A stretch of 62,311 nucleotides of DNA, filler included, from 6 parts of 6 records of this genome joined end to end with filler, not necessarily neighbours in it, one strand, 5' to 3'; positions 1-62,311 are shown, counted from the whole stretch's first letter. Notes: a model not told the origin generated them from the sequence alone. Numbers and translations: made by a program.

Positions 1-26
1 TACGTAGAAAATCAGTAACGCAGCAT

Positions 27-59
27 AAGAAAAGCCCCAACACTTTCGTGTCGGGGCTT
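27..59 (-). terminator. Intrinsic terminator of the Csr sRNA
   Basis: AAGCCCC...GGGGCTT stem with an A-run on plus (U-tract on minus). Confidence 0.8.
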
Positions 60-416
60 AAGTCTTGCGCGCAGCTATCCGGCTACAAATGTATGCGTCC
101 TGCATCATCCTTAAAAACTGAATCCTTCAGCTACTCCTGTCATCGCCTTCCTAGCGGTGTCCTTTGTTATCCTTAGTGCTAACCTATCCTGTTAGCGCAC
201 ATCACTTGTTCCTTGAGCGGTGTCCTTCCCATCTTCCTGATGGTGTCCTACCCTTTCCTAGGGTTATCCTTTTGCTGTCCTTGCCAACCAACATCATTGT
301 TAGCTGTTGAATCCGTTCGCTTTCCTATCCCTATGGTAATTAATCCTTAACTACCGTTTCTTCCTGAAGCCACCATCCATTGGTGAATCCTGTTTCCGTG
401 TCAGTTCCCTTCCGAC
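27..416 (-). ncRNA. CsrB/CsrC-family CsrA-sequestering sRNA
   Basis: About 27 GGA motifs on the minus strand (TCC on plus) between 61 and 416, many in small hairpins. Rho-independent terminator at 27-59, upstream VarA/UvrY box, and no credible ORF. Ends are approximate. Confidence 0.88.
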
Positions 417-574
417 CCGATTTAATTTACGCCTTTGAGCTTTTTGTGCAATCACCTGAATAGAAATATTCTTGAACAAAAAGCAAACGATAAAATCAAT
501 CTCATACTATTCAACAAGTTAATTCATAAAGAGAGAGGATTACTCTGTTTAAAACTCTTATATCTCACATCACT

Positions 575-592
575 TGTAAGAGATCTCGCACA
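575..592 (-). promoter_or_regulatory. VarA/UvrY (GacA) binding box
   Basis: Minus strand reads TGTGCGAGATCTCTTACA, one mismatch to the TGTGAGAGATCTCTTACA box of csrB promoters, about 160 nt upstream of the sRNA start. Confidence 0.85.
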
Positions 593-726
593 GAGCTCTT
601 CCTGTTTATCTATTTGTAATTGTCGACGTCATAATCAATGCACATGATAGAGTTCAAAAAACAACAATCATTAGACCATTGGCAGGTTTGATTATAAGAT
701 CAAACAATCAAAATTAAGGATAAAAA

Positions 727-1020
727 ATGCTTACACAAGACGTCACTAAAGAGCTGGAAAGTGTATTAAACGCACTTCAGCAACAAGGAAAAGAACCGAC
801 GGTTGCAATGGTCAAATCTCGTTTAAGTACTAGTGTCCCATTGCCTGCACTCGTTACCGCGATCAAAAGCTGGAAGAACGCGAATCAAGTTCCAAAGATA
901 GAAGTTGCAGCTAAATCGGCGACAGAGGTCGATCGAGTAACACAATTAGAGCAAAGTGTTGAGCAGCTCCTTAAGCGAGTTGAGCAGTTGGAAAAGAAAT
1001 TAAATGAGGTATCTTCATGA
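727..1020 (+). CDS. Hypothetical protein (KfrA-N-like helical N-terminus plus coiled coil)
   Basis: 97-aa ORF with AAGGA RBS; stop overlaps the yaiI start (ATGA). Confidence 0.7.
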
Positions 1021-1466
1021 AAATTTGGGTCGATGCCGACGCTTGCCCGAAAGTCATTCGAGAAACCATAGTACGGGCGGCAGAACGCACTGGTATTGAG
1101 TGCACTTTCGTCGCTAACCATGTTGTGCCTGTACCTAAGCGAGTAAACATCCATTCTCTGCAAGTTCCTGCGGGGTTTGATATTGCAGACAACGAGATTG
1201 TAAGGCGTGTTGAAGCGAGTGATTTAGTGATTACTTCTGATATTCCGCTGGCAGACGAAGTGATAACCAAGGGTGGTCTCGCCCTCAGTTCTAGGGGTGA
1301 GCTGTATACTAAAGATACCATCAAAGCACGTCTGAATATTCGTGATTTTATGGATACCATGCGCTCCAGTGGCATCCAAACCGGTGGCCCAAATGCTTTG
1401 TCCCAGACAGAAAGGCGTGAGTTCGCTAACCACCTTGATAGGTACTTAGCAAAATTTAAAAAATAA
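1017..1466 (+). CDS. yaiI: YaiI/YqxD family protein (UPF0178)
   Basis: [12 protein letters not shown]-terminus and [11 protein letters not shown] motif. Confidence 0.92.
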
Positions 1467-1490
1467 TAGAAAGCCACCTGTTTTAAACGT

Positions 1491-1520
1491 AAAAAAACCT
1501 GCGAAGTTCGCAGGTTTTTT
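1491..1520. terminator. Bidirectional intrinsic terminator
   Basis: AAAAAAACCTGCGAAGTTCGCAGGTTTTTT between convergent genes. Confidence 0.85.
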
Positions 1521-1537
1521 ATTATCTATACAACCGA

Positions 1538-3124
1538 TTAAGGTGTGTAGTAGGTCGCAGCGCCAGGGCCTACTGGTAAACCTAGCAGGAATACCCAAAT
1601 GTAGAACAATAAACTCCACCCCACAATAAAGCAGATCGAGTAAGGAAGCATGGTCGCAATCAGCGTACCGATTCCCAAGTTCTTCATGTAACGTGTTGCA
1701 ACCGCAAGGATAAGACCAAAGTAGCTCATCATAGGTGTGATGATGTTCGTCGTTGAGTCACCGATACGGTATGCCGCTTGAATAGTTTCAGGCGCGTAGC
1801 CCACAAGCATTAACATAGGTACGAAGATAGGTGCAGTTACAGCCCACTGCGCTGAAGCAGAACCAATCATTAGGTTAATGAAGCCACACATTAGGATAAA
1901 TGCGAAGAACAACATTGGACCTGTTAGACCAATCTCTTGTAGGAAACCTGCACCCGCAACCGCGAATACTTGCCCAAAGTTAGTCCACTTAAAGAAAGCA
2001 ACGAACTGAGCTGCGAAGAATACCAATACAATGTACATGCCCATCGAAGACATCGATTTAGACATCGCATCAATAACATCACGGTCAGTTTTCATTGTGC
2101 CAACAACACGGCCGTATACAAAGCCAGGGATAGCAAAGAATACGAAGATGAAAGCAACGATACTTTTCAGGAATGGAGAACCTGCTACAGTACCTGTCGC
2201 TGAACGTAGAACGCCATCAGCAGGAACAATCGTCCACGCTAGAAGTGCACTTACTGCCAGTACAGCTATACCTGCCAGTTTCAGACCACGCTTTTCAACG
2301 TCCGTTAGTTTACCCATTTTGTCTTGAGAAAGATCTTCTGACGCTTCTTCTTGGTTGTATTTACCCAGTTTTGGCTCAACGATTTTCTCAGTTACAAATG
2401 CACCAGTGATTGCGATAAAGAAAGTTGAAATGAACATGAAGTACCAGTTCACTTCAGGACCAACGGTGTACGTTGGATCAATCATCTGTGCAGCTGTTTC
2501 AGTAATGCCTGAAAGCAATGGGTCAACAGTACCAATCAGTAGGTTTGCAGAGTAACCGCCAGATACACCAGCAAACGCTGCTGCTAAACCAGCTAGAGGG
2601 TGACGACCTAATGAGTGGAACAACATTGCTGCTAGTGGAATCAATACCACATAGCCAAGTTCTGATGCTGTATTAGAAATAATACCTGCAAACACAACCG
2701 TTACCGTAACCATACGAGCTGAAGCGCCCATTACTAGACCACGCATAGCAGCAGAAAGAAGACCTGAATATTCAGCAATCGCAACACCAAGCATCGCAAC
2801 AAGCACTGTGCCTAGTGGCGCAAAGCCAACAAAGTTTTTAACTAGGTTAGTTACAATCAGTTGCAGACCTTCAGCGTTTAATAAGCTGACAACATGGATC
2901 ATACCGTCGGCCGCTCGGCCTTTCGCGCCTTCAGGGCGTGGATCCATTACAGATACTTCAAAGTAACCTGCAATACCTGATGTAATCAAAATCGCTAAAC
3001 AGAATAAAGCGAATAAAGTAATCGGGTGGGGTAATAGATTCCCTAAATACTCAACACTGTCTAGAAATCGCGTAAATAGTGATTTTTTAGGTGTTGGTTT
3101 GTTTATTGAAGCAGATGAACTCAC
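1538..3124 (-). CDS. abgT: AbgT family transporter
   Basis: GNLLPHPITLF, GYSAN and AYRIGDSTTNIITP motifs; polytopic membrane protein. Confidence 0.9.
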   Translation of the reverse strand: MSSSASINKPTPKKSLFTRFLDSVEYLGNLLPHPITLFALFCLAILITSGIAGYFEVSVMDPRPEGAKGRAADGMIHVVSLLNAEGLQLIVTNLVKNFVGFAPLGTVLVAMLGVAIAEYSGLLSAAMRGLVMGASARMVTVTVVFAGIISNTASELGYVVLIPLAAMLFHSLGRHPLAGLAAAFAGVSGGYSANLLIGTVDPLLSGITETAAQMIDPTYTVGPEVNWYFMFISTFFIAITGAFVTEKIVEPKLGKYNQEEASEDLSQDKMGKLTDVEKRGLKLAGIAVLAVSALLAWTIVPADGVLRSATGTVAGSPFLKSIVAFIFVFFAIPGFVYGRVVGTMKTDRDVIDAMSKSMSSMGMYIVLVFFAAQFVAFFKWTNFGQVFAVAGAGFLQEIGLTGPMLFFAFILMCGFINLMIGSASAQWAVTAPIFVPMLMLVGYAPETIQAAYRIGDSTTNIITPMMSYFGLILAVATRYMKNLGIGTLIATMLPYSICFIVGWSLLFYIWVFLLGLPVGPGAATYYTP

Positions 3125-3437
3125 CTGTTCCTCCTTGTCATTTTATCTATGCATTGTGACAAAAATGTCAAAAGCAGCGGCGAAGATTACTCGACGCAAT
3201 GGGCAATACAAAATCAAAGATGTTACAAGGCATTACAAAATGAGTGAAAAATACACCAAAACAACCAATTAAGCAGTCATTTAAACCATAATATTACATA
3301 TATAAAACATTATGCGTTATTAAATGTAATTATTAATTAGCAAAAGCAACTGTCACGCTAAGCCCTTTCTATCATTAGCTTTCACGTCTCAATGTGGTAT
3401 TTTTGCTTTTTTGGGAAACGAAGATTTACTGACCAAC

Positions 3438-4133
3438 ATGCACTCAACATCTCCTATTGCTGTTATTGAAACGCCATACAAAGAAAAATTTTCGGTTCCT
3501 CGTCAGCCGCGTTTGGTTCCTAGTGCATCCGCGAGAATAAAATTGCTAGGCGACTTAAACTGTATGGAAGCTATTCGAGGCATTGAGCAATTTAGCCATT
3601 TGTGGATTCTGTTTTTGTTTGACCAAAATTTAGCCGCGGGTTGGAAGCCTACTGTTCGCCCCCCTAGATTGGGCGGAAACGAACGCGTTGGCGTTCTCGC
3701 ATCACGCTCGACATTTCGTCCAAATGGTATTGGTATGTCGGCAGTAGAGCTGCACGGTATAAATAAAGAGGGCGATCAAATCTATATTGAAGTGGGAAGC
3801 GTTGATCTGGTCGATCAAACCCCGATTATCGATATCAAGCCTTATATCCCCTACTCCGACGCCATCGTCGATGCGCAAGGTGGCTACGCAGATAGTGAAC
3901 CTGAAAGAGTCGAAGTCCTATTTTCAGAACAAGCGCTAAAAACGTTAAACAAGTCGCCCAACGGGCAAGCACAACAAGCGGTTATTCGAGAAGTTTTAGC
4001 TCAGGATCCTCGTCCAGCCTACAAAAAGAATAAGCCTGACGACAAAGAATACGCAGCAAATTTGTACGATTTGAACGTAAAATTCACCGTTACAGGTAAC
4101 TTAGTGACGGTTACCACGATTGAACACTTTTGA
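3438..4133 (+). CDS. trmO: tRNA m6t6A37 methyltransferase TrmO (TsaA)
   Basis: PRQP, TVRPPRLGGN, SRSTFRPNGIG and DIKPY motifs; lies upstream of proS. ATG 3438 preferred to TTG 3411. Confidence 0.92.
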   Translation: MHSTSPIAVIETPYKEKFSVPRQPRLVPSASARIKLLGDLNCMEAIRGIEQFSHLWILFLFDQNLAAGWKPTVRPPRLGGNERVGVLASRSTFRPNGIGMSAVELHGINKEGDQIYIEVGSVDLVDQTPIIDIKPYIPYSDAIVDAQGGYADSEPERVEVLFSEQALKTLNKSPNGQAQQAVIREVLAQDPRPAYKKNKPDDKEYAANLYDLNVKFTVTGNLVTVTTIEHF

Positions 4134-4231
4134 CATTGGCTTTTGGCTGATATTATAAGCGGCTAAACAAAATTTCCGCCGTTGTAACTTCAATGGCGAT
4201 TTATCATCACCAAAATAAACGGATACCATAA

Positions 4232-5947
4232 ATGCGTACCAGTAACTATCTTCTTTCAACTCTGAAGGAGACTCCAAACGACGCAGAAGTTGTGAGCCAC
4301 CAGCTCATGCTACGTGCAGGTATGATCCGTAAGCTAGCTTCAGGTCTTTACACCTGGCTACCTACAGGTCTGCGCGTAATGCGTAAAGTCGAAAACATCG
4401 TTCGTCAAGAAATCGATAACGCAGGCGCAATCGAAACTTTGATGCCCGTTGTTCAGCCGTTTGAACTATGGGAAGAGACAGGCCGCTCAGAAAAAATGGG
4501 CCCCGAGCTACTTCGCTTTACTGACCGCCATACTCGTCCGTTTGTACTTAGCCCAACAGCTGAAGAAGTGATTACCAGCCTTGTTCGTAACGAAGTGAGT
4601 TCTTACAAACAACTGCCATTAAACCTGTACCAAATCCAAACCAAGTTCCGCGATGAACGCCGCCCTCGCTTTGGTGTCATGCGCTCTCGCGAATTTTCAA
4701 TGATGGATGCGTACAGCTTCGATATTGATAAAGAAGGTCTGCAAAAATCGTACGATGCGATGCACGATGCTTACTGTAAAGCATTCGATCGCATGGGGCT
4801 GGATTACCGTCCGGTACTTGCTGATAGCGGTGCTATCGGTGGTAGCGGCTCTCAAGAGTTCCATGTTCTTGCCGAAAGTGGCGAGGATCTAATCGCATTC
4901 TCAACAGAATCCGATTACGCGGCAAACATCGAAAAAGCAGAAGCGGTAGCTCTAGCAGAAGAAGCAGCTGCACCAACTCAAGAGATGACTTTGGTTGATA
5001 CACCAAACGCGAAAACAATCGCTGAATTGGTTGAACAACATGGTCTGCCTATCGAGAAAACAATCAAGACTCTATTCTTCAAAGCGTCTGATGAAGTTGA
5101 AGCACCAATCATCGCATTGCTTGTACGCGGCGACCACGAGCTGAACGAAGTAAAAGCAGAAAACCTTCCACAAGTTGCGGCTCCATTAGAGATGGCGACA
5201 GAAGAAGAAATCCGTGCGCTTGTCGGCGCAGGCCCAGGTTCTCTAGGCCCTGTTGGTTTGAAACTACCTTTCATTGTTGATCGCAGTGTAGCGGTCATGA
5301 GTGACTTTGGCGCAGGTGCAAACATCGATGACAAACACTACTTCGGTATTAACTGGGGACGTGATGTTGAACTGGGTCAAGTTGAAGATCTGCGTAACGT
5401 TGTTGAAGGTGATCCTAGCCCATGTGGTAAAGGTGCCATCATGCTTAAGCGTGGCATCGAAGTCGGTCACATCTTCCAATTGGGTAAGAACTACTCAGAG
5501 AAAATGAACTGTGGTGTTCTTGGCCCAGACGGTAAAAACGTTATCCTAGAAATGGGTTGTTACGGTATCGGTGTAACTCGTGTTGTTGCTGCTGCTATCG
5601 AGCAAAACCATGACAAATACGGCATTATCTGGCCAGATGCTCTAGCACCATTCCAGGTGGCTATTGTTCCAATGAACATGCACAAATCTGAGCGCGTTAA
5701 AGAAGAAGCTGAGAAACTATACGCTGAGCTAACAGCGGCAGGTATCGAAGTACTATTCGACGATCGTAAAGAACGCCCTGGTGTTATGTTCTCTGATATG
5801 GAACTTATCGGCGTACCACACACGATCATCATTGGTGACCGTAGCATGGACGAAGGTAACTTCGAATACAAAAACCGTCGCACAGGTGAAAAAGCACCGG
5901 TTGCAATGGCAAATATCATCGAGCACATTCAGTCTCAATTGGCTTAA
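4232..5947 (+). CDS. proS: Proline--tRNA ligase
   Basis: [34 protein letters not shown] and [10 protein letters not shown] motifs. Confidence 0.98.
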
Positions 5948-5965
5948 TATCGAGATACTTCTCTT

Positions 5966-5991
5966 AAAGGCTGCCTTGTGCAGCCTTTTTT
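5966..5991 (+). terminator. Intrinsic terminator after proS
   Basis: AAAGGCTGC-CTTGT-GCAGCCTTTTTT. Confidence 0.8.
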
Positions 5992-6140
5992 ATTTCACAT
6001 TGTTTAAAAATCACCCTTCCTTTAAGTAACTTTGAGCTGGCTCAAAGGTCGGCTTTGTCTTCATTCCTGTCTCTGTGTATATTGAGACCAATTATCATTT
6101 ATATAGCAGACATTGGATTCTGTACTCATAGGAAAAAGTT

Positions 6141-6347
6141 ATGCAAGTTTACGGTTGTTGCGATTTAGTACGTGAGCTTTACGCTCAAATTGGCAGTGGC
6201 GATCAAGCCTACATTCCTCAGGCAATCAGCTGCGCTGTTCGCGCACTGAACGATGTTGCTGCAGATACCTCCTTACCAAAAGAAGTTCGTGAAAAAGCCG
6301 CATTTGCAGCAGCAAATCTACTGATTTCTGATTTCGAGGATAAGTAA
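6141..6347 (+). CDS. yaeP: YaeP family protein (UPF0253)
   Basis: [20 protein letters not shown] and AFAAANLL. Confidence 0.85.
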
Positions 6348-6538
6348 TGAACTTGGCGAATTTTGCAACCATGGACACTGTGATGCTAATGAGCATAGTG
6401 AACATGAAACTGCGTGATGACTTCAACGGCGATTTAGATAAGCTAGTGGCTTACTTTGACATTGACCGAGCTGCGCTGGAAGCTAAGCTGGCAACCGCTG
6501 GGTTTGATTTTTTGCCTGAGGCTGGTCAGTTTCGTTGA
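6347..6538 (+). CDS. DUF4250 family protein
   Basis: MLMSIVNMKLRD motif; TAATG coupling to yaeP. Confidence 0.8.
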   Translation: MNLANFATMDTVMLMSIVNMKLRDDFNGDLDKLVAYFDIDRAALEAKLATAGFDFLPEAGQFR

Positions 6539-6547
6539 TGCTCTATA

Positions 6548-6649
6548 GGGATTAAAGGAACTGTCCACAAAGCGCTCGAGACATCCATGTGCGCTTAGAC
6601 AATGGCATCCATGCCCTTGTAAATTTGTTCCACCATACACTTTAATCTC
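6548..6649. repeat. Imperfect nested palindrome (REP/MITE-like)
   Basis: Outer GGGATTAAAG/CTTTAATCTC inverted repeat enclosing two CATCCATG-centred hairpins (6581-6590, 6604-6615). Confidence 0.45.
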
Positions 6650-6670
6650 TCAGTATGATTTAGAATCGAC

Positions 6671-6702
6671 AAAAAAGCGCAAACCAATCGGTTTGCGCTT
6701 TT
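6671..6702 (-). terminator. Intrinsic terminator after purL
   Basis: AAAAAAGCGCAAACC-AATC-GGTTTGCGCTTTT. Confidence 0.85.
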
Positions 6703-6743
6703 GTTTATATGAAATTTAGTGGTTTTAATTGACCAGCTGTCAG

Positions 6744-9700
6744 TTAACCAAGGTTCTTACGTGCGTTCTGGAACATACGCATCCAAGCGCCGTTTTCGCC
6801 CCAGCTATCAGGGTGCCATGAGTTCGCCACAGTGCGGAATACACGCTCTGGGTGAGGCATCATGATAGTGACACGACCATCAGCCGTTGTTAGACCAGTG
6901 ATTGCGTTTGGTGAACCGTTAGGGTTGTTCGGATATTGTTGAGTTGGGTTACCCAAGTTATCAACAAAGCGAACCGCTACCGTACCTGAATTCTCGATTG
7001 CTGCCAGGTGTTCATCATCACGAACTTCTACACGACCTTCACCGTGAGAAACCGCGATTGGCATGCGAGAGCCAGCCATTCCATCAAAGAATACAGAATC
7101 CGATTTCTGTACTTCAACCAAGCTGAAGCGAGCTTCAAAACGCTCAGATTCGTTACGCACGAAACGTGGCCATAAATCTGCACCCGGAATCAGTTCTTTC
7201 AGGTTAGAAAGCATCTGACAGCCATTACATACACCTAGAGAGAAAGTATCTTCACGCTTAAAGAACGTTTCAAACTGGTCACGAGCTTGTGCATTAAATA
7301 GCACTGACTTCGCCCAGCCTTCACCAGCGCCTAATACGTCACCGTAAGAGAAACCACCACAAGCCACAAGGCCTTGGTACTCTTCCAGTACAGCTGCACC
7401 AGTCAGGATATCGCTCATGTGGATGTCAGTCGCTTCAAAGCCAGCACGATCAAACGCTGCTGCCATTTCTACATGCGAGTTAACACCCTGTTCACGTAGA
7501 ATTGCCATCTTAGGCTTAGCACCTTTCGCAATGTAAGGCGCTGCAACATCTTCGTTAGTGTCGAAGCTTAGCTTCACGTTCAGACCTGGGTCAGAGTTAT
7601 CTTTCTTCGCTGCAAACTCTTGGTCTGCACACGCTGAATTGTCACGCAGCGCCTGCATCTTATGCGTCATTTCAGCCCAGATAGTGCGAAGCTCTGTTCT
7701 TGAGCGGTCAATCAGTACTGTTTCACCACAAGCGATAACCAACTTGTCAGAAGCTTCTACTGCGCCTACTACGTGTGAACATGCTGCTAAGCCGTTGTCA
7801 GCAAGAACAGCCAGTACAGCGTCAAGTTCATCGTTCTTAACCTGAACCACAGCACCTAGCTCTTCGTTAAACAATGCAGCTAGTGCATCTTCACCTAGAG
7901 CTTCAATGTTCGCTTTAACACCACAGTGACCAGCAAACGCCATTTCAGCAAGAGTCACGAATAGGCCACCGTCGCCTTTATCATGGTAAGCGATCAGCTT
8001 GTCGTTGCTGACTAAGCTTTGAATTGCATTGAAGAAGCCTTTTAGCTGCTCTGCGTTGTCCACGTCAGCAGGTTTGTCACCCAACTGTTTGTAAACCTGC
8101 GCCAGTGCAGTCGCACCCAGACGGTTCTTACCGTTACCTAGGTCGATAAGTACTAGGCTTGATTCACCTAAATCTGTACGTAGCTGTGGAGTTACCGTCT
8201 TGCGAACATCTTCGACACGTGAGAATGCAGTGATAACCAGTGAAAGTGGAGAAGTCACTTCTTTGTCTTCGCCATTTTCGTTCCACTTAGTCTTCATCGA
8301 CATGGAATCTTTACCCACAGGGATAGTCAGACCAAGAGCAGGACAAAGTTCTTCACCGACCGCTTTCACCGCTTCATAAAGACCTGCGTCTTCACCTGGG
8401 TGACCCGCTGGAGACATCCAGTTAGCCGATAGTTTGATACGTTTGATATCGCCGATCTCAGTTGCTGCAATGTTTGTGATTGACTCACCTACAGCCAGAC
8501 GAGCAGACGCACCAAAGTCCAGTAGTGCAACAGGCGTACGTTCACCCATCGCCATGACTTCACCGTGGTAAGTGTCATAACTTGCTGCGGTTACTGCGCA
8601 GTTCGCTACAGGAACCTGCCAAGGGCCAACCATTTGGTCACGAGCAACTAGACCCGTTACCGTACGGTCACCGATGGTGATAAGGAATGTTTTCTCAGCA
8701 ACAGCTGGAAGACGTAAAACGCGCTCAACTGCTTCATTCAGTTCAATACCTGAACGATCAATTGCTGGGCTCTCAACTTTCGCTGTCTTCGCATCGCGGT
8801 GCATCTTAGGTGTTTTACCTAGTAACACATCCATTGGCATATCAATTGGCGTGTTATCGAAATGCGTATCTTCCAGCTTCAATTCACGCTCTTCCGTAGC
8901 AACACCTACGACTGCGTAAGGTGCACGTTCGCGCTTACAAATAGCATCAAATGCCGCCATATTTTCAGGCGCAACCGCCATTACATAACGCTCTTGAGAT
9001 TCGTTACACCAAATTTCCAGAGGGCTCATTCCCGGCTCGTCATTTGGCACATCACGCAGTTGGAAGATACCGCCACGTTCACCATCATCAACAAGCTCTG
9101 GTAGTGCGTTAGAGATACCGCCCGCGCCCACATCGTGGATAAAAGAGATTGGGTTCGCTTCACCAAGCTGCCAACAACGGTCAATCACTTCCTGACAACG
9201 ACGTTCCATCTCTGGGTTTTCACGTTGTACCGAAGCAAAATCCAAATCTTCCGCTGACTGGCCAGAAGCCATTGAAGAAGCCGCACCACCGCCAAGGCCG
9301 ATGTTCATTGCAGGACCGCCAAGAACAATCAGGCTTGCACCGACAGGAATCTCTTTCTTCTGTACGTGTTCATCACGGATGTTACCTAAACCACCAGCGA
9401 TCATGATTGGCTTGTGGTAACCACGCACTTCTTCACCCGCGTGAGAAGTCACCTTCTCTTCGTAAGTACGGAAGTAACCTAATAGGTTTGGACGACCAAA
9501 TTCGTTGTTGAATGCTGCGCCACCCAGAGGGCCTTCAAGCATAATATCCAATGCATTAACGATACGACCTGGCTTACCGAAATCGGTTTCCCAAGGTTGT
9601 ACGAAGTTTGGAATACGTAGGTTCGAAGTTGTGAAACCAACTAAGCCAGCTTTTGGTTTACCACCAATACCGGTTGCACCTTCATCACGAATTTCACCGC

Positions 9701-10640
9701 CAGAACCTGTAGAAGCGCCCGGCCATGGAGAGATAGCCGTTGGGTGGTTGTGTGTTTCCACCTTCATTAAGATGTGAGCTTTCTCGTGGCTGTAGCCATA
9801 CTGACGTGTTTCTGGGTTCGGGAAGAAACGACCAACTTCAGAGCCTTCCATTACCGCTGCGTTATCTTTGTAAGCAGAAAGAACGTAATCAGGAGTCAGC
9901 TCCATGGTGTTCTTAATCATCTTGAATAGAGACTTGTCTTGCTTAACGCCATCGATAGTCCAATCTGCGTTGAAGATCTTGTGACGGCAGTGCTCAGAGT
10001 TTGCCTGAGCAAACATCATAAGTTCGATATCAGTCGGGTTACGCTCCAGCTTAGTGACGAAGCTATCCACCAAGTAGTCGATTTCGTCTTCAGCCAACGC
10101 TAGACCAAGGGTAACGTTTGCTTCTTCAAGCGCTTTACGGCCACCAGTAAGTAAGTCAACGTAAGCAACTGGGGCTGGCTCAGCCGATTGGAACAGTGCT
10201 GCCGCTTGATCGAATTCTGTGAATACCACTTCCATCATACGATCATGCAAAAGAGCATTAACGCTTGAAATCTGCTCTGCTGAAAGTTCAGCTTCAGATT
10301 CAATGTAGTAAGCCGTACCGCGCTCTAGTCGCTTAACGTTCGCTAAACCACAGTTGTGTGCGATATCTGTCGCTTTAGAAGACCAAGGAGAAATAGTACC
10401 CGGGCGAGGAGTCACAAGAAGAAGCAAACCTTGCGGCTCGTGTTCTTGAATCGTTGGACCGTAAGTCAGCAGTTTTTCTAACTTCTCGATGTCACTGCTG
10501 TCCAGTTCAGCTTTGAGGTCAGCAAAGTGCATGAACTCAGCATAGATACCTGTCACAGGCAGGTTTTGTTCACGACACGTCTCGAGTAGTTTGTTTACAC
10601 GAAACTCAGAAAGAGCTGGGGAGCCACGCAAAATTCTCAT
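6744..10640 (-). CDS. purL: Phosphoribosylformylglycinamidine synthase (large PurL)
   Basis: [27 protein letters not shown] and MMPHPER motifs; ATG at 10640 (MRILRG). Confidence 0.98.
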
Positions 10641-10793
10641 GTGCAAAGGTCTCTATATCCATTGGTTGAGGTGTAATTGGTATAAATTCAATTAAATATC
10701 AGTACGTTAAACTAACTTTATGGAATTTATGCCGATTTCATCTCCCTAATGGCTGCGCATTATAGAGGATTTTTTTTTGTGACGTAACACCAA

Positions 10794-10809
10794 AAGCAAC
10801 CGTTTGCGT
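10794..10809 (-). promoter_or_regulatory. PurR operator
   Basis: Minus strand ACGCAAACGGTTGCTT resembles the PurR consensus ACGCAAACGTTTTCGT, upstream of purL. Confidence 0.8.
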
Positions 10810-10940
10810 CATTTTTTTTATTAATTTTGAATTCCACCCTATTTGAGCACATTTCAAACACGATAAACCTAACCTTTCCGCATCAGATAATACGCAATTC
10901 CTTTGCCATCGTTTAATGCTTTGGTATAAAGAACACATCA

Positions 10941-12527
10941 ATGCTGTATAGGTCAGATTTCAAATCAATGACAAAACTTTCTTATCCTTTGCTTCGTCGC
11001 GGTCTAGCTCTGTTATTAGTCGCTCTATTTGTCAGTGGCTGCCAAATTGATTCGGAACCGAAAAGTGAATTAGACCAGGTTCGCGAGCGCGGAGTTTTAC
11101 GTGTCGGCACGTTGAACAACCAACTCTCATATTATATCGGTCCAGATGGTCCTTCAGGATTAGATTACGACTTGGCAAGAGAGTTTGCATCTCAACTTGG
11201 GGTGAGACTTGAGATGAAGCCTGCATATCGCTTAGCAAGCTTATTCCCTGCACTGAAAAATGGTGAGATTGATATTATTGCTGCAGGCCTGAGCCAGTCA
11301 GAGCAACGTTTGAAAGACTATCGCGCTGGCCCTGCGTATTACTACGTTTCCCAGCAAGTTGTTTATAAAAAAGGTCAATGGCGCCCACGCAACATCGAAC
11401 AGTTAGTTGAAAAGCAGCAAGAGCTAGCACAGCTAGATGAACCACTCTCCTACTTTAGCGTGGTCAATGATGCCCATTTTGCTACCACTCTAGACAAGTT
11501 AACGGCCGAGTATCCAACGTTTAACTACGATATCAATAAAGATTCCGACGTTAATGACTTACTCAAAAAAGTCACCGACGGTGAACTGCTGTTTACTATG
11601 GCAGACTCTGTTGAAGTTTCACTTTCTCAACGTATTTATCCCGATATTGCAACGGCATTTGAGCTCACCGAAGACCAACCTATTTCGTGGTTTATGCGTC
11701 GCTCTCAAGATGAAAGCTTGTACGCTATGATGATCGAGTTTTTTGGTGATCTAAAGCAATCCGGTTCTTTAGCCTCTTTAGAAGAAAAGTATATTGGTCA
11801 CATCGGAACATTTGACTACGTGGATACCCGAGCCTTCATTCGAGCTCTGGACAAACGCTTACCGAAATGGACACCTCTATTCCAGAAATACTCTGAAGAG
11901 TTCGACTGGCGTTTAATCGCCGCATTGGCTTATCAAGAATCGCATTGGAATCCTCGCGCTAAATCGCCAACGGGTGTTCGCGGTATGATGATGCTCACTT
12001 TGCCAACCGCAAAGAGTGTTAATGTTTCCAATCGACTCGATCCAGAACAGTCTGTTCGAGGTGGTGTTGAGTACCTGCGTCGTATGGTTTCCCGAGTACC
12101 AGATTCTATTTCTGAACACGAAAAAATCTGGTTCGCTCTCGCCTCCTATAACGTTGGCTTTGGTCACATGATGGATGCCAGGCGTTTAACTAAAGTTCAG
12201 GGCGCAGATCCTGATACCTGGGCGGACGTAAAAGACAGACTGCCTTTGCTACGTCAGAAGAAATATTTTTCTCAAACCCGTTATGGCTACGCTCGCGGTG
12301 ATGAAGCCAGAAACTATGTCGAAAATATTCGTCGCTACTATCAAAGTATTATTGGTCACCTTGAGCAACAAAAAGTCATCAGTGTCGAGTCTGGAACTGA
12401 CGATCTTGTTGTTATCCATGTAGAAGATCAGCCACAGAATGAAGAGGCTGCTGAAGCAGATGAGAACGACGAAATAAATGAAGACGACGAGTTTAACGAG
12501 GAAGATAGTACGAAATCTAGCCGATAA
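10941..12527 (+). CDS. mltF: Membrane-bound lytic murein transglycosylase F
   Basis: Substrate-binding-protein domain plus SLT domain (YQESHW, GVRGMMML, YNVGFGH, YGYARG); divergent from purL. Start could be slightly downstream. Confidence 0.95.
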   Translation: MLYRSDFKSMTKLSYPLLRRGLALLLVALFVSGCQIDSEPKSELDQVRERGVLRVGTLNNQLSYYIGPDGPSGLDYDLAREFASQLGVRLEMKPAYRLASLFPALKNGEIDIIAAGLSQSEQRLKDYRAGPAYYYVSQQVVYKKGQWRPRNIEQLVEKQQELAQLDEPLSYFSVVNDAHFATTLDKLTAEYPTFNYDINKDSDVNDLLKKVTDGELLFTMADSVEVSLSQRIYPDIATAFELTEDQPISWFMRRSQDESLYAMMIEFFGDLKQSGSLASLEEKYIGHIGTFDYVDTRAFIRALDKRLPKWTPLFQKYSEEFDWRLIAALAYQESHWNPRAKSPTGVRGMMMLTLPTAKSVNVSNRLDPEQSVRGGVEYLRRMVSRVPDSISEHEKIWFALASYNVGFGHMMDARRLTKVQGADPDTWADVKDRLPLLRQKKYFSQTRYGYARGDEARNYVENIRRYYQSIIGHLEQQKVISVESGTDDLVVIHVEDQPQNEEAAEADENDEINEDDEFNEEDSTKSSR

Positions 12528-12746
12528 GACTCATCTATGAAAAATACCGGCGAAAGTACCAAATAATCACTTGATTTTTTTCGCCTTAACCCATAAATAG
12601 GTAGAAGAACTTTCACTTACTTCAAAAATAAATCTCAGTGGGTGAAAAGATCCATAAAAACGTCAAATAAGTTTGATAGTTTGGCACCCTAATCCAAATA
12701 AACATTAGGGTTTTTGTGATAGTTAATACTGAATGGGGGACGTTTT

Positions 12747-12878
12747 ATGCTTAAGCGTAAGCAGTCTAAACTCCTTAATAAAGCAGTATCAGCTAACCGC
12801 CGCCGTCGTATGCTAGCAAATACTAAAAAGAAAGTGTTGGCTCGTCATCGCGCGTATGTTCAGTTAGATGATTTATAA
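12747..12878 (+). CDS. Small basic hypothetical protein (43 aa)
   Basis: GGGGGA RBS then MLKRKQSKLLNKAVSANRRRRMLANTKKKVLARHRAYVQLDDL; below the ORF-track cut-off. Confidence 0.6.
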   Translation: MLKRKQSKLLNKAVSANRRRRMLANTKKKVLARHRAYVQLDDL

Positions 12879-12944
12879 TTGGCATAAGTTGGTTGATATT
12901 TAAGGAATGCAAACATCTACACCAGTAGGTGTTTGCTAAAAAAC

Positions 12945-13490
12945 CTACTTTTTACCCGTTTCTCTCTGTTTTACTGCTTCAACTCGTTTTTTCTCTTCTT
13001 TTAACGCTTTAATCTCTTTTCTACGTCGCTTAAAAAAAGCCTGTAACTGCTCTCTACATTCGTCTTCTAATAGACCTTTCTCTACCGTAGCGTAGTGAAA
13101 TGCTGCTGGACTGGTGAAAATATTCAACACCGTACCTGCTGCGCCCGCTTTTAAATCCGGCGCTCCATAAACGATACGTTTCACTCGACTATGCAATAGA
13201 GCCCCTGCGCACATAGGGCAAGGTTCTAAAGTGACATATAATGTGGTGTCCAACAGGCGATAATTTTGTAACGCTTCACCCGCTTCTCTGAGTACCTGCA
13301 TTTCCGCATGCGCGGTTGCATCATGGTTAACAATCGATTGATTCCAACCTTGAGCAATGATCTCTCCATCCTTAACAAGTACGGCACCAACTGGCACTTC
13401 ACCTTGTTGTTCTGCTTGGGTGGCCAATTTCATCGCTTGACGCATAAAGTGCTCATCTTGCTCGGTGAATACCGATGGAAGCTCAGTCAT
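12945..13490 (-). CDS. tadA: tRNA adenosine(34) deaminase
   Basis: GEVPVGAV, TAHAE and TLEPCPMCAGA motifs. Confidence 0.96.
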   Translation of the reverse strand: MTELPSVFTEQDEHFMRQAMKLATQAEQQGEVPVGAVLVKDGEIIAQGWNQSIVNHDATAHAEMQVLREAGEALQNYRLLDTTLYVTLEPCPMCAGALLHSRVKRIVYGAPDLKAGAAGTVLNIFTSPAAFHYATVEKGLLEDECREQLQAFFKRRRKEIKALKEEKKRVEAVKQRETGKK

Positions 13491-13525
13491 TCAAATGTCT
13501 CTCAATTAAAACTATCAAGGGGGGA

Positions 13526-14398
13526 TTATACAGATAAGCTTTGGGCAAGATAATCCAACAACAAACGAACCTTAGCAGAAAGATGGCGATTGTGCGGATA
13601 AAGCCCCCATACCCCCTCTCTATCGGTTCGATATGAGGTCAACACTTCGACTAACTGCCCTGAGGCTAAATACTCTTCAACATAGTAATCCGGTAGTTGG
13701 ACCATACCGATACTTTTTAACGCAGCATCAACTAAAACCACGCCGCTGTTACAGCTAATGTTTCCCTTTACCCGAACTGAACGTGGCTGATTATTTTCTT
13801 TGAAGCGCCAGTAGTCATAAGTGCCAGTTAAGCATTGATGTTGAGACAACTCCGATAACGTATGTGGGGTTCCATATCGAGCTAAATAATCCGGGGTCGC
13901 GCACACATGTAAATGGCGACTACTCAATTTTCTTGCACGAAAACTGGAATCCTCTAATTGCCCTAGGCGAATGGCTAAGTCCACACCTTGCTCAATCAAA
14001 TCCAACTTTTGGTTGGTAAGTACTAGCTCCAGCTCAAGCTGCTGATGCTGTTGTAAAAACTGGTGTAACAATGGCGCAATTTTCTGTTCTCCATAAGTAA
14101 CAGGGGCGGTTACTTTAAGTTTACCGAGTGGCGTTTGCTGCATTTGGGTAACGGTTTGCTCTGCTTGCTCTAGCCCTTCGATCAATAAACGACATTGCTG
14201 GAAGTAGATTTGCCCAGCTTCCGTCAATGAGACTTTGCGAGTGGTACGTACTAACAGTTTGACTTTAAGACGCTCTTCCAGTGATGCGACTCTCCGGCTG
14301 ATGTTCGCCACCGACGTATTTAATCGGTGCGATGCCTGAGTAAAGCTGCCGCTCTCTGCCACGGCGACAAATTCACTGACACCTTCCCAAATCGCCAT
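13526..14398 (-). CDS. LysR family regulator (divergent from frmA)
   Basis: N-terminal HTH (SGSFTQAS...RTTRKVSLTEAG) plus substrate-binding domain. Confidence 0.93.
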   Translation of the reverse strand: MAIWEGVSEFVAVAESGSFTQASHRLNTSVANISRRVASLEERLKVKLLVRTTRKVSLTEAGQIYFQQCRLLIEGLEQAEQTVTQMQQTPLGKLKVTAPVTYGEQKIAPLLHQFLQQHQQLELELVLTNQKLDLIEQGVDLAIRLGQLEDSSFRARKLSSRHLHVCATPDYLARYGTPHTLSELSQHQCLTGTYDYWRFKENNQPRSVRVKGNISCNSGVVLVDAALKSIGMVQLPDYYVEEYLASGQLVEVLTSYRTDREGVWGLYPHNRHLSAKVRLLLDYLAQSLSV

Positions 14399-14468
14399 AC
14401 TGATTCCTTTTATTATTACAATTACGTAAAAGTTATTCTCATTTTGCCCTAATTATTAAATATCTTAA

Positions 14469-15671
<1,203 letters not shown>

Positions 15672-15746
15672 ATATCACAATATCCCGTGACTCAAAGTTG
15701 CAGCCATTTTGCGCTGCAACTTTTTGTACCACGCATAGGAGGAAGA

Positions 15747-16595
15747 ATGAGTTTAATTAATCACAGTCAGGCAAAAGTGTTTGACGGTTGGCATAAGCAA
15801 TACATTCACCAATCCAGCACTCTTAACTGTGAGATGCGTTTTGCTATCTATTTGCCAGTAGAAGCCACCGAAGACAACCCTGTTCCTGTTTTATACTGGT
15901 TATCCGGCCTCACCTGTACCGATGAGAACTTTATGCAAAAAGCAGCAGCTTTCCAGAAAGCGGCTGAGTTAGGCATTGCGATTGTTGCGCCAGATACCAG
16001 TCCTCGCGGAGAGGAAGTACCCGATGATCCAGAAGGCGCTTACGATTTTGGCTTAGGTGCCGGTTTCTATCTCAATGCTACTCAGGAACCTTGGCAAGAG
16101 CACTATCAAATGTACAGTTACATTGTTGATGAACTGCCACAGCTTATTGAACAAAACTTTCCTGTGAGCAAGCGTAAAGCCATTTCTGGTCATAGTATGG
16201 GTGGTCATGGTGCGCTGACTATTGGAATTAAAAACCCAACCGCGTATACATCAATTTCTGCATTTAGTCCGATTTGTAATCCAATGTCTGTTCCGTGGGG
16301 CCAAAAAGCCTTCCGTAACTATTTAGGTGAAGATAAATCAAAGTGGCAACAGTACGATGCAGTTGAACTGATGAAAACACATTTGGTCAGAACGCCGATC
16401 TTAGTTGATCAAGGCAATGCAGACAGCTTCCTAACAGAACAACTTAAACCTGAAACATTGCAATCAGCCGCGATTGAAGCCAAGGCAAATCTCACTCTTA
16501 GGATTCAGCCAGGGTATGACCACAGCTACTACTTCATTCAGACGTTTATCGATGAACACCTAGAGTTCCATGCAAAATATCTGAAAGTTGACTAG
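15747..16595 (+). CDS. fghA: S-formylglutathione hydrolase
   Basis: [21 protein letters not shown] and GYDHSYYF motifs; AGGAGG RBS before ATG 15747. Confidence 0.95.
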
Positions 16596-16609
16596 GGTCT
16601 GTTCTCCCT

Positions 16610-16640
16610 AAATTAAGCCCGCTGATGCGGGCTTAATTTT
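16610..16640. terminator. Bidirectional terminator
   Basis: AAATTAAGCCCGC-TGAT-GCGGGCTTAATTT between convergent genes. Confidence 0.75.
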
Positions 16641-17052
16641 AAGGTTCAAACTCACTGTATTGAGAAATCATGGTCTTTAAAGATACAGCTTGCTTGCTCA
16701 ACTGCCTGTCCAACCATTGCGCTTCAATATCAATCGCTTTAATCGAACCTGCTCCATTAAGCTCAGAAACCCTCCAAGTTAGCGTATATTTCCCATGATG
16801 TTCACTACCAGAAACAATATCGCCTGAATACGAAGCCACTGAAAAACCAGAATGATTAACGACCGCTCCACGAGTTCGAAACCATTCCAATTTCTGTTCC
16901 GCTAAGTTCAAAGCTTCAACACTATATATGGCATAATCGGCTTGCTGTTCGATATACGCTTGTAGCTTGATTAACCCGAGTGTTCCAACACCGATTAACA
17001 CAAAAGTAATCAAAACTTCTATCAGGCTAAAACCTTGGTTTTTACAACGCAT
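16639..17052 (-). CDS. Type IV minor pilin, PilV/PpdC-like
   Basis: Class III signal peptide QG/FSLIEVL; probable start MRCKNQG at 17052. Confidence 0.85.
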   Translation of the reverse strand: MRCKNQGFSLIEVLITFVLIGVGTLGLIKLQAYIEQQADYAIYSVEALNLAEQKLEWFRTRGAVVNHSGFSVASYSGDIVSGSEHHGKYTLTWRVSELNGAGSIKAIDIEAQWLDRQLSKQAVSLKTMISQYSEFEP

Positions 17053-18283
17053 ACCAAGATCCTTGCTTCCATCTCGGAGGGTTAATATGGCTCTGCACAC
17101 TATCAAGCACATCGCGATTGAACTGAAAATCGAAAGAATCGTAAAACACGGCGGCCTGACCAGAGGTATCAAAATACTGCCCTCCGGAAAACGAGAAAGC
17201 CCCGTGTTGATAGTAAGTGGCAATCTTTCGGTAAGAGTTATCCACTACACTAGGAGTATGATTTAAATAGCGATCCGCTTCGAACCCCTGCCATTTTGAA
17301 GGGTGTGCAGTAAACTCCGTATTGAAGTGAAAGAGAACCCCTTTAAACGGTTGAGATGTCGCTCCCTGTTCAGGCTTTCCCATCACAGAAAAAACACCGT
17401 CATGCACGAGAATCAACACACCTTCGGTTGTTGAAGTTGCGTTGACTAATTGATTGTATTCACTACGTTTTATTTCACAGCTGCCTTCAACCCACAAATA
17501 GTGTTTTCCCGAACGAATATGGTTCGCCAATAGGCGCCCACAGTTATTTACCCGTTTATCGACTCCCTGCCCTTCAATAACCGTCACCTGCTCCCTTTGC
17601 TTTACTCTGTCATGTTGTTGTGCTGGGACATTGAAAAACTGCTCAAACAAAGAGACATGTTCATCTTTAACAAAGTCTTTCCCCAACCTACCTCTCGAAG
17701 AACCTATTGTTCTATGCGTACGTAGACAATCTTTGCCCATCGGATTTTCAAAGTTTGCAAACGGCTTGTTGCCATGAATAACGCCCTTGTTGTCGACAAC
17801 CGATGCATACAAACGATTACTATATCGTAAAGCCACACACTCCCAGCCGTGGTGCGAGAGCTTTCCTGGATCAGGCGTAGAAAAAGTGACGCTGGAATGA
17901 AAATATAAATCCGCACTGGACTGCATAGCGCCAGATTTAATAGAGTGAGTAAGAAGAATCTCTTTCTGTACTGAACTGTGATGGGATTGGGCAAACACTC
18001 GCTGCCCATGAATAGTAGGTTGAAAACGGGCAATCACTCCCTGACCTGAACCACAGTCTGTCACCATCGGAGGAACAAGGTTGTTTTCTCTAAACTGGGT
18101 AAATGCGCACTCTATCGCCCCTTCTGCTAACCAATGATGTTGACGCGCTTTTATTTCATTTTGAGCACGCTTGATCTGGTAAAACAGCGCTTTGTAAGTG
18201 CCTAAAGTGACGATTAGCGTCACTATCAGTAGCATGGAAACCATCAATAGAGTGATCACACCCGTCTGACAATTCCGACTCAC
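17042..18283 (-). CDS. PilX-like minor pilin/assembly protein
   Basis: QTG/VITLL hydrophobic N-terminus without E5, AEGAIE motif, located inside the pilin cluster. Confidence 0.75.
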   Translation of the reverse strand: MSRNCQTGVITLLMVSMLLIVTLIVTLGTYKALFYQIKRAQNEIKARQHHWLAEGAIECAFTQFRENNLVPPMVTDCGSGQGVIARFQPTIHGQRVFAQSHHSSVQKEILLTHSIKSGAMQSSADLYFHSSVTFSTPDPGKLSHHGWECVALRYSNRLYASVVDNKGVIHGNKPFANFENPMGKDCLRTHRTIGSSRGRLGKDFVKDEHVSLFEQFFNVPAQQHDRVKQREQVTVIEGQGVDKRVNNCGRLLANHIRSGKHYLWVEGSCEIKRSEYNQLVNATSTTEGVLILVHDGVFSVMGKPEQGATSQPFKGVLFHFNTEFTAHPSKWQGFEADRYLNHTPSVVDNSYRKIATYYQHGAFSFSGGQYFDTSGQAAVFYDSFDFQFNRDVLDSVQSHINPPRWKQGSWYAL

Positions 18284-18915
18284 AACCAGTTCCTTTGCTT
18301 GATCTGCACTTGCAGACGGTGTTCGATCGCCGGTTTTGTTGTTAAAGCCGCGGTGAGTTGCACTGTTATCAAGGACGTTTTTGCTACGTTCTCGATTAAC
18401 TGTTTGTCTATCGAGAAATCTTTAATTCGAATCTGCTGTGAATCAAATATTGAGTAACAGTTTCCCTTAAACCCGGAGTCTGAAGCCTGAGCGATAGACA
18501 ACAATTGCGTATGATGTTTTTCACATAAGACTAAGTTGTCGCCCGTTTCATCCAACCGATACACTACATGCCGGTATTTCTCGCTGCCATTGCTGACAAC
18601 TTCATAAACATATCCTATTAAAGCGTTGTCTGAATCGACCTCAACTACCTCGGTGGAGTCCGTTAATTTCGCTGACGTTAATTGTTCTCCATTAAACCCG
18701 GCACGTTGAACGTCTTCTTTTAGCTGCTGTAGAACACTACTCATATTCTGAATAAGCAGTATCTGTTTGATTTTGTGCGTTGCTGACTTTTGGGTTGAAA
18801 CATAAATGCCGCCGACAATCATCAGTGCGATACTGCCTAATGTTGCGGCTATCATAAACTCAACTAGAGAGCTGCCAACCATGCGTTTCAAACTAACGGC
18901 ATTGCGGATAACCAT
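18280..18915 (-). CDS. Type IV minor pilin, PilW/PpdB-like
   Basis: G/SSLVEFMIA signal and DVQRAGF motif; probable ATG at 18915. Confidence 0.82.
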   Translation of the reverse strand: MVIRNAVSLKRMVGSSLVEFMIAATLGSIALMIVGGIYVSTQKSATHKIKQILLIQNMSSVLQQLKEDVQRAGFNGEQLTSAKLTDSTEVVEVDSDNALIGYVYEVVSNGSEKYRHVVYRLDETGDNLVLCEKHHTQLLSIAQASDSGFKGNCYSIFDSQQIRIKDFSIDKQLIENVAKTSLITVQLTAALTTKPAIEHRLQVQIKQRNWL

Positions 18916-19402
18916 ACAATGGACCTCCAACTCCACATACAATGATACGGCTTGCTCCAAAAGAGCTACGGACATTCAATACTTTCTCGGGTTCATCCGG
19001 TAAAGACAGCTTCAAATGACCATTAGTGATTTTGCCTCTAACGCCATCAAATTTAATTTGATTCGAAACGTAGTTTGAAAGCACGGCGACGCCAGTAAAC
19101 TTGGCACCGTTAAATACCTGTATTACTTTTCCTCGCCCATCGACATCAGAATTTGTTAGCCGGATCGTCCATCCTCCAGTGTGTGAAGGATTACTATCAA
19201 GCTCTATATGCGCCCAAAGATCATGATTCATAAACACCGCCTCAGATTTGGCTTGAATCAAAAACCCTTGTAGCTCTGAAGCCAACTGAACAATTTTATG
19301 TTTTTGCTGAAAGAGGTGGAAACTCGGAGCGGCAATCAATAACAATGTCGACATCGCCAAAATCGTGACTAACATTTCCAGTAAAGTGAACCCGCGAAGC
19401 AT
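18893..19402 (-). CDS. FimT/GspH-like minor pilin
   Basis: RG/FTLLEML signal and AKSEAV motif; probable ATG at 19402. Confidence 0.85.
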   Translation of the reverse strand: MLRGFTLLEMLVTILAMSTLLLIAAPSFHLFQQKHKIVQLASELQGFLIQAKSEAVFMNHDLWAHIELDSNPSHTGGWTIRLTNSDVDGRGKVIQVFNGAKFTGVAVLSNYVSNQIKFDGVRGKITNGHLKLSLPDEPEKVLNVRSSFGASRIIVCGVGGPLYGYPQCR

Positions 19403-19505
19403 TTCCCAAATCCCCCTGTAAACAGCGCAACAAATACAAACCAACTTGCATAAAAACTATCAACTAACAAAAAATAGCGATGGTTGAAAAAAGTAAGTAA
19501 TAGAA

Positions 19506-19940
19506 ATGATTCGAACAAATTTGTGTAAAACTATTGTGTGCAAGCAACAAGGTATGACGTTGATCGAGTTAATCCTTGTTGTGGCTATTATTGGTATTCT
19601 CGCCAGTATTGTTTATCCCAGTTACAGTGACCATGTTAGAAAAGCCCACAGAAAGCAGGCGATAGTAGACATGGCTAAAATACAATTGCACTTAGAAAAA
19701 CATTACGACAATGGTTATTTGGTAAGTACTCTGTTTCCTTCAGGAAAATGCGAGCAATTTTGTGATGTGGAAAGCGAACGATATGAGATTACCATCGCAG
19801 AAAATGGTCATGGATACTTGATTACCGCAGTACCGAAATCAACCAAAGGTCAGGATAAAGACCAATGTTCGGGAGAGGTTTATGAACAGCTGACTCTATC
19901 CCACACAGGGGAAAGCCTGCCTGCAAACTGTTGGTTGTAA
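19506..19940 (+). CDS. Type IV pilin, PilE-like
   Basis: QG/MTLIELI...YPSY motif and C-terminal CW. Confidence 0.87.
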   Translation: MIRTNLCKTIVCKQQGMTLIELILVVAIIGILASIVYPSYSDHVRKAHRKQAIVDMAKIQLHLEKHYDNGYLVSTLFPSGKCEQFCDVESERYEITIAENGHGYLITAVPKSTKGQDKDQCSGEVYEQLTLSHTGESLPANCWL

Positions 19941-19947
19941 AAATAAT

Positions 19948-19971
19948 TAAGGCCTGCAAATGCAGGCCTTA
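19948..19971. terminator. Hairpin terminator between the pilE-like gene and dnaJ
   Basis: TAAGGCCTGCA-AA-TGCAGGCCTTA. Confidence 0.7.
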
Positions 19972-19989
19972 TCTTTGTCTTTCCAACAA

Positions 19990-21132
19990 TTAGCTGGTCA
20001 GATCGTCGAAGAACTTCTTCACGCCGCTTAAAAAGCCTTCTGATTTAGGCTTGTGCTTTTGACCCGCTTCACCGCCGCAAGAATCTTCCAGCTCACGAAG
20101 CAGTTCTTTTTGACGAGAACTTAGCTTAACTGGAGTTTCTACAACCAGCTTCACTAATAGATCACCAACAGAACCACCACGTACGCTCTTCACGCCTTTA
20201 CCGCGCATACGGAACATACGACCAGTTTGCGTCTCTTCTGGCACCTTAAGGTTTACACGACCATCCAGTGTCGGTACTTCTACTTCACCGCCCAGTGCTG
20301 CCATCGCGAAGCTGACAGGCACTTCACAGTAAAGGTTATTACCGTCACGTTCGAAGATATGGTGCTCTCTTACATGAACTTGTACATACAAGTCACCGGC
20401 AGGCGCTCCCATTTCTCCCGCTTCACCTTCGCCAGACAGACGAATACGGTCGCCAGTATCAACACCAGCAGGGATCTTAACATTAAGTGTTTTGGTTTTC
20501 TGTTTACGACCTTGACCATGACATACGTCACATGGGTCTTTAATGATCTTGCCTTTACCATTACAGGTAGGACAGGTTTGCTGAACCGCAAAGAAACCTT
20601 GACGCATCTGTACTTGACCGTGGCCATGACAGGTTCCACACGTTTGCGCTGAAGTGCCTTTCTTCGCACCGGTACCTTCACAAGTATCACAGTGAACCAA
20701 GGTTGGAACTTCGATCTCTTTGCTACAACCGCGAACCGCTTCTTCTAAGCTAAGTTCCATGTTGTAACGCAAATCAGCACCTCGTTGGGCACGATGACCA
20801 CCGCCGCCACGACGTCCGCCACCGAAGATATCGCCGAAAACATCACCGAAGATATCACCAAAATCAGCACTGCCGCCACCAAAGCCGCCACCGCCCATGC
20901 CACCTTGTTCAAAGGCTGCATGACCGTATTGATCGTATGCCGCTTTCTTCTGATCATCGGTCAGAATTTCATACGCTTCTTTTACTTCTTTAAACTTTTC
21001 CGCAGCCGTAGCATCACCCGGGTTTCTATCAGGGTGAAATTTCATTGCTAGGCGCTTGTACGCCTTCTTAATATCGCGCTCTGAGGCATCACGGCTAACG
21101 CCTAATACTTCGTAAAAATCACGTTTTGACAT
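19990..21132 (-). CDS. dnaJ: Chaperone DnaJ
   Basis: J-domain HPD motif, G/F region and four CxxCxGxG repeats. Confidence 0.98.
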
Positions 21133-21206
21133 GTTCTAAGTCACCAAATAATTACTGCAAACGGGATTATACCAATCTACATAAGTTTCTGTGCATTCTT
21201 GCTTGT

Positions 21207-21306
21207 NNNNNNNNNNNNNNNNNNNNNNNNNNNNNNNNNNNNNNNNNNNNTTAATTAATTAANNNNNNNNNNNNNNNNNNNNNNNNNNNNNNNNNNNNNN
21301 NNNNNN
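21207..21306. other. Artificial contig spacer
   Basis: 100-nt N run with central TTAATTAATTAA. Confidence 0.98.
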
Positions 21307-21591
21307 AAACGTATCTCTATTCAAGATACTCGCGGTATCATCGACGCGATCTTAGATGGCTCTATTGAAGATGCACCGACCAAGCATGTGCCAATCTTCA
21401 ATCTGGAAGTACCAACATCACTTCCAGGTGTTGAACCAAGCATCCTTGATCCTCGTGACACCTATGTCGATCCGCTGCAATGGGAAAGCAAAGCAAAAGA
21501 CTTGGCTAACCGCTTTATCAATAACTTTGACAAGTACACTGATAATGCTGAAGGTAAGTCTTTGGTATCAGCAGGCCCTCAGCTAGACTAA
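21307..21591 (+). CDS. pckA: PEP carboxykinase (ATP), 3' fragment
   Basis: [19 protein letters not shown]...LDPRDTY...AGPQL C-terminus; 5' part lost in the gap. Confidence 0.92.
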
Positions 21592-21619
21592 TATCGAACA
21601 AAGTTAAAAAAGCTCTATC

Positions 21620-21645
21620 AAGCCCCTATTTTTAGGGGCTTTTTT
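21620..21645 (+). terminator. Terminator after pckA
   Basis: AAGCCCCTA-TTTT-TAGGGGCTTTTTT. Confidence 0.8.
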
Positions 21646-21715
21646 GTTGAAGCTTGCTGAAATTTGATACAAGCTGTTAGTCGATTCGAATAAGGATGAT
21701 TTGGTAAGAGAACTG

Positions 21716-23599
21716 ATGAAAAAGCTGTTTGCCTTAGGGGTTGGGGTTATTGCCGTGCTACTTGCCTTGACGCTCGTCGTCTTTGGGGTCATGCATACTC
21801 GTTATTTCACGCCCTCAGCACAATGGCTCACTCAACAACTTTGGCCAAACCAACTCTCTTTCAGCAAACTTGAATATAACTACCCAACACATTTCACCCT
21901 GCACCAAGTCACGATTGATACCGATGAACAACCCATAAGTTTCGAACAAGTCGATCTGTGGCTGAACCGAAAACTCATTGATAGCAACAAGCTCGTCATT
22001 GACAGCTTGTTACTCGATGGCGCTAACTTTGCCCAAGGGCTGCCTTCCTCAAAATTTATTCGTCCACTGAAGATTCATCAGCTCGCGCTGCATAATGTCG
22101 ACTTTTCCCACAACGGCCTGATAGCTCGAGGCGTAAACCTCCAAGTAAAACAACCAAACTGGTCCACAACTGGTAATGGTTTTCCTTATGGCGAGGTTCA
22201 ACTATCAGCTGAGCAATTTTACTGGCAAGGCGAAGCTTTTAACGACGTATTGCTTGATGCGGATTATAAGCCACAGGGCAGTACGGTATACGGTGCATCA
22301 TTTAAATGGCGTGGCGGAGATATCTCAGGACAAGCAGAACAGTTTGACGATGGCTGGTCACTCATTAACACGACCATCAGTCGTTTAAACATCACCAAAA
22401 GCTTACAACCCACAATCCAACAGTTCGGGATGCTCTCTTCTCGTTATGTTCGTCACATCAACAGTCTAGACATTCTCAATAGCAATATTCACTGGGCTGA
22501 TGTTGAGTTTAACAACCTAGAGGCTTCCGTTGAGAACATAGAGCTCAATGGGTCGCTATGGCAACAAAATGATGGTTACCTGTCCCTCAATGCGGACTCA
22601 ATAACCTGGCGTGGTCAACAATTGGTTGAACCAAGCATCAAGCTCGACTTTTCCCACCAATCAATATCGATTAGTGATTTCGCGAGCGAGATGTTGCAAG
22701 GCAATGTTCAGTTGTCCGGTACAGTGACGCCTGATCGCGTTCATTTCACACAACTCAACATCAATGGCATTAAATGGTTTGCTGAGTCCAAAGACGATTT
22801 GGCTTGGTTGCCACAGCAATGGCCTCAGTTAAACGCTTTATCAATCGATCAATTGGAAATCAATAACGTACAACTCATACAGCTGGTCCATAAACCATTC
22901 TGGCAACTTTCCGGATTATCAGCGGAAGGAAGCCAAAACCAGCTTATTCGCAACAAACAATGGGGATTTTGGAACGGGAAGCTAATACTAAGCGCTAATA
23001 GCGCTAGCTATGGTGATTTAATCAGTACTCAAGGCGTAATAGAGATGAAAAGTGCTGACGGAAAGTGGACACTTAACCGAGCGTTTGTTCCACTCGAAAA
23101 TGGCTACGTTGATGCCACTGCAAGTTGGGACTTTTCCCAACCAAGTTCTCCATGGTCTCTCGCCGTTCATGCCGATGGTCTCCCTTTCCCAGTCATCAAT
23201 TACTTCTTTGAATTACCGTTAAAGCTCGATGGGGTGACAGAATTTGATATTAATGCCGAAGGATTAGCTGGCGACTATTCGATGTTTGCTCACTCTTTAT
23301 CAGGCGAGATCAATGCAAGCTTGCGCGATGGAACCATGGTGATCGAGAAGCCAGACTCTCTGGTTATCCAACCATTTGAAATCGACAATATCCAACTGAC
23401 TGCGGACAGAGGGCGAGTAACGCTAAGCCAAGCGCCTCTCACGGGGGTGGGTTTAAATGCCGATATTTTTGCCCAACTCGATTTAGTCTCACCGGAAGAT
23501 GGGCAATTTAACCTCAACGTGAAGCAAGGATGCGAAAACATTCGCTTCGATATGCTTAACAACCACAAAGAGTTTCAAAACTGCGGTGAAGTCAATTAA
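21716..23599 (+). CDS. AsmA family protein (YicH-like)
   Basis: N-terminal membrane anchor followed by beta-rich repeats. Confidence 0.75.
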   Translation: MKKLFALGVGVIAVLLALTLVVFGVMHTRYFTPSAQWLTQQLWPNQLSFSKLEYNYPTHFTLHQVTIDTDEQPISFEQVDLWLNRKLIDSNKLVIDSLLLDGANFAQGLPSSKFIRPLKIHQLALHNVDFSHNGLIARGVNLQVKQPNWSTTGNGFPYGEVQLSAEQFYWQGEAFNDVLLDADYKPQGSTVYGASFKWRGGDISGQAEQFDDGWSLINTTISRLNITKSLQPTIQQFGMLSSRYVRHINSLDILNSNIHWADVEFNNLEASVENIELNGSLWQQNDGYLSLNADSITWRGQQLVEPSIKLDFSHQSISISDFASEMLQGNVQLSGTVTPDRVHFTQLNINGIKWFAESKDDLAWLPQQWPQLNALSIDQLEINNVQLIQLVHKPFWQLSGLSAEGSQNQLIRNKQWGFWNGKLILSANSASYGDLISTQGVIEMKSADGKWTLNRAFVPLENGYVDATASWDFSQPSSPWSLAVHADGLPFPVINYFFELPLKLDGVTEFDINAEGLAGDYSMFAHSLSGEINASLRDGTMVIEKPDSLVIQPFEIDNIQLTADRGRVTLSQAPLTGVGLNADIFAQLDLVSPEDGQFNLNVKQGCENIRFDMLNNHKEFQNCGEVN

Positions 23600-24521
23600 C
23601 GCTTAGGTTACTAACAATATCTTGGTAGTTAGGTATCAACATGTAGGTGCCGATGAATTCGACCGCATCAACCTCGCCACTTGAAATGGTAACATTAACA
23701 ACAATGCGGGCTTTTCGCCCTGTGGCGAGTCGGTCTAAATCACCACTAATACCATCCAGCGATGTCGAAGCAACAGGATTATGGACCACTGGATGTCGGT
23801 AACGAATACGGCTATCCACCAGCACGATATCGCCTTCAAGACTACGTTCGCGCATCAACAGCCATGCCATTCCCCAGCCCGTTAGTGTAGCCAAAGTAAA
23901 TGCCGAACCTGCGAACATTGTATTGTGTGGGTTTAGGTTGGGATTGATCTGAGCACAGCACTGGAATTGGTAGCCAGTGTATTGCATAACCTTAATGCCC
24001 ATTTTATCACTGATAGGAATTTGAGAGGCCCAGCGCTCCTGTAGCTCAGTGCACCACTCTGGCTTACGCAGCACGTTTGCCATTGGGTCAAGATGCTTGA
24101 CCATTTGCTGGTGACGCACCGGCCCACGTTCATCGCTCAGTTCACCGCGACGCTCAAACCCGTTTTTCTCATAAAACGAAATCGCATCTTCTCGGGCATT
24201 ACAGACTAAACGTTTGGCGCCTTCCTGACGCGCTAATGACTCCAGGGCAACCAAGATCAGAGAACCCATCCCTTTGGCGCGGCGATTGGATTTAACCGCC
24301 ATATAACGAATTTGGCCTTCACTATCAGGGGTAATATAGACTCGTCCAATGGCTATTGGTCTCCCGCGCCCATCAACAATCATCCGATGAAAACTCATCG
24401 GGTCATACTCATCTCGTTCGGAACCAATTGGCATGCGCCAAGGCTCTCGTAGCATTTGCCAGCGGAAGTGATAGTACTTATTGAGCTGATTATCCGTTTT
24501 CGGCGTAATAAGTTTAAACAT
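23592..24521 (-). CDS. yiiD: Bifunctional GNAT / hotdog thioesterase YiiD
   Basis: GQIRYMAV GNAT domain plus NPHNTMFAGS hotdog domain; adjacent to dtd and yihY. Confidence 0.9.
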   Translation of the reverse strand: MFKLITPKTDNQLNKYYHFRWQMLREPWRMPIGSERDEYDPMSFHRMIVDGRGRPIAIGRVYITPDSEGQIRYMAVKSNRRAKGMGSLILVALESLARQEGAKRLVCNAREDAISFYEKNGFERRGELSDERGPVRHQQMVKHLDPMANVLRKPEWCTELQERWASQIPISDKMGIKVMQYTGYQFQCCAQINPNLNPHNTMFAGSAFTLATLTGWGMAWLLMRERSLEGDIVLVDSRIRYRHPVVHNPVASTSLDGISGDLDRLATGRKARIVVNVTISSGEVDAVEFIGTYMLIPNYQDIVSNLSVN

Positions 24522-24584
24522 AGATTCCGTTCCTAAATAATAAAGTCAGCACCACGTGCATTCCAATGCGGGTTCCAACTCAAA

Positions 24585-25019
24585 CTAAACCTGTAACCAG
24601 AAGGTCACGGGCCCATCATTGACTAGTGATACTTTCATGTCTGCAGCAAAACGTCCTCGCTCTGTTGGCAGAACACCTTCACATAAGTCAGAAAAATAAT
24701 CATACAGACGTTCAGCGTCTTTAGGGTGAGCACCTCGAGAAAACCCTGCTCGCGTCCCTTTCTTAGTATCTGCTGGCAAGGTAAATTGAGAAACCACTAG
24801 CACACTGCCACCAATATCTTTCACGCTCAGATTCATTTTTCCGGCGTCGTCTTCAAACACTCGATAAGAGGTAACACGCTCCATTAAGCGTTTCGCTTTC
24901 GCCTCATCATCATCACGCTCGACACCTAGCAATACTAGCAGACCGGCTTCTATCTGGCCGACGACCTCTCCATCGACACGTACTGCTGCTTCACTTACTC
25001 GTTGAATCAACGCTATCAC
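24585..25019 (-). CDS. dtd: D-aminoacyl-tRNA deacylase
   Basis: IQRV, VSQFTL and NDGPVT motifs; GTG start at 25019. Confidence 0.95.
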
Positions 25020-25926
25020 TGGAACGACTCTCTTTCTTTTCTTGTTCATTAAAGGAAGATGAGTTTAACACGTCTGATTCTTCACTCCAGCATTCACTCT
25101 CGCCCAGTGCAGCAGTAACTTCAGCACCAATCAAAACAATCACCCAGCACAGATAAATCCAAACAAACAAAATGGGGATTGCAGCTAAGGCGCCATAAAT
25201 CAACTGATACGAAGGGAAATGAGTGATATAAGCCGCGAATGCTTTCTTACTCAGTTCAAACAACAATGCTGCAACTAGAGCTCCTGCAAGGGAGTGATAA
25301 ATATAGACCTTTTTATTTGGTACAAGTAAATATAAACCGGAAAAAGCAAAAAACGACAGCAAGAATGGAAGCCAGCGCAAGAACAAATTGTAAACACCCA
25401 CCAGAGCTTCACTATCTATGAGCTTTAGCGATGTGATGTATGACGTCATCGCAATACTCGCGCCTAGAAGCAGCGGGCCAAGCGTCAAAATCATCCAATA
25501 CATTGAAAAAGAAAACACCATACGGCGCTTGTTTTTGACTCGCCAAATGTAGTTTAAATTTTTATCAATGTTAGAAATCAGCATTAACGCAGCAACAAAC
25601 AAAAAACCACCGCCAACTGCGGTCATTTTTGCCGTATTACCGATGAACTCATTCAACGCTGTTCTTACTGCAACGCCAGCCGCCGGAACAAAGTGCTCAA
25701 TGACAAAATCCTGAAGCACCTCTCCGACATTGGAGAATATCTCAAATGAAGACATGATCGACAAAGAGACGGTAAACATAGGCACAATCGACAGCAGAGT
25801 AATGTACGCCAAATACCCAGCATTCACGTTCACGCGATCATGCTTCATTCTGAAGAATAGGTACCGTCCAAACGCATAGGTTTGCTTGAATAAGTGATGT
25901 AACTTCAACGGTAGTCTCATGACCAT
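24991..25926 (-). CDS. yihY: YihY/BrkB family inner-membrane protein
   Basis: [20 protein letters not shown] and LIGAE motifs. Confidence 0.9.
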
Positions 25927-26034
25927 GTTCTATCTCTATTGTATGTAACGTACTAATTTTAATAGAGTGTAACTCATCTTGCTCGGTCAAAGAGTAACTT
26001 TGCTGTATAAACCTGACAATATACAGAATTCCGA

Positions 26035-26556
26035 TTAATCAAGATGACTTAATACGAACTCGACCCGTTGTGTCGCCGGCATAAATGGAACATCAATACA
26101 GTGATACCCTAACTGCTGGTATGTTTCCACCAGCCGCTGATGAATGTTCAAAGCTTCTTCAAAAGGATATGGACGCACCTCGTCCTGCACGTAAATATCT
26201 TGGTGTGGCTGGCAAACAAACACTTGAGAGCAGTAGCCTTTACTCGCTTCAATATAATGGTCTTCAGGTTGTATTCCTGCTCCTTGCAGGTAACCACAAA
26301 TATCGGGGATAGCTCTATCCAAAAAGGCAATATCATGTGCCTTTGCCGATCTCTTTTGCTCTGCCATCACATCCAGACAGAGAGCAGCAAACCCAACCAT
26401 ATTTTCCCACGGTAAAATGCCGTCTTTAAGTTTACTTTGTTGCTCAATCAGTTCCCGAGAAGACTCTTCAAAAGTAGCATAACCTTGATCAGCCAAAGCT
26501 TGTATCAGTGTTGTTTTCCCTGCACCGGGACCGCCAGTAATAATGATAGGAAGCAC
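26035..26556 (-). CDS. AAA_28/NadR-like P-loop ATPase
   Basis: ITGGPGAGKTT Walker A and DRAIPD motif. Confidence 0.85.
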   Translation of the reverse strand: MLPIIITGGPGAGKTTLIQALADQGYATFEESSRELIEQQSKLKDGILPWENMVGFAALCLDVMAEQKRSAKAHDIAFLDRAIPDICGYLQGAGIQPEDHYIEASKGYCSQVFVCQPHQDIYVQDEVRPYPFEEALNIHQRLVETYQQLGYHCIDVPFMPATQRVEFVLSHLD

Positions 26557-26596
26557 TGTATTTCCTTATTAACAATAGGTAAAAAACTGCAGATAC

Positions 26597-26629
26597 AAAA
26601 AGCCCCCAGCTTACACAGCCAGGGGCTTT
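26597..26629 (-). terminator. Terminator after typA
   Basis: AAAAAGCCCC...GGGGCTTT. Confidence 0.7.
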
Positions 26630-26654
26630 AAAAACGTTAACCGAATTGGGTTAA

Positions 26655-28478
26655 TTAACCACGAGCAGCACGTTTGCGATCGTTTTCCGTTAGGTGACGT
26701 TTACGGATACGGATGCTCTCTGGAGTTACTTCTACTAGCTCGTCATCATCGATGAACTCAAGCGCTTGCTCTAGCGTGTACTTAATTGCAGGAGTAAGAA
26801 CCTGTGCTTCATCAGTACCTGATGCACGTACGTTCGTTAGCTGTTTACCTTTAAGACAGTTTACTGTCAGGTCGTTTGAACGGTTGTGAATACCGATAAC
26901 CTGCCCTTCATAAACTTCGTCAGCGTGCTCAGTAAATAGACGACCACGCTCTTGTAGGTTAAACAGTGCGTAAGTCAGAGCTTTACCTGTTGCGTTAGAA
27001 ATCAATACGCCGTTTACACGTTGACCAATTTCACCGCCTTTGTGTGGCGCGTAGTGATCGAACGTATGGTAAAGAAGACCAGAACCAGAAGTCAGAGTTA
27101 GGAACTCAGTTTGGAAACCGATCAGACCACGAGATGGCATAACGAAGTCTAGACGAACACGGCCTTTACCATCTGGAGACATATCTTTCAGCTCGCCTTT
27201 ACGCATGCCGATTTTCTCCATGATGCCGCCCTGGTGCTCTTCCAACACGTCAATCGTTACTGTTTCAAACGGTTCCATTAGCTGGCCGTCTTCTTCTCTG
27301 AGAATTACTTCTGGACGAGATACTGCAAGCTCGAAACCTTCACGACGCATATTCTCGATAAGAATAGACAGGTGAAGTTCACCACGACCAGATACACGGA
27401 ATTTATCTGGATCGTCAGTTTGCTCAACGCGCAGTGCTACGTTGTGTACCAGTTCTTTCTCAAGACGCTCAAGGATGTTACGTGAAGTTACGAATTTACC
27501 TTCTTTACCCGCGAACGGAGAAGTGTTTACCTGGAACGTCATAGTTACTGTTGGTTCATCAACACTTAAAGCTGGTAGAGCTTCAACTGTGTTTACATCA
27601 CAGATAGTGTCAGAGATTTTCAGCTCGCCAAGACCGGTAATCGCAACAATGTCACCCGCTGTCGCTTGCTCAGCTTCTGTACGCTGTAGACCTAGGTAAC
27701 CAAGTACTGTACCAACTTTACCGTTACGTTTCTTGCCATCAGCGCTGATAACTGTCACTTGCTGGTTTGGTTTCACTGTACCGCGAGTTACACGGCCAAC
27801 ACCGATTACACCAACGTATGAGCTGTAATCAAGCTGAGAAATTTGCATTTGCAGTGGACCTTCAAGGTCTACTTGAGGTGGTTCTACGTTATCAACGATA
27901 GCTTGGAACAATGGTTCCATGTTTTCGCCAGTCTCACCTTCTTCCAGAGTCGCCCAGCCGTTTAGTGCAGATGCATAAACCACTTGGAAATCTAGCTGTT
28001 CATCAGTTGCACCTAAGTTGTCGAACAGGTCGAATACTTGGTCCATAACCCAATCAGGACGAGCACCTGGACGGTCAATTTTGTTGATAACGACGATTGG
28101 CTTCAAGCCATGAGCAAATGCTTTTTGTGTAACGAAGCGAGTTTGTGGCATCGGGCCATCAACTGCATCAACAATCAGACACACACAGTCAACCATAGAC
28201 ATGATACGCTCAACTTCACCACCGAAGTCTGCGTGTCCTGGAGTATCTACGATGTTGATTCGGTAGTCGTTCCAGTTGATCGCTGTGTTCTTAGCCAGAA
28301 TCGTGATACCACGTTCTTTTTCGATGTCATTCGAGTCCATGACTCGCTCTTCGATGTCACCGCGAGACTCTAACGTACCCGATTGTTGAAGTAGTTTATC
28401 GACAAGGGTAGTTTTACCGTGGTCAACGTGCGCGATGATCGCGATATTTCTTAATTTATCAATTTGTGGAGTAGCCAT
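26655..28478 (-). CDS. typA: Translational GTPase TypA/BipA
   Basis: [17 protein letters not shown] and NKID motifs; ATG at 28478 (MATPQ). Confidence 0.97.
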
Positions 28479-28733
28479 GGATTTTGCTTCACTTATATAC
28501 ACAAAATGGCCCGTCTCTACAGGATATAAAGACGTAGCCTTAATTTGGTTCAAAAAACGGGCAATAATGTACCAGATTTTGGCGAAAAACCTAGGAATAT
28601 GTGATCCATCACGCTGATTTTCGCTCTATTTAGCCTAGTTGCTAAAGTGATTTAAAACAAACAATCCAATATTAAAAGTATTTAGGGCTAGAAAATGTCG
28701 CCAATGATTGGTTGAATAACATCCGGTTTGATA

Positions 28734-28875
28734 GATAATGGTGCACCCCTATTAACATTGCACCAAAATAAACCAGACAAGGATCATTTTGGTGCAACAA
28801 CAAGCACCAAAAAAAACATAACGGCAATAACATACTGATCTATATGGGCTTAAATTTTTGGCACGAATATAGCTA
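28734..28875 (+). promoter_or_regulatory. glnA sigma-54 promoter with NtrC enhancer half-sites
   Basis: TTGGCAC-N5-TAGC with GG at 28860-61 and GC at 28872-73; several upstream TGGTGCA/TGCACCA half-sites. Confidence 0.85.
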
Positions 28876-28980
28876 GTATGTATGCAACATCGATTGAGAT
28901 GGGTTTAAGCACCGATTGATGCAAGAAACTAATTTTGATTCGAGCCCAAATCGCTTTATTAACACTGGAGGTTATCCGAG

Positions 28981-30390
28981 ATGTCAGTAGAAAACGTTCT
29001 ATCGCTGATTCAAGAAAACGAAGTTAAGTTTGTGGACCTACGTTTCACAGATACAAAAGGTAAAGAGCAACACATTTCTATCCCTGCTCACCAAATTGAT
29101 GCAGACTTCTTCGAAGAAGGTAAAATGTTCGATGGTTCATCAGTTGCTGGCTGGAAAGGAATTAACGAATCTGACATGGTAATGATGCCTGACGCTGCAT
29201 CTGCTGTGCTAGACCCGTTCACTCAAGATGCGACACTGAACATCCGTTGTGACATCCTAGAACCTGCAACTATGCAAGGTTACGACCGTGACCCTCGCTC
29301 TATCGCGAAACGCGCTGAAGACTACATGCGTTCAACAGGTATCGCAGATACAGTTCTTATCGGTCCTGAGCCAGAATTCTTCCTATTTGACGATGTTAAA
29401 TTCTCAACTGACATGTCAGGCTCTTTCTTCAAAGTCGATGACGTAGAAGCTGCATGGAACACTGGTTCAGAATACGAAGATGGTAACAAAGGTCACCGTC
29501 CAGGCGTTAAAGGTGGTTACTTCCCAGTAGCTCCAGTTGACTCTTCTCAAGATATCCGTTCTGCAATGTGTCTAATCATGGAAGAAATGGGTCTTGTTGT
29601 TGAAGCTCACCACCATGAAGTTGCTACTGCAGGTCAGAACGAAATCGCAACTCGTTTTAACACGCTAACAACAAAAGCGGATGAGATCCAAATTTACAAG
29701 TACGTTGTACATAACGTTGCTCACTCATACGGTAAAACAGCGACTTTCATGCCTAAACCACTTGTTGGCGACAACGGTTCTGGTATGCACGTTCACCAAT
29801 CTCTAGCAAAAGACGGTGTTAACCTATTTGCTGGCGACAAGTACGGCGGCCTTTCTGAAACTGCGCTTTACTACATCGGCGGTATCATCAAACACGCTCG
29901 TGCTATCAACGCATTTGCTAACCCAGCAACTAACTCGTACAAGCGTCTTGTACCAGGCTTTGAAGCTCCAGTTATGCTTGCATACTCTGCACGTAACCGT
30001 TCTGCTTCTATCCGTATCCCAGTGGTACCAAGCCCTAAAGCACGCCGTATCGAAGTTCGTTTTGGTGACCCAGCAGCGAACCCATACCTAGCATTTGCAG
30101 CAATGCTAATGGCTGGTCTTGACGGTATTAAGAACAAGATCCACCCTGGCGAAGCGATGGATAAAGACTTGTACGACCTACCAGCAGAAGAAGCAGCTGA
30201 AATCCCAACAGTTGCAGAATCTCTACAAGGCGCACTAGCTGAACTAGACGCAGACCGTGAGTTCCTAACATCTGGCGGCGTATTCTCTGACGACTTCATC
30301 GATTCTTACATCGGTCTGAAATCTCAAGACGTACAACGTGTGAACATGGCTACTCACCCACTAGAGTTCGAACTATACTACTCTGTATAA
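28981..30390 (+). CDS. glnA: Glutamine synthetase type I
   Basis: [21 protein letters not shown]...NGSGMH and NSYKRLVPG motifs. Confidence 0.98.
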
Positions 30391-30433
30391 TTCGCCTTAG
30401 TGTGTAAGATGTAACTCGTATTACATGTATATT

Positions 30434-30461
30434 AGGCTCGCCTCGCAGGCGGGCCTTTTTT
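30434..30461 (+). terminator. Terminator after glnA
   Basis: AGGCTCGCCT-CGC-AGGCGGGCCTTTTTT. Confidence 0.8.
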
Positions 30462-30532
30462 ATATTTTGCTCCACACAAAACCTCTCTAGCATAAAACAA
30501 CTCTGTTTGATGAACATTGTGGAGAGTGAGAG

Positions 30533-31033
30533 TTGGCGCGCTATCTATTGCTAATCAGTCTATTGCTGAGCACTCCTTTAGCAAGTCGGGAGATCTATAC
30601 CTGGATTGACGAACATGGGGTGAGGCATATTTCTGATACCCCCTCAAATAATGGTTCAACAATTCGAATCCTACCTGAGTATCCCACTATCACCTCAGAT
30701 GTGTCAGCCATCCCCAAATCGAATAAAGAACCGAATCTCCAACCGCCTTTGTTGATAAACATTACATCGCCCACTCATGGTGAAACGATCCGTGATAATA
30801 CGGGCGAAGTGACGGTCAAAATAGAGCTCAGTCGCGAGTTAATGGCGCATGAACAACTGCAATTGTTGATGGACAAACAACCTGTTGGTGCACCAAGCAC
30901 CAAAACGGTGTGGCTATTAACAAATTTGGAACGAGGAGCTCATCGCTTTTCAATTCAGTTAGTTGTAAGCGGCAAGGTTATTGCATCAAGCTCTTTAGTA
31001 ACGGTATATCTTCATCAGGCGTCCGTGAATTAG
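30533..31033 (+). CDS. DUF4124 domain exported protein
   Basis: Signal peptide, IYTWIDEHGVRHISDTP motif and Ig-like C-terminus. Confidence 0.82.
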   Translation: MARYLLLISLLLSTPLASREIYTWIDEHGVRHISDTPSNNGSTIRILPEYPTITSDVSAIPKSNKEPNLQPPLLINITSPTHGETIRDNTGEVTVKIELSRELMAHEQLQLLMDKQPVGAPSTKTVWLLTNLERGAHRFSIQLVVSGKVIASSSLVTVYLHQASVN

Positions 31034-31104
31034 CCTAGAAAAGAACTAATAAGCCTGATTTCACAAGGTGTTTTGCTTTTTCTTTGTTTACCGTTGCGCC
31101 ATAC

Positions 31105-31133
31105 TTGACATAGTAACGCACTAAATTGGTGCG
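31105..31133 (+). promoter_or_regulatory. glnL promoter with overlapping NtrC site
   Basis: TTGACA at 31105 followed by the palindrome GCACTAAATTGGTGC (31118-31132). Confidence 0.75.
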
Positions 31134-31168
31134 TTGCATTAAATTGGAACACGGACAAGGAAGAAACT

Positions 31169-32215
31169 GTGAGTGCGGAACTGAGTCATACCATTTTAAA
31201 CAACGTCGTAACCGCGACACTGATGTTGGATGAGTTACTGTGCGTTCGTTACGCGAATCCAGCCGCAGAACAACTGTTTTCTCAAAGCGCTAAACGCATT
31301 ATCGATCAGCCTCTTTCCAAGCTAATTCAGCATGCTTCTATGGATCTGGCGTTGCTCACCCAGCCACTGCAAAGCGGTCAAAGCATTACTGATAGTGATG
31401 TCACTTTCGTCGTTGATGGAAAACCTTTGATGCTCGAAGTGACCGTTAGTCCAATGTCTTGGGACAAAGACTTGTACCTGTTGGTCGAAATGCGCCGTAT
31501 TGGTCAACAGCGAAGATTAACTCAAGAGCTAAACCAACATGCTCAGCAACAAGCTGCTAAGTTATTAGTTCGAGGGCTCGCACACGAAATTAAAAACCCT
31601 CTGGGTGGATTACGCGGCGCTGCACAGCTACTCGAACGCATGCTGCCAGACCAAAGTCTAGCGGAATATACTCAAATCATTATTGAGCAAGCTGACCGAC
31701 TTCGAGCACTGGTTGATCGCCTGTTAGGTCCGCAGAAACCAGGCAAAAAGCAGTCAGAAAATTTACATCTAATTTTAGAGAAAGTCCGCCAACTTGTTGA
31801 ATTAGAAGGTGGGCCTGAGCTTATTATCGAGAGAGATTACGATCCAAGCCTGCCAGATATTGTTATGGATACCGATCAGATCGAACAAGCATTGTTGAAC
31901 ATTGTCAGTAATGCGGCGCAGATACTGTCAGGACAGAAACACCCACAAATTACGTTGCGCACCAGAACGGTGCACCAAGCTACCATTCAAGGCCAACGAC
32001 ATAAGTTAGTGGCAAGAATAGAGATTATTGATAATGGACCGGGTATCCCAATGGAGTTGCAAGACACCCTATTCTATCCGATGGTCAGTGGCCGCGAAGG
32101 CGGTACTGGCTTAGGTTTATCAATATCTCAAAACCTGATTGATCAGCACAATGGAAAAATTGAAGTAGAAAGCTGGCCAGGTAGAACAACATTCACGATT
32201 TATTTACCTATTTAG
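31169..32215 (+). CDS. glnL: Nitrogen regulation sensor kinase NtrB
   Basis: PAS domain plus LAHEIKNPLGG, DNGPGIP and GGTGLGL motifs. Confidence 0.96.
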   Translation: MSAELSHTILNNVVTATLMLDELLCVRYANPAAEQLFSQSAKRIIDQPLSKLIQHASMDLALLTQPLQSGQSITDSDVTFVVDGKPLMLEVTVSPMSWDKDLYLLVEMRRIGQQRRLTQELNQHAQQQAAKLLVRGLAHEIKNPLGGLRGAAQLLERMLPDQSLAEYTQIIIEQADRLRALVDRLLGPQKPGKKQSENLHLILEKVRQLVELEGGPELIIERDYDPSLPDIVMDTDQIEQALLNIVSNAAQILSGQKHPQITLRTRTVHQATIQGQRHKLVARIEIIDNGPGIPMELQDTLFYPMVSGREGGTGLGLSISQNLIDQHNGKIEVESWPGRTTFTIYLPI

Positions 32216-32254
32216 ACATATTAGTCGCAAGGTTTGCTGTTAAGGAACAAAACT

Positions 32255-33658
32255 ATGAGTAAAGGATACGTATGGGTTGTCGATGACGACAGTTCTATCC
32301 GCTGGGTTATGGAGAAGACCCTTTCATCAGCCAATATCAAGTGCGAAACCTTTTCAGATGCAGAAAGCGTTTTAATGGCTTTAGAGCGCGAGACACCTGA
32401 TGTATTAGTTTCAGATATCCGAATGCCGGGTATTGATGGCATCGAACTTCTTAATCAAGTTCACTCTCGTTCACCAGAACTTCCCGTCATCATAATGACC
32501 GCTCACTCCGATCTCGACGCCGCGGTAAACGCGTATCAAAAAGGAGCATTTGAGTACTTACCTAAACCTTTTGACGTGGATGAAACGCTAACCTTGGTTG
32601 AACGAGCAATTGCTCATGGTCAAGAACAACGCAAAGAGCAGTCTAACCAACTAGAACAGCCCTACGATTCACCTGAAATTATTGGTGAAGCACCGGCTAT
32701 GCAAGAGGTCTTCCGTGCAATAGGACGACTTTCTCGCTCTTCTATCTCAGTGCTAATCAACGGAGAGTCAGGCACAGGTAAAGAGCTGGTAGCGCATGCG
32801 CTGCATCGCCATAGCCCAAGAGCTCAAAAACCATTTATCGCGCTGAACATGGCTGCGATTCCGAAAGATCTGATCGAATCAGAGCTTTTTGGTCATGAGA
32901 AAGGAGCTTTCACAGGCGCAAATAATGTACGCCAGGGACGATTTGAACAAGCAAATGGCGGTACTCTGTTTCTGGATGAAATCGGCGATATGCCATTAGA
33001 TATCCAAACACGCTTGCTTCGTGTATTGGCTGACGGCCAGTTTTATCGTGTGGGTGGTCATTCTGCCATTAAAGTGGATGTTAGGATTGTCGCAGCTACA
33101 CACCAAAATTTAGAGAAACTGGTTCATCAGGGCAAATTTCGTGAAGACTTGTTCCATCGTTTGAATGTAATAAGGATCCAGATTCCATCTTTACGTGAAC
33201 GCCGTCAAGATATAGAAAAGCTGACTCAACATTTCCTCGCTCTCGCCGCAAAAGAACTAGGCGTCGAGATGAAAACCCTTCATCCTAAAGCAGTAGAAAT
33301 TCTAAATCGGTTAGATTGGCCAGGTAACGTTCGTCAGTTGGAAAATATGTGTCGCTGGCTTACTGTGATGGCTAGTGGGTCTGAAGTTCTACCGAGTGAC
33401 CTGCCGTCAGAGCTACTATCTGAGAAGAAATCTGTCGATTTCGATAACGACACGAGTTGGCAGAAACAGCTAGAGTCATGGGCAAAAACAGCATTAGCAT
33501 CAGGTGAAACTGAAATTCTTTCTTACGCACTACCTGAATTTGAACGTATACTCTTAGAAGCGGCACTACACCATACTAATGGTCATAAACAAGATGCTGC
33601 AAAAGTACTAGGCTGGGGACGTAACACGCTTACAAGGAAACTCAAAGAGCTGTACTAA
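32255..33658 (+). CDS. glnG: Nitrogen regulation response regulator NtrC
   Basis: Receiver domain plus [14 protein letters not shown] and Fis-type HTH; ATG at 32255. Confidence 0.97.
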
Positions 33659-33720
33659 TAACAATAAAAGGCAGTCTCTTTCGTAGGCATCATGAATAGT
33701 GCTTTGTATAAGATTGGGAT

Positions 33721-36279
33721 ATGCCTTTAAAAAAACAGATAAAATTAAAATCCGCCGTTCTGTTGCCATTCGTGATCATTTTTGTGGTCACGTTTGGAGT
33801 CATTGCTGTGTTGCAAAAAACCAACTATGAGCAGATGGTTCAAGACATTAGCAGTAAACAGCTTACCTACCTGACTGATAACGTTGAACAACGATTACAT
33901 AACTTCCTTGAAGAACCTTTCCTAGCCAACCTCAACATGAGCCATAACATTGGGCTTAGTGGACTGTATGAAGTTGGCGATACTAAGAAAATAGAAGCGT
34001 TTTTTCTTTCTAATTTTTCTGACCTTTATCAGACTATTCCACAAATGGATGTGGTGGGTTTCGGCGGAATAAACGCTGAGTATGTTGGTTTTCGTAAAGA
34101 GCATGACCAAACCTACACCTTAATGGTTCAAGACGACCGAACAAAAGGCAAGTTGGTTATCTATCACGGTAACAAAGTGAGCGACAACATACGCTCGGTT
34201 ATCGACAACTATGACCCAAGAATTCGTCCTTGGTACACCCCGGTTGCAGAACAAAGACAATCGATGTGGTCTGATATATATGCTAATGCTGACGAGCGAC
34301 AAGAAATCACCCTTTCTTCTCTTACTCCAGTATTCCAGTCGAATCAGTTTGTCGGCGTTGCAGTAAGCGATGTGAAAATTGATACCTTTAATTCGTTCTT
34401 AAGAGATATGAAGCAGCAAACTGATGCCGATATTTATATCTTTGATGCAGACAATCGACTCGTCGCCCACTCAGGCAGTGGTGGTGTAGTATCTTGGGGG
34501 ACAGAGAAAACTCCGAAAGGAAGTCGCCTACTCACCACGGAAAGTGCAAGTCCGGTTATACAAGCGAGTGCGAGGTACATTCAACAGTCCGAGACAGCAT
34601 CAAACCTAAATCAAACCAATAACTTTGTTACTAATATCAACAATGACCGTTACTTTAATAAAGTAACACCGTTTAATGATCCACACGGTTTACACTGGTT
34701 TATTGGCATATCAATTTCAGAACCTAAGTTACTCGGAGAAGTACCTCATAACCAACGTAATAGCTGGTTAGTCGGTTTATTCATCAGTTTGTTTGGCATC
34801 ATAATTGGTTATGTAACCTTCAATAGAATTACAGCACCAATCACATCAACAGCCGCTGCTGCAGAGCATCTTGCAAGGGGTGATTGGAAAAGCCCTATGC
34901 CCAAATCTGGACACATCTATGAAACCAGTATGTTGGTTAAAGCATTTAATGAAATGGCCAACAACCTGAAAGCTTCTTTTAAAGCGCTCAGAGCCCAGCT
35001 AGTTTTCGACTCACTGACAAAACTCTATAGCCGTGAGGGATTGATTGAAACCAGTAGCAACCTTAAGAATTTAAATGGTTGCCTGTATTTAATCGGGATA
35101 GATAAGTTCAGGGATATTAACGACAGCTTAGGTCATCAACAAGCAGATCAGCTACTGGTAATGATTGCGCAAAAACTACAAACTGAATTTGCTCAAGATG
35201 CTTACATTGCCCGCATCGGCGGTGATGAGTTTGCTCTTTATCTTCCTCTAGTTAATCGAGAAGATGAAATCCACTCTGAAGCACAACGCATTTTGCACGT
35301 TTTTTCTACCCCATTTGTTATGCCACTAGAGCAAATCGCAGTGAATGTTTCCGTCGGTATCGTTCATAGTTTTAGCTCATCCAATATGACGGTTTGGCTG
35401 AGGAATGGCAGCATAGCCTTGAGTAACGCTAAATTAGACGCAACTCGAATCAGTTACTATGCACCAGAGATGGATGGAGTATCAAGAAAGCGTACTCAGA
35501 TGGTTACGCAGCTTAAAATGGCAATCGAAAACGAAGAGTTTGTGCCTTTTTATCAACCTATCGTCGATTTACGAAGCGGCGAAGTGCTTGGTGCGGAAGC
35601 GCTGGCTCGGTGGATATCTCCTGAGTTAGGCTTAGTACCACCTAACGATTTCATTCCAATAGCCGAAGATAGCGGCTTGATCAACACCATTGGTGAACAG
35701 ATTCTACTCCAGTCTTGCTTTGATACTGTAAGAGGCATTGAAGAAGGAAAATGGTCACATGACTTCCGTATGCACGTAAACCTATCCGTTAGCCAGTTGT
35801 CCAGTGCCCAGTTTTTACCGCAGCTTAAAAATATCTTAGCAACAACGTCATTGAGTCCAAGCAACCTGACACTTGAGATAACCGAGTCAAAAATTGTAGA
35901 TAGCGACCCCGTTATTTTTAATAACATGGTAGCAATTAAGAACTTAGGCATCCATATCGCCATTGATGATTTTGGTACAGGTTATAGTTCCTTATCTTAT
36001 CTTCATAAGCTCCCATTCAACTGTCTGAAAATTGATCGCGCTTTTGTTGTTCAGTTAAAACAAGAACAGCTAGAAAGCAGCATTGTTGCTGCTATCGTAA
36101 ACATGATGAAGGGCTTCAAAGTCGAACTGGTGGCTGAAGGAATAGAAACTCAAGAGCAAGTTGACCTTCTCAATCAGCTACAGTGTCCTCAAGGCCAAGG
36201 CTTCTTATTTAGTAAACCTATTCCTTATCAGGAGTGGCCAACAAATTTAGTTAACATGAAGCAACAATCAGCAAATTAG
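33721..36279 (+). CDS. Membrane-bound Cache-HAMP-GGDEF-EAL protein
   Basis: Two transmembrane segments, YDPRIRPWY Cache motif, RIGGDEF, AEAL and DDFGTGYSS. Confidence 0.92.
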   Translation: MPLKKQIKLKSAVLLPFVIIFVVTFGVIAVLQKTNYEQMVQDISSKQLTYLTDNVEQRLHNFLEEPFLANLNMSHNIGLSGLYEVGDTKKIEAFFLSNFSDLYQTIPQMDVVGFGGINAEYVGFRKEHDQTYTLMVQDDRTKGKLVIYHGNKVSDNIRSVIDNYDPRIRPWYTPVAEQRQSMWSDIYANADERQEITLSSLTPVFQSNQFVGVAVSDVKIDTFNSFLRDMKQQTDADIYIFDADNRLVAHSGSGGVVSWGTEKTPKGSRLLTTESASPVIQASARYIQQSETASNLNQTNNFVTNINNDRYFNKVTPFNDPHGLHWFIGISISEPKLLGEVPHNQRNSWLVGLFISLFGIIIGYVTFNRITAPITSTAAAAEHLARGDWKSPMPKSGHIYETSMLVKAFNEMANNLKASFKALRAQLVFDSLTKLYSREGLIETSSNLKNLNGCLYLIGIDKFRDINDSLGHQQADQLLVMIAQKLQTEFAQDAYIARIGGDEFALYLPLVNREDEIHSEAQRILHVFSTPFVMPLEQIAVNVSVGIVHSFSSSNMTVWLRNGSIALSNAKLDATRISYYAPEMDGVSRKRTQMVTQLKMAIENEEFVPFYQPIVDLRSGEVLGAEALARWISPELGLVPPNDFIPIAEDSGLINTIGEQILLQSCFDTVRGIEEGKWSHDFRMHVNLSVSQLSSAQFLPQLKNILATTSLSPSNLTLEITESKIVDSDPVIFNNMVAIKNLGIHIAIDDFGTGYSSLSYLHKLPFNCLKIDRAFVVQLKQEQLESSIVAAIVNMMKGFKVELVAEGIETQEQVDLLNQLQCPQGQGFLFSKPIPYQEWPTNLVNMKQQSAN

Positions 36280-36359
36280 TCCGATATTCGCTATGAGGTC
36301 TACTGACATGTCTAACAATGGTTCTTATACTTCACCCAGACATAAAATGGGAACGCATA

Positions 36360-37364
36360 ATGATTTCTAAAAACTTACCATTAACAGACTTACATCGTCA
36401 CCTTGACGGAAACATCCGTACTCAAACCATCCTAGAGCTGGGGAATCAGTTTGGTGTGAAGCTACCTGCGGACAGCATTGCTGAACTCACTCCTCATGTA
36501 CAAATCGTAGAAGCTGAGCCTTCATTGGTCGCGTTCCTTTCCAAACTAGATTGGGGAGTGGCGGTTCTGGGAGATTTAAAAGCTTGCCGTCGCGTTGCTT
36601 ATGAAAATGTTGAAGATGCGTTAAATGCACAGATCGACTATGCCGAACTGCGTTTTTCACCTTACTACATGGCGATGAAACATAACCTACCTATAGCAGG
36701 TGTAGTAGAAGCCGTTGTAGATGGCGTAAGAGCCGGTGTTCGTGACTTTGGTATCCAAGCTAATCTTATCGGCATTATGAGCCGTACATTTGGCTCAAAA
36801 GCATGTCAGCAAGAACTCGATGGCATCCTCTCTCAAAAAGATCACATTGTAGCGGTAGATTTAGCGGGGGATGAGTTAGGTCAACCCGGAGATCGATTCG
36901 TTAGCCACTTTAAACAAGTGAGAGATGCGGGTTTAAGTATTACGGTACATGCTGGAGAAGCAGCCGGACCAGAAAGTATGTGGCAAGCAATCAAAGAGCT
37001 TGGAGCGACACGTATCGGTCATGGTGTAAAAGCAATCCAAGATCCAAAACTGATGGATTACCTTGCTCAGCATAAGATAGGGATCGAATCTTGTCTGACT
37101 TCAAATATCCAAACTAGTACAGTAGCGAGCTTGGCAACGCACCCTCTAAAACAATTCTTAGATCATGGTGTACTCGCCTGTCTGAATACCGATGACCCAG
37201 CAGTAGAGGGCATCGAGTTACCACATGAATATGAAGTCGCTGCGCCCCTAGCTGGATTAACCCAAGAGCAAATCCGTCAGACCCAAATAAATGGCCTAGA
37301 ACTGGCCTTTTTGTCTGATGCAGACAAAGCCGCACTTAAACAGAAAGTCGCTGCTAGGGTTTAA
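36360..37364 (+). CDS. add: Adenosine deaminase
   Basis: [17 protein letters not shown] and NTDDP motifs. Confidence 0.96.
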
Positions 37365-37376
37365 TTTTAATCCTTT

Positions 37377-37406
37377 AAAAGCCGACGCATTAGCGTCGGT
37401 TTTTTT
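37377..37406 (+). terminator. Terminator after add
   Basis: AAAAGCCGACGC-ATTA-GCGTCGGTTTTTT. Confidence 0.85.
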
Positions 37407-37484
37407 ATATCTGCTCTTTAAGCTTTTCTGCCGATCTTAAGACGAGACACATAAACGTAAAAAAGCCCCGTCATTTCTGACGAG

Positions 37485-37584
37485 NNNNNNNNNNNNNNNN
37501 NNNNNNNNNNNNNNNNNNNNNNNNNNNNTTAATTAATTAANNNNNNNNNNNNNNNNNNNNNNNNNNNNNNNNNNNNNNNNNNNN
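37485..37584. other. Artificial contig spacer
   Basis: 100-nt N run with TTAATTAATTAA. Confidence 0.98.
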
Positions 37585-38200
37585 AGGCCCATTAGCAGAT
37601 GTTCAGGCTGCTGGGTAGCCAACTAACTACCTGCTGATATTGTATGATGACATCAAAGGGTAACACCACGGCCCGTAAGAGGCCCCTGTCAGTTTTTAAC
37701 AGTTGGGTCGACTCAAGCATGCTTCGGCGCACCTTGAATTGTGATATGCAATCGGCCAACTGGGAGCTAAAGATACAGGAATAGCCTAAATTTCCATTTT
37801 TGTTTAATTTTTTAGGATTGCCATGGGGGATTTTTTCTCCTCGGGTAGCTCAAGCTCAGTCGGTCAAAATTAATATGAGAAATCTTACCTTTAGAAAAAT
37901 CGACTCCCAGGGGCATTGTATAGACGAAATGAGTCAAGCAAAGACCTGACCGATTAAGTATTTTTCTAATCGCCGCATAGCTCGACAAAGTTGGCGTGGA
38001 TCCGGCCTTTTTGCACTGGCCATTTGTGGATACCGCCTGCACCAGATGTAGTAATCTACCTAGCAGTGAGGGCAGGCGTCACCAGCATGGTAGCCCCAAG
38101 CAGGAATAAAAATGTAATCCGCAGTATATCATTTTAAGACGGTCTGTAATTTCCAGGTGCTCGCCGCAATATTCATTAACTAGCCTGATCGGCGAGGCCG

Positions 38201-38518
38201 TCACGGCGGCAAACGGTTCGGCAAACAATAGACGTTCTCAACGCCGTAGCCCGTGCTGGCTGGCTTATCGCCCAGGACAGGGCCTGTTGAAACAATTGCT
38301 CTAGCATTATTTGAGGCATTGAGCGCCAGGGGCGTCCCGTTAATCATGAGCGGGGTCCAGTCGTCTGGTTTGCTTCGTTCGGACTGGCGATTTTCGGTAT
38401 TTAAACCTCTATATCGTCGCCGGTATGCGCGCCCACTATCCACCAGGTGCCGCCACGGACTGCCCGTTGGGGGGGGGAGTATTTTAGCTTCTGCTTTTTC
38501 CTGGATGTCGATCAGCAT
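38201..38518 (-). pseudogene. Probably decayed small hypothetical gene
   Basis: Good AGGAG RBS and start. After a G9/C9 tract (38469-38477) the protein-like sequence appears in another frame (VRGGTWWIVGAHTGDDIEV then stop) before returning (DWTPLMINGTPLALN). Confidence 0.4.
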
Positions 38519-38542
38519 ATTTCTCTCCTGGTCCTTGACTTG

Positions 38543-40006
38543 TTATTGAATTGCGCCGCAGTTAACGGTACTGCCCGGTGTAACAATTCTGCCGGAGCCG
38601 TCGGTGATCGGGGTGCCTTTGAAGTCCTTTATGTTTGGGGTGCCTTTCCACACTGAGCTGTCGCAGGCATCAATAGCGGGGGAACCGGCCTGGAGACTGA
38701 AATCAGCCGCCTTGGTGTTGCCTGGGTTGACAAAGCGCGCGGCAGCATTGATTGCACCTGTGCCTACTATGGGGGTGTAGCCTCCGCTTGATGTTTGGAC
38801 GCCATCTATCACGTTGGCATTTATATCTAAAACCTTGGCTGGCAGCTTATCCGCCTTATAGCCGAGCTGGAAAAGGACACCGCTTGCGAAGATGTTGTTT
38901 TTGAACTCCGCATCCTGCAGCAGCGGGTCAAATATCCTTACCCCGCCCCAGCCAGTGTTACGGTTACTGCCGTTGAGGTAGAGGGTGTTGTTGTAGATTT
39001 TAACGCCAGATACAGTGCCGCTTTTATCGCTTGATGATTTATCGTGGAAGACAATCCCACCACGATCTGCACCAACCAGGATATTATTGTCTATAGTGAC
39101 GTTGGACAGGTTCCCCACGCCTTCAGATGCAACCATCATTGCCGGACCATAGGTGTCGTAAACAAGGTTGCGTGTAAATCTAATGTTGGATGTATCCATG
39201 CCTGCGGTCTGGCCTGCATCGACATATAACGCATTGGGATTGAGGTGGTGCAGGACGTTAGCTTCAACAATAATGTCAGTACAGCCGGCTTTAACGTCTA
39301 TGCCCAAGCCGCCGTCAATATCGCCGCGCCAATCATGATGAATGTGGTTGTTGTAGATATACCCGCCAGCGATCCCGCGTACAGACATGCTTTCCTCAAC
39401 GCTATTTTTGCACGCATATTCAACTTCGTTGGAATCAAATGTGATGTCGCTCCCCACGTTGGCTTTGATGCCTGCACCGTCTGTATGGGAGACCTTGCAG
39501 CCCACAACCTTACCATGCGCAACGTTGTAAAGCGAGATACCGGCATTGTTGTTGCCAGCATCAACGGCAACATTTTTTACTTCCAGATTTTTAATGGTGA
39601 TATAGCTTTTTTTTACTGCCTTAACAAAGCCGCCGTAGCTTTCGCTGTAGCTTGACCCTTCGCCGTCAAACAAAGGTCGATCACCTTTACCATAGTCCCC
39701 ATATGTGACAACACCGGAGGCATCGCCGCTGCTGGGGATGATTAGCTGATCGTTCCAGGTATCGCCCCGTTTGAAAAAGATGCAGTCTCCCGGTTTGAGA
39801 GATTTCTTGTTATTGACTTTACTGACTGTTTCCCATGGTTCCGCTTTGGTTCCTGGATCATCATCATTGCCGCTGTTGGCCACGTAATAGGCGGTTCCTA
39901 GGCACGTTTCCGTCTTGGTCGCTGCGAATATCAGCGGGACTTGCATAAAAGCGTTCGCTCCTGCGGAAAAGATAAGTATGCAAAAAACAGAGATTGAAAG
40001 TCTCAT
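38543..40006 (-). CDS. Secreted right-handed parallel beta-helix (pectin-lyase-fold) protein
   Basis: Signal peptide, YYVANSGNDDDPGT...PW, PGDCIFFKRG, repeated I.NN/I.HH rungs and DFSLQAGSPAID C-terminus. Confidence 0.85.
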   Translation of the reverse strand: MRLSISVFCILIFSAGANAFMQVPLIFAATKTETCLGTAYYVANSGNDDDPGTKAEPWETVSKVNNKKSLKPGDCIFFKRGDTWNDQLIIPSSGDASGVVTYGDYGKGDRPLFDGEGSSYSESYGGFVKAVKKSYITIKNLEVKNVAVDAGNNNAGISLYNVAHGKVVGCKVSHTDGAGIKANVGSDITFDSNEVEYACKNSVEESMSVRGIAGGYIYNNHIHHDWRGDIDGGLGIDVKAGCTDIIVEANVLHHLNPNALYVDAGQTAGMDTSNIRFTRNLVYDTYGPAMMVASEGVGNLSNVTIDNNILVGADRGGIVFHDKSSSDKSGTVSGVKIYNNTLYLNGSNRNTGWGGVRIFDPLLQDAEFKNNIFASGVLFQLGYKADKLPAKVLDINANVIDGVQTSSGGYTPIVGTGAINAAARFVNPGNTKAADFSLQAGSPAIDACDSSVWKGTPNIKDFKGTPITDGSGRIVTPGSTVNCGAIQ

Positions 40007-40007
40007 T

Positions 40008-40436
40008 TTACTGCCCCCAGATAAAAGGCTTGGACAACTCGATCTGTCAGTTTATGATAGAATTTACACTACAACCGAAGTTAAGTTCGACCGTGCCATT
40101 TTGATTGATTGTAAATGTGCAGTAAATTTCCTCTGTGGTGATACGTGATCCGCTTGGAGCCGTTTGGGCGATTGCAGCCGTTGCTGTAGAATTGATGATA
40201 TTGGCAATCATATTAATTGATTGAGAGGTTATGCTTTCAACTATCACTCCGTACTCATACCTTTTCCAGGTATCGAAGGTGACCACCTGCTGGAAAAAGT
40301 CCAGCGAGGATGAGGTTTAAAGCTCAATAATGCTATAATCGCCGTCATCTGTAAAGGTTTTGTCACCATCAGTAGAGGTGATGTTCAGGAAATATATTTA
40401 CTTTTGCTGGGAGGAAATAGCCGTACCCAAGGCTAC
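40008..40436 (-). pseudogene. Decayed beta-rich ORF upstream of the beta-helix gene
   Basis: One frame reads VALGTAISSQQK*IYFLNITSTDG...IEL*TSSSLDFFQQVVTFDTW...NSIIN*QIELSKPFIWGQ*, ending 1 nt before the next ATG; three internal stops. 5' limit approximate. Confidence 0.5.
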
Positions 40437-40531
40437 GTGTATCAATGAGGAGATTGAACCGATCACATTGCTGACAAGTCGATAAAAAGGATATCAAATG
40501 TGTCGAACATAACCAGTCAGTGGTCAATCAT

Positions 40532-41806
40532 TCAACCTAAGCTGTCTAGAAAAGACTTAATGCATTCACAGCCTTGTTCAATTTTAGAAAAATGCGTTGT
40601 GAAATAATTGTCATCAACATTTTCTGCTCCTGGCCATGTGCGTAGCACGTGCTGACCATCAAAGTCGACTCCAGCTACACGGCAACTGAAACTGGTTACA
40701 GGCATATAGAAATCTGAACCAGGTAAAACAGCCAATTTATGTTTTTCAAGCAAGACATCTGCCATCTTGGAGGAAGTGAGTATGCCGATATCGTGCAGCT
40801 GGCTGGAGAAATTTTCAAAATCAGGAAAAAGATAAAAAGAGCCAGCCGGTTTGGGGCAGTTCAAGCCCATGTCAATAAACCGCGTATGGAGATATGAAAG
40901 AATATACCGATAAATATCACAGGTTTTTTTCACAAACGGCCGTACCTGTTCAAAATCACCATAAGCCTTTAAGCCTGCATATTGAATAGGAGCACTTACA
41001 GCACTGAAGGTTTCACTGACCACGGATTTCAATGCCGACATCATTAACTCCAAGGAGTCAGGTATCAGCATCACTCCAAGGCGGTATCCACCGGCACCAA
41101 AGGCCTTTGAAAGACCTCCTGAAACAATGGTTCCTTCAGGATAGTACTTTGCCAGGCTACCCATGGGCCAATGGTCAAAATCTATCATGGCATATATTTC
41201 GTCGGAAATGACAATAACATTATAAGCCCGACAGATTTCGGCAATCTCTTGAATTTCTTTTTCATGATAGAGAGAACCTGTCGGGTTGTTAGGGTTATTG
41301 AAGATCAATAACTTCTGCGATTGTCCGGCACTATAGCAGGCTTTGTCCAGGAGTTCGGGGGTAATTCGATAATTATTTTCCCGACTCGTTTGTATGGGAA
41401 TAATTTCCTTTCCTCGCAGAGCAGCTTGTGGCCCATAACTGACCCAGCTCGGAACAGGTACAAGCAGGGGACCTTCCATCAAATAAATAATCTGGAAGAT
41501 GAGTTCCTTGCTTCCTGGGCCGATGCACACCTCATGCGATTTGAAATTGTATCCAAACTGCTCCCTGTAAAAAGAGGCAACCGCTTCGCACAGTTCGGGC
41601 AACCCTTGAGTGGGAAGGTAATCCTTTTTATCTGCATTATTACGAAGTGCCTCCTGGATAACCTCAGGAACAGGAAAAGGTGATTGCCCAAAACCAAAGT
41701 GAACAATATCCTCGCCCTGTTGGCGGAGTTCCAAAGCCTTGAGGTTTATGGCCAGGGTGGCTGATTCTTTCAGACTTAATACTAGTGGATTTAAAGCGGG
41801 TCTCAT
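40532..41806 (-). CDS. PLP-dependent aminotransferase class I/II
   Basis: NNPNNPTG, SDEIY and SKAFGAGGYRLG motifs. Confidence 0.93.
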   Translation of the reverse strand: MRPALNPLVLSLKESATLAINLKALELRQQGEDIVHFGFGQSPFPVPEVIQEALRNNADKKDYLPTQGLPELCEAVASFYREQFGYNFKSHEVCIGPGSKELIFQIIYLMEGPLLVPVPSWVSYGPQAALRGKEIIPIQTSRENNYRITPELLDKACYSAGQSQKLLIFNNPNNPTGSLYHEKEIQEIAEICRAYNVIVISDEIYAMIDFDHWPMGSLAKYYPEGTIVSGGLSKAFGAGGYRLGVMLIPDSLELMMSALKSVVSETFSAVSAPIQYAGLKAYGDFEQVRPFVKKTCDIYRYILSYLHTRFIDMGLNCPKPAGSFYLFPDFENFSSQLHDIGILTSSKMADVLLEKHKLAVLPGSDFYMPVTSFSCRVAGVDFDGQHVLRTWPGAENVDDNYFTTHFSKIEQGCECIKSFLDSLG

Positions 41807-42279
41807 TCCTGGTTAGCTCTAGTTATATTATAAAAAATTGTATTAAAAGCGTTATTAACGCATACATTGTGTTGCAAAGAATTGCAAGAACACATTGTTT
41901 TGCTTAAGCTGGAACTATTTACCTACTCATTCACGTGTTTTTGTATTTCCCAAAGTTATTTGACATGATGATTATACTTTGGCTTGACTTACCTGCGGGA
42001 AATAATTGCCCCTTGGCAATGCTAAGAACTTAAACAGAACACGAAATCAAGTTTCTTCCTGTATCCCCTAAGGAATAATAGATGAGGAAGAAACTAAATC
42101 AATTTATCATGCTTCCTGCCCAAGGCAGGATCGCAGAGTTTTTAGCCAGCTATAGTGAAGGTTTTGCGAGGCAACCTTTGCAGGATTTACGTTAAAAAAC
42201 AAGGAATCGAGTCAAAACCGCCACACGCTTGCCCCAAACCTTCACGGCTCTTTGTGGCTTTTTTTCGAATCATGTGTCC

Positions 42280-43209
42280 CTATTCGAACTTGTCCCCCTT
42301 GGGTTTTAACTCTATGGTTTTATATCCTTCTGGCGCCCCAACGTTAGAGTAGTGAGTTTTTCCAAATTCATCCACCCAACGATAAACGACATCATTTTTA
42401 TCCATACCAGAATTGGTAGGCAGGTCAACAGAAACAGGATCCTCTTCAAGCGGATTAGTGCCTCTTAAAGCGATCTTTACCTTTTCAACAAAAGGAGTTT
42501 GGAAATTGATAAAAAAGCTAATTGCCGTCATCACTATCAATCCAGCAATACAGATCTTTATAAGAAGAAGTGGTTTGCGCGGAGCCGCTCTTTTACTTCC
42601 ATATTTTTTATTCAGGTAATTTACATGAGCCTGGCTTGTTTTATGATCACCATCGAGACGTCTCTCTTCGATCAGTATTAAAGCTGTTTTACAATCCTCT
42701 GGACTGAGTACTCTTCGAGATTTGCTCTTAATGTACTTTATGAATCCAACACCTTGGGTAACGTTTTCCGGCATAGGGGTTTTGAAAGTGCTGTCACCGA
42801 CAAATGTAATCAGAGAAAAAAGCTTTGACGAATTTACCCTCAAGAGCGTTTCCAATGTTTTTATGTGCATGTAGTTCTGCCGGAGAGGATTTTGGAACTT
42901 ATTGGTGTGCTTGTAAATTTTTTGGGTCCAGGTAGCTTCTTTTTCACCACCGAATATCCAGCCTGTCATATTCTTTGTCTCAACGACAAAAATCCCATAG
43001 GCAGAGACAATAATATGATCTATTTGGGTTGTTCCTTCGGCAGCAGGAAGAGTGACGTCCTTTAAGAGAAAGTATCGTTTTTTATCTAGGAGTAGCTTAA
43101 TAGCAATATTAACAATAAATTCGCCGAGCAGACCTTTCCCTTTAGATGTTCTAAAAAACGAAATAACCAGGATGAAAAAAACAACAGACAAGTAGAATGC
43201 AAAATTCAT
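42280..43209 (-). CDS. NERD-domain protein with transmembrane segments and a C-terminal DUF4124-like motif
   Basis: GLLGE...TTQIDHIIVS..GIFVVETKN...FQNPLRQN; C-terminal VYRWVDEFGKTHYSN. Confidence 0.85.
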   Translation of the reverse strand: MNFAFYLSVVFFILVISFFRTSKGKGLLGEFIVNIAIKLLLDKKRYFLLKDVTLPAAEGTTQIDHIIVSAYGIFVVETKNMTGWIFGGEKEATWTQKIYKHTNKFQNPLRQNYMHIKTLETLLRVNSSKLFSLITFVGDSTFKTPMPENVTQGVGFIKYIKSKSRRVLSPEDCKTALILIEERRLDGDHKTSQAHVNYLNKKYGSKRAAPRKPLLLIKICIAGLIVMTAISFFINFQTPFVEKVKIALRGTNPLEEDPVSVDLPTNSGMDKNDVVYRWVDEFGKTHYSNVGAPEGYKTIELKPKGDKFE

Positions 43210-43519
43210 CAGGTGCCCTCTTTCTCCGTGAGAGAACCTTCCTCGTTCTCCTCATAAAATCTAACTAGCGCTCCTCTCTTTTTTTCAAAAATATCCATGG
43301 CCCTTGTTGAGAAATATTTCCAGACTCAACCATGGAGCAGAGTCCTAGCCAGAGAGCATACAAATATAATACTTGGTCGTCCCCAGGGTATTTGTCTAAC
43401 AGAGAGTGCCACTCTTCCCAACTACCGTGGTCTTTGCAATAATTCTTGAAAGGCTCCTCGGAATAAGCACCTGTAGTAATAAAGAAAAAGAAAGGAATGA
43501 TTAAAATTAGCTTTTTCAT
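43209..43519 (-). pseudogene. Exported helical hypothetical protein with a single frameshift
   Basis: MKKLILII signal peptide at 43519. A shift near 43303 gives AMDIFEKKRGALVRFYEE...EGT* ending in a TGATG overlap with the NERD gene. Confidence 0.55.
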
Positions 43520-43679
43520 AAATAAAGTTAATGAACTACCACCAAGAGCGGGGAGAGATATGGTCAATAGAGTACATCTCCGCCGAAAACCGTACAATAA
43601 AGGGCACGTAACGACCTTTTTAACCGTTAGAGACCGTTAAGCCTTCACCGAAGGCCCATTAACGGGCCCATTGATTTTT

Positions 43680-43779
43680 NNNNNNNNNNNNNNNNNNNNN
43701 NNNNNNNNNNNNNNNNNNNNNNNTTAATTAATTAANNNNNNNNNNNNNNNNNNNNNNNNNNNNNNNNNNNNNNNNNNNN
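43680..43779. other. Artificial contig spacer
   Basis: 100-nt N run with TTAATTAATTAA. Confidence 0.98.
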
Positions 43780-45249
43780 TGGAATTCCAACTTTTCCAAT
43801 ATCATGCATAGGACTAGCCTCTTTTAAAAGATTAGCTTCATTCTCATCTAAACCATATTTTATAGCAAGAATCTTTGAGTATTCTGCAACTCTTTTTACA
43901 TGATTTCCAGTCTCTTTTGACCTTGTTTCACCTATTGCACCCATTGTAAGAATAACTTCTTTTTGAGTGTCTTCTATCTCTTTATTAAGATTTTGTATCT
44001 CTTTTATATTTTTACTAATAGTATTAGTCATTGAATTAAATGATTTAGAAAGTTTTCCAAACTCATCATCAATTACAATAGGAAGTTTCGAAGAGAGGCC
44101 TTTTTTATTATTTCTTATTTTTTCTATATAATTAATGATAAAATCAAGGGGAAAGTTTATTCTATAAATCAAAGTACTTGCAGCTAAGAAAATTAAGAAT
44201 AAAGAGATAACACCCACTACAATAATCACACTAGTTGTAGTTTTTGATATAAAATCAGAGTGAGATAAAATATCTTCCTCTATCTTTTCTGAAATTTGAT
44301 TTAAATTTTTTATTTTTTCTACCAACTCAGTATTTGTTGTTGAGCGTTCCATCAATAAACTAGATAACTTCTCTTCTTCTCTAAGCATTTGTTCTTTTGC
44401 TGAGATAAAAAGAGTTAATAAATCTTTTATTCTATAAAACTCTTTATTTATATTATAAATATTATCTTCAAACCTTTTATCAAAATCTTTATACTCAAAT
44501 ACTTTGATTAGACTATTCTCAAAGAGACTTGTTATTTGTGCTAAACTATTTAATTTTATTGAACGAATTACATTTATATCATTTGTTGAGTAGATATTAG
44601 AGATTAAACCAAAGAATATATTTGCAGAACTATCTAAGTCCTTACTTATACTCATCACTCTCCCAAATTTATATAAAAAATCTAAATCAATATTTTCTTT
44701 ATTTTTTCTAGTATATCTTTTACTAAAAAGTGCTGCTTTTCCATAAAGACCTTCAGTTTCATTTATAATAGTTCGAATTGATTTATCAACTCTTTTTATA
44801 TAACTTTTTAACTCCTCTTTATAAAATAATACTACATACTTTTTAGAAAACACATCTTGTTCAGATATGATTAAACTAAGTAAATCATCTGAAACTTCAT
44901 CAAGCTTTTTATTATAACTTAATAACTCTTCCCCTTCTTTATGGATTAGACTAACACTATCTTTATCAATTAATTTACTTTCTAACAACTCAAGTTCTGT
45001 TAAATTCTTACTAATAATGATTTTATTTTCTAGATAGTTTATTTTTCTTATTATTGTTAATACATCTTGATTTTGTTTCTCTAAATCAAGTATATGTTTT
45101 AAAGTCTCTTGGTCATATTTAATTGTTGAAGACAGATAAGTCATTGTTACTGCAAAGGCTGATATTATAAGAGCCATTATAATAACCCCAAGTAAAACAA
45201 TATTCTTTATAGATAGATTTTTAGTTAGTTTTTGGAAAATCTTTATCAT
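43780..45249 (-). CDS. Membrane-bound HAMP + HD-GYP phosphodiesterase (3'-truncated)
   Basis: Two transmembrane segments, DEFGKLSKSFNSM HAMP, ETGNHVKRV...MHDIGKVGIP; runs into the gap. Confidence 0.88.
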
Positions 45250-45258
45250 AACTATGCC

Positions 45259-46416
45259 CTACTTTACTTCTATCTCTTTCCATGATACATTTTGAAGCTC
45301 ACCATTTTTTACTCTAGTTAGCCAAACTCTATTACTATATTGATGTTTTTCATTATTGAAACTTGATTTAAAACCTAAGCCAATATCAATATTTTCAACT
45401 TTTAATAACTGTTTTCTTATATTATTTCTATTTATTTCTTCAGGTTTTAACTCTTTTATCACTTCATAAAAAAGTTTTGCAACAATATAGCCTTCAAAAG
45501 ATATTAGATTTGTTTTTTCATTTGGATAAAGTTTTTTAAAATCCTCTTTATACTCTTTTACAATAGGTAGTTTTTCACTTAATAAAGGAACAACTTGAGT
45601 TGAGTAAACATCATCTTCATACTCTTCTAAACTATTTAAAATAGTTGAAATATTCATTGCTGAGATTAAAAAAAACTTTGCATTAGGAAAATCTTCTTTT
45701 GCATATTTTATAAATTTTGTAGTTGCTTTATTTACACCTACAACAATAAAAGCTTTAAAGTTTTTGTTATAGTCAAGTAGTTTACTTAAACCATATTCGA
45801 TATTTTCAGTTCCTTTGGTATATCGTTCATGAATTATATTATTTATACTTATATTTCTACTTCTAAATGCTTCTAAAACACCTAAATATCCACTATCACC
45901 GTAAGTGTCATTTTGAGTAAATACTGCAAGTTCATCTGACTTTATACCCTTATTAAAAAGATTGCTTACAATTTGACTAACTTCATTGTAATAGCCAACT
46001 CTATAGTTAAAACTAAAAGTATTTGTTTGAGGATCTCTTAATATCTTTCCTCCAGAATAAGGACCAATTAATGGGATTTTATTTTTATTTATAATAGGAA
46101 GAGTAACAGTTGCAGTTGGCGTACCAGTATTTCCAAGTAAGGTAACAACCTTGTCTTTATGAATTAATTTTTTTACATTTTGACTAGCTAAAACAGGGTT
46201 ATATTTATCATCATAGCTAATTAACTTATATTGAGTAGAAGAACTCTTATTTATCTTATTAAAGTAAGATTCTATGCCCATCTTCATATTATTACCTAAG
46301 TATGATATAGAACCTGAAAAATCTCCTGACATACCAATTCTAAGCTCATTTGAATATAGATTTAAAGTAATAAAAAATATTAATAAAATAGATTTTTTTT
46401 TCATAATTAATCTCAT
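45259..46416 (-). CDS. Periplasmic ligand-binding protein (branched-chain ABC SBP fold)
   Basis: Signal peptide, YDDKYNP, GNTGTPT, QNDTYG, TQVVP and SFEGY motifs. Confidence 0.88.
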   Translation of the reverse strand: MRLIMKKKSILLIFFITLNLYSNELRIGMSGDFSGSISYLGNNMKMGIESYFNKINKSSSTQYKLISYDDKYNPVLASQNVKKLIHKDKVVTLLGNTGTPTATVTLPIINKNKIPLIGPYSGGKILRDPQTNTFSFNYRVGYYNEVSQIVSNLFNKGIKSDELAVFTQNDTYGDSGYLGVLEAFRSRNISINNIIHERYTKGTENIEYGLSKLLDYNKNFKAFIVVGVNKATTKFIKYAKEDFPNAKFFLISAMNISTILNSLEEYEDDVYSTQVVPLLSEKLPIVKEYKEDFKKLYPNEKTNLISFEGYIVAKLFYEVIKELKPEEINRNNIRKQLLKVENIDIGLGFKSSFNNEKHQYSNRVWLTRVKNGELQNVSWKEIEVK

Positions 46417-46462
46417 AAATATTATTTATATAAATTGTAGCATAAATTTTTATATTTTCAAC

Positions 46463-46863
46463 CTATCTTCTTCTATAATTTAAGCTTTCTAAAATATGAT
46501 GCTTTTTTATATTTACTGAACTCTCCAAGTCTGCAATAGTTCTTGCAACTTTTAAAACTTTATTTATACTTCTAAATGATAAATTAAAACTGTTTGTTGC
46601 TCTATGTAAAATGGCTGTTGATTCTTCATCAAGAATACAAAATTTATTTACTTGCTTATCATTTAACTTTCCATTTAACTCATTTTGCCCTCTTAAGATT
46701 TGCATTTTAAAAGCTTCTATTACTTTCTCGTGCAAACTTTTTGAATCAACACTTGGTTTATCATTTATATTTGTTTCATTCATAATCACATATAAATCTA
46801 TTCTATCAAGGAAAGGTTCACTTAGTCTATTCTTATATCTTTTTATCTCTAACTCATTACATC
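46463..46863 (-). pseudogene. comM: 3' fragment of comM/yifB (Mg-chelatase-like ATPase) cut by a transposon
   Basis: Frame continues upstream of the track ORF as RCNELEIKRYKNRLSEPFLDRIDL, then LSFRSINKVLKVARTIADL...ESLNYR. Homology stops abruptly at the TGT transposon end at 46864. Confidence 0.9.
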
Positions 46864-46871
46864 TGTGACAT

Positions 46872-47001
46872 TTCCAATTAAAAACACTACAATTAAATCC
46901 TTTAATACAGGAGTTTTTTCAATTATGTTCAATTAAATATGCTACAAAAATGGCATAAATATATAATTTTAGATAAAAAGGTTAATTAAAAATGCTACAA
47001 T
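46872..47001 (+). repeat. Three putative TnsB-binding sites
   Basis: CAATTAAAAACACTACAAT (46875), CAATTAAATATGCTACAAA (46930) and TAATTAAAAATGCTACAAT (46983). Confidence 0.8.
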
Positions 47002-47024
47002 ATTACCTATTGAAAAGGTTAAAT

Positions 47025-47729
47025 ATGAAAATTTCTATGAAAAAAAGAAAAATAGGCTATACTTATGGCACCTCTTCTGGAGTATATTCATTTAGAAATG
47101 AAAAGAGCATCCAATATGAATCTCCACTAGAAAAAGATTTCATACAATTAATGGATAATAACAGTAATGTTACAGATATTGAAGGTCAACCTTTTACATT
47201 AAAAAATGAGAACTTTAAAGGGAATAAAGGAAACTATACTCCTGATTTTTTAGTACATTTTAAAACTTCATTGTATAGTAGTTTTGAAACTAAACCAATG
47301 CTAGTAGAAGTAAAACCCATCAATAATTTAATTAAAGATTGGAAAACTTTAAAACCTAAATTTAAAAATGCAATTAGATATTCAAAAAAGCAAAATTATC
47401 ATTTTAAAATCTTTACAGAAAATAGAATAAGAACACAAGAGTTTTATAATATAACCTTCATAAATAGATATAAAGACTATGATTATAATATCGATGATAT
47501 TGATGTAATACTAAATCATTTAAAAGTTATTGGTCAAACAACATTAGAGCATCTAATTACTCATTTATTTGTTACTGATTTTCAAAAGGGAAATGCTATA
47601 GGACTTGTTTGGCATTTAGTTTCATTAGATGTAATTAATTGTGATTTGTCAATGAAGCTAACTAATCATACTGTCCTTTGGCTCAATAGTGAAAAAGAAA
47701 AAAATTTAGGTATATTAAATGAAAATTAA
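47025..47729 (+). CDS. tnsA: TnsA endonuclease
   Basis: YESPLEKD, QP, YTPDFLV, LVEVKP and TE..IR motifs; ATG 47025 has an AAAGG RBS. Confidence 0.9.
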   Translation: MKISMKKRKIGYTYGTSSGVYSFRNEKSIQYESPLEKDFIQLMDNNSNVTDIEGQPFTLKNENFKGNKGNYTPDFLVHFKTSLYSSFETKPMLVEVKPINNLIKDWKTLKPKFKNAIRYSKKQNYHFKIFTENRIRTQEFYNITFINRYKDYDYNIDDIDVILNHLKVIGQTTLEHLITHLFVTDFQKGNAIGLVWHLVSLDVINCDLSMKLTNHTVLWLNSEKEKNLGILNEN

Positions 47730-49626
47730 AAATCTTAAAATTAATCGTAAAAAATTTAGTATTACTATTGATAATTACTATAAATATATTAATGATATAT
47801 TTAAGATTACTCAATTTATAGATTCAAATGAAGTAGTTGGTATTAATGTAAATACTAATGAAGTGAAAAGACTGTTAATTGAAACACTAAAACCTATTGA
47901 AGAAAAGGAAGTTATTAATCATAGCTTTTTTTATAAAGATATAGATGATTTAGCAGATAATGACTGGAAGACTATAAGTAAAAGAATGGAAGGTATTACT
48001 CCTATAATAAACGGTTCTACAAGAAAAGAGATTGAAGAGCATGCTAAGACAATTGGTGTTCACTATACAACATTATATCGTTGGTATAGAGGATATACAT
48101 CAATAGGTTCACCAATAGGTGTTTTAGGAAATAAAAGAGGAAGGAAAAAAGGTACTATTTTCATTGAAGAAGATATAGAGAAAATTATTCATGATGTAAT
48201 TGAAAATGAGTATCTTACTATCGAAAGACCAAGCATAAAATTTATAATTAATAAAATAAAAATTAGATGTTCAGAAAAAAATCTATCATTTCCAAGTAAT
48301 AATACAATTAGAAGTAGGATTAAACAATTATCTCAATATGAAATATTAAAAAAACAAGGGAATAAGGACAAAGCTAGAGATATTTATGGAGTTGCACCAA
48401 AGAAATATGAAGCATCTTATCCTTTACAAATTGTACAAATTGACCATACTAGAGTAGATTTAATGATTGTTGATGATGAATATAGAAAAGCTATCGATAG
48501 ACCATGGATTACATTAGCAATAGATATTTATTCAAGAATGATTGTAGGATATTATTTATCATTAGATGCACCAAGTGGAACATCAGTAGGAATGTGTATT
48601 GTAAATTCTATACTCCAAAAAAATAAACTATTATTAGATTTTGATATAGATGCTGAATGGAATGTCTGGGGGAAAATGGATCATATAGATACGGATAATG
48701 GAGCTGATTTTAGGTCACACTCTGTTGAAAGATCATGTTTAGCAAATGGTATTCACATTAAATTTAGACCAATAGGTAAAAAAGAGTATGGTGGTCATAT
48801 TGAAAGATTAATAGGTACTACAATGACTGAAGTTCATGATATTCCAGGAACTACATATTCAAATATCCAAGAAAGATTAAAATATGACTCAGAAGGAAGG
48901 GCATGTATGACTTTTTCTGATTTTGAGAAGTGGTTACTCCTATATATAACTAAAATTTACCAACATAATATTCATTCATCTTTAAATACAAGTCCTAGTC
49001 AAAAATTAAAAGAAGGAATTTTTGGAACAAAAGACAATGCAGGGACAGGATATCCACAAATTTCAAATGATCCAGTAAGCTTGACAATAGACTTTCTACC
49101 TACTATAAAACGAACCATTCAAAAAAATGGGGTTACAATTGATGGATTAAACTATTTTGATGTCGTTTTACGTAATAAAGTAAAAGGTTTAGAGAAGATG
49201 AAAACAAATATAAATTCTAAATCAGATGATAATAAATATATTTTCAAAAGAGATCCAAGAGACATCTCACATATATGGCTCTATGATGATATTCTACAAG
49301 AATATTTTTTAATTCCTCTTGCTAATCCTGAAATACCAAAAATGAGTTTATTTGAATTAAATGAAATAAAGAAAAATAAAAAACTTACTAAGAATGAAGT
49401 ATTAAATGAAAAACTAATTATTGATGGATATAAAGAACTTTACGAACATGTTAAAAATTCATTCAATAACTCAAAAAAACAAAGAAGATTTCAACAAAAA
49501 GTTAAAAATAATAGATTAAAATCATCCCTTAATACTTTTAAATCAACAGGAAAAAAAGTAGAAAACTTAAGTTTAAAAAATAAAGATGATAATTTATGGA
49601 ATGAAGAAATTCCAGATTTTGGATAG
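47719..49626 (+). CDS. tnsB: TnsB/TniA DDE transposase
   Basis: HTH (IGVHYTTLYRW), QIDHT, TDNGADF, GGHIERLIGT and Mu-like C-terminus RDPRDIS. Confidence 0.92.
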   Translation: MKIKNLKINRKKFSITIDNYYKYINDIFKITQFIDSNEVVGINVNTNEVKRLLIETLKPIEEKEVINHSFFYKDIDDLADNDWKTISKRMEGITPIINGSTRKEIEEHAKTIGVHYTTLYRWYRGYTSIGSPIGVLGNKRGRKKGTIFIEEDIEKIIHDVIENEYLTIERPSIKFIINKIKIRCSEKNLSFPSNNTIRSRIKQLSQYEILKKQGNKDKARDIYGVAPKKYEASYPLQIVQIDHTRVDLMIVDDEYRKAIDRPWITLAIDIYSRMIVGYYLSLDAPSGTSVGMCIVNSILQKNKLLLDFDIDAEWNVWGKMDHIDTDNGADFRSHSVERSCLANGIHIKFRPIGKKEYGGHIERLIGTTMTEVHDIPGTTYSNIQERLKYDSEGRACMTFSDFEKWLLLYITKIYQHNIHSSLNTSPSQKLKEGIFGTKDNAGTGYPQISNDPVSLTIDFLPTIKRTIQKNGVTIDGLNYFDVVLRNKVKGLEKMKTNINSKSDDNKYIFKRDPRDISHIWLYDDILQEYFLIPLANPEIPKMSLFELNEIKKNKKLTKNEVLNEKLIIDGYKELYEHVKNSFNNSKKQRRFQQKVKNNRLKSSLNTFKSTGKKVENLSLKNKDDNLWNEEIPDFG

Positions 49627-49634
49627 GAGAAATT

Positions 49635-50540
49635 ATGTCAAATAACTATAGCCATATACATAAAGATTTTTTACACTTAATGAAACTTTCAAAAAAAGAT
49701 AGAATAGCTGCACTTGATGAATCTTTTGTTATCCAATACCCAAAGGCAAATGAGATTATTCAGATAATGCTAAATTTAATGAATAAACCCAAAAAATACA
49801 GAATGCCAAACCTTTTAATAATTGGTGAACCAAATATGGGGAAGACTACAATTGCTAGAAAATTTTATGAAATGAATCCAAACAAAAAAATTGAAGATGA
49901 AAGGGGAGAAACACTAATTAAACCAGTTTTGTATGTTAATGTACAAGGACCTTCAGAAAAAGAATTTTATACTTCCATATTAGATCAATTTTGGGCTCCA
50001 TATAGAACAACACATCAAACTCTACAATTAAAACAACAAGCAATCCACCTTCTTAAAAAATGTAGTGTAAAAACTATTATTTTTGATGAGATACATAACA
50101 TATTGAATGGAACAGCAGGAAAACAAAGAGCAATCATGGATCAAATAAAAAATTTAAGCAATGAGCTAATGATACCAATGATTCTAATAGGAACTAAATC
50201 TGCGGCAATGGTTCTTTATACGGATATGCAACACGTTAGTCGTTTTGATGTAATAAAATTACAACCTTGGGAGTTAAATAATGATTTTAGAGGATTAATT
50301 AAAAGTTTTGAGAAAAGATTACCTTTAAAGAAAACATCTAATCTAACTACAAAAGAAAAAACAACTTTGCTATATGATATTTCACAAGGGAATTTGGGGA
50401 ATCTTCATAAAATACTTATAGAATGTGCAACATATGCTATAGAAAATGAATTAGAAGAGATTACTTTAGATGTAATAAAAAGATTTTTATTTATGAAAGA
50501 AAGTAAATCTACGAATCCTAAAGATTATGCTACCAGTTAA
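49635..50540 (+). CDS. tnsC: TnsC/TniB AAA+ ATPase
   Basis: RMPNLLIIGEPNMGKT Walker A, IIFDEIHN Walker B and QHVSRF. Confidence 0.92.
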   Translation: MSNNYSHIHKDFLHLMKLSKKDRIAALDESFVIQYPKANEIIQIMLNLMNKPKKYRMPNLLIIGEPNMGKTTIARKFYEMNPNKKIEDERGETLIKPVLYVNVQGPSEKEFYTSILDQFWAPYRTTHQTLQLKQQAIHLLKKCSVKTIIFDEIHNILNGTAGKQRAIMDQIKNLSNELMIPMILIGTKSAAMVLYTDMQHVSRFDVIKLQPWELNNDFRGLIKSFEKRLPLKKTSNLTTKEKTTLLYDISQGNLGNLHKILIECATYAIENELEEITLDVIKRFLFMKESKSTNPKDYATS

Positions 50541-50546
50541 TCTTAA

Positions 50547-50646
50547 NNNNNNNNNNNNNNNNNNNNNNNNNNNNNNNNNNNNNNNNNNNNTTAATTAATT
50601 AANNNNNNNNNNNNNNNNNNNNNNNNNNNNNNNNNNNNNNNNNNNN
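50547..50646. other. Artificial contig spacer
   Basis: 100-nt N run with TTAATTAATTAA. Confidence 0.98.
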
Positions 50647-50733
50647 ATCCGCATCGTTACACTGCTGGAAATACTCGGTGCTCTTTGCAGGTCTTAGAGT
50701 CCAATCTCCTCCGTTGCCATTTCCGTCGCCCAT
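50647..50733 (-). CDS. 5' fragment of a hypothetical protein
   Basis: AAGGAG RBS, then MGDGNGNGGDWTLRPAKSTEYFQQCNDAD running into the gap. Confidence 0.45.
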
Positions 50734-51279
50734 AATTCTCTCCTTCGACAGAATCGGTTGAATAATCAGCAAAATTGTTTTTGCCTCAAAAACAGGGCGA
50801 TTCTAAGGCAGGTATTTTTAGCGATTGCTTATTTCGTCTCGTAACATTCATATCGTATGAAACCATGCATACGCGGACTACTTCAGATATTTAAGCATTC
50901 ATCCCTGTCCAATTCCTAGACGTATTGATTACAATTAACGATCCACTCCTCTCTCTAAATCATATCTCCGACCCGAACGCGTCAATCAAACTTGCCGCTC
51001 CAACTGAACATTCGATCGCCCATCGTCTGCACCTAGATGTTTTTGTTTCCCGATGACAAAACAGGGCGAGGAATCCACGTATACAGCTAGCTCATTCCCG
51101 TACCCTCACCCCTCTCCATTCTATTGGCTCGATTCTTGTGGCGAGCGCGTCTGCATCAAGCAAAACGCACAGCCGCTCCAGTCTCTTTTTTCAAGATGCT
51201 GGACGACGACGTTAGGGCAGGCCAATATCCCGAGTGATCTTGCACGTCATCGAAACATTGCAAGCGACCGGAGGGGCCA

Positions 51280-51927
51280 ATGGCCAAGGCGCTCAACATA
51301 ATAAAAGCGTCAATACATAAGCCAAAGATAGAAACAATGGCGATCACGGAAGTCATTGATCGCATTGTGTCATTGAACCGTGGAATCAGTGAGTTTTGGT
51401 CTAAAAGTGATGGTTGGGCACCGGTTGAAGCAGCCGGTCTTCTAGGGAAATCGAGACTAGATTGGCAAGCATCAATGTCAGAGTCACTTCACCTATGGGT
51501 TCGCAAGCCAGCGAATGCTCTTACATCCGCCGAACTTATCTTGGCTTGGGTCAATCTGGGAACTTTAGTCGAAGGTACAATTAAGACACTGCTCTCAGTT
51601 TGGTATGATTCATACAAAGTGGACATAGAAAGCCTGAAGAAAGCCAATGCCTACAACAAAACCAAGCTCGTAGCATTCTCTCCTGATGGTCTTGGCTTGG
51701 AAAAGTTACGAACTTACTGCAAAGAACGAGGTTTGCTTGACCATGCCAGTAATGAATTTGTCTCACTAGTGCAGCAGCGGCGAAATGCCATACATGCATT
51801 CAAGGATCGTCCAATTGGAGATGGCAAAGAATTCCAGTGGGCGATCCGCCAATATCTTGAACTGCTTCGAATTGTGAACGCCAGGCTGCCCTATCCCGAT
51901 GGGATTTTTGAACCGCGCGAGTCATGA
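51280..51927 (+). CDS. Hypothetical protein with a HEPN-like RxxxxH motif
   Basis: All-helical; LGTLVEGTIK and QQRRNAIH motifs; GGAGG RBS. Confidence 0.6.
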   Translation: MAKALNIIKASIHKPKIETMAITEVIDRIVSLNRGISEFWSKSDGWAPVEAAGLLGKSRLDWQASMSESLHLWVRKPANALTSAELILAWVNLGTLVEGTIKTLLSVWYDSYKVDIESLKKANAYNKTKLVAFSPDGLGLEKLRTYCKERGLLDHASNEFVSLVQQRRNAIHAFKDRPIGDGKEFQWAIRQYLELLRIVNARLPYPDGIFEPRES

Positions 51928-52000
51928 GAGAGTATCCCTGACCTGAACGCTACGTTCCTACTGTGACTGGAGAAATTTCAGGTCCCAGGTCAGTGGCCGA

Positions 52001-53962
52001 TTACGCCGCATTCCTAAATCGCTCTTGCAGCAAAATCCCAACCCTATTTCGGATGATCAACCCGGCCTCACTGAGTAGCTTTTCTACCTTGGTAAGAGCG
52101 CTTTCATCCGTCGCGACGACCAGTACCTTTTTGAATCCTGAGAGAAGGTTCTGTTTGACGTTCCAAACAACGTCGCTTTTCCCTGTTTCGATCTCTATGG
52201 CAACGGTTTCATCGCCTCTGCTGGCAAGCACATCCGCATTGCCAGTAGCAGTTTTTCTGGGAGCTTCCAGAGCGACACGATATCCATCCTCTTCAAATGC
52301 CTTAGCGTAGTATCGTTTCCAGTACTCATGAGTTATTGAACCGCGCCCGAGGTTCTTCCTAAGACCAAGCCTGCCCCTTGCCTCGGGAGTAACTCTGAGC
52401 AGAACCTTGTAGGTTCTGCCAACTTTCACTTCCTCTTCTTCCAATATGCCATTCTCGATCAGAAGGTTTTTCAACCTGTTTCCCTTGTCGGCACTGAAAC
52501 CAATCCTCTTGTAGCGCGTCCGAACTCCATCGTCTTCGTGTTGCAACACATCCTCGAGAAATACAAACGCGTCCCCATCCAGAACTGCGTCATGAACGAG
52601 ATCAGGCGGGCTCCTGCCGTACGCTCTATCGACAGCGCGTTTCAACCCTCTCCTAGTCAGAGAGCCCTTCAGGAACCTACCCAACAGTTCGTCAGTCACA
52701 AGGCCTTTCCGCACTTTGACCAAGGGAACCGAAATCAAGAATGGCCGCCTCCAGCGATCTTGCAGCTTCACAACCGCCTGCCCGACGGGAAGCATGCTGA
52801 AAAACCTCTTTTCTGAGTCCTCAACCAACGACACGCTTGCGGCTTTGTTTATGTCGCTCGGGTCCCGTTGGTTTAAACAGATTGTCGTGTAGCTATTGCC
52901 CAGTGCGGCGCTTGAAATGAGATGTGGATGCTGATCAATAACGATGATGCCAATGCCGATTTCCCGACACTGTCGAAACAGCATATTCATCACGGATTCT
53001 TTAGATCGCTGCTCCTGTCGATACAGGACATGGTGCGCCTCCTCGACGAAGATCACGAGTTTTAGCTTTTCCCTCGCCGGCGAAGCTAGCTGCACGTAGT
53101 ACATCCACAAACACATCATCGGAATCAGGAATTTCTTTGCGCCTTGAGCGAGCGCATCGAGCTCAACGATCGTGTTGCCATCCAGCAGCTTATTGGTGAA
53201 GGCCTGCTGTGCGTCGCTGTTTGAAGAGGAAATCTCGGAAAATTCCAAACTTTCCAACGCCCTTATTGCAGTCGTCTTCCATCCTTTGACCCGTTCCTTC
53301 GCGGGGATATTCCTTACCTCAGCCAGAATGTCAGACACTGTTGGCATACGGTTTTCAATCCGATAGCAGGTCGCGATAGTCTTCTGAAGAACGCTTCGTG
53401 CACCATCCCCAAGCGTATAGGCATCGGCTATCACATCGACGACGTGATTGATGTAAACGCGTGGTTCCAGTCCCGGAGGAACGATGAAGGGGTTGAACGC
53501 AAACGGAGATAGCTTTCGCCCAGGCGTGTAAATATCTACTTGGCGTCTAAGCCTTGGAATCAAGTGTCGTGCAGTTCGCTTCCAATCCCAAAACAGAAAA
53601 GGGATTTTTTTCTCGACAAGTTGCTCAAGAACATGAAAGGCGACGTTGGTTTTGCCGCTTCCCGACATGCCGAAGATCCCGATATTCCGCATAACTTCGG
53701 CCCGGGATATTCCAAACTTCCATTTTTCCGCCTCGTAGATCACCCTCCCCAGATGGATTGATCTCTTCGCCTTCTTTCTTGGAGGCAACGACAGAAGCAC
53801 TTTATTCCTAAAATCTCCCAAAATCCGATGTGCAACGCCAATTATCTGTCTGTCCATCAGTGCCCGAACATCCGGTTCGGCCACGTCTCTTGCTCGATGC
53901 CAGTGCGCTATCCGCTCCGGCATCAGAGGTTCGAGTTTCCGGGCGAGTTTTTCGACATCCAT
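52001..53962 (-). CDS. HerA/FtsK/VirD4-superfamily ATPase fused to winged-helix and PD-(D/E)xK-like domains
   Basis: GMSGSGKT, FWDWK, VIFVEEAH, RQCREIGIGIIVIDQHP and LPVGQAVV motifs; C-terminal THEYW...NADVL...VAIEIETG. Confidence 0.8.
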   Translation of the reverse strand: MDVEKLARKLEPLMPERIAHWHRARDVAEPDVRALMDRQIIGVAHRILGDFRNKVLLSLPPRKKAKRSIHLGRVIYEAEKWKFGISRAEVMRNIGIFGMSGSGKTNVAFHVLEQLVEKKIPFLFWDWKRTARHLIPRLRRQVDIYTPGRKLSPFAFNPFIVPPGLEPRVYINHVVDVIADAYTLGDGARSVLQKTIATCYRIENRMPTVSDILAEVRNIPAKERVKGWKTTAIRALESLEFSEISSSNSDAQQAFTNKLLDGNTIVELDALAQGAKKFLIPMMCLWMYYVQLASPAREKLKLVIFVEEAHHVLYRQEQRSKESVMNMLFRQCREIGIGIIVIDQHPHLISSAALGNSYTTICLNQRDPSDINKAASVSLVEDSEKRFFSMLPVGQAVVKLQDRWRRPFLISVPLVKVRKGLVTDELLGRFLKGSLTRRGLKRAVDRAYGRSPPDLVHDAVLDGDAFVFLEDVLQHEDDGVRTRYKRIGFSADKGNRLKNLLIENGILEEEEVKVGRTYKVLLRVTPEARGRLGLRKNLGRGSITHEYWKRYYAKAFEEDGYRVALEAPRKTATGNADVLASRGDETVAIEIETGKSDVVWNVKQNLLSGFKKVLVVATDESALTKVEKLLSEAGLIIRNRVGILLQERFRNAA

Positions 53963-54068
53963 GTTTGCATGACCATGGACTGCGCGCTTTATAGAATTTG
54001 AACTGAATTATTGCCTACTACGCGTACGAATTGACAAACAGGAAGTTGACTTATTGCCCGAGTTAATT

Positions 54069-54403
54069 GCCGACGACATCAAGGGAGCCGTCATGTTCAT
54101 CGCGTGCCTGCCAGACACCCAATATCTGCTCGCCGACAAAGTCTATGACGCCGACCACTGGCAACAGCATCTGAAAGCCAGGCGCATTAGACCAATGAAT
54201 CCAAACAAGACCAACAGGAACCGGCCACATCCGTTCAGCAAGACCAGATATAAAGGACCACAACGTCATTGAGCGCATATTCGGACATCTCAAGGATTTC
54301 TGCCGCGTTGCAACCCGATACGACAAGACGTCGAAAACCTCATGACCGCCCTATGCTTGTCAGCCCTCATTTGCTATTGGAACTGAACGATCCACCTACC
54401 TAG
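54069..54403 (+). mobile_element. IS5-family remnant (frameshifted 3' part and right end)
   Basis: LLADKVYDAD...RYK / NVIERIFGHLKDFCRVATRYDK / LICYWN* followed by ...CCTAG. Confidence 0.85.
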
Positions 54404-54540
54404 GCGAGTGTACTGTCATATTTTTAGTCGTTAAGATAAACTGACTTAGAGGTATCAGCGTTCTCGGGAGGATTTCTCGATGCCAAGCCATTCGACGGAC
54501 GAAAACGAGACGAGGGATAATTCAGATTCTCACAAAAACG

Positions 54541-54804
54541 AACGTCCACAAAAGTCCGCGGGCCGCGGAAGCCCTCGCAGAGCGTGGCGCCTGGTTCCTG
54601 TTCCTGCCGAAATACTCGCCCGACCTGAACCCGATCGAAATGGCGTTCGCCAAGCTCAAAACACTCTTGCGAAAGGCCGCCGCACGCACCTATGACGAAC
54701 TCTGGCGGGCAATCGGCAACATCTGCGACCTGTTCGACCCCGACGAATGCCGGAACTTCCTCAAAAAGGCTGGATATGTTGCAGATTAATCGCCCGACGC
54801 TCTA
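54541..54804 (+). mobile_element. IS630-family remnant (3' part and right end)
   Basis: NVHKS...FLFLPKYSPDLNPIEMAFAKLK...ECRNFLKKAGY* (stop at 54789), ending GCTCTA. Confidence 0.88.
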
Positions 54805-55233
54805 GGTACTCAACATTTTGTGTTTGGCTAATAGCGAGAGCAATCGATCATTCAGCGCGTCCATTTTCGTCGCGTGAAAAACAACAAATCGCCGCCTTTC
54901 CTGGGCAATATCTCCCAGCCTTCTCTGCATTTTTTCCCGTTCAGGAAACCGATATGGAGAGTACCGGGGCGTTCGATCCTCCATCTGCATCAAATCGGTA
55001 TTCACATCGCACTCGCTTTGAAGAAGGTCGTACACGATTTTCTGTCCCATTTCGTGCGTTCGGGCGATTTGCTCCATCGTGAGCGCAATCTCGTCCTGTA
55101 GGGATGAACTTGGCAAAAAGGGAAACTCTTCCCGATTTTGATGAAGAACAATTTTTGAGGCTTTCTTTCGGAGCTGGTCTGAGAACGATTTTGGTAAATC
55201 TCCTGACCTGTCTTTTAAAGAGTTTTCCAGCAT
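54802..55233 (-). CDS. Hypothetical coiled-coil protein (143 aa)
   Basis: Intact helical ORF, co-oriented with and upstream of the ATPase. Confidence 0.7.
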   Translation of the reverse strand: MLENSLKDRSGDLPKSFSDQLRKKASKIVLHQNREEFPFLPSSSLQDEIALTMEQIARTHEMGQKIVYDLLQSECDVNTDLMQMEDRTPRYSPYRFPEREKMQRRLGDIAQERRRFVVFHATKMDALNDRLLSLLAKHKMLST

Positions 55234-55325
55234 AAGAAGATTGAAAGTTTCCGGTTTAATTTCCTTGAACTGAACAACAGTAGGTGTTGTTACTATCTGT
55301 GTAGTTTTTTAATTTAGCGTTGCAG

Positions 55326-55517
55326 TCATTCTACGAGCGTACCGCACTTGTCGCAGTACACCTGTCCATCGCGGTTTGTGAACCCCTCTGAAACCGACAT
55401 AATTTTCCTTCCCTCTCCGTGAAATACGGGGTTCTCGTTTTCTTCTATAATAACCGTTCCACAATGTTGGCAATTGGAGCATTTAATTTTTATTTCAAAT
55501 TCTTCCCGTCGTGCCAT
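55326..55517 (-). CDS. Small Zn-ribbon protein (63 aa)
   Basis: AAGGAGG RBS; CSNC...CDKCG. Confidence 0.7.
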   Translation of the reverse strand: MARREEFEIKIKCSNCQHCGTVIIEENENPVFHGEGRKIMSVSEGFTNRDGQVYCDKCGTLVE

Positions 55518-55683
55518 TTCATTCCTCCTTCAAGCGTCGATCTGAGATTTTCTTGGCCCAAATACCTGTGTGTTCGACGCGCTGTTTCAGTTCATATTTT
55601 AAAAAGGAAAAACACTTAGGTCCGTTATTAAAAAAGGACAGCGAAGAGTATTCCGCAAGAAGGGTGGGCTGTCTCTCACAAAA

Positions 55684-56265
55684 ATGGAGCTCAACTGTAT
55701 ATATCAGTGGCTAATACAAAGCGAGAATAGGAAGAGGATACTTGAAGATTTTAACCAGCCACTAACCGCGACGCAGATTTCCAACCGTACCGAAATCAAA
55801 CTTGATGCCTGCCTTCATCTTTTGTGGGGCATGCGTCTGTACGGAATTTTCTATGTCCTCAACGAGCGAACACGGTTCAATAGGCTGTATTGGCTGACAA
55901 AGGTAGGTCAATCGTGCCAGAACAACCTTCGTAAAGCGATGGCCTTGGGAAAGCTCACGTACCGTCTTCCGAAGATTTCATGGCATGCATATAGCTCTGT
56001 CTGCTACAGGCACCGCTCCGCTGTTATCAAAGCCTTGCACGAGCCCATGCAGGCCATAGCGATCAAACGGAAAGCACTTTCTCAGAATCCACATCTTCGA
56101 ATGAGTGCGAACAATGTTCGTGATGTTCTGAGATATCTTTTCAATCTGGGAATCGTTCGTAGAGTCCAACCCAAGAAAAAGGCTCACCCTCGATACGGAC
56201 TCACTGATCTAGGGATGACTTATAGAGAACTGCTTATGGGAGCACAGAATTGTCGAACGATTTGA
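55684..56265 (+). CDS. Tandem winged-helix protein
   Basis: Two similar halves: RKRIL..PLTATQI...LYWLTKVG and RSAVI..PMQAIAI...RYGLTDLG. Confidence 0.7.
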   Translation: MELNCIYQWLIQSENRKRILEDFNQPLTATQISNRTEIKLDACLHLLWGMRLYGIFYVLNERTRFNRLYWLTKVGQSCQNNLRKAMALGKLTYRLPKISWHAYSSVCYRHRSAVIKALHEPMQAIAIKRKALSQNPHLRMSANNVRDVLRYLFNLGIVRRVQPKKKAHPRYGLTDLGMTYRELLMGAQNCRTI

Positions 56266-56295
56266 CTATACGCAACGTTGTAATCTGGCCGGAAT

Positions 56296-56874
56296 TTACG
56301 TTCCAGTTATCTGCTTTTGAAGTGCCGGGTATAATTTCTCGACGAGAAATTCCGCAATCATAAGCGCAAGGAAAGCCTGCTGTTCTGAAATCATCTCGCC
56401 ACAATGAATGATCCTATTCCGAAGATCCCTTATGTCCGTCATTTCCTCCCAGACGCTCTTCGACGACACTTTCCGTTTAGCAGCCTTTAGATCCAGTCCG
56501 TTGTCCTCCAATACGGTGAACAGGAGCTTGCTGAATTGCCGGTTGTCAACCGCCATCTCGGCAATTAGTGGGCCTGTCGTTTCGTCATGAACCATACCGA
56601 AGACGATTGGTTTTAGAATGGCATCACGCAAAGCAATTTCGATTGTGGCCTGCGCAAACACGAGACAAGCCGAAGCGCTGACATCTTTTAGCTTTCGGGC
56701 TTCCTCTAGAACGGTTTCAGCAGGGGCAAGCAAATCAGGATGTTGTATGTAATACGACGCCATTCGTTCGGATACGAACTCATCGATAATCTCGTCTCGA
56801 TAATTATCTAGAACCTCTTGAACCATTTGGTCATAGGCTTCTTCCTGCCACGCCTCTTCCTGGGTCATACTCAT
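56296..56874 (-). CDS. Hypothetical protein with a HEPN-like motif
   Basis: AQATIEIALR and IRDLRNRIIHCG motifs; AAGGAGG RBS. Confidence 0.65.
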   Translation of the reverse strand: MSMTQEEAWQEEAYDQMVQEVLDNYRDEIIDEFVSERMASYYIQHPDLLAPAETVLEEARKLKDVSASACLVFAQATIEIALRDAILKPIVFGMVHDETTGPLIAEMAVDNRQFSKLLFTVLEDNGLDLKAAKRKVSSKSVWEEMTDIRDLRNRIIHCGEMISEQQAFLALMIAEFLVEKLYPALQKQITGT

Positions 56875-56937
56875 TGCCGAGAACCTCCTTTTATATCGAC
56901 GGACTACTGCCCTAAAATAATGCTTAAAGAACTTGTC

Positions 56938-57146
56938 CTATAGTAAATCTACAATCCAAAACTCATCACCGACAACGCTGTAAAAAATGGTGATATCGGG
57001 CTTCAAAGAAAGGCTCCACAAATTGTCAATACGAAAGAGCTTTCTATACACCTCAGGAATCTCATCCCCGACAACTTCCCGACCAGCTCCCGGATTTCTT
57101 TCCAACACTCTGCGTGCATCGCACAAAACTCCATAGAGTCGCGTGT
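56938..57146 (-). CDS. RelE/ParE-fold-like small protein (5'-truncated)
   Basis: LERNPGAG...LWSLSL...IFYSV..DEFWIVDLL topology; open into the gap. Confidence 0.4.
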
Positions 57147-57246
57147 NNNNNNNNNNNNNNNNNNNNNNNNNNNNNNNNNNNNNNNNNNNNTTAATTAATT
57201 AANNNNNNNNNNNNNNNNNNNNNNNNNNNNNNNNNNNNNNNNNNNN
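57147..57246. other. Artificial contig spacer
   Basis: 100-nt N run with TTAATTAATTAA. Confidence 0.98.
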
Positions 57247-57587
57247 AAATCTTCTCTTGAGGCATTTTTGAAAAATCTGATTTTAACAGAAGAAATAGGT
57301 CCAACCCATTTAAAAAGATTTTCTCTTTCTTTTGATTTAGTTGTTAAAAATAGGGCATAACCTTTTTTTCTCAATGTTATATTATATGCTCTTTTCCATG
57401 GAAAGACTTTTATCTCTTTTTTATTTCCTATTCTTTTTTGTATCTCTTTTACTAAGTCTATACTAATTCCAGATAAACCATCTTTATTTTCTATTTGATA
57501 TGGAACCCATGGCTCAGTAAGAGGTTGTATTTCACTAGCAAGTAGTGTTGTGTTTATAAATAATAAAAGTGTAAATAAAAGTTTCAT
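57247..57587 (-). CDS. Substrate-binding periplasmic protein (family 3-like), 3'-truncated
   Basis: Signal peptide, TEPWVPY, GISIDLV, PWKRA and RENLFKWVGP motifs. Confidence 0.82.
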
Positions 57588-57653
57588 TATTGACCTCAAA
57601 TATGGATATTTTTAATTATATAAAAAAAGTAATAAAAGTTTTCAAATAATTTA

Positions 57654-57720
57654 TGATAATGGTTATCAATATAATGAAAGATTAAGTTTAGTGCTGTTAA
57701 TATACTGATATTCATTATCA
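57654..57720 (+). promoter_or_regulatory. Two Fur boxes
   Basis: TGATAATGGTTATCA (57654-57668) and TGATATTCATTATCA (57706-57720), each one mismatch from the 7-1-7 consensus. Confidence 0.8.
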
Positions 57721-57736
57721 TTTAAAGGATAGAGAG

Positions 57737-58039
57737 ATGTCAGTTTTAATTATCGGTGGAGACAAGATAGATACTATAAAAGGTATTTTAGATCAGTTAG
57801 GAAACTTTTCAATAACTCATTGGGACACAAGAAAAAAATCAAGTGCTTGTAGAAAAGATATTCCACAAAATACAGATTATGTATTAATGTTAACAGACTT
57901 TGTAAATCATAATGCAATGTACAAATATAGAAAAGAAGCAAAGAAGAAAAATATTCCAGTTATTTGTACAAAAAGAAGTGCTAGCTCAGTGTATTGTGAG
58001 GTTTGTAAGTTTTTAAATATTAAAAAATGTGAGGCTTAG
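57737..58039 (+). CDS. DUF2325 domain protein
   Basis: MSVLIIGGD...HWDTRK...LTDFVNHN...AKKKNIP. Confidence 0.85.
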   Translation: MSVLIIGGDKIDTIKGILDQLGNFSITHWDTRKKSSACRKDIPQNTDYVLMLTDFVNHNAMYKYRKEAKKKNIPVICTKRSASSVYCEVCKFLNIKKCEA

Positions 58040-58240
58040 ATGAGTGAATTAGTAATAAATGAACTTAATGGTTTTAAAAACTATAAGTATGAGTCAACAA
58101 CAAGTAGAGTTGTAAACTTAAAGGATATTTCTGATGCTGATTTAGATGAGTTCTTGGCTATAACTCATATATTAGATAGAAATTATATTAAGTATAAATT
58201 TACAACAAATATAGATATTAGAATCTTAGGTAAAAAGTAA
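58040..58240 (+). CDS. Hypothetical protein (66 aa)
   Basis: Starts immediately after the DUF2325 stop. Confidence 0.65.
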   Translation: MSELVINELNGFKNYKYESTTSRVVNLKDISDADLDEFLAITHILDRNYIKYKFTTNIDIRILGKK

Positions 58241-58258
58241 AAGACAAAAGGAGAAGAG

Positions 58259-58435
58259 ATGTCAAATTTAATTTTAAGAAAAGAGATAAGAAGTGTTATT
58301 AGAAACTCAGGACAAGAGGCAAACTCAAAAATGCTATGTTCAATTGTAAAGCTAATGAATATGAGGTATAAAGATTTAGATAAACAAAGAGTTGTTACAT
58401 TAACAAATGAATTACTTTTTGAGTCAAGAGCATAA
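58259..58435 (+). CDS. Hypothetical protein (58 aa)
   Basis: AAGGAG RBS, MSNLILRKEIRSVIRN...FESRA*, abutting the next ATG; below the track cut-off. Confidence 0.65.
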   Translation: MSNLILRKEIRSVIRNSGQEANSKMLCSIVKLMNMRYKDLDKQRVVTLTNELLFESRA

Positions 58436-59191
58436 ATGAAAAGATTTGGCTTTAATAGTAAGAATGAATTTCTTCCTTCTTTTGATAAATTTCAAAGTAG
58501 TGTAAATCAAAGATTAATGTTTTTAAAACTTTTTAATGAACAAGTACCTTGCTCACTGAAATTTTCAAAAGAGGAAATCTCTTTATGTAATAAAATCTCT
58601 TTATTTGAAACTTTTATTAGTAAAGTATATTTTAATTTACAATGTAATTTTTCTTACTCTTCAAATATTAAGATTGATATTGAAAAAACAGTATTAATAA
58701 ATAAATTTCTAAAAAAAGTTAGATTAAGAACAGAATCTATTCCTACAAAATACTCTATTTTTACCAAAAACATTAATAATTTAAAAAAATCAACTGACTT
58801 AATAATAATTCTTTTAGAGAATGATTTCTCTTTCTTTTTAGATGGAAATAGTTGTTTTAAAAGATTTGTATCTAATAAAATTCTTAACTCTGCCCATAAT
58901 AGAGAAGTAAATGTTAGTGATGATTCAATTGACATTATTTCTCATGAACAGATGTTTCAAACAAAAATATTCACTTTTTGGGAGTTTATAAATAGCAAAA
59001 AACTTGATATTGATAAACATATTAAAAAAGCAATTAAATGTATAAAAGAGAGTGATTTCAAACAAGTTTATTTAGTATATCCCAAAAATGATGATTTTTG
59101 TAAACACGTAAGTGTTAGATGTAATGATATTAGTAGCAGCGAGTACAACATAAAGTTAGTTCCATACTCTATGCGTTCAACTTTAAGATAA
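58436..59191 (+). CDS. Hypothetical protein, possibly a degenerate McrC-like fold
   Basis: FLDGNSCFKRFV and VYLVYPK segments recall McrC, but the catalytic D-x-K is not evident. Confidence 0.5.
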   Translation: MKRFGFNSKNEFLPSFDKFQSSVNQRLMFLKLFNEQVPCSLKFSKEEISLCNKISLFETFISKVYFNLQCNFSYSSNIKIDIEKTVLINKFLKKVRLRTESIPTKYSIFTKNINNLKKSTDLIIILLENDFSFFLDGNSCFKRFVSNKILNSAHNREVNVSDDSIDIISHEQMFQTKIFTFWEFINSKKLDIDKHIKKAIKCIKESDFKQVYLVYPKNDDFCKHVSVRCNDISSSEYNIKLVPYSMRSTLR

Positions 59192-59211
59192 TTTTATAAA
59201 AAAGGAAAAAT

Positions 59212-59703
59212 ATGAAAGCAATATTCTATGCAACAAGTACAGGAAATACAGAAGAGGTTGCAAATAAAATACATGAAAAACTAGATGGATTTGAATTAAT
59301 AGATATTTCAAGTGATGGTGTAGAAAAGATGAAGGATTGTGAATCAATTGTTTTAGGTGTATCAACTTGGGGTGAGGGTGAGCTACAAGATGATTGGGAA
59401 GATTGTTTTGATGATATTCAAGAAATTGATTTCAAAGATAAGAAAGTAGCACTTTTTGGTTTAGGTGATCAAGAGAGTTATGGGCATGAGTTTGTAGATG
59501 CTTTAGGAATTATGTATGAAACTTTAATTGAACAAAATGCAAAGATTATAGGAAAAACATCAACTGATGGTTATGAGTATGATTATTCAAAAGCTGAGGT
59601 AGATGGAGAGTTTGTTGGATTAGTAATTGATGAAGATAATCAAGAAGATTTAACAGATGAAAGAGTTGAAAACTGGTGTAATGAAATAAAAAGTTTAATA
59701 TAG
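59212..59703 (+). CDS. fldA: Long-chain flavodoxin
   Basis: TSTGNTE, STWGEGELQDDW, FGLGDQ..Y and DEDNQ motifs. Confidence 0.93.
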   Translation: MKAIFYATSTGNTEEVANKIHEKLDGFELIDISSDGVEKMKDCESIVLGVSTWGEGELQDDWEDCFDDIQEIDFKDKKVALFGLGDQESYGHEFVDALGIMYETLIEQNAKIIGKTSTDGYEYDYSKAEVDGEFVGLVIDEDNQEDLTDERVENWCNEIKSLI

Positions 59704-59802
59704 TATTGATAATTGTTCTTATAATCAAGAAAGATTAAAGTTTATTTTGTTACTATTCTAATTCAATTCAAGCTGGTTGAATTACACACAAGGAGAAATT
59801 TA

Positions 59803-60918
59803 ATGAAAAAAATAAGTTTAATTGCAGCATCGTTACTATTAACAAGTAATTTAGTTGCAAATAGTTTTGATGAGGCTTTTAAAGCTGGAACTGTAAGTGG
59901 TGATATCACATTATATGGTGAAAAACAAGATAATAGTGGTGGAAACAAAGATTCTGGTTTTTCAATGGGTTCTATTGGACTTTCTTATGAGACTGGTGAG
60001 TTAAATGGTTTTAAAGCAGCAGTTGGATTTAGAGGAAATCATGATTTTTCAGAAGTAGAAGAAGATGATTATTCTGATGGAAGTGAAAAAGAAGCAATTG
60101 TTCATACTGCTAATATCTCATATGCAAATGAGTATTTAGGATTAACTCTTGGTAGACAAGAGATTGATTTAGAGTGGTTAGGTGATTACCATGAAGCAGC
60201 AGTTCTTGGAGTTACAGCAATTCCTGATACAACAGTTGTTTTAGGATATACAAATAGAAATGCAGTTGCAGATGCAGATGCTCCTTTAGAAGACTTTGCT
60301 GACTTTGGTGAAACATCAGAAGGTAAAGAGATTGACTTTGCTGCTGTATTAGATGCAAAATATGAAGGTGTAAAAGGTTTAGTTGTAAACCCTTACTATT
60401 ATGATGCAGATAATTTAGCTAACTGGTATGGTTTAAAAGTTGATTATGATACTGATATGTTTGGTGTAACTGTACATGGTGCAAGTTCAAATGAAGATGT
60501 TTCTGGAACTAAAGATGGAGATATCGCTCACATTGAAGGTAGATTAAATATTGCAGGATTTGGATTTAACCTTGGATATGTAACTACAGACAATAATGGT
60601 GGAGTTGGTTCTATGGCTGCACTAGGTGATAACATTAATCCATTTGATGCCTTAAGAGGTGGAGATGGTGAAAAAGTTTATGAAGCAGATGCACAAACAA
60701 CTTATTTAAATGTAAACTATGAGATTTCTGGTGTTGAACTAGGAGCTATGTATGGTGAGATGGAATATGGTAGTGACAAAGATAAAGAGTTTGATTTTAC
60801 TGTAGATTATGGTATTACTGATAACTTATCTATTGGTGCATTATACGTAAATCTTGATGCTGAAGATAGTGACAATGATTACGATAAATTAACTTTAACA
60901 GTTGAGTATTCATTCTAA
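59803..60918 (+). CDS. Campylobacterota Opr-family outer-membrane porin
   Basis: Signal peptide, GRQEIDLEW motif, amphipathic beta strands and C-terminal YSF. Confidence 0.85.
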   Translation: MKKISLIAASLLLTSNLVANSFDEAFKAGTVSGDITLYGEKQDNSGGNKDSGFSMGSIGLSYETGELNGFKAAVGFRGNHDFSEVEEDDYSDGSEKEAIVHTANISYANEYLGLTLGRQEIDLEWLGDYHEAAVLGVTAIPDTTVVLGYTNRNAVADADAPLEDFADFGETSEGKEIDFAAVLDAKYEGVKGLVVNPYYYDADNLANWYGLKVDYDTDMFGVTVHGASSNEDVSGTKDGDIAHIEGRLNIAGFGFNLGYVTTDNNGGVGSMAALGDNINPFDALRGGDGEKVYEADAQTTYLNVNYEISGVELGAMYGEMEYGSDKDKEFDFTVDYGITDNLSIGALYVNLDAEDSDNDYDKLTLTVEYSF

Positions 60919-60934
60919 TCTAAATGATTAATAA

Positions 60935-60965
60935 ACAAGGAAGAGACTCCTAAGCTCTTCCTTGT
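60935..60965. terminator. Hairpin terminator between convergent genes
   Basis: ACAAGGAAGAG...CTCTTCCTTGT. Confidence 0.75.
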
Positions 60966-60974
60966 AAGATTATT

Positions 60975-62015
60975 TTATATAATCTCTTCTTTTCCTAATT
61001 CTGAAAATTCATTATCTACAATAGCATCTTCATGGAAGTATTCAATTTTATTTTCTGCTGTTTCTAGGTTTTTAAACTTTGCAATATGAAAAATAGCATC
61101 CCCTTCTTGTATTAAAGGAATTTCTGATTTTCCAATTATTATTCCATCAAAGGCAGCTTTTATCTCATAACTCATATCATCTAAAGGTTCATCAACATAA
61201 GCTATAACTTCATCTTCTTTAACTGTTTCACCTAAGCCTTTAATAGTTCTTATAATTCCACTTTCAGTTGACCTAATCCATTGGCTTGTTCTTGCAATAA
61301 TAGGAAGAGAAAACTTCTTTCTTTTTGTTGTATTAGGAAGCATTTGAGTCTCTCTTAAGACATTTACTATGCCTTTTACTCCAATTCTAATTGATTTTTC
61401 ATCAAATCTTAGGGCTTCTCCTGCTTCATAAAGTAAAACAGGAATTCCTTTATTTTGGGCTTCTTCTCTTAAAGAACCATCTCTTAGCTCTGAGTGTAAA
61501 ACAACAGGTGCTTCAAAAGCCTTTGCAAGATTGTATGTAAAAGGATTATTCAAGTCTGTACGTACTTGTGGTAAGTTTGATTTATGAATAGAAGCAGTAT
61601 GTAAATCTATTCCAAAATCGCATTTTGTAACGATTTCATCAAAAAATATTTTTGCAATTCTACTAGCTAGTGAACCTTTTTTTGAACCAGGAAAAGAGCG
61701 ATTTAAGTCTCTTCTATCTGGCATATATCTTGATAAGGTTGTAACCCCATAGGTATTTACAATAGGTATTAAAATCAAAGTCCCTTTTAGTTTTTTAAGA
61801 ATAGTTAATTTTCTTAGTCTTCTAATGATTTCAATACCATTTAATTCATCCCCATGAATTGCAGCACTTACAAAAATAGTCGGACCATCTTTTCTTCCTC
61901 TTATGATTCTAATAGGTAGTTTCATGGGAGAATGATAAAGTTTTGGAAGCTTTAAATCCAAAGTTATATTTGAGTTTGCTTCTATTTCAGTATCAGCTAT
62001 TATTAGCTTCTTCAT
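60975..62015 (-). CDS. Succinylglutamate desuccinylase/aspartoacylase family (M14) protein
   Basis: IHGDELNG, DLNRSFPG, IDLHT and YEAGE motifs. Confidence 0.9.
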   Translation of the reverse strand: MKKLIIADTEIEANSNITLDLKLPKLYHSPMKLPIRIIRGRKDGPTIFVSAAIHGDELNGIEIIRRLRKLTILKKLKGTLILIPIVNTYGVTTLSRYMPDRRDLNRSFPGSKKGSLASRIAKIFFDEIVTKCDFGIDLHTASIHKSNLPQVRTDLNNPFTYNLAKAFEAPVVLHSELRDGSLREEAQNKGIPVLLYEAGEALRFDEKSIRIGVKGIVNVLRETQMLPNTTKRKKFSLPIIARTSQWIRSTESGIIRTIKGLGETVKEDEVIAYVDEPLDDMSYEIKAAFDGIIIGKSEIPLIQEGDAIFHIAKFKNLETAENKIEYFHEDAIVDNEFSELGKEEII

Positions 62016-62018
62016 AGT

Positions 62019-62311
62019 TTATGCTCCGATACTATCTCTTTTGATTCTTCTTTTTTTATCTCCAGGGTTTGGTACACTTTTTTCAATATAGTCCATGATT
62101 TTTCCAGCAATATCAATACCAGTTGATTTTTCTATTCCTTCTAATCCTGGACTTGAATTTACTTCCATTACAAGAGGACCACGACTAGATGGAATCATAT
62201 CAACTCCACAAACACCAAGACCCATAGCTTTTGCAGCTGCTAAAGCCGTTGATTTCTCTTTTCTATTTAGTTTGTAAGAAGTTGCACTTCCACCTTGGTG
62301 TAAGTTTGATC
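62019..62311 (-). CDS. rimK: RimK-family ATP-grasp glutamate ligase, 3' fragment
   Basis: SNLHQGG, GVDM and [13 protein letters not shown] motifs; 5' part lies beyond the window. Confidence 0.9.

Follow-up and report, generated by a model that had tools for sequence, protein, structure and literature searches.

Among the closest described systems are the DndH/DptH and HerA/FtsK-capture systems. In the excerpt of PMC10853773 on which this comparison draws, mobile neighbourhoods pair a HerA/FtsK ATPase with an active restriction endonuclease, a winged-helix (wHTH) domain and a protein of two to four wHTH units, and are read as counter-invader systems. As far as that excerpt covers them, these systems share three features with the module described here: a HerA/FtsK-clade ATPase and a restriction-fold nuclease in one polypeptide (active there, predicted in the module), a separate multi-wHTH protein in the operon, and mobile neighbourhoods with tyrosine recombinases. 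They differ in size and domain order, the module ATPase having 653 aa against about 1700 aa for DndH/DptH and being arranged as ATPase-wHTH-nuclease rather than nuclease-ATPase. Unlike DndH and the HerA/FtsK-capture systems, the module has no SF2, TRD or inactive methylase domains and no detected DndF, DndG or Orc/Cdc6 homologue; its partners are instead p143 and a zinc-ribbon protein, and it has its own cis box.

In the partial accounts of the HerA-DUF4297 and Sir2-HerA anti-phage systems used here, a HerA-type ring ATPase likewise accompanies a PD-(D/E)xK-type (DUF4297/Cap4-like) effector, but as a separate protein, whereas the module nuclease is fused through the wHTH; matches to the HerA models of PADLOC extend over a portion of the module ATPase domain only. 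CedD, which translocates DNA as a VirD4-like ATPase in the archaeal Ced DNA-import system, also belongs to the HerA-FtsK superfamily, and some of its orthologues lack a membrane anchor (PMC11823120, in excerpt); CedD has no nuclease, and the module has no Ced/Ted or T4SS partners. Residues 163-375 of VC1899 superpose on the wHTH and PD-(D/E)xK domains of the module together (Z 8.8, 174 aligned), but VC1899, Can2, Card1-type nucleases and AF1548 carry a CARF sensor domain where the module has its ATPase, and identity is only 13-14%. Streptomyces TraB/AICE elements are integrative elements with an FtsK-like motor and a C-terminal wHTH, and the Rep helicases of satellites carry an origin-binding domain. 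Both resemble the module, with its putative ring ATPase and sequence-reading winged helix, in being small integrase-borne elements built around one large conserved enzyme of this kind; in contrast to them, the module adds a nuclease and lacks a membrane region, a Rep and a primase.

In the literature searched we found no description of the module, and no named anti-phage system in PADLOC-DB 2.0.0 (libraries up to 2023) had all components matched. PADLOC returned partial ATPase-domain matches only and no family at all for p143 or wh193, which bears out an earlier note on this DNA that could not assign the genes to a named system. Membership in DndFGH/DptFGH was rejected (only the ATPase part of the DndH model matched, positions 1309-1599 of 1678, with no DndF or DndG), as were membership in HerA-NurA (22-27 bits against 800-970, with no NurA among scanned neighbours) and in CedD/VirD4-like systems (76.2 bits against 600, with VirB4 in none of five host MAGs).

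The window, by which we mean the whole stretch of 62,311 nucleotides analysed, is a chain of contigs joined by linkers of the form N44-TTAATTAATTAA-N44, so the low-GC flanks are not the genomic context of the trio. The trio itself lies on one 6.5-kb contig (50647-57146, GC about 0.49), and the adjoining contigs are unrelated (GC about 0.25). All three ORFs were found intact, placed and oriented as first described: the ATPase-wHTH-nuclease gene (653 aa; 52001-53962, minus strand), the co-oriented upstream gene p143 (143 aa, no known family; 54802-55233, minus strand) and the divergent gene wh193, encoding a predicted tandem winged-helix protein (193 aa; 55684-56265, plus strand). The 840 bases separating the ATPase and p143 genes contain a 72-aa ORF (54054-54272, plus strand) that covers only a C-terminal part of the NCBIfam IS5-family transposase model (positions 151-216 of 258, E 3e-6, 27 bits where the cut-off is 110) and is therefore an IS remnant, consistent with the IS debris reported there. 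Judged from its sequence, it is an insertion scar outside the module. A 63-aa zinc-ribbon ORF (55326-55517, minus strand), with two CxxC pairs and weak Zn-ribbon Pfam matches, is divergent from wh193.

Sequence evidence assigns the 653-aa protein to the HerA/FtsK clade of P-loop ATPases. It matched PF01935 (DUF87) over residues 69-278 with 29.7 bits (cut-off 23.2), and its ATPase profile matched solved structures of HerA (E 1.1e-8) and of the DptH ATPase domain (E 2.5e-6). Invariant motifs and profile matches place the ATPase domain at residues about 64-415 (52718-53773, minus strand). Within it, G98, S100, G101, G103, K104, E307, E308, R330, R333, D343 and Q344 are invariant in a 39-sequence alignment; on the same strand these correspond to Walker A (G98-T105, 53648-53671), Walker B (E307/E308, 53033-53050) and putative arginine-finger and sensor residues (R330/R333 and D343-Q344, 52931-52975), the HerA/FtsK residues being placed on strands by motif alone. 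For all 39 members CedD was the top-ranking NCBIfam model (lowest E 2.9e-27), although far under its cut-off (76.2 bits against 600 for the window protein, over residues 68-398), and HerA_antiphage gave weak matches in 37 of 39 (27 bits against 800 for the window protein). The protein contains no hydrophobic 19-mer above 1.6, and no transmembrane segments were found in the ATPase, p143 or wh193.

In an AlphaFold2 model spanning residues 415-653 (pLDDT 83.7), a nuclease core of alpha-beta-beta-beta-alpha-beta topology comes after a winged helix. The predicted wHTH (residues about 463-524; 52391-52576, minus strand), placed by the model and fold matches, consists of three helices and a beta hairpin with pLDDT above 90 and resembles ScpB (Z 10.4, rmsd 1.8, 74 aligned) and MarR-family regulators (Z about 10). 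The domain that follows (residues about 543-645; 52028-52336, minus strand) is a predicted PD-(D/E)xK nuclease: the model shows the core fold, with strands 2-3 bearing acidic residues, and a lysine. All 39 aligned sequences keep its residues E566, D577, E590, E592 and K595; K595 is nearly invariant in further alignments and located three residues past the usual position (ExExxK). The nuclease core aligned with AF1548 (Z 10.5, rmsd 3.4, 103 aligned), and Foldseek matches for the region included FokI, NucS, EcoT38I, Can2, Cdn1 and Bax1. None of the curated PD-(D/E)xK sequence families scored over threshold (17 of 36 members gave AHJR-like matches, the strongest at E 0.0011), and Cas4 (PDB 4r5q) was a weak match (E 0.04). 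Motifs and model support a fusion protein in which a soluble HerA/FtsK-type ATPase is joined to a winged helix and a PD-(D/E)xK nuclease, with motor and nuclease in one chain, as the earlier note had proposed.

The double winged helix attributed to wh193 was likewise recovered. Its model (pLDDT 94.9) contains two wHTH units, each of three helices plus a beta hairpin, and halves 1-89 and 100-193 each match single wHTH regulators (Z 10-13), which points to a tandem winged-helix protein. The top Foldseek match was ScpB (E 7.8e-4), with an rmsd of 13.4 over 198 columns when a KITE/ScpB-type placement was compared, and the protein is strongly basic (32 K+R against 11 D+E). Searches of family, PADLOC and structure-database profiles found no known family or solved relative for p143, whose 195 relatives have no Pfam domain and are all named hypothetical only. 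We identified a 65-aa zinc-ribbon gene, c1, as an additional member of the module, present in 20 of the 25 loci with room for it. The 63-aa zinc-ribbon ORF of the window occupies the conserved position of c1, with homology not detectable by the c1 HMM (E 5.5).

Relatives of the ATPase number at least 663 proteins, mostly from Planctomycetota and labelled only DUF87 or hypothetical; the best 120 of these have 54-77% identity over 95% or more of the query. We compared 80 de-duplicated loci, 71 of which include the ATPase N-terminus. Where 450 nt or more of upstream sequence was available, 47 of 65 loci had p143 and 37 of 65 had wh193 on the upstream side of the ATPase, and 28 of the 43 loci with 2 kb or more contained both. 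At these 43 loci p143 was absent from 12, and a tyrosine integrase (cluster c0 or c4, members of which match Pfam Phage_integrase) was present upstream in 19. Of 50 loci, 34 have p143 directly next to the ATPase (gap 63 nt or less) and 16 have it 0.2-5.7 kb distant; in 36 of the 37 loci with wh193, this gene is co-oriented. Pairwise identities of the trio also co-vary (Spearman 0.68-0.73, n = 23; 1 in 1000 permutations reaches the value), with a weak correlation between integrase and trio (0.11-0.18, n = 13). The expectation that homologues of the three genes co-occur was thus borne out, and with the linked integrase this supports the proposal that they form the core of an uncharacterised mobile element or defence system. 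The same note saw no integrase, which is correct for the piece itself but reflects its cut contig; a site-specific recombinase is linked to the module in relatives.

The full order of the proposed backbone is tyrosine integrase, divergent c1, wh193, p143, a variable-gene slot and the ATPase-wHTH-nuclease. Variable genes often intervene between core genes: N6/N4 methylases, C5 methylases, ArdC, RadC, an AAA_14/DUF4143 ATPase, IS elements and metabolic genes. Such an arrangement fits a backbone that has a slot for cargo, and would be unusual in a compact defence operon. Further downstream, islands at several loci carry CBASS, NACHT-NERD, nSTAND and HsdM genes.

A common 12-nt box, consisting of AAATCAGTTCAA and an A/T hexamer, lies about 43 nt 5' of module start codons, including that of the integrase. 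In the window it precedes all three genes: AATTCAGTTCAA, 4 nt and TATAAA (53988-54009, minus strand), the 12-mer starting 47 nt before the ATPase ATG; with the core kept, TGTTCAGTTCAA, 4 nt and ATTAAA (55255-55276, minus strand), starting 43 nt before the p143 ATG, a spacing that agrees with the class seen at other loci; and, again with the core kept, GTTTCAGTTCAT and TTTAAA (55584-55603, plus strand), starting 100 nt before the wh193 ATG. The favoured distance to the start codon is 43-47 nt, and 10 of 13 boxes 5' of wh193 genes lie at 97-118 nt. Counting co-oriented 12-mers with one mismatch or fewer within 120 nt upstream, in the same loci where the box was discovered, we found it ahead of 13 of 29 wh193, 8 of 45 p143, 5 of 76 ATPase, 5 of 10 c1 and 2 of 13 integrase genes, compared with 4 of 563 other genes. 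Sites numbered 52 in the 292 kb spanned by modules versus 10 in 412 kb outside, and the 8-nt core was counted 80 times, where 300 letter permutations gave a median of 17 and at most 53. At the divergent c1 gene the box is inverted along with the gene. A regulatory role for wh193 fits this common promoter-proximal box as its candidate target.

The trio is a conserved, unnamed module that travels with an integrase on planctomycete mobile islands. Between an element core and a defence system we lean towards the former, and we put the probability at roughly one half that the trio is the backbone, under common regulation, of an integrative island and that the ATPase-nuclease is the motor that processes its DNA. 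The genes co-occur in a fixed order, co-vary, admit variable genes between them and recur in several copies per genome, with three modules in one genome, G005, and the same 12-nt box marks the backbone transcription units, that of the integrase included. Under this scheme wh193, a basic single-chain double wHTH, would bind the asymmetric box and act as a single switch for the island genes, much as a phage or ICE repressor does; upon induction the integrase would excise the island. The soluble ATPase, as a putative ring, might then grip island DNA via its own wHTH and translocate it, with the PD-(D/E)xK domain cutting it, so that the excised DNA could be replicated, resolved, packaged or exported, and p143 could be an adaptor of the motor or of wh193. 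Because replicase, primase, relaxase, capsid and T4SS genes were not seen among scanned neighbours (for relaxase and T4SS, as first reported for this piece), the life-cycle steps after integration are a proposal. No att repeats were found in six loci and no circular contig was found; neither the 72,556 plasmid records nor the 50,697 phage records searched contained a full-length relative.

Coupling of a translocase with a nuclease follows the logic of restriction-type defence, which counts against an element core, as do the defence genes downstream at several loci. The main rival, which we consider less likely, is that the trio is a DndH-like payload fixed on the islands, providing restriction-like defence or acting against MGEs: the HerA/FtsK ring would load on foreign DNA and the fused nuclease cut it, with wh193 as a DndG-like DNA-discriminating or regulatory protein and p143 as a sensor or adaptor. 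The best PADLOC matches are to DndH (E 3.5e-13), mad8 and defence-type HerA, the profile match to the DptH ATPase domain agrees, and the neighbourhoods excerpted from PMC10853773 are interpreted as counter-invader. The wHTH-nuclease pair also resembles the CRISPR ancillary nucleases Can2 and Cdn1 and VC1899, and p143 is the fastest-evolving member (mean identity 39%). However, neither p143 nor wh193 matches a PADLOC model, no Orc/Cdc6 partner was present among scanned neighbours, the ATPase is well conserved and slowly evolving (mean identity 55%), the promoter box is common to the integrase, and ArdC anti-restriction genes and orphan methylases lie inside the module. Methylases are missing from most loci (cluster c7 occurs in 6, C5 methylase in 2), and the module is therefore no restriction-modification pair.

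Conjugative elements commonly have ArdC, RadC, DUF2958 and orphan methylases among their cargo, and MOBC relaxases have a restriction-endonuclease fold. All four kinds of cargo occur at our loci and CedD is the leading model throughout the family, so the ATPase might be a VirD4/CedD-like coupling protein fused to a MOBC-like nicking enzyme, with wh193 and p143 as relaxosome accessory proteins binding oriT. We consider this unlikely given the CedD score, the lack of transmembrane segments in the trio and of relaxase or T4SS genes among scanned neighbours, and VirB4 (PF03135) in 0 of 5 host genomes, although in MAGs absence is weak evidence. T4CP (PF02534) was found in 1 of 5 host MAGs, barely over its cut-off (21.5 bits), and TIGR00929 matches in the 5 MAGs were all far below cut-off and included the module ATPase family itself. 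Least probable, and already disfavoured, is a housekeeping repair complex for end resection, modelled on HerA-NurA, the classical motor-nuclease pair, with the nuclease fused on. The HerA-family ATPase fold is compatible with it, but HerA equivalog models fall far short of their cut-offs, no NurA, Mre11 or Rad50 was seen among scanned neighbours, and integrases, IS elements and variable cargo accompany the module, whose distribution is patchy and multi-copy, with 1 to 3 close copies per genome.

The three genes reported in the earlier note were all present as described on the 6.5-kb contig at 50647-57146: a 653-aa HerA/FtsK-type ATPase (52001-53962, minus strand), a co-oriented 143-aa protein (p143, 54802-55233, minus strand) and a 193-aa tandem winged-helix protein (wh193, 55684-56265, plus strand). 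The insertion-sequence debris said to lie between p143 and the ATPase was recovered as an IS5 transposase fragment in the spacer, and no hydrophobic stretch reached the usual threshold for a membrane segment in any of the three proteins. The ATPase scored 29.7 bits with Pfam DUF87/HerA (cut-off, 23.2), and 39 aligned family members were invariant at Walker A (G98-K104), Walker B (E307/E308), R330/R333 and D343-Q344. By motif, the last two sets match HerA/FtsK hallmarks described in PMC10853773, namely an arginine finger and a Q sensor-1.

The proposed fusion of this motor to a winged helix and a nuclease was supported by the DUF87/HerA score, the invariant motifs and the predicted structure of residues 415-653 (36-sequence alignment; pLDDT 83.7, pTM 0.68), in which a predicted winged helix of three helices and a hairpin precedes an alpha-beta-beta-beta-alpha-beta core. 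The modelled nuclease core resembled AF1548 (Z 10.5, rmsd 3.4, 103 residues aligned), the modelled winged helix resembled ScpB (Z 10.4) and MarR-family regulators (Z ~10), and the two jointly aligned with VC1899 over 174 residues (Z 8.8). Foldseek matches of the same region were to FokI, NucS, EcoT38I, Bax1, Can2 and Cdn1 (E 8e-4 to 8e-3), and nuclease residues E566, D577, E590, E592 and K595 were kept across family alignments. By sequence alone, the nuclease fell under every family threshold, with an AHJR-like match in 17 of 36 members and Cas4 at E 0.04. Searching with the C-terminal module returned 1113 clusters (50% identity) at E <=0.001, and every relative whose N-terminus is present joined it to the same ATPase. 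A standalone wHTH-nuclease family was considered and rejected, the short matches being N-terminally cut or IS-truncated ATPases.

The double winged helix claimed for wh193 was likewise upheld by its predicted fold of two winged-helix units (pLDDT 94.9), with each unit resembling single wHTH regulators (Z 10-13). It is a strongly basic protein and lacks profile similarity to the wHTH of the ATPase (E 0.15). p143, a putative coiled coil in the earlier note, belongs to no family of Pfam, PADLOC, NCBIfam or PHROGs and has no solved relative; coiled-coil matches of its profile against the PDB were at chance level (best E 0.027).

Relatives of the ATPase form a large family of at least 663 full-length proteins, the best 120 of which share 54-77% identity with it at a query coverage of at least 95% and are named only as hypothetical, DUF87 or HerA-domain proteins. 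Named family records were mostly from Planctomycetota, including a Brocadiales protein with 76% identity, and the ten genome loci comprised eight from Phycisphaerae, Pirellulales, Planctomycetaceae or Planctomycetes, one from Gemmatimonadota and one unclassified. One host genome carries three modules, and in the remaining hosts a single close copy is accompanied by distant paralogues. IMG/VR contained a single relative, of 28% identity and without partner genes. Distant paralogues of ~700 aa with the same architecture and 24-35% identity were found at three fetched loci (L084 5931-9860, L085 5324-9685 and L090 1-5885), each preceded by two conserved genes of ~190 aa and 200-240 aa that match no Pfam family. 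These genes form a parallel trio, with upstream members showing no detectable similarity to wh193 and p143 (E 0.63 and 0.26).

We collected loci around ATPase relatives (10 from genomes, 72 from metagenomes and 1 from a viral contig), searched them with local HMMs and left duplicate loci (L040, L060 and L064) out of the counts. Homologues of the three genes did co-occur in this neighbourhood check, which had been named beforehand: p143 was found in 47 and wh193 in 37 of the 65 loci with at least 450 nt upstream of the ATPase, and of the 43 loci with at least 2 kb upstream, 31 had p143, 28 had p143 and wh193 together and 19 had an integrase. Twelve of the 43 lacked p143, with IS disruption in some of these. 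The usual arrangement was wh193, p143 and ATPase in that order on the same strand (36/37 loci), and wh193 was inverted only in the window (55326-56265, including a zinc-ribbon ORF) and in L002 (3591-4163), the closest genome relative of the window locus (ATPase identity, 68%). The zinc-ribbon ORF and wh193 of the window seem to have been inverted together as one divergent unit, and a search for inverted repeats on its flanks yielded nothing notable.

When neighbouring genes were clustered, two integrase clusters emerged, one, of tyrosine integrases, spanning 16 loci and the other 7. A small gene, c1, was clustered from 11 loci and traced to 22 by an HMM; 20 of the 25 loci with room carry c1, a 65-aa zinc-ribbon gene mostly divergent from wh193. 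Among 23 loci, only 2 had a tRNA next to the integrase. The three proteins co-vary in identity (0.68-0.73, 23 loci), a type of correlation that is inflated by the shared ancestry of loci, and integrase identity co-varies weakly with that of the trio (0.11-0.18, n = 13). In many loci wh193, p143 and the ATPase are separated by variable genes, with gaps of 0.2-5.7 kb in 16/50 and 0.6-2.7 kb in 10/37; these genes encode, among others, orphan N6/N4 and C5 methylases, ArdC, RadC, IS elements and metabolic functions. Downstream of the ATPase we found HNH-like, DUF2958, DUF1281_C, CBASS, NACHT-NERD, nSTAND3, HsdM and PIN/HTH genes and small recombinases. The HNH-like gene (~140 aa, cluster c2), supported by PHROG HNH and resolvase matches, directly follows the ATPase on the opposite strand in 10 loci (for example, L020 11949-12428 and L023 11994-12404), in several of which a shared row of small genes including DUF1281_C comes next. 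At L074 (10882-13985), the ATPase is directly followed by genes for a peptidase of the ImmA/IrrE type, its HTH partner and a CBASS pair made up of a patatin phospholipase and a SMODS cyclase.

A k-mer count over the 300 nt upstream of wh193 genes revealed AAATCAGTTCAA in 17-22 of 27 loci, and mapping at <=1 mismatch yielded 61 sites. The consensus of this box is gC-AAATCAGTTCAA, then 4-6 nt and a TTTAAA/TATAAA-like hexamer, which in the -43 class lies ~25 nt from the start codon; the box takes the strand of the gene that it precedes. It occurred <=120 nt upstream of 13/29 wh193, 8/45 p143, 5/76 ATPase, 5/10 c1, 2/13 integrase and 2/8 DUF2958 genes and of 4/563 other genes. p143 and ATPase genes abutting the preceding gene mostly have no box of their own. 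The 292 kb of module span held 52 sites versus 10 in the 412 kb outside, and the core 8-mer was counted 80 times versus a median of 17 and no more than 53 over 300 permutations. As a small independent check, two further modules of one genome, obtained later, carried the box before int, c1 and wh193; all other counts were made on the loci that had yielded the motif. The paralogue loci L084, L085 and L090 lack it.

In the window, a box precedes the ATPase at 53998-54009 (one mismatch, TATAAA, 47 nt before the ATG), p143 at 55265-55276 (core with ATTAAA, 43 nt before the ATG) and wh193 at 55584-55595 (core with TTTAAA, 100 nt before the ATG). The 12-mer at two mismatches occurs across the whole window at chance level (12 versus 12.8 expected), and in the window only the one-mismatch copy (53998-54009) and those core copies whose position matches are taken as evidence. 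A sigma-70 consensus scan returned 7 sites versus 6.5 expected, none of them at boxes; the box is not a sigma-70 consensus. Its asymmetry would be in keeping with recognition by one polypeptide that carries two winged helices.

We give about even odds (roughly 0.5) to the trio and integrase forming the backbone of an integrative island controlled by one switch, based on the fixed order, cargo slots, multi-copy state, linked integrase and single box before integrase, regulator and motor genes. In such an island the motor-nuclease might act in replication, resolution, packaging or export. Several observations count against this: replicase, relaxase, capsid and T4SS genes were not seen in the scanned loci, att repeats were not found in six loci, circular contigs were not found, plasmid and phage collections contained nothing similar over the full length, and integrase co-variation is weak. 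A DndH-like restriction payload, the main rival, is a reading we hold more tentatively; it draws on the domain logic, on PADLOC and DptH matches and on the 'HerA/FtsK capture' neighbourhoods described in PMC10853773, but sits poorly with ArdC and methylases inside the module, with an integrase that has the common box and with an ATPase that evolves slowly.

It seems improbable to us that these are self-sufficient integrative elements lacking capsid and T4SS, with the HerA/FtsK-wHTH-nuclease as sole motor, which would constitute both a new class of bacterial mobile element and a new DNA-mobilisation enzyme. A terminase- or TraB-like enzyme would then read element DNA via its winged helix, cut it and pump it into a helper's particles or vesicles, or export it from cell to cell, and the tandem-wHTH protein and 12-nt box would be a dedicated repressor-operator switch that fires integrase and motor together. 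A T4SS-coupled module is very unlikely: CedD is the best curated match of the ATPase (PMC11823120), but VirB4 was found in 0/5 host MAGs and a marginal coupling protein in at most one.

PADLOC 2.0.0 has no model for the trio and no named system matched, which agrees with the earlier view of the set as uncharacterised. Each component falls within a known superfamily, and fusions of a motor to a nuclease in mobile neighbourhoods have already been published (PMC10853773). Full-text literature searches turned up no account of the trio architecture, of the partners, of the zinc-ribbon gene or of the box; the supplementary datasets of PMC10853773 might list the trio. The anatomy of the module is simple and fully specified, consisting of an integrase, a candidate regulator with its candidate operator and a single motor-nuclease. 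To our knowledge, hardly any mobile elements or genetic tools have been described for the Planctomycetota, a phylum that includes the anammox Brocadiales. An element backbone would open the way to integrative vectors and inducible promoters in this phylum and would place a HerA/FtsK motor-nuclease in element propagation. If the module is instead a defence system, it would be a small relative of DndH contained in one chain and more tractable than the ~1700-aa original. Under either reading, the pairing of box and regulator is a directly testable hypothesis.

Five N44-TTAATTAATTAA-N44 linkers (21207-21306, 37485-37584, 43680-43779, 50547-50646 and 57147-57246) join separate contigs in the window. 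GC content is ~0.49 on the contig of the trio, ~0.44 up to 43.7 kb and ~0.25 at 43.8-50.5 kb and 57.2-62.3 kb; because it differs so sharply between pieces, the source is probably a mixed bin. The low-GC contigs on either side are not genomic neighbours of the trio. The contig of the trio corresponds to positions 1972-8471 of a 28,724-base assembly record from the one public DNA run containing the stretch, which may be its source, and more flank therefore exists; the sequencing-run search found no RNA run containing it. We found no tRNA genes on the contig, no RNA families at E <=0.1 and no iterons or repeats beyond short two-copy matches. A 192-aa ORF (56296-56874, minus strand) contains an R-x4-H motif and resembles HEPN weakly (E 0.03-0.09), and the sole relative of a cut ORF (56938-57146, minus strand) adjoins wh193 in L002; the two ORFs probably represent variable cargo and may encode a toxin-like RNase. 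Convergent on the ATPase, a 215-aa ORF (51280-51927, plus strand) matched a family in none of four libraries and has no relative in the fetched loci. On the adjoining low-GC contig, a plus-strand Tn7-like transposition gene row (46992-50540), cut by the contig end, encodes a TnsA-like endonuclease (46992-47729), a Mu/TnsB-like transposase (47719-49626) and a TniB/TnsC-like ATPase (49635-50540; PF05621, E 8.6e-60).
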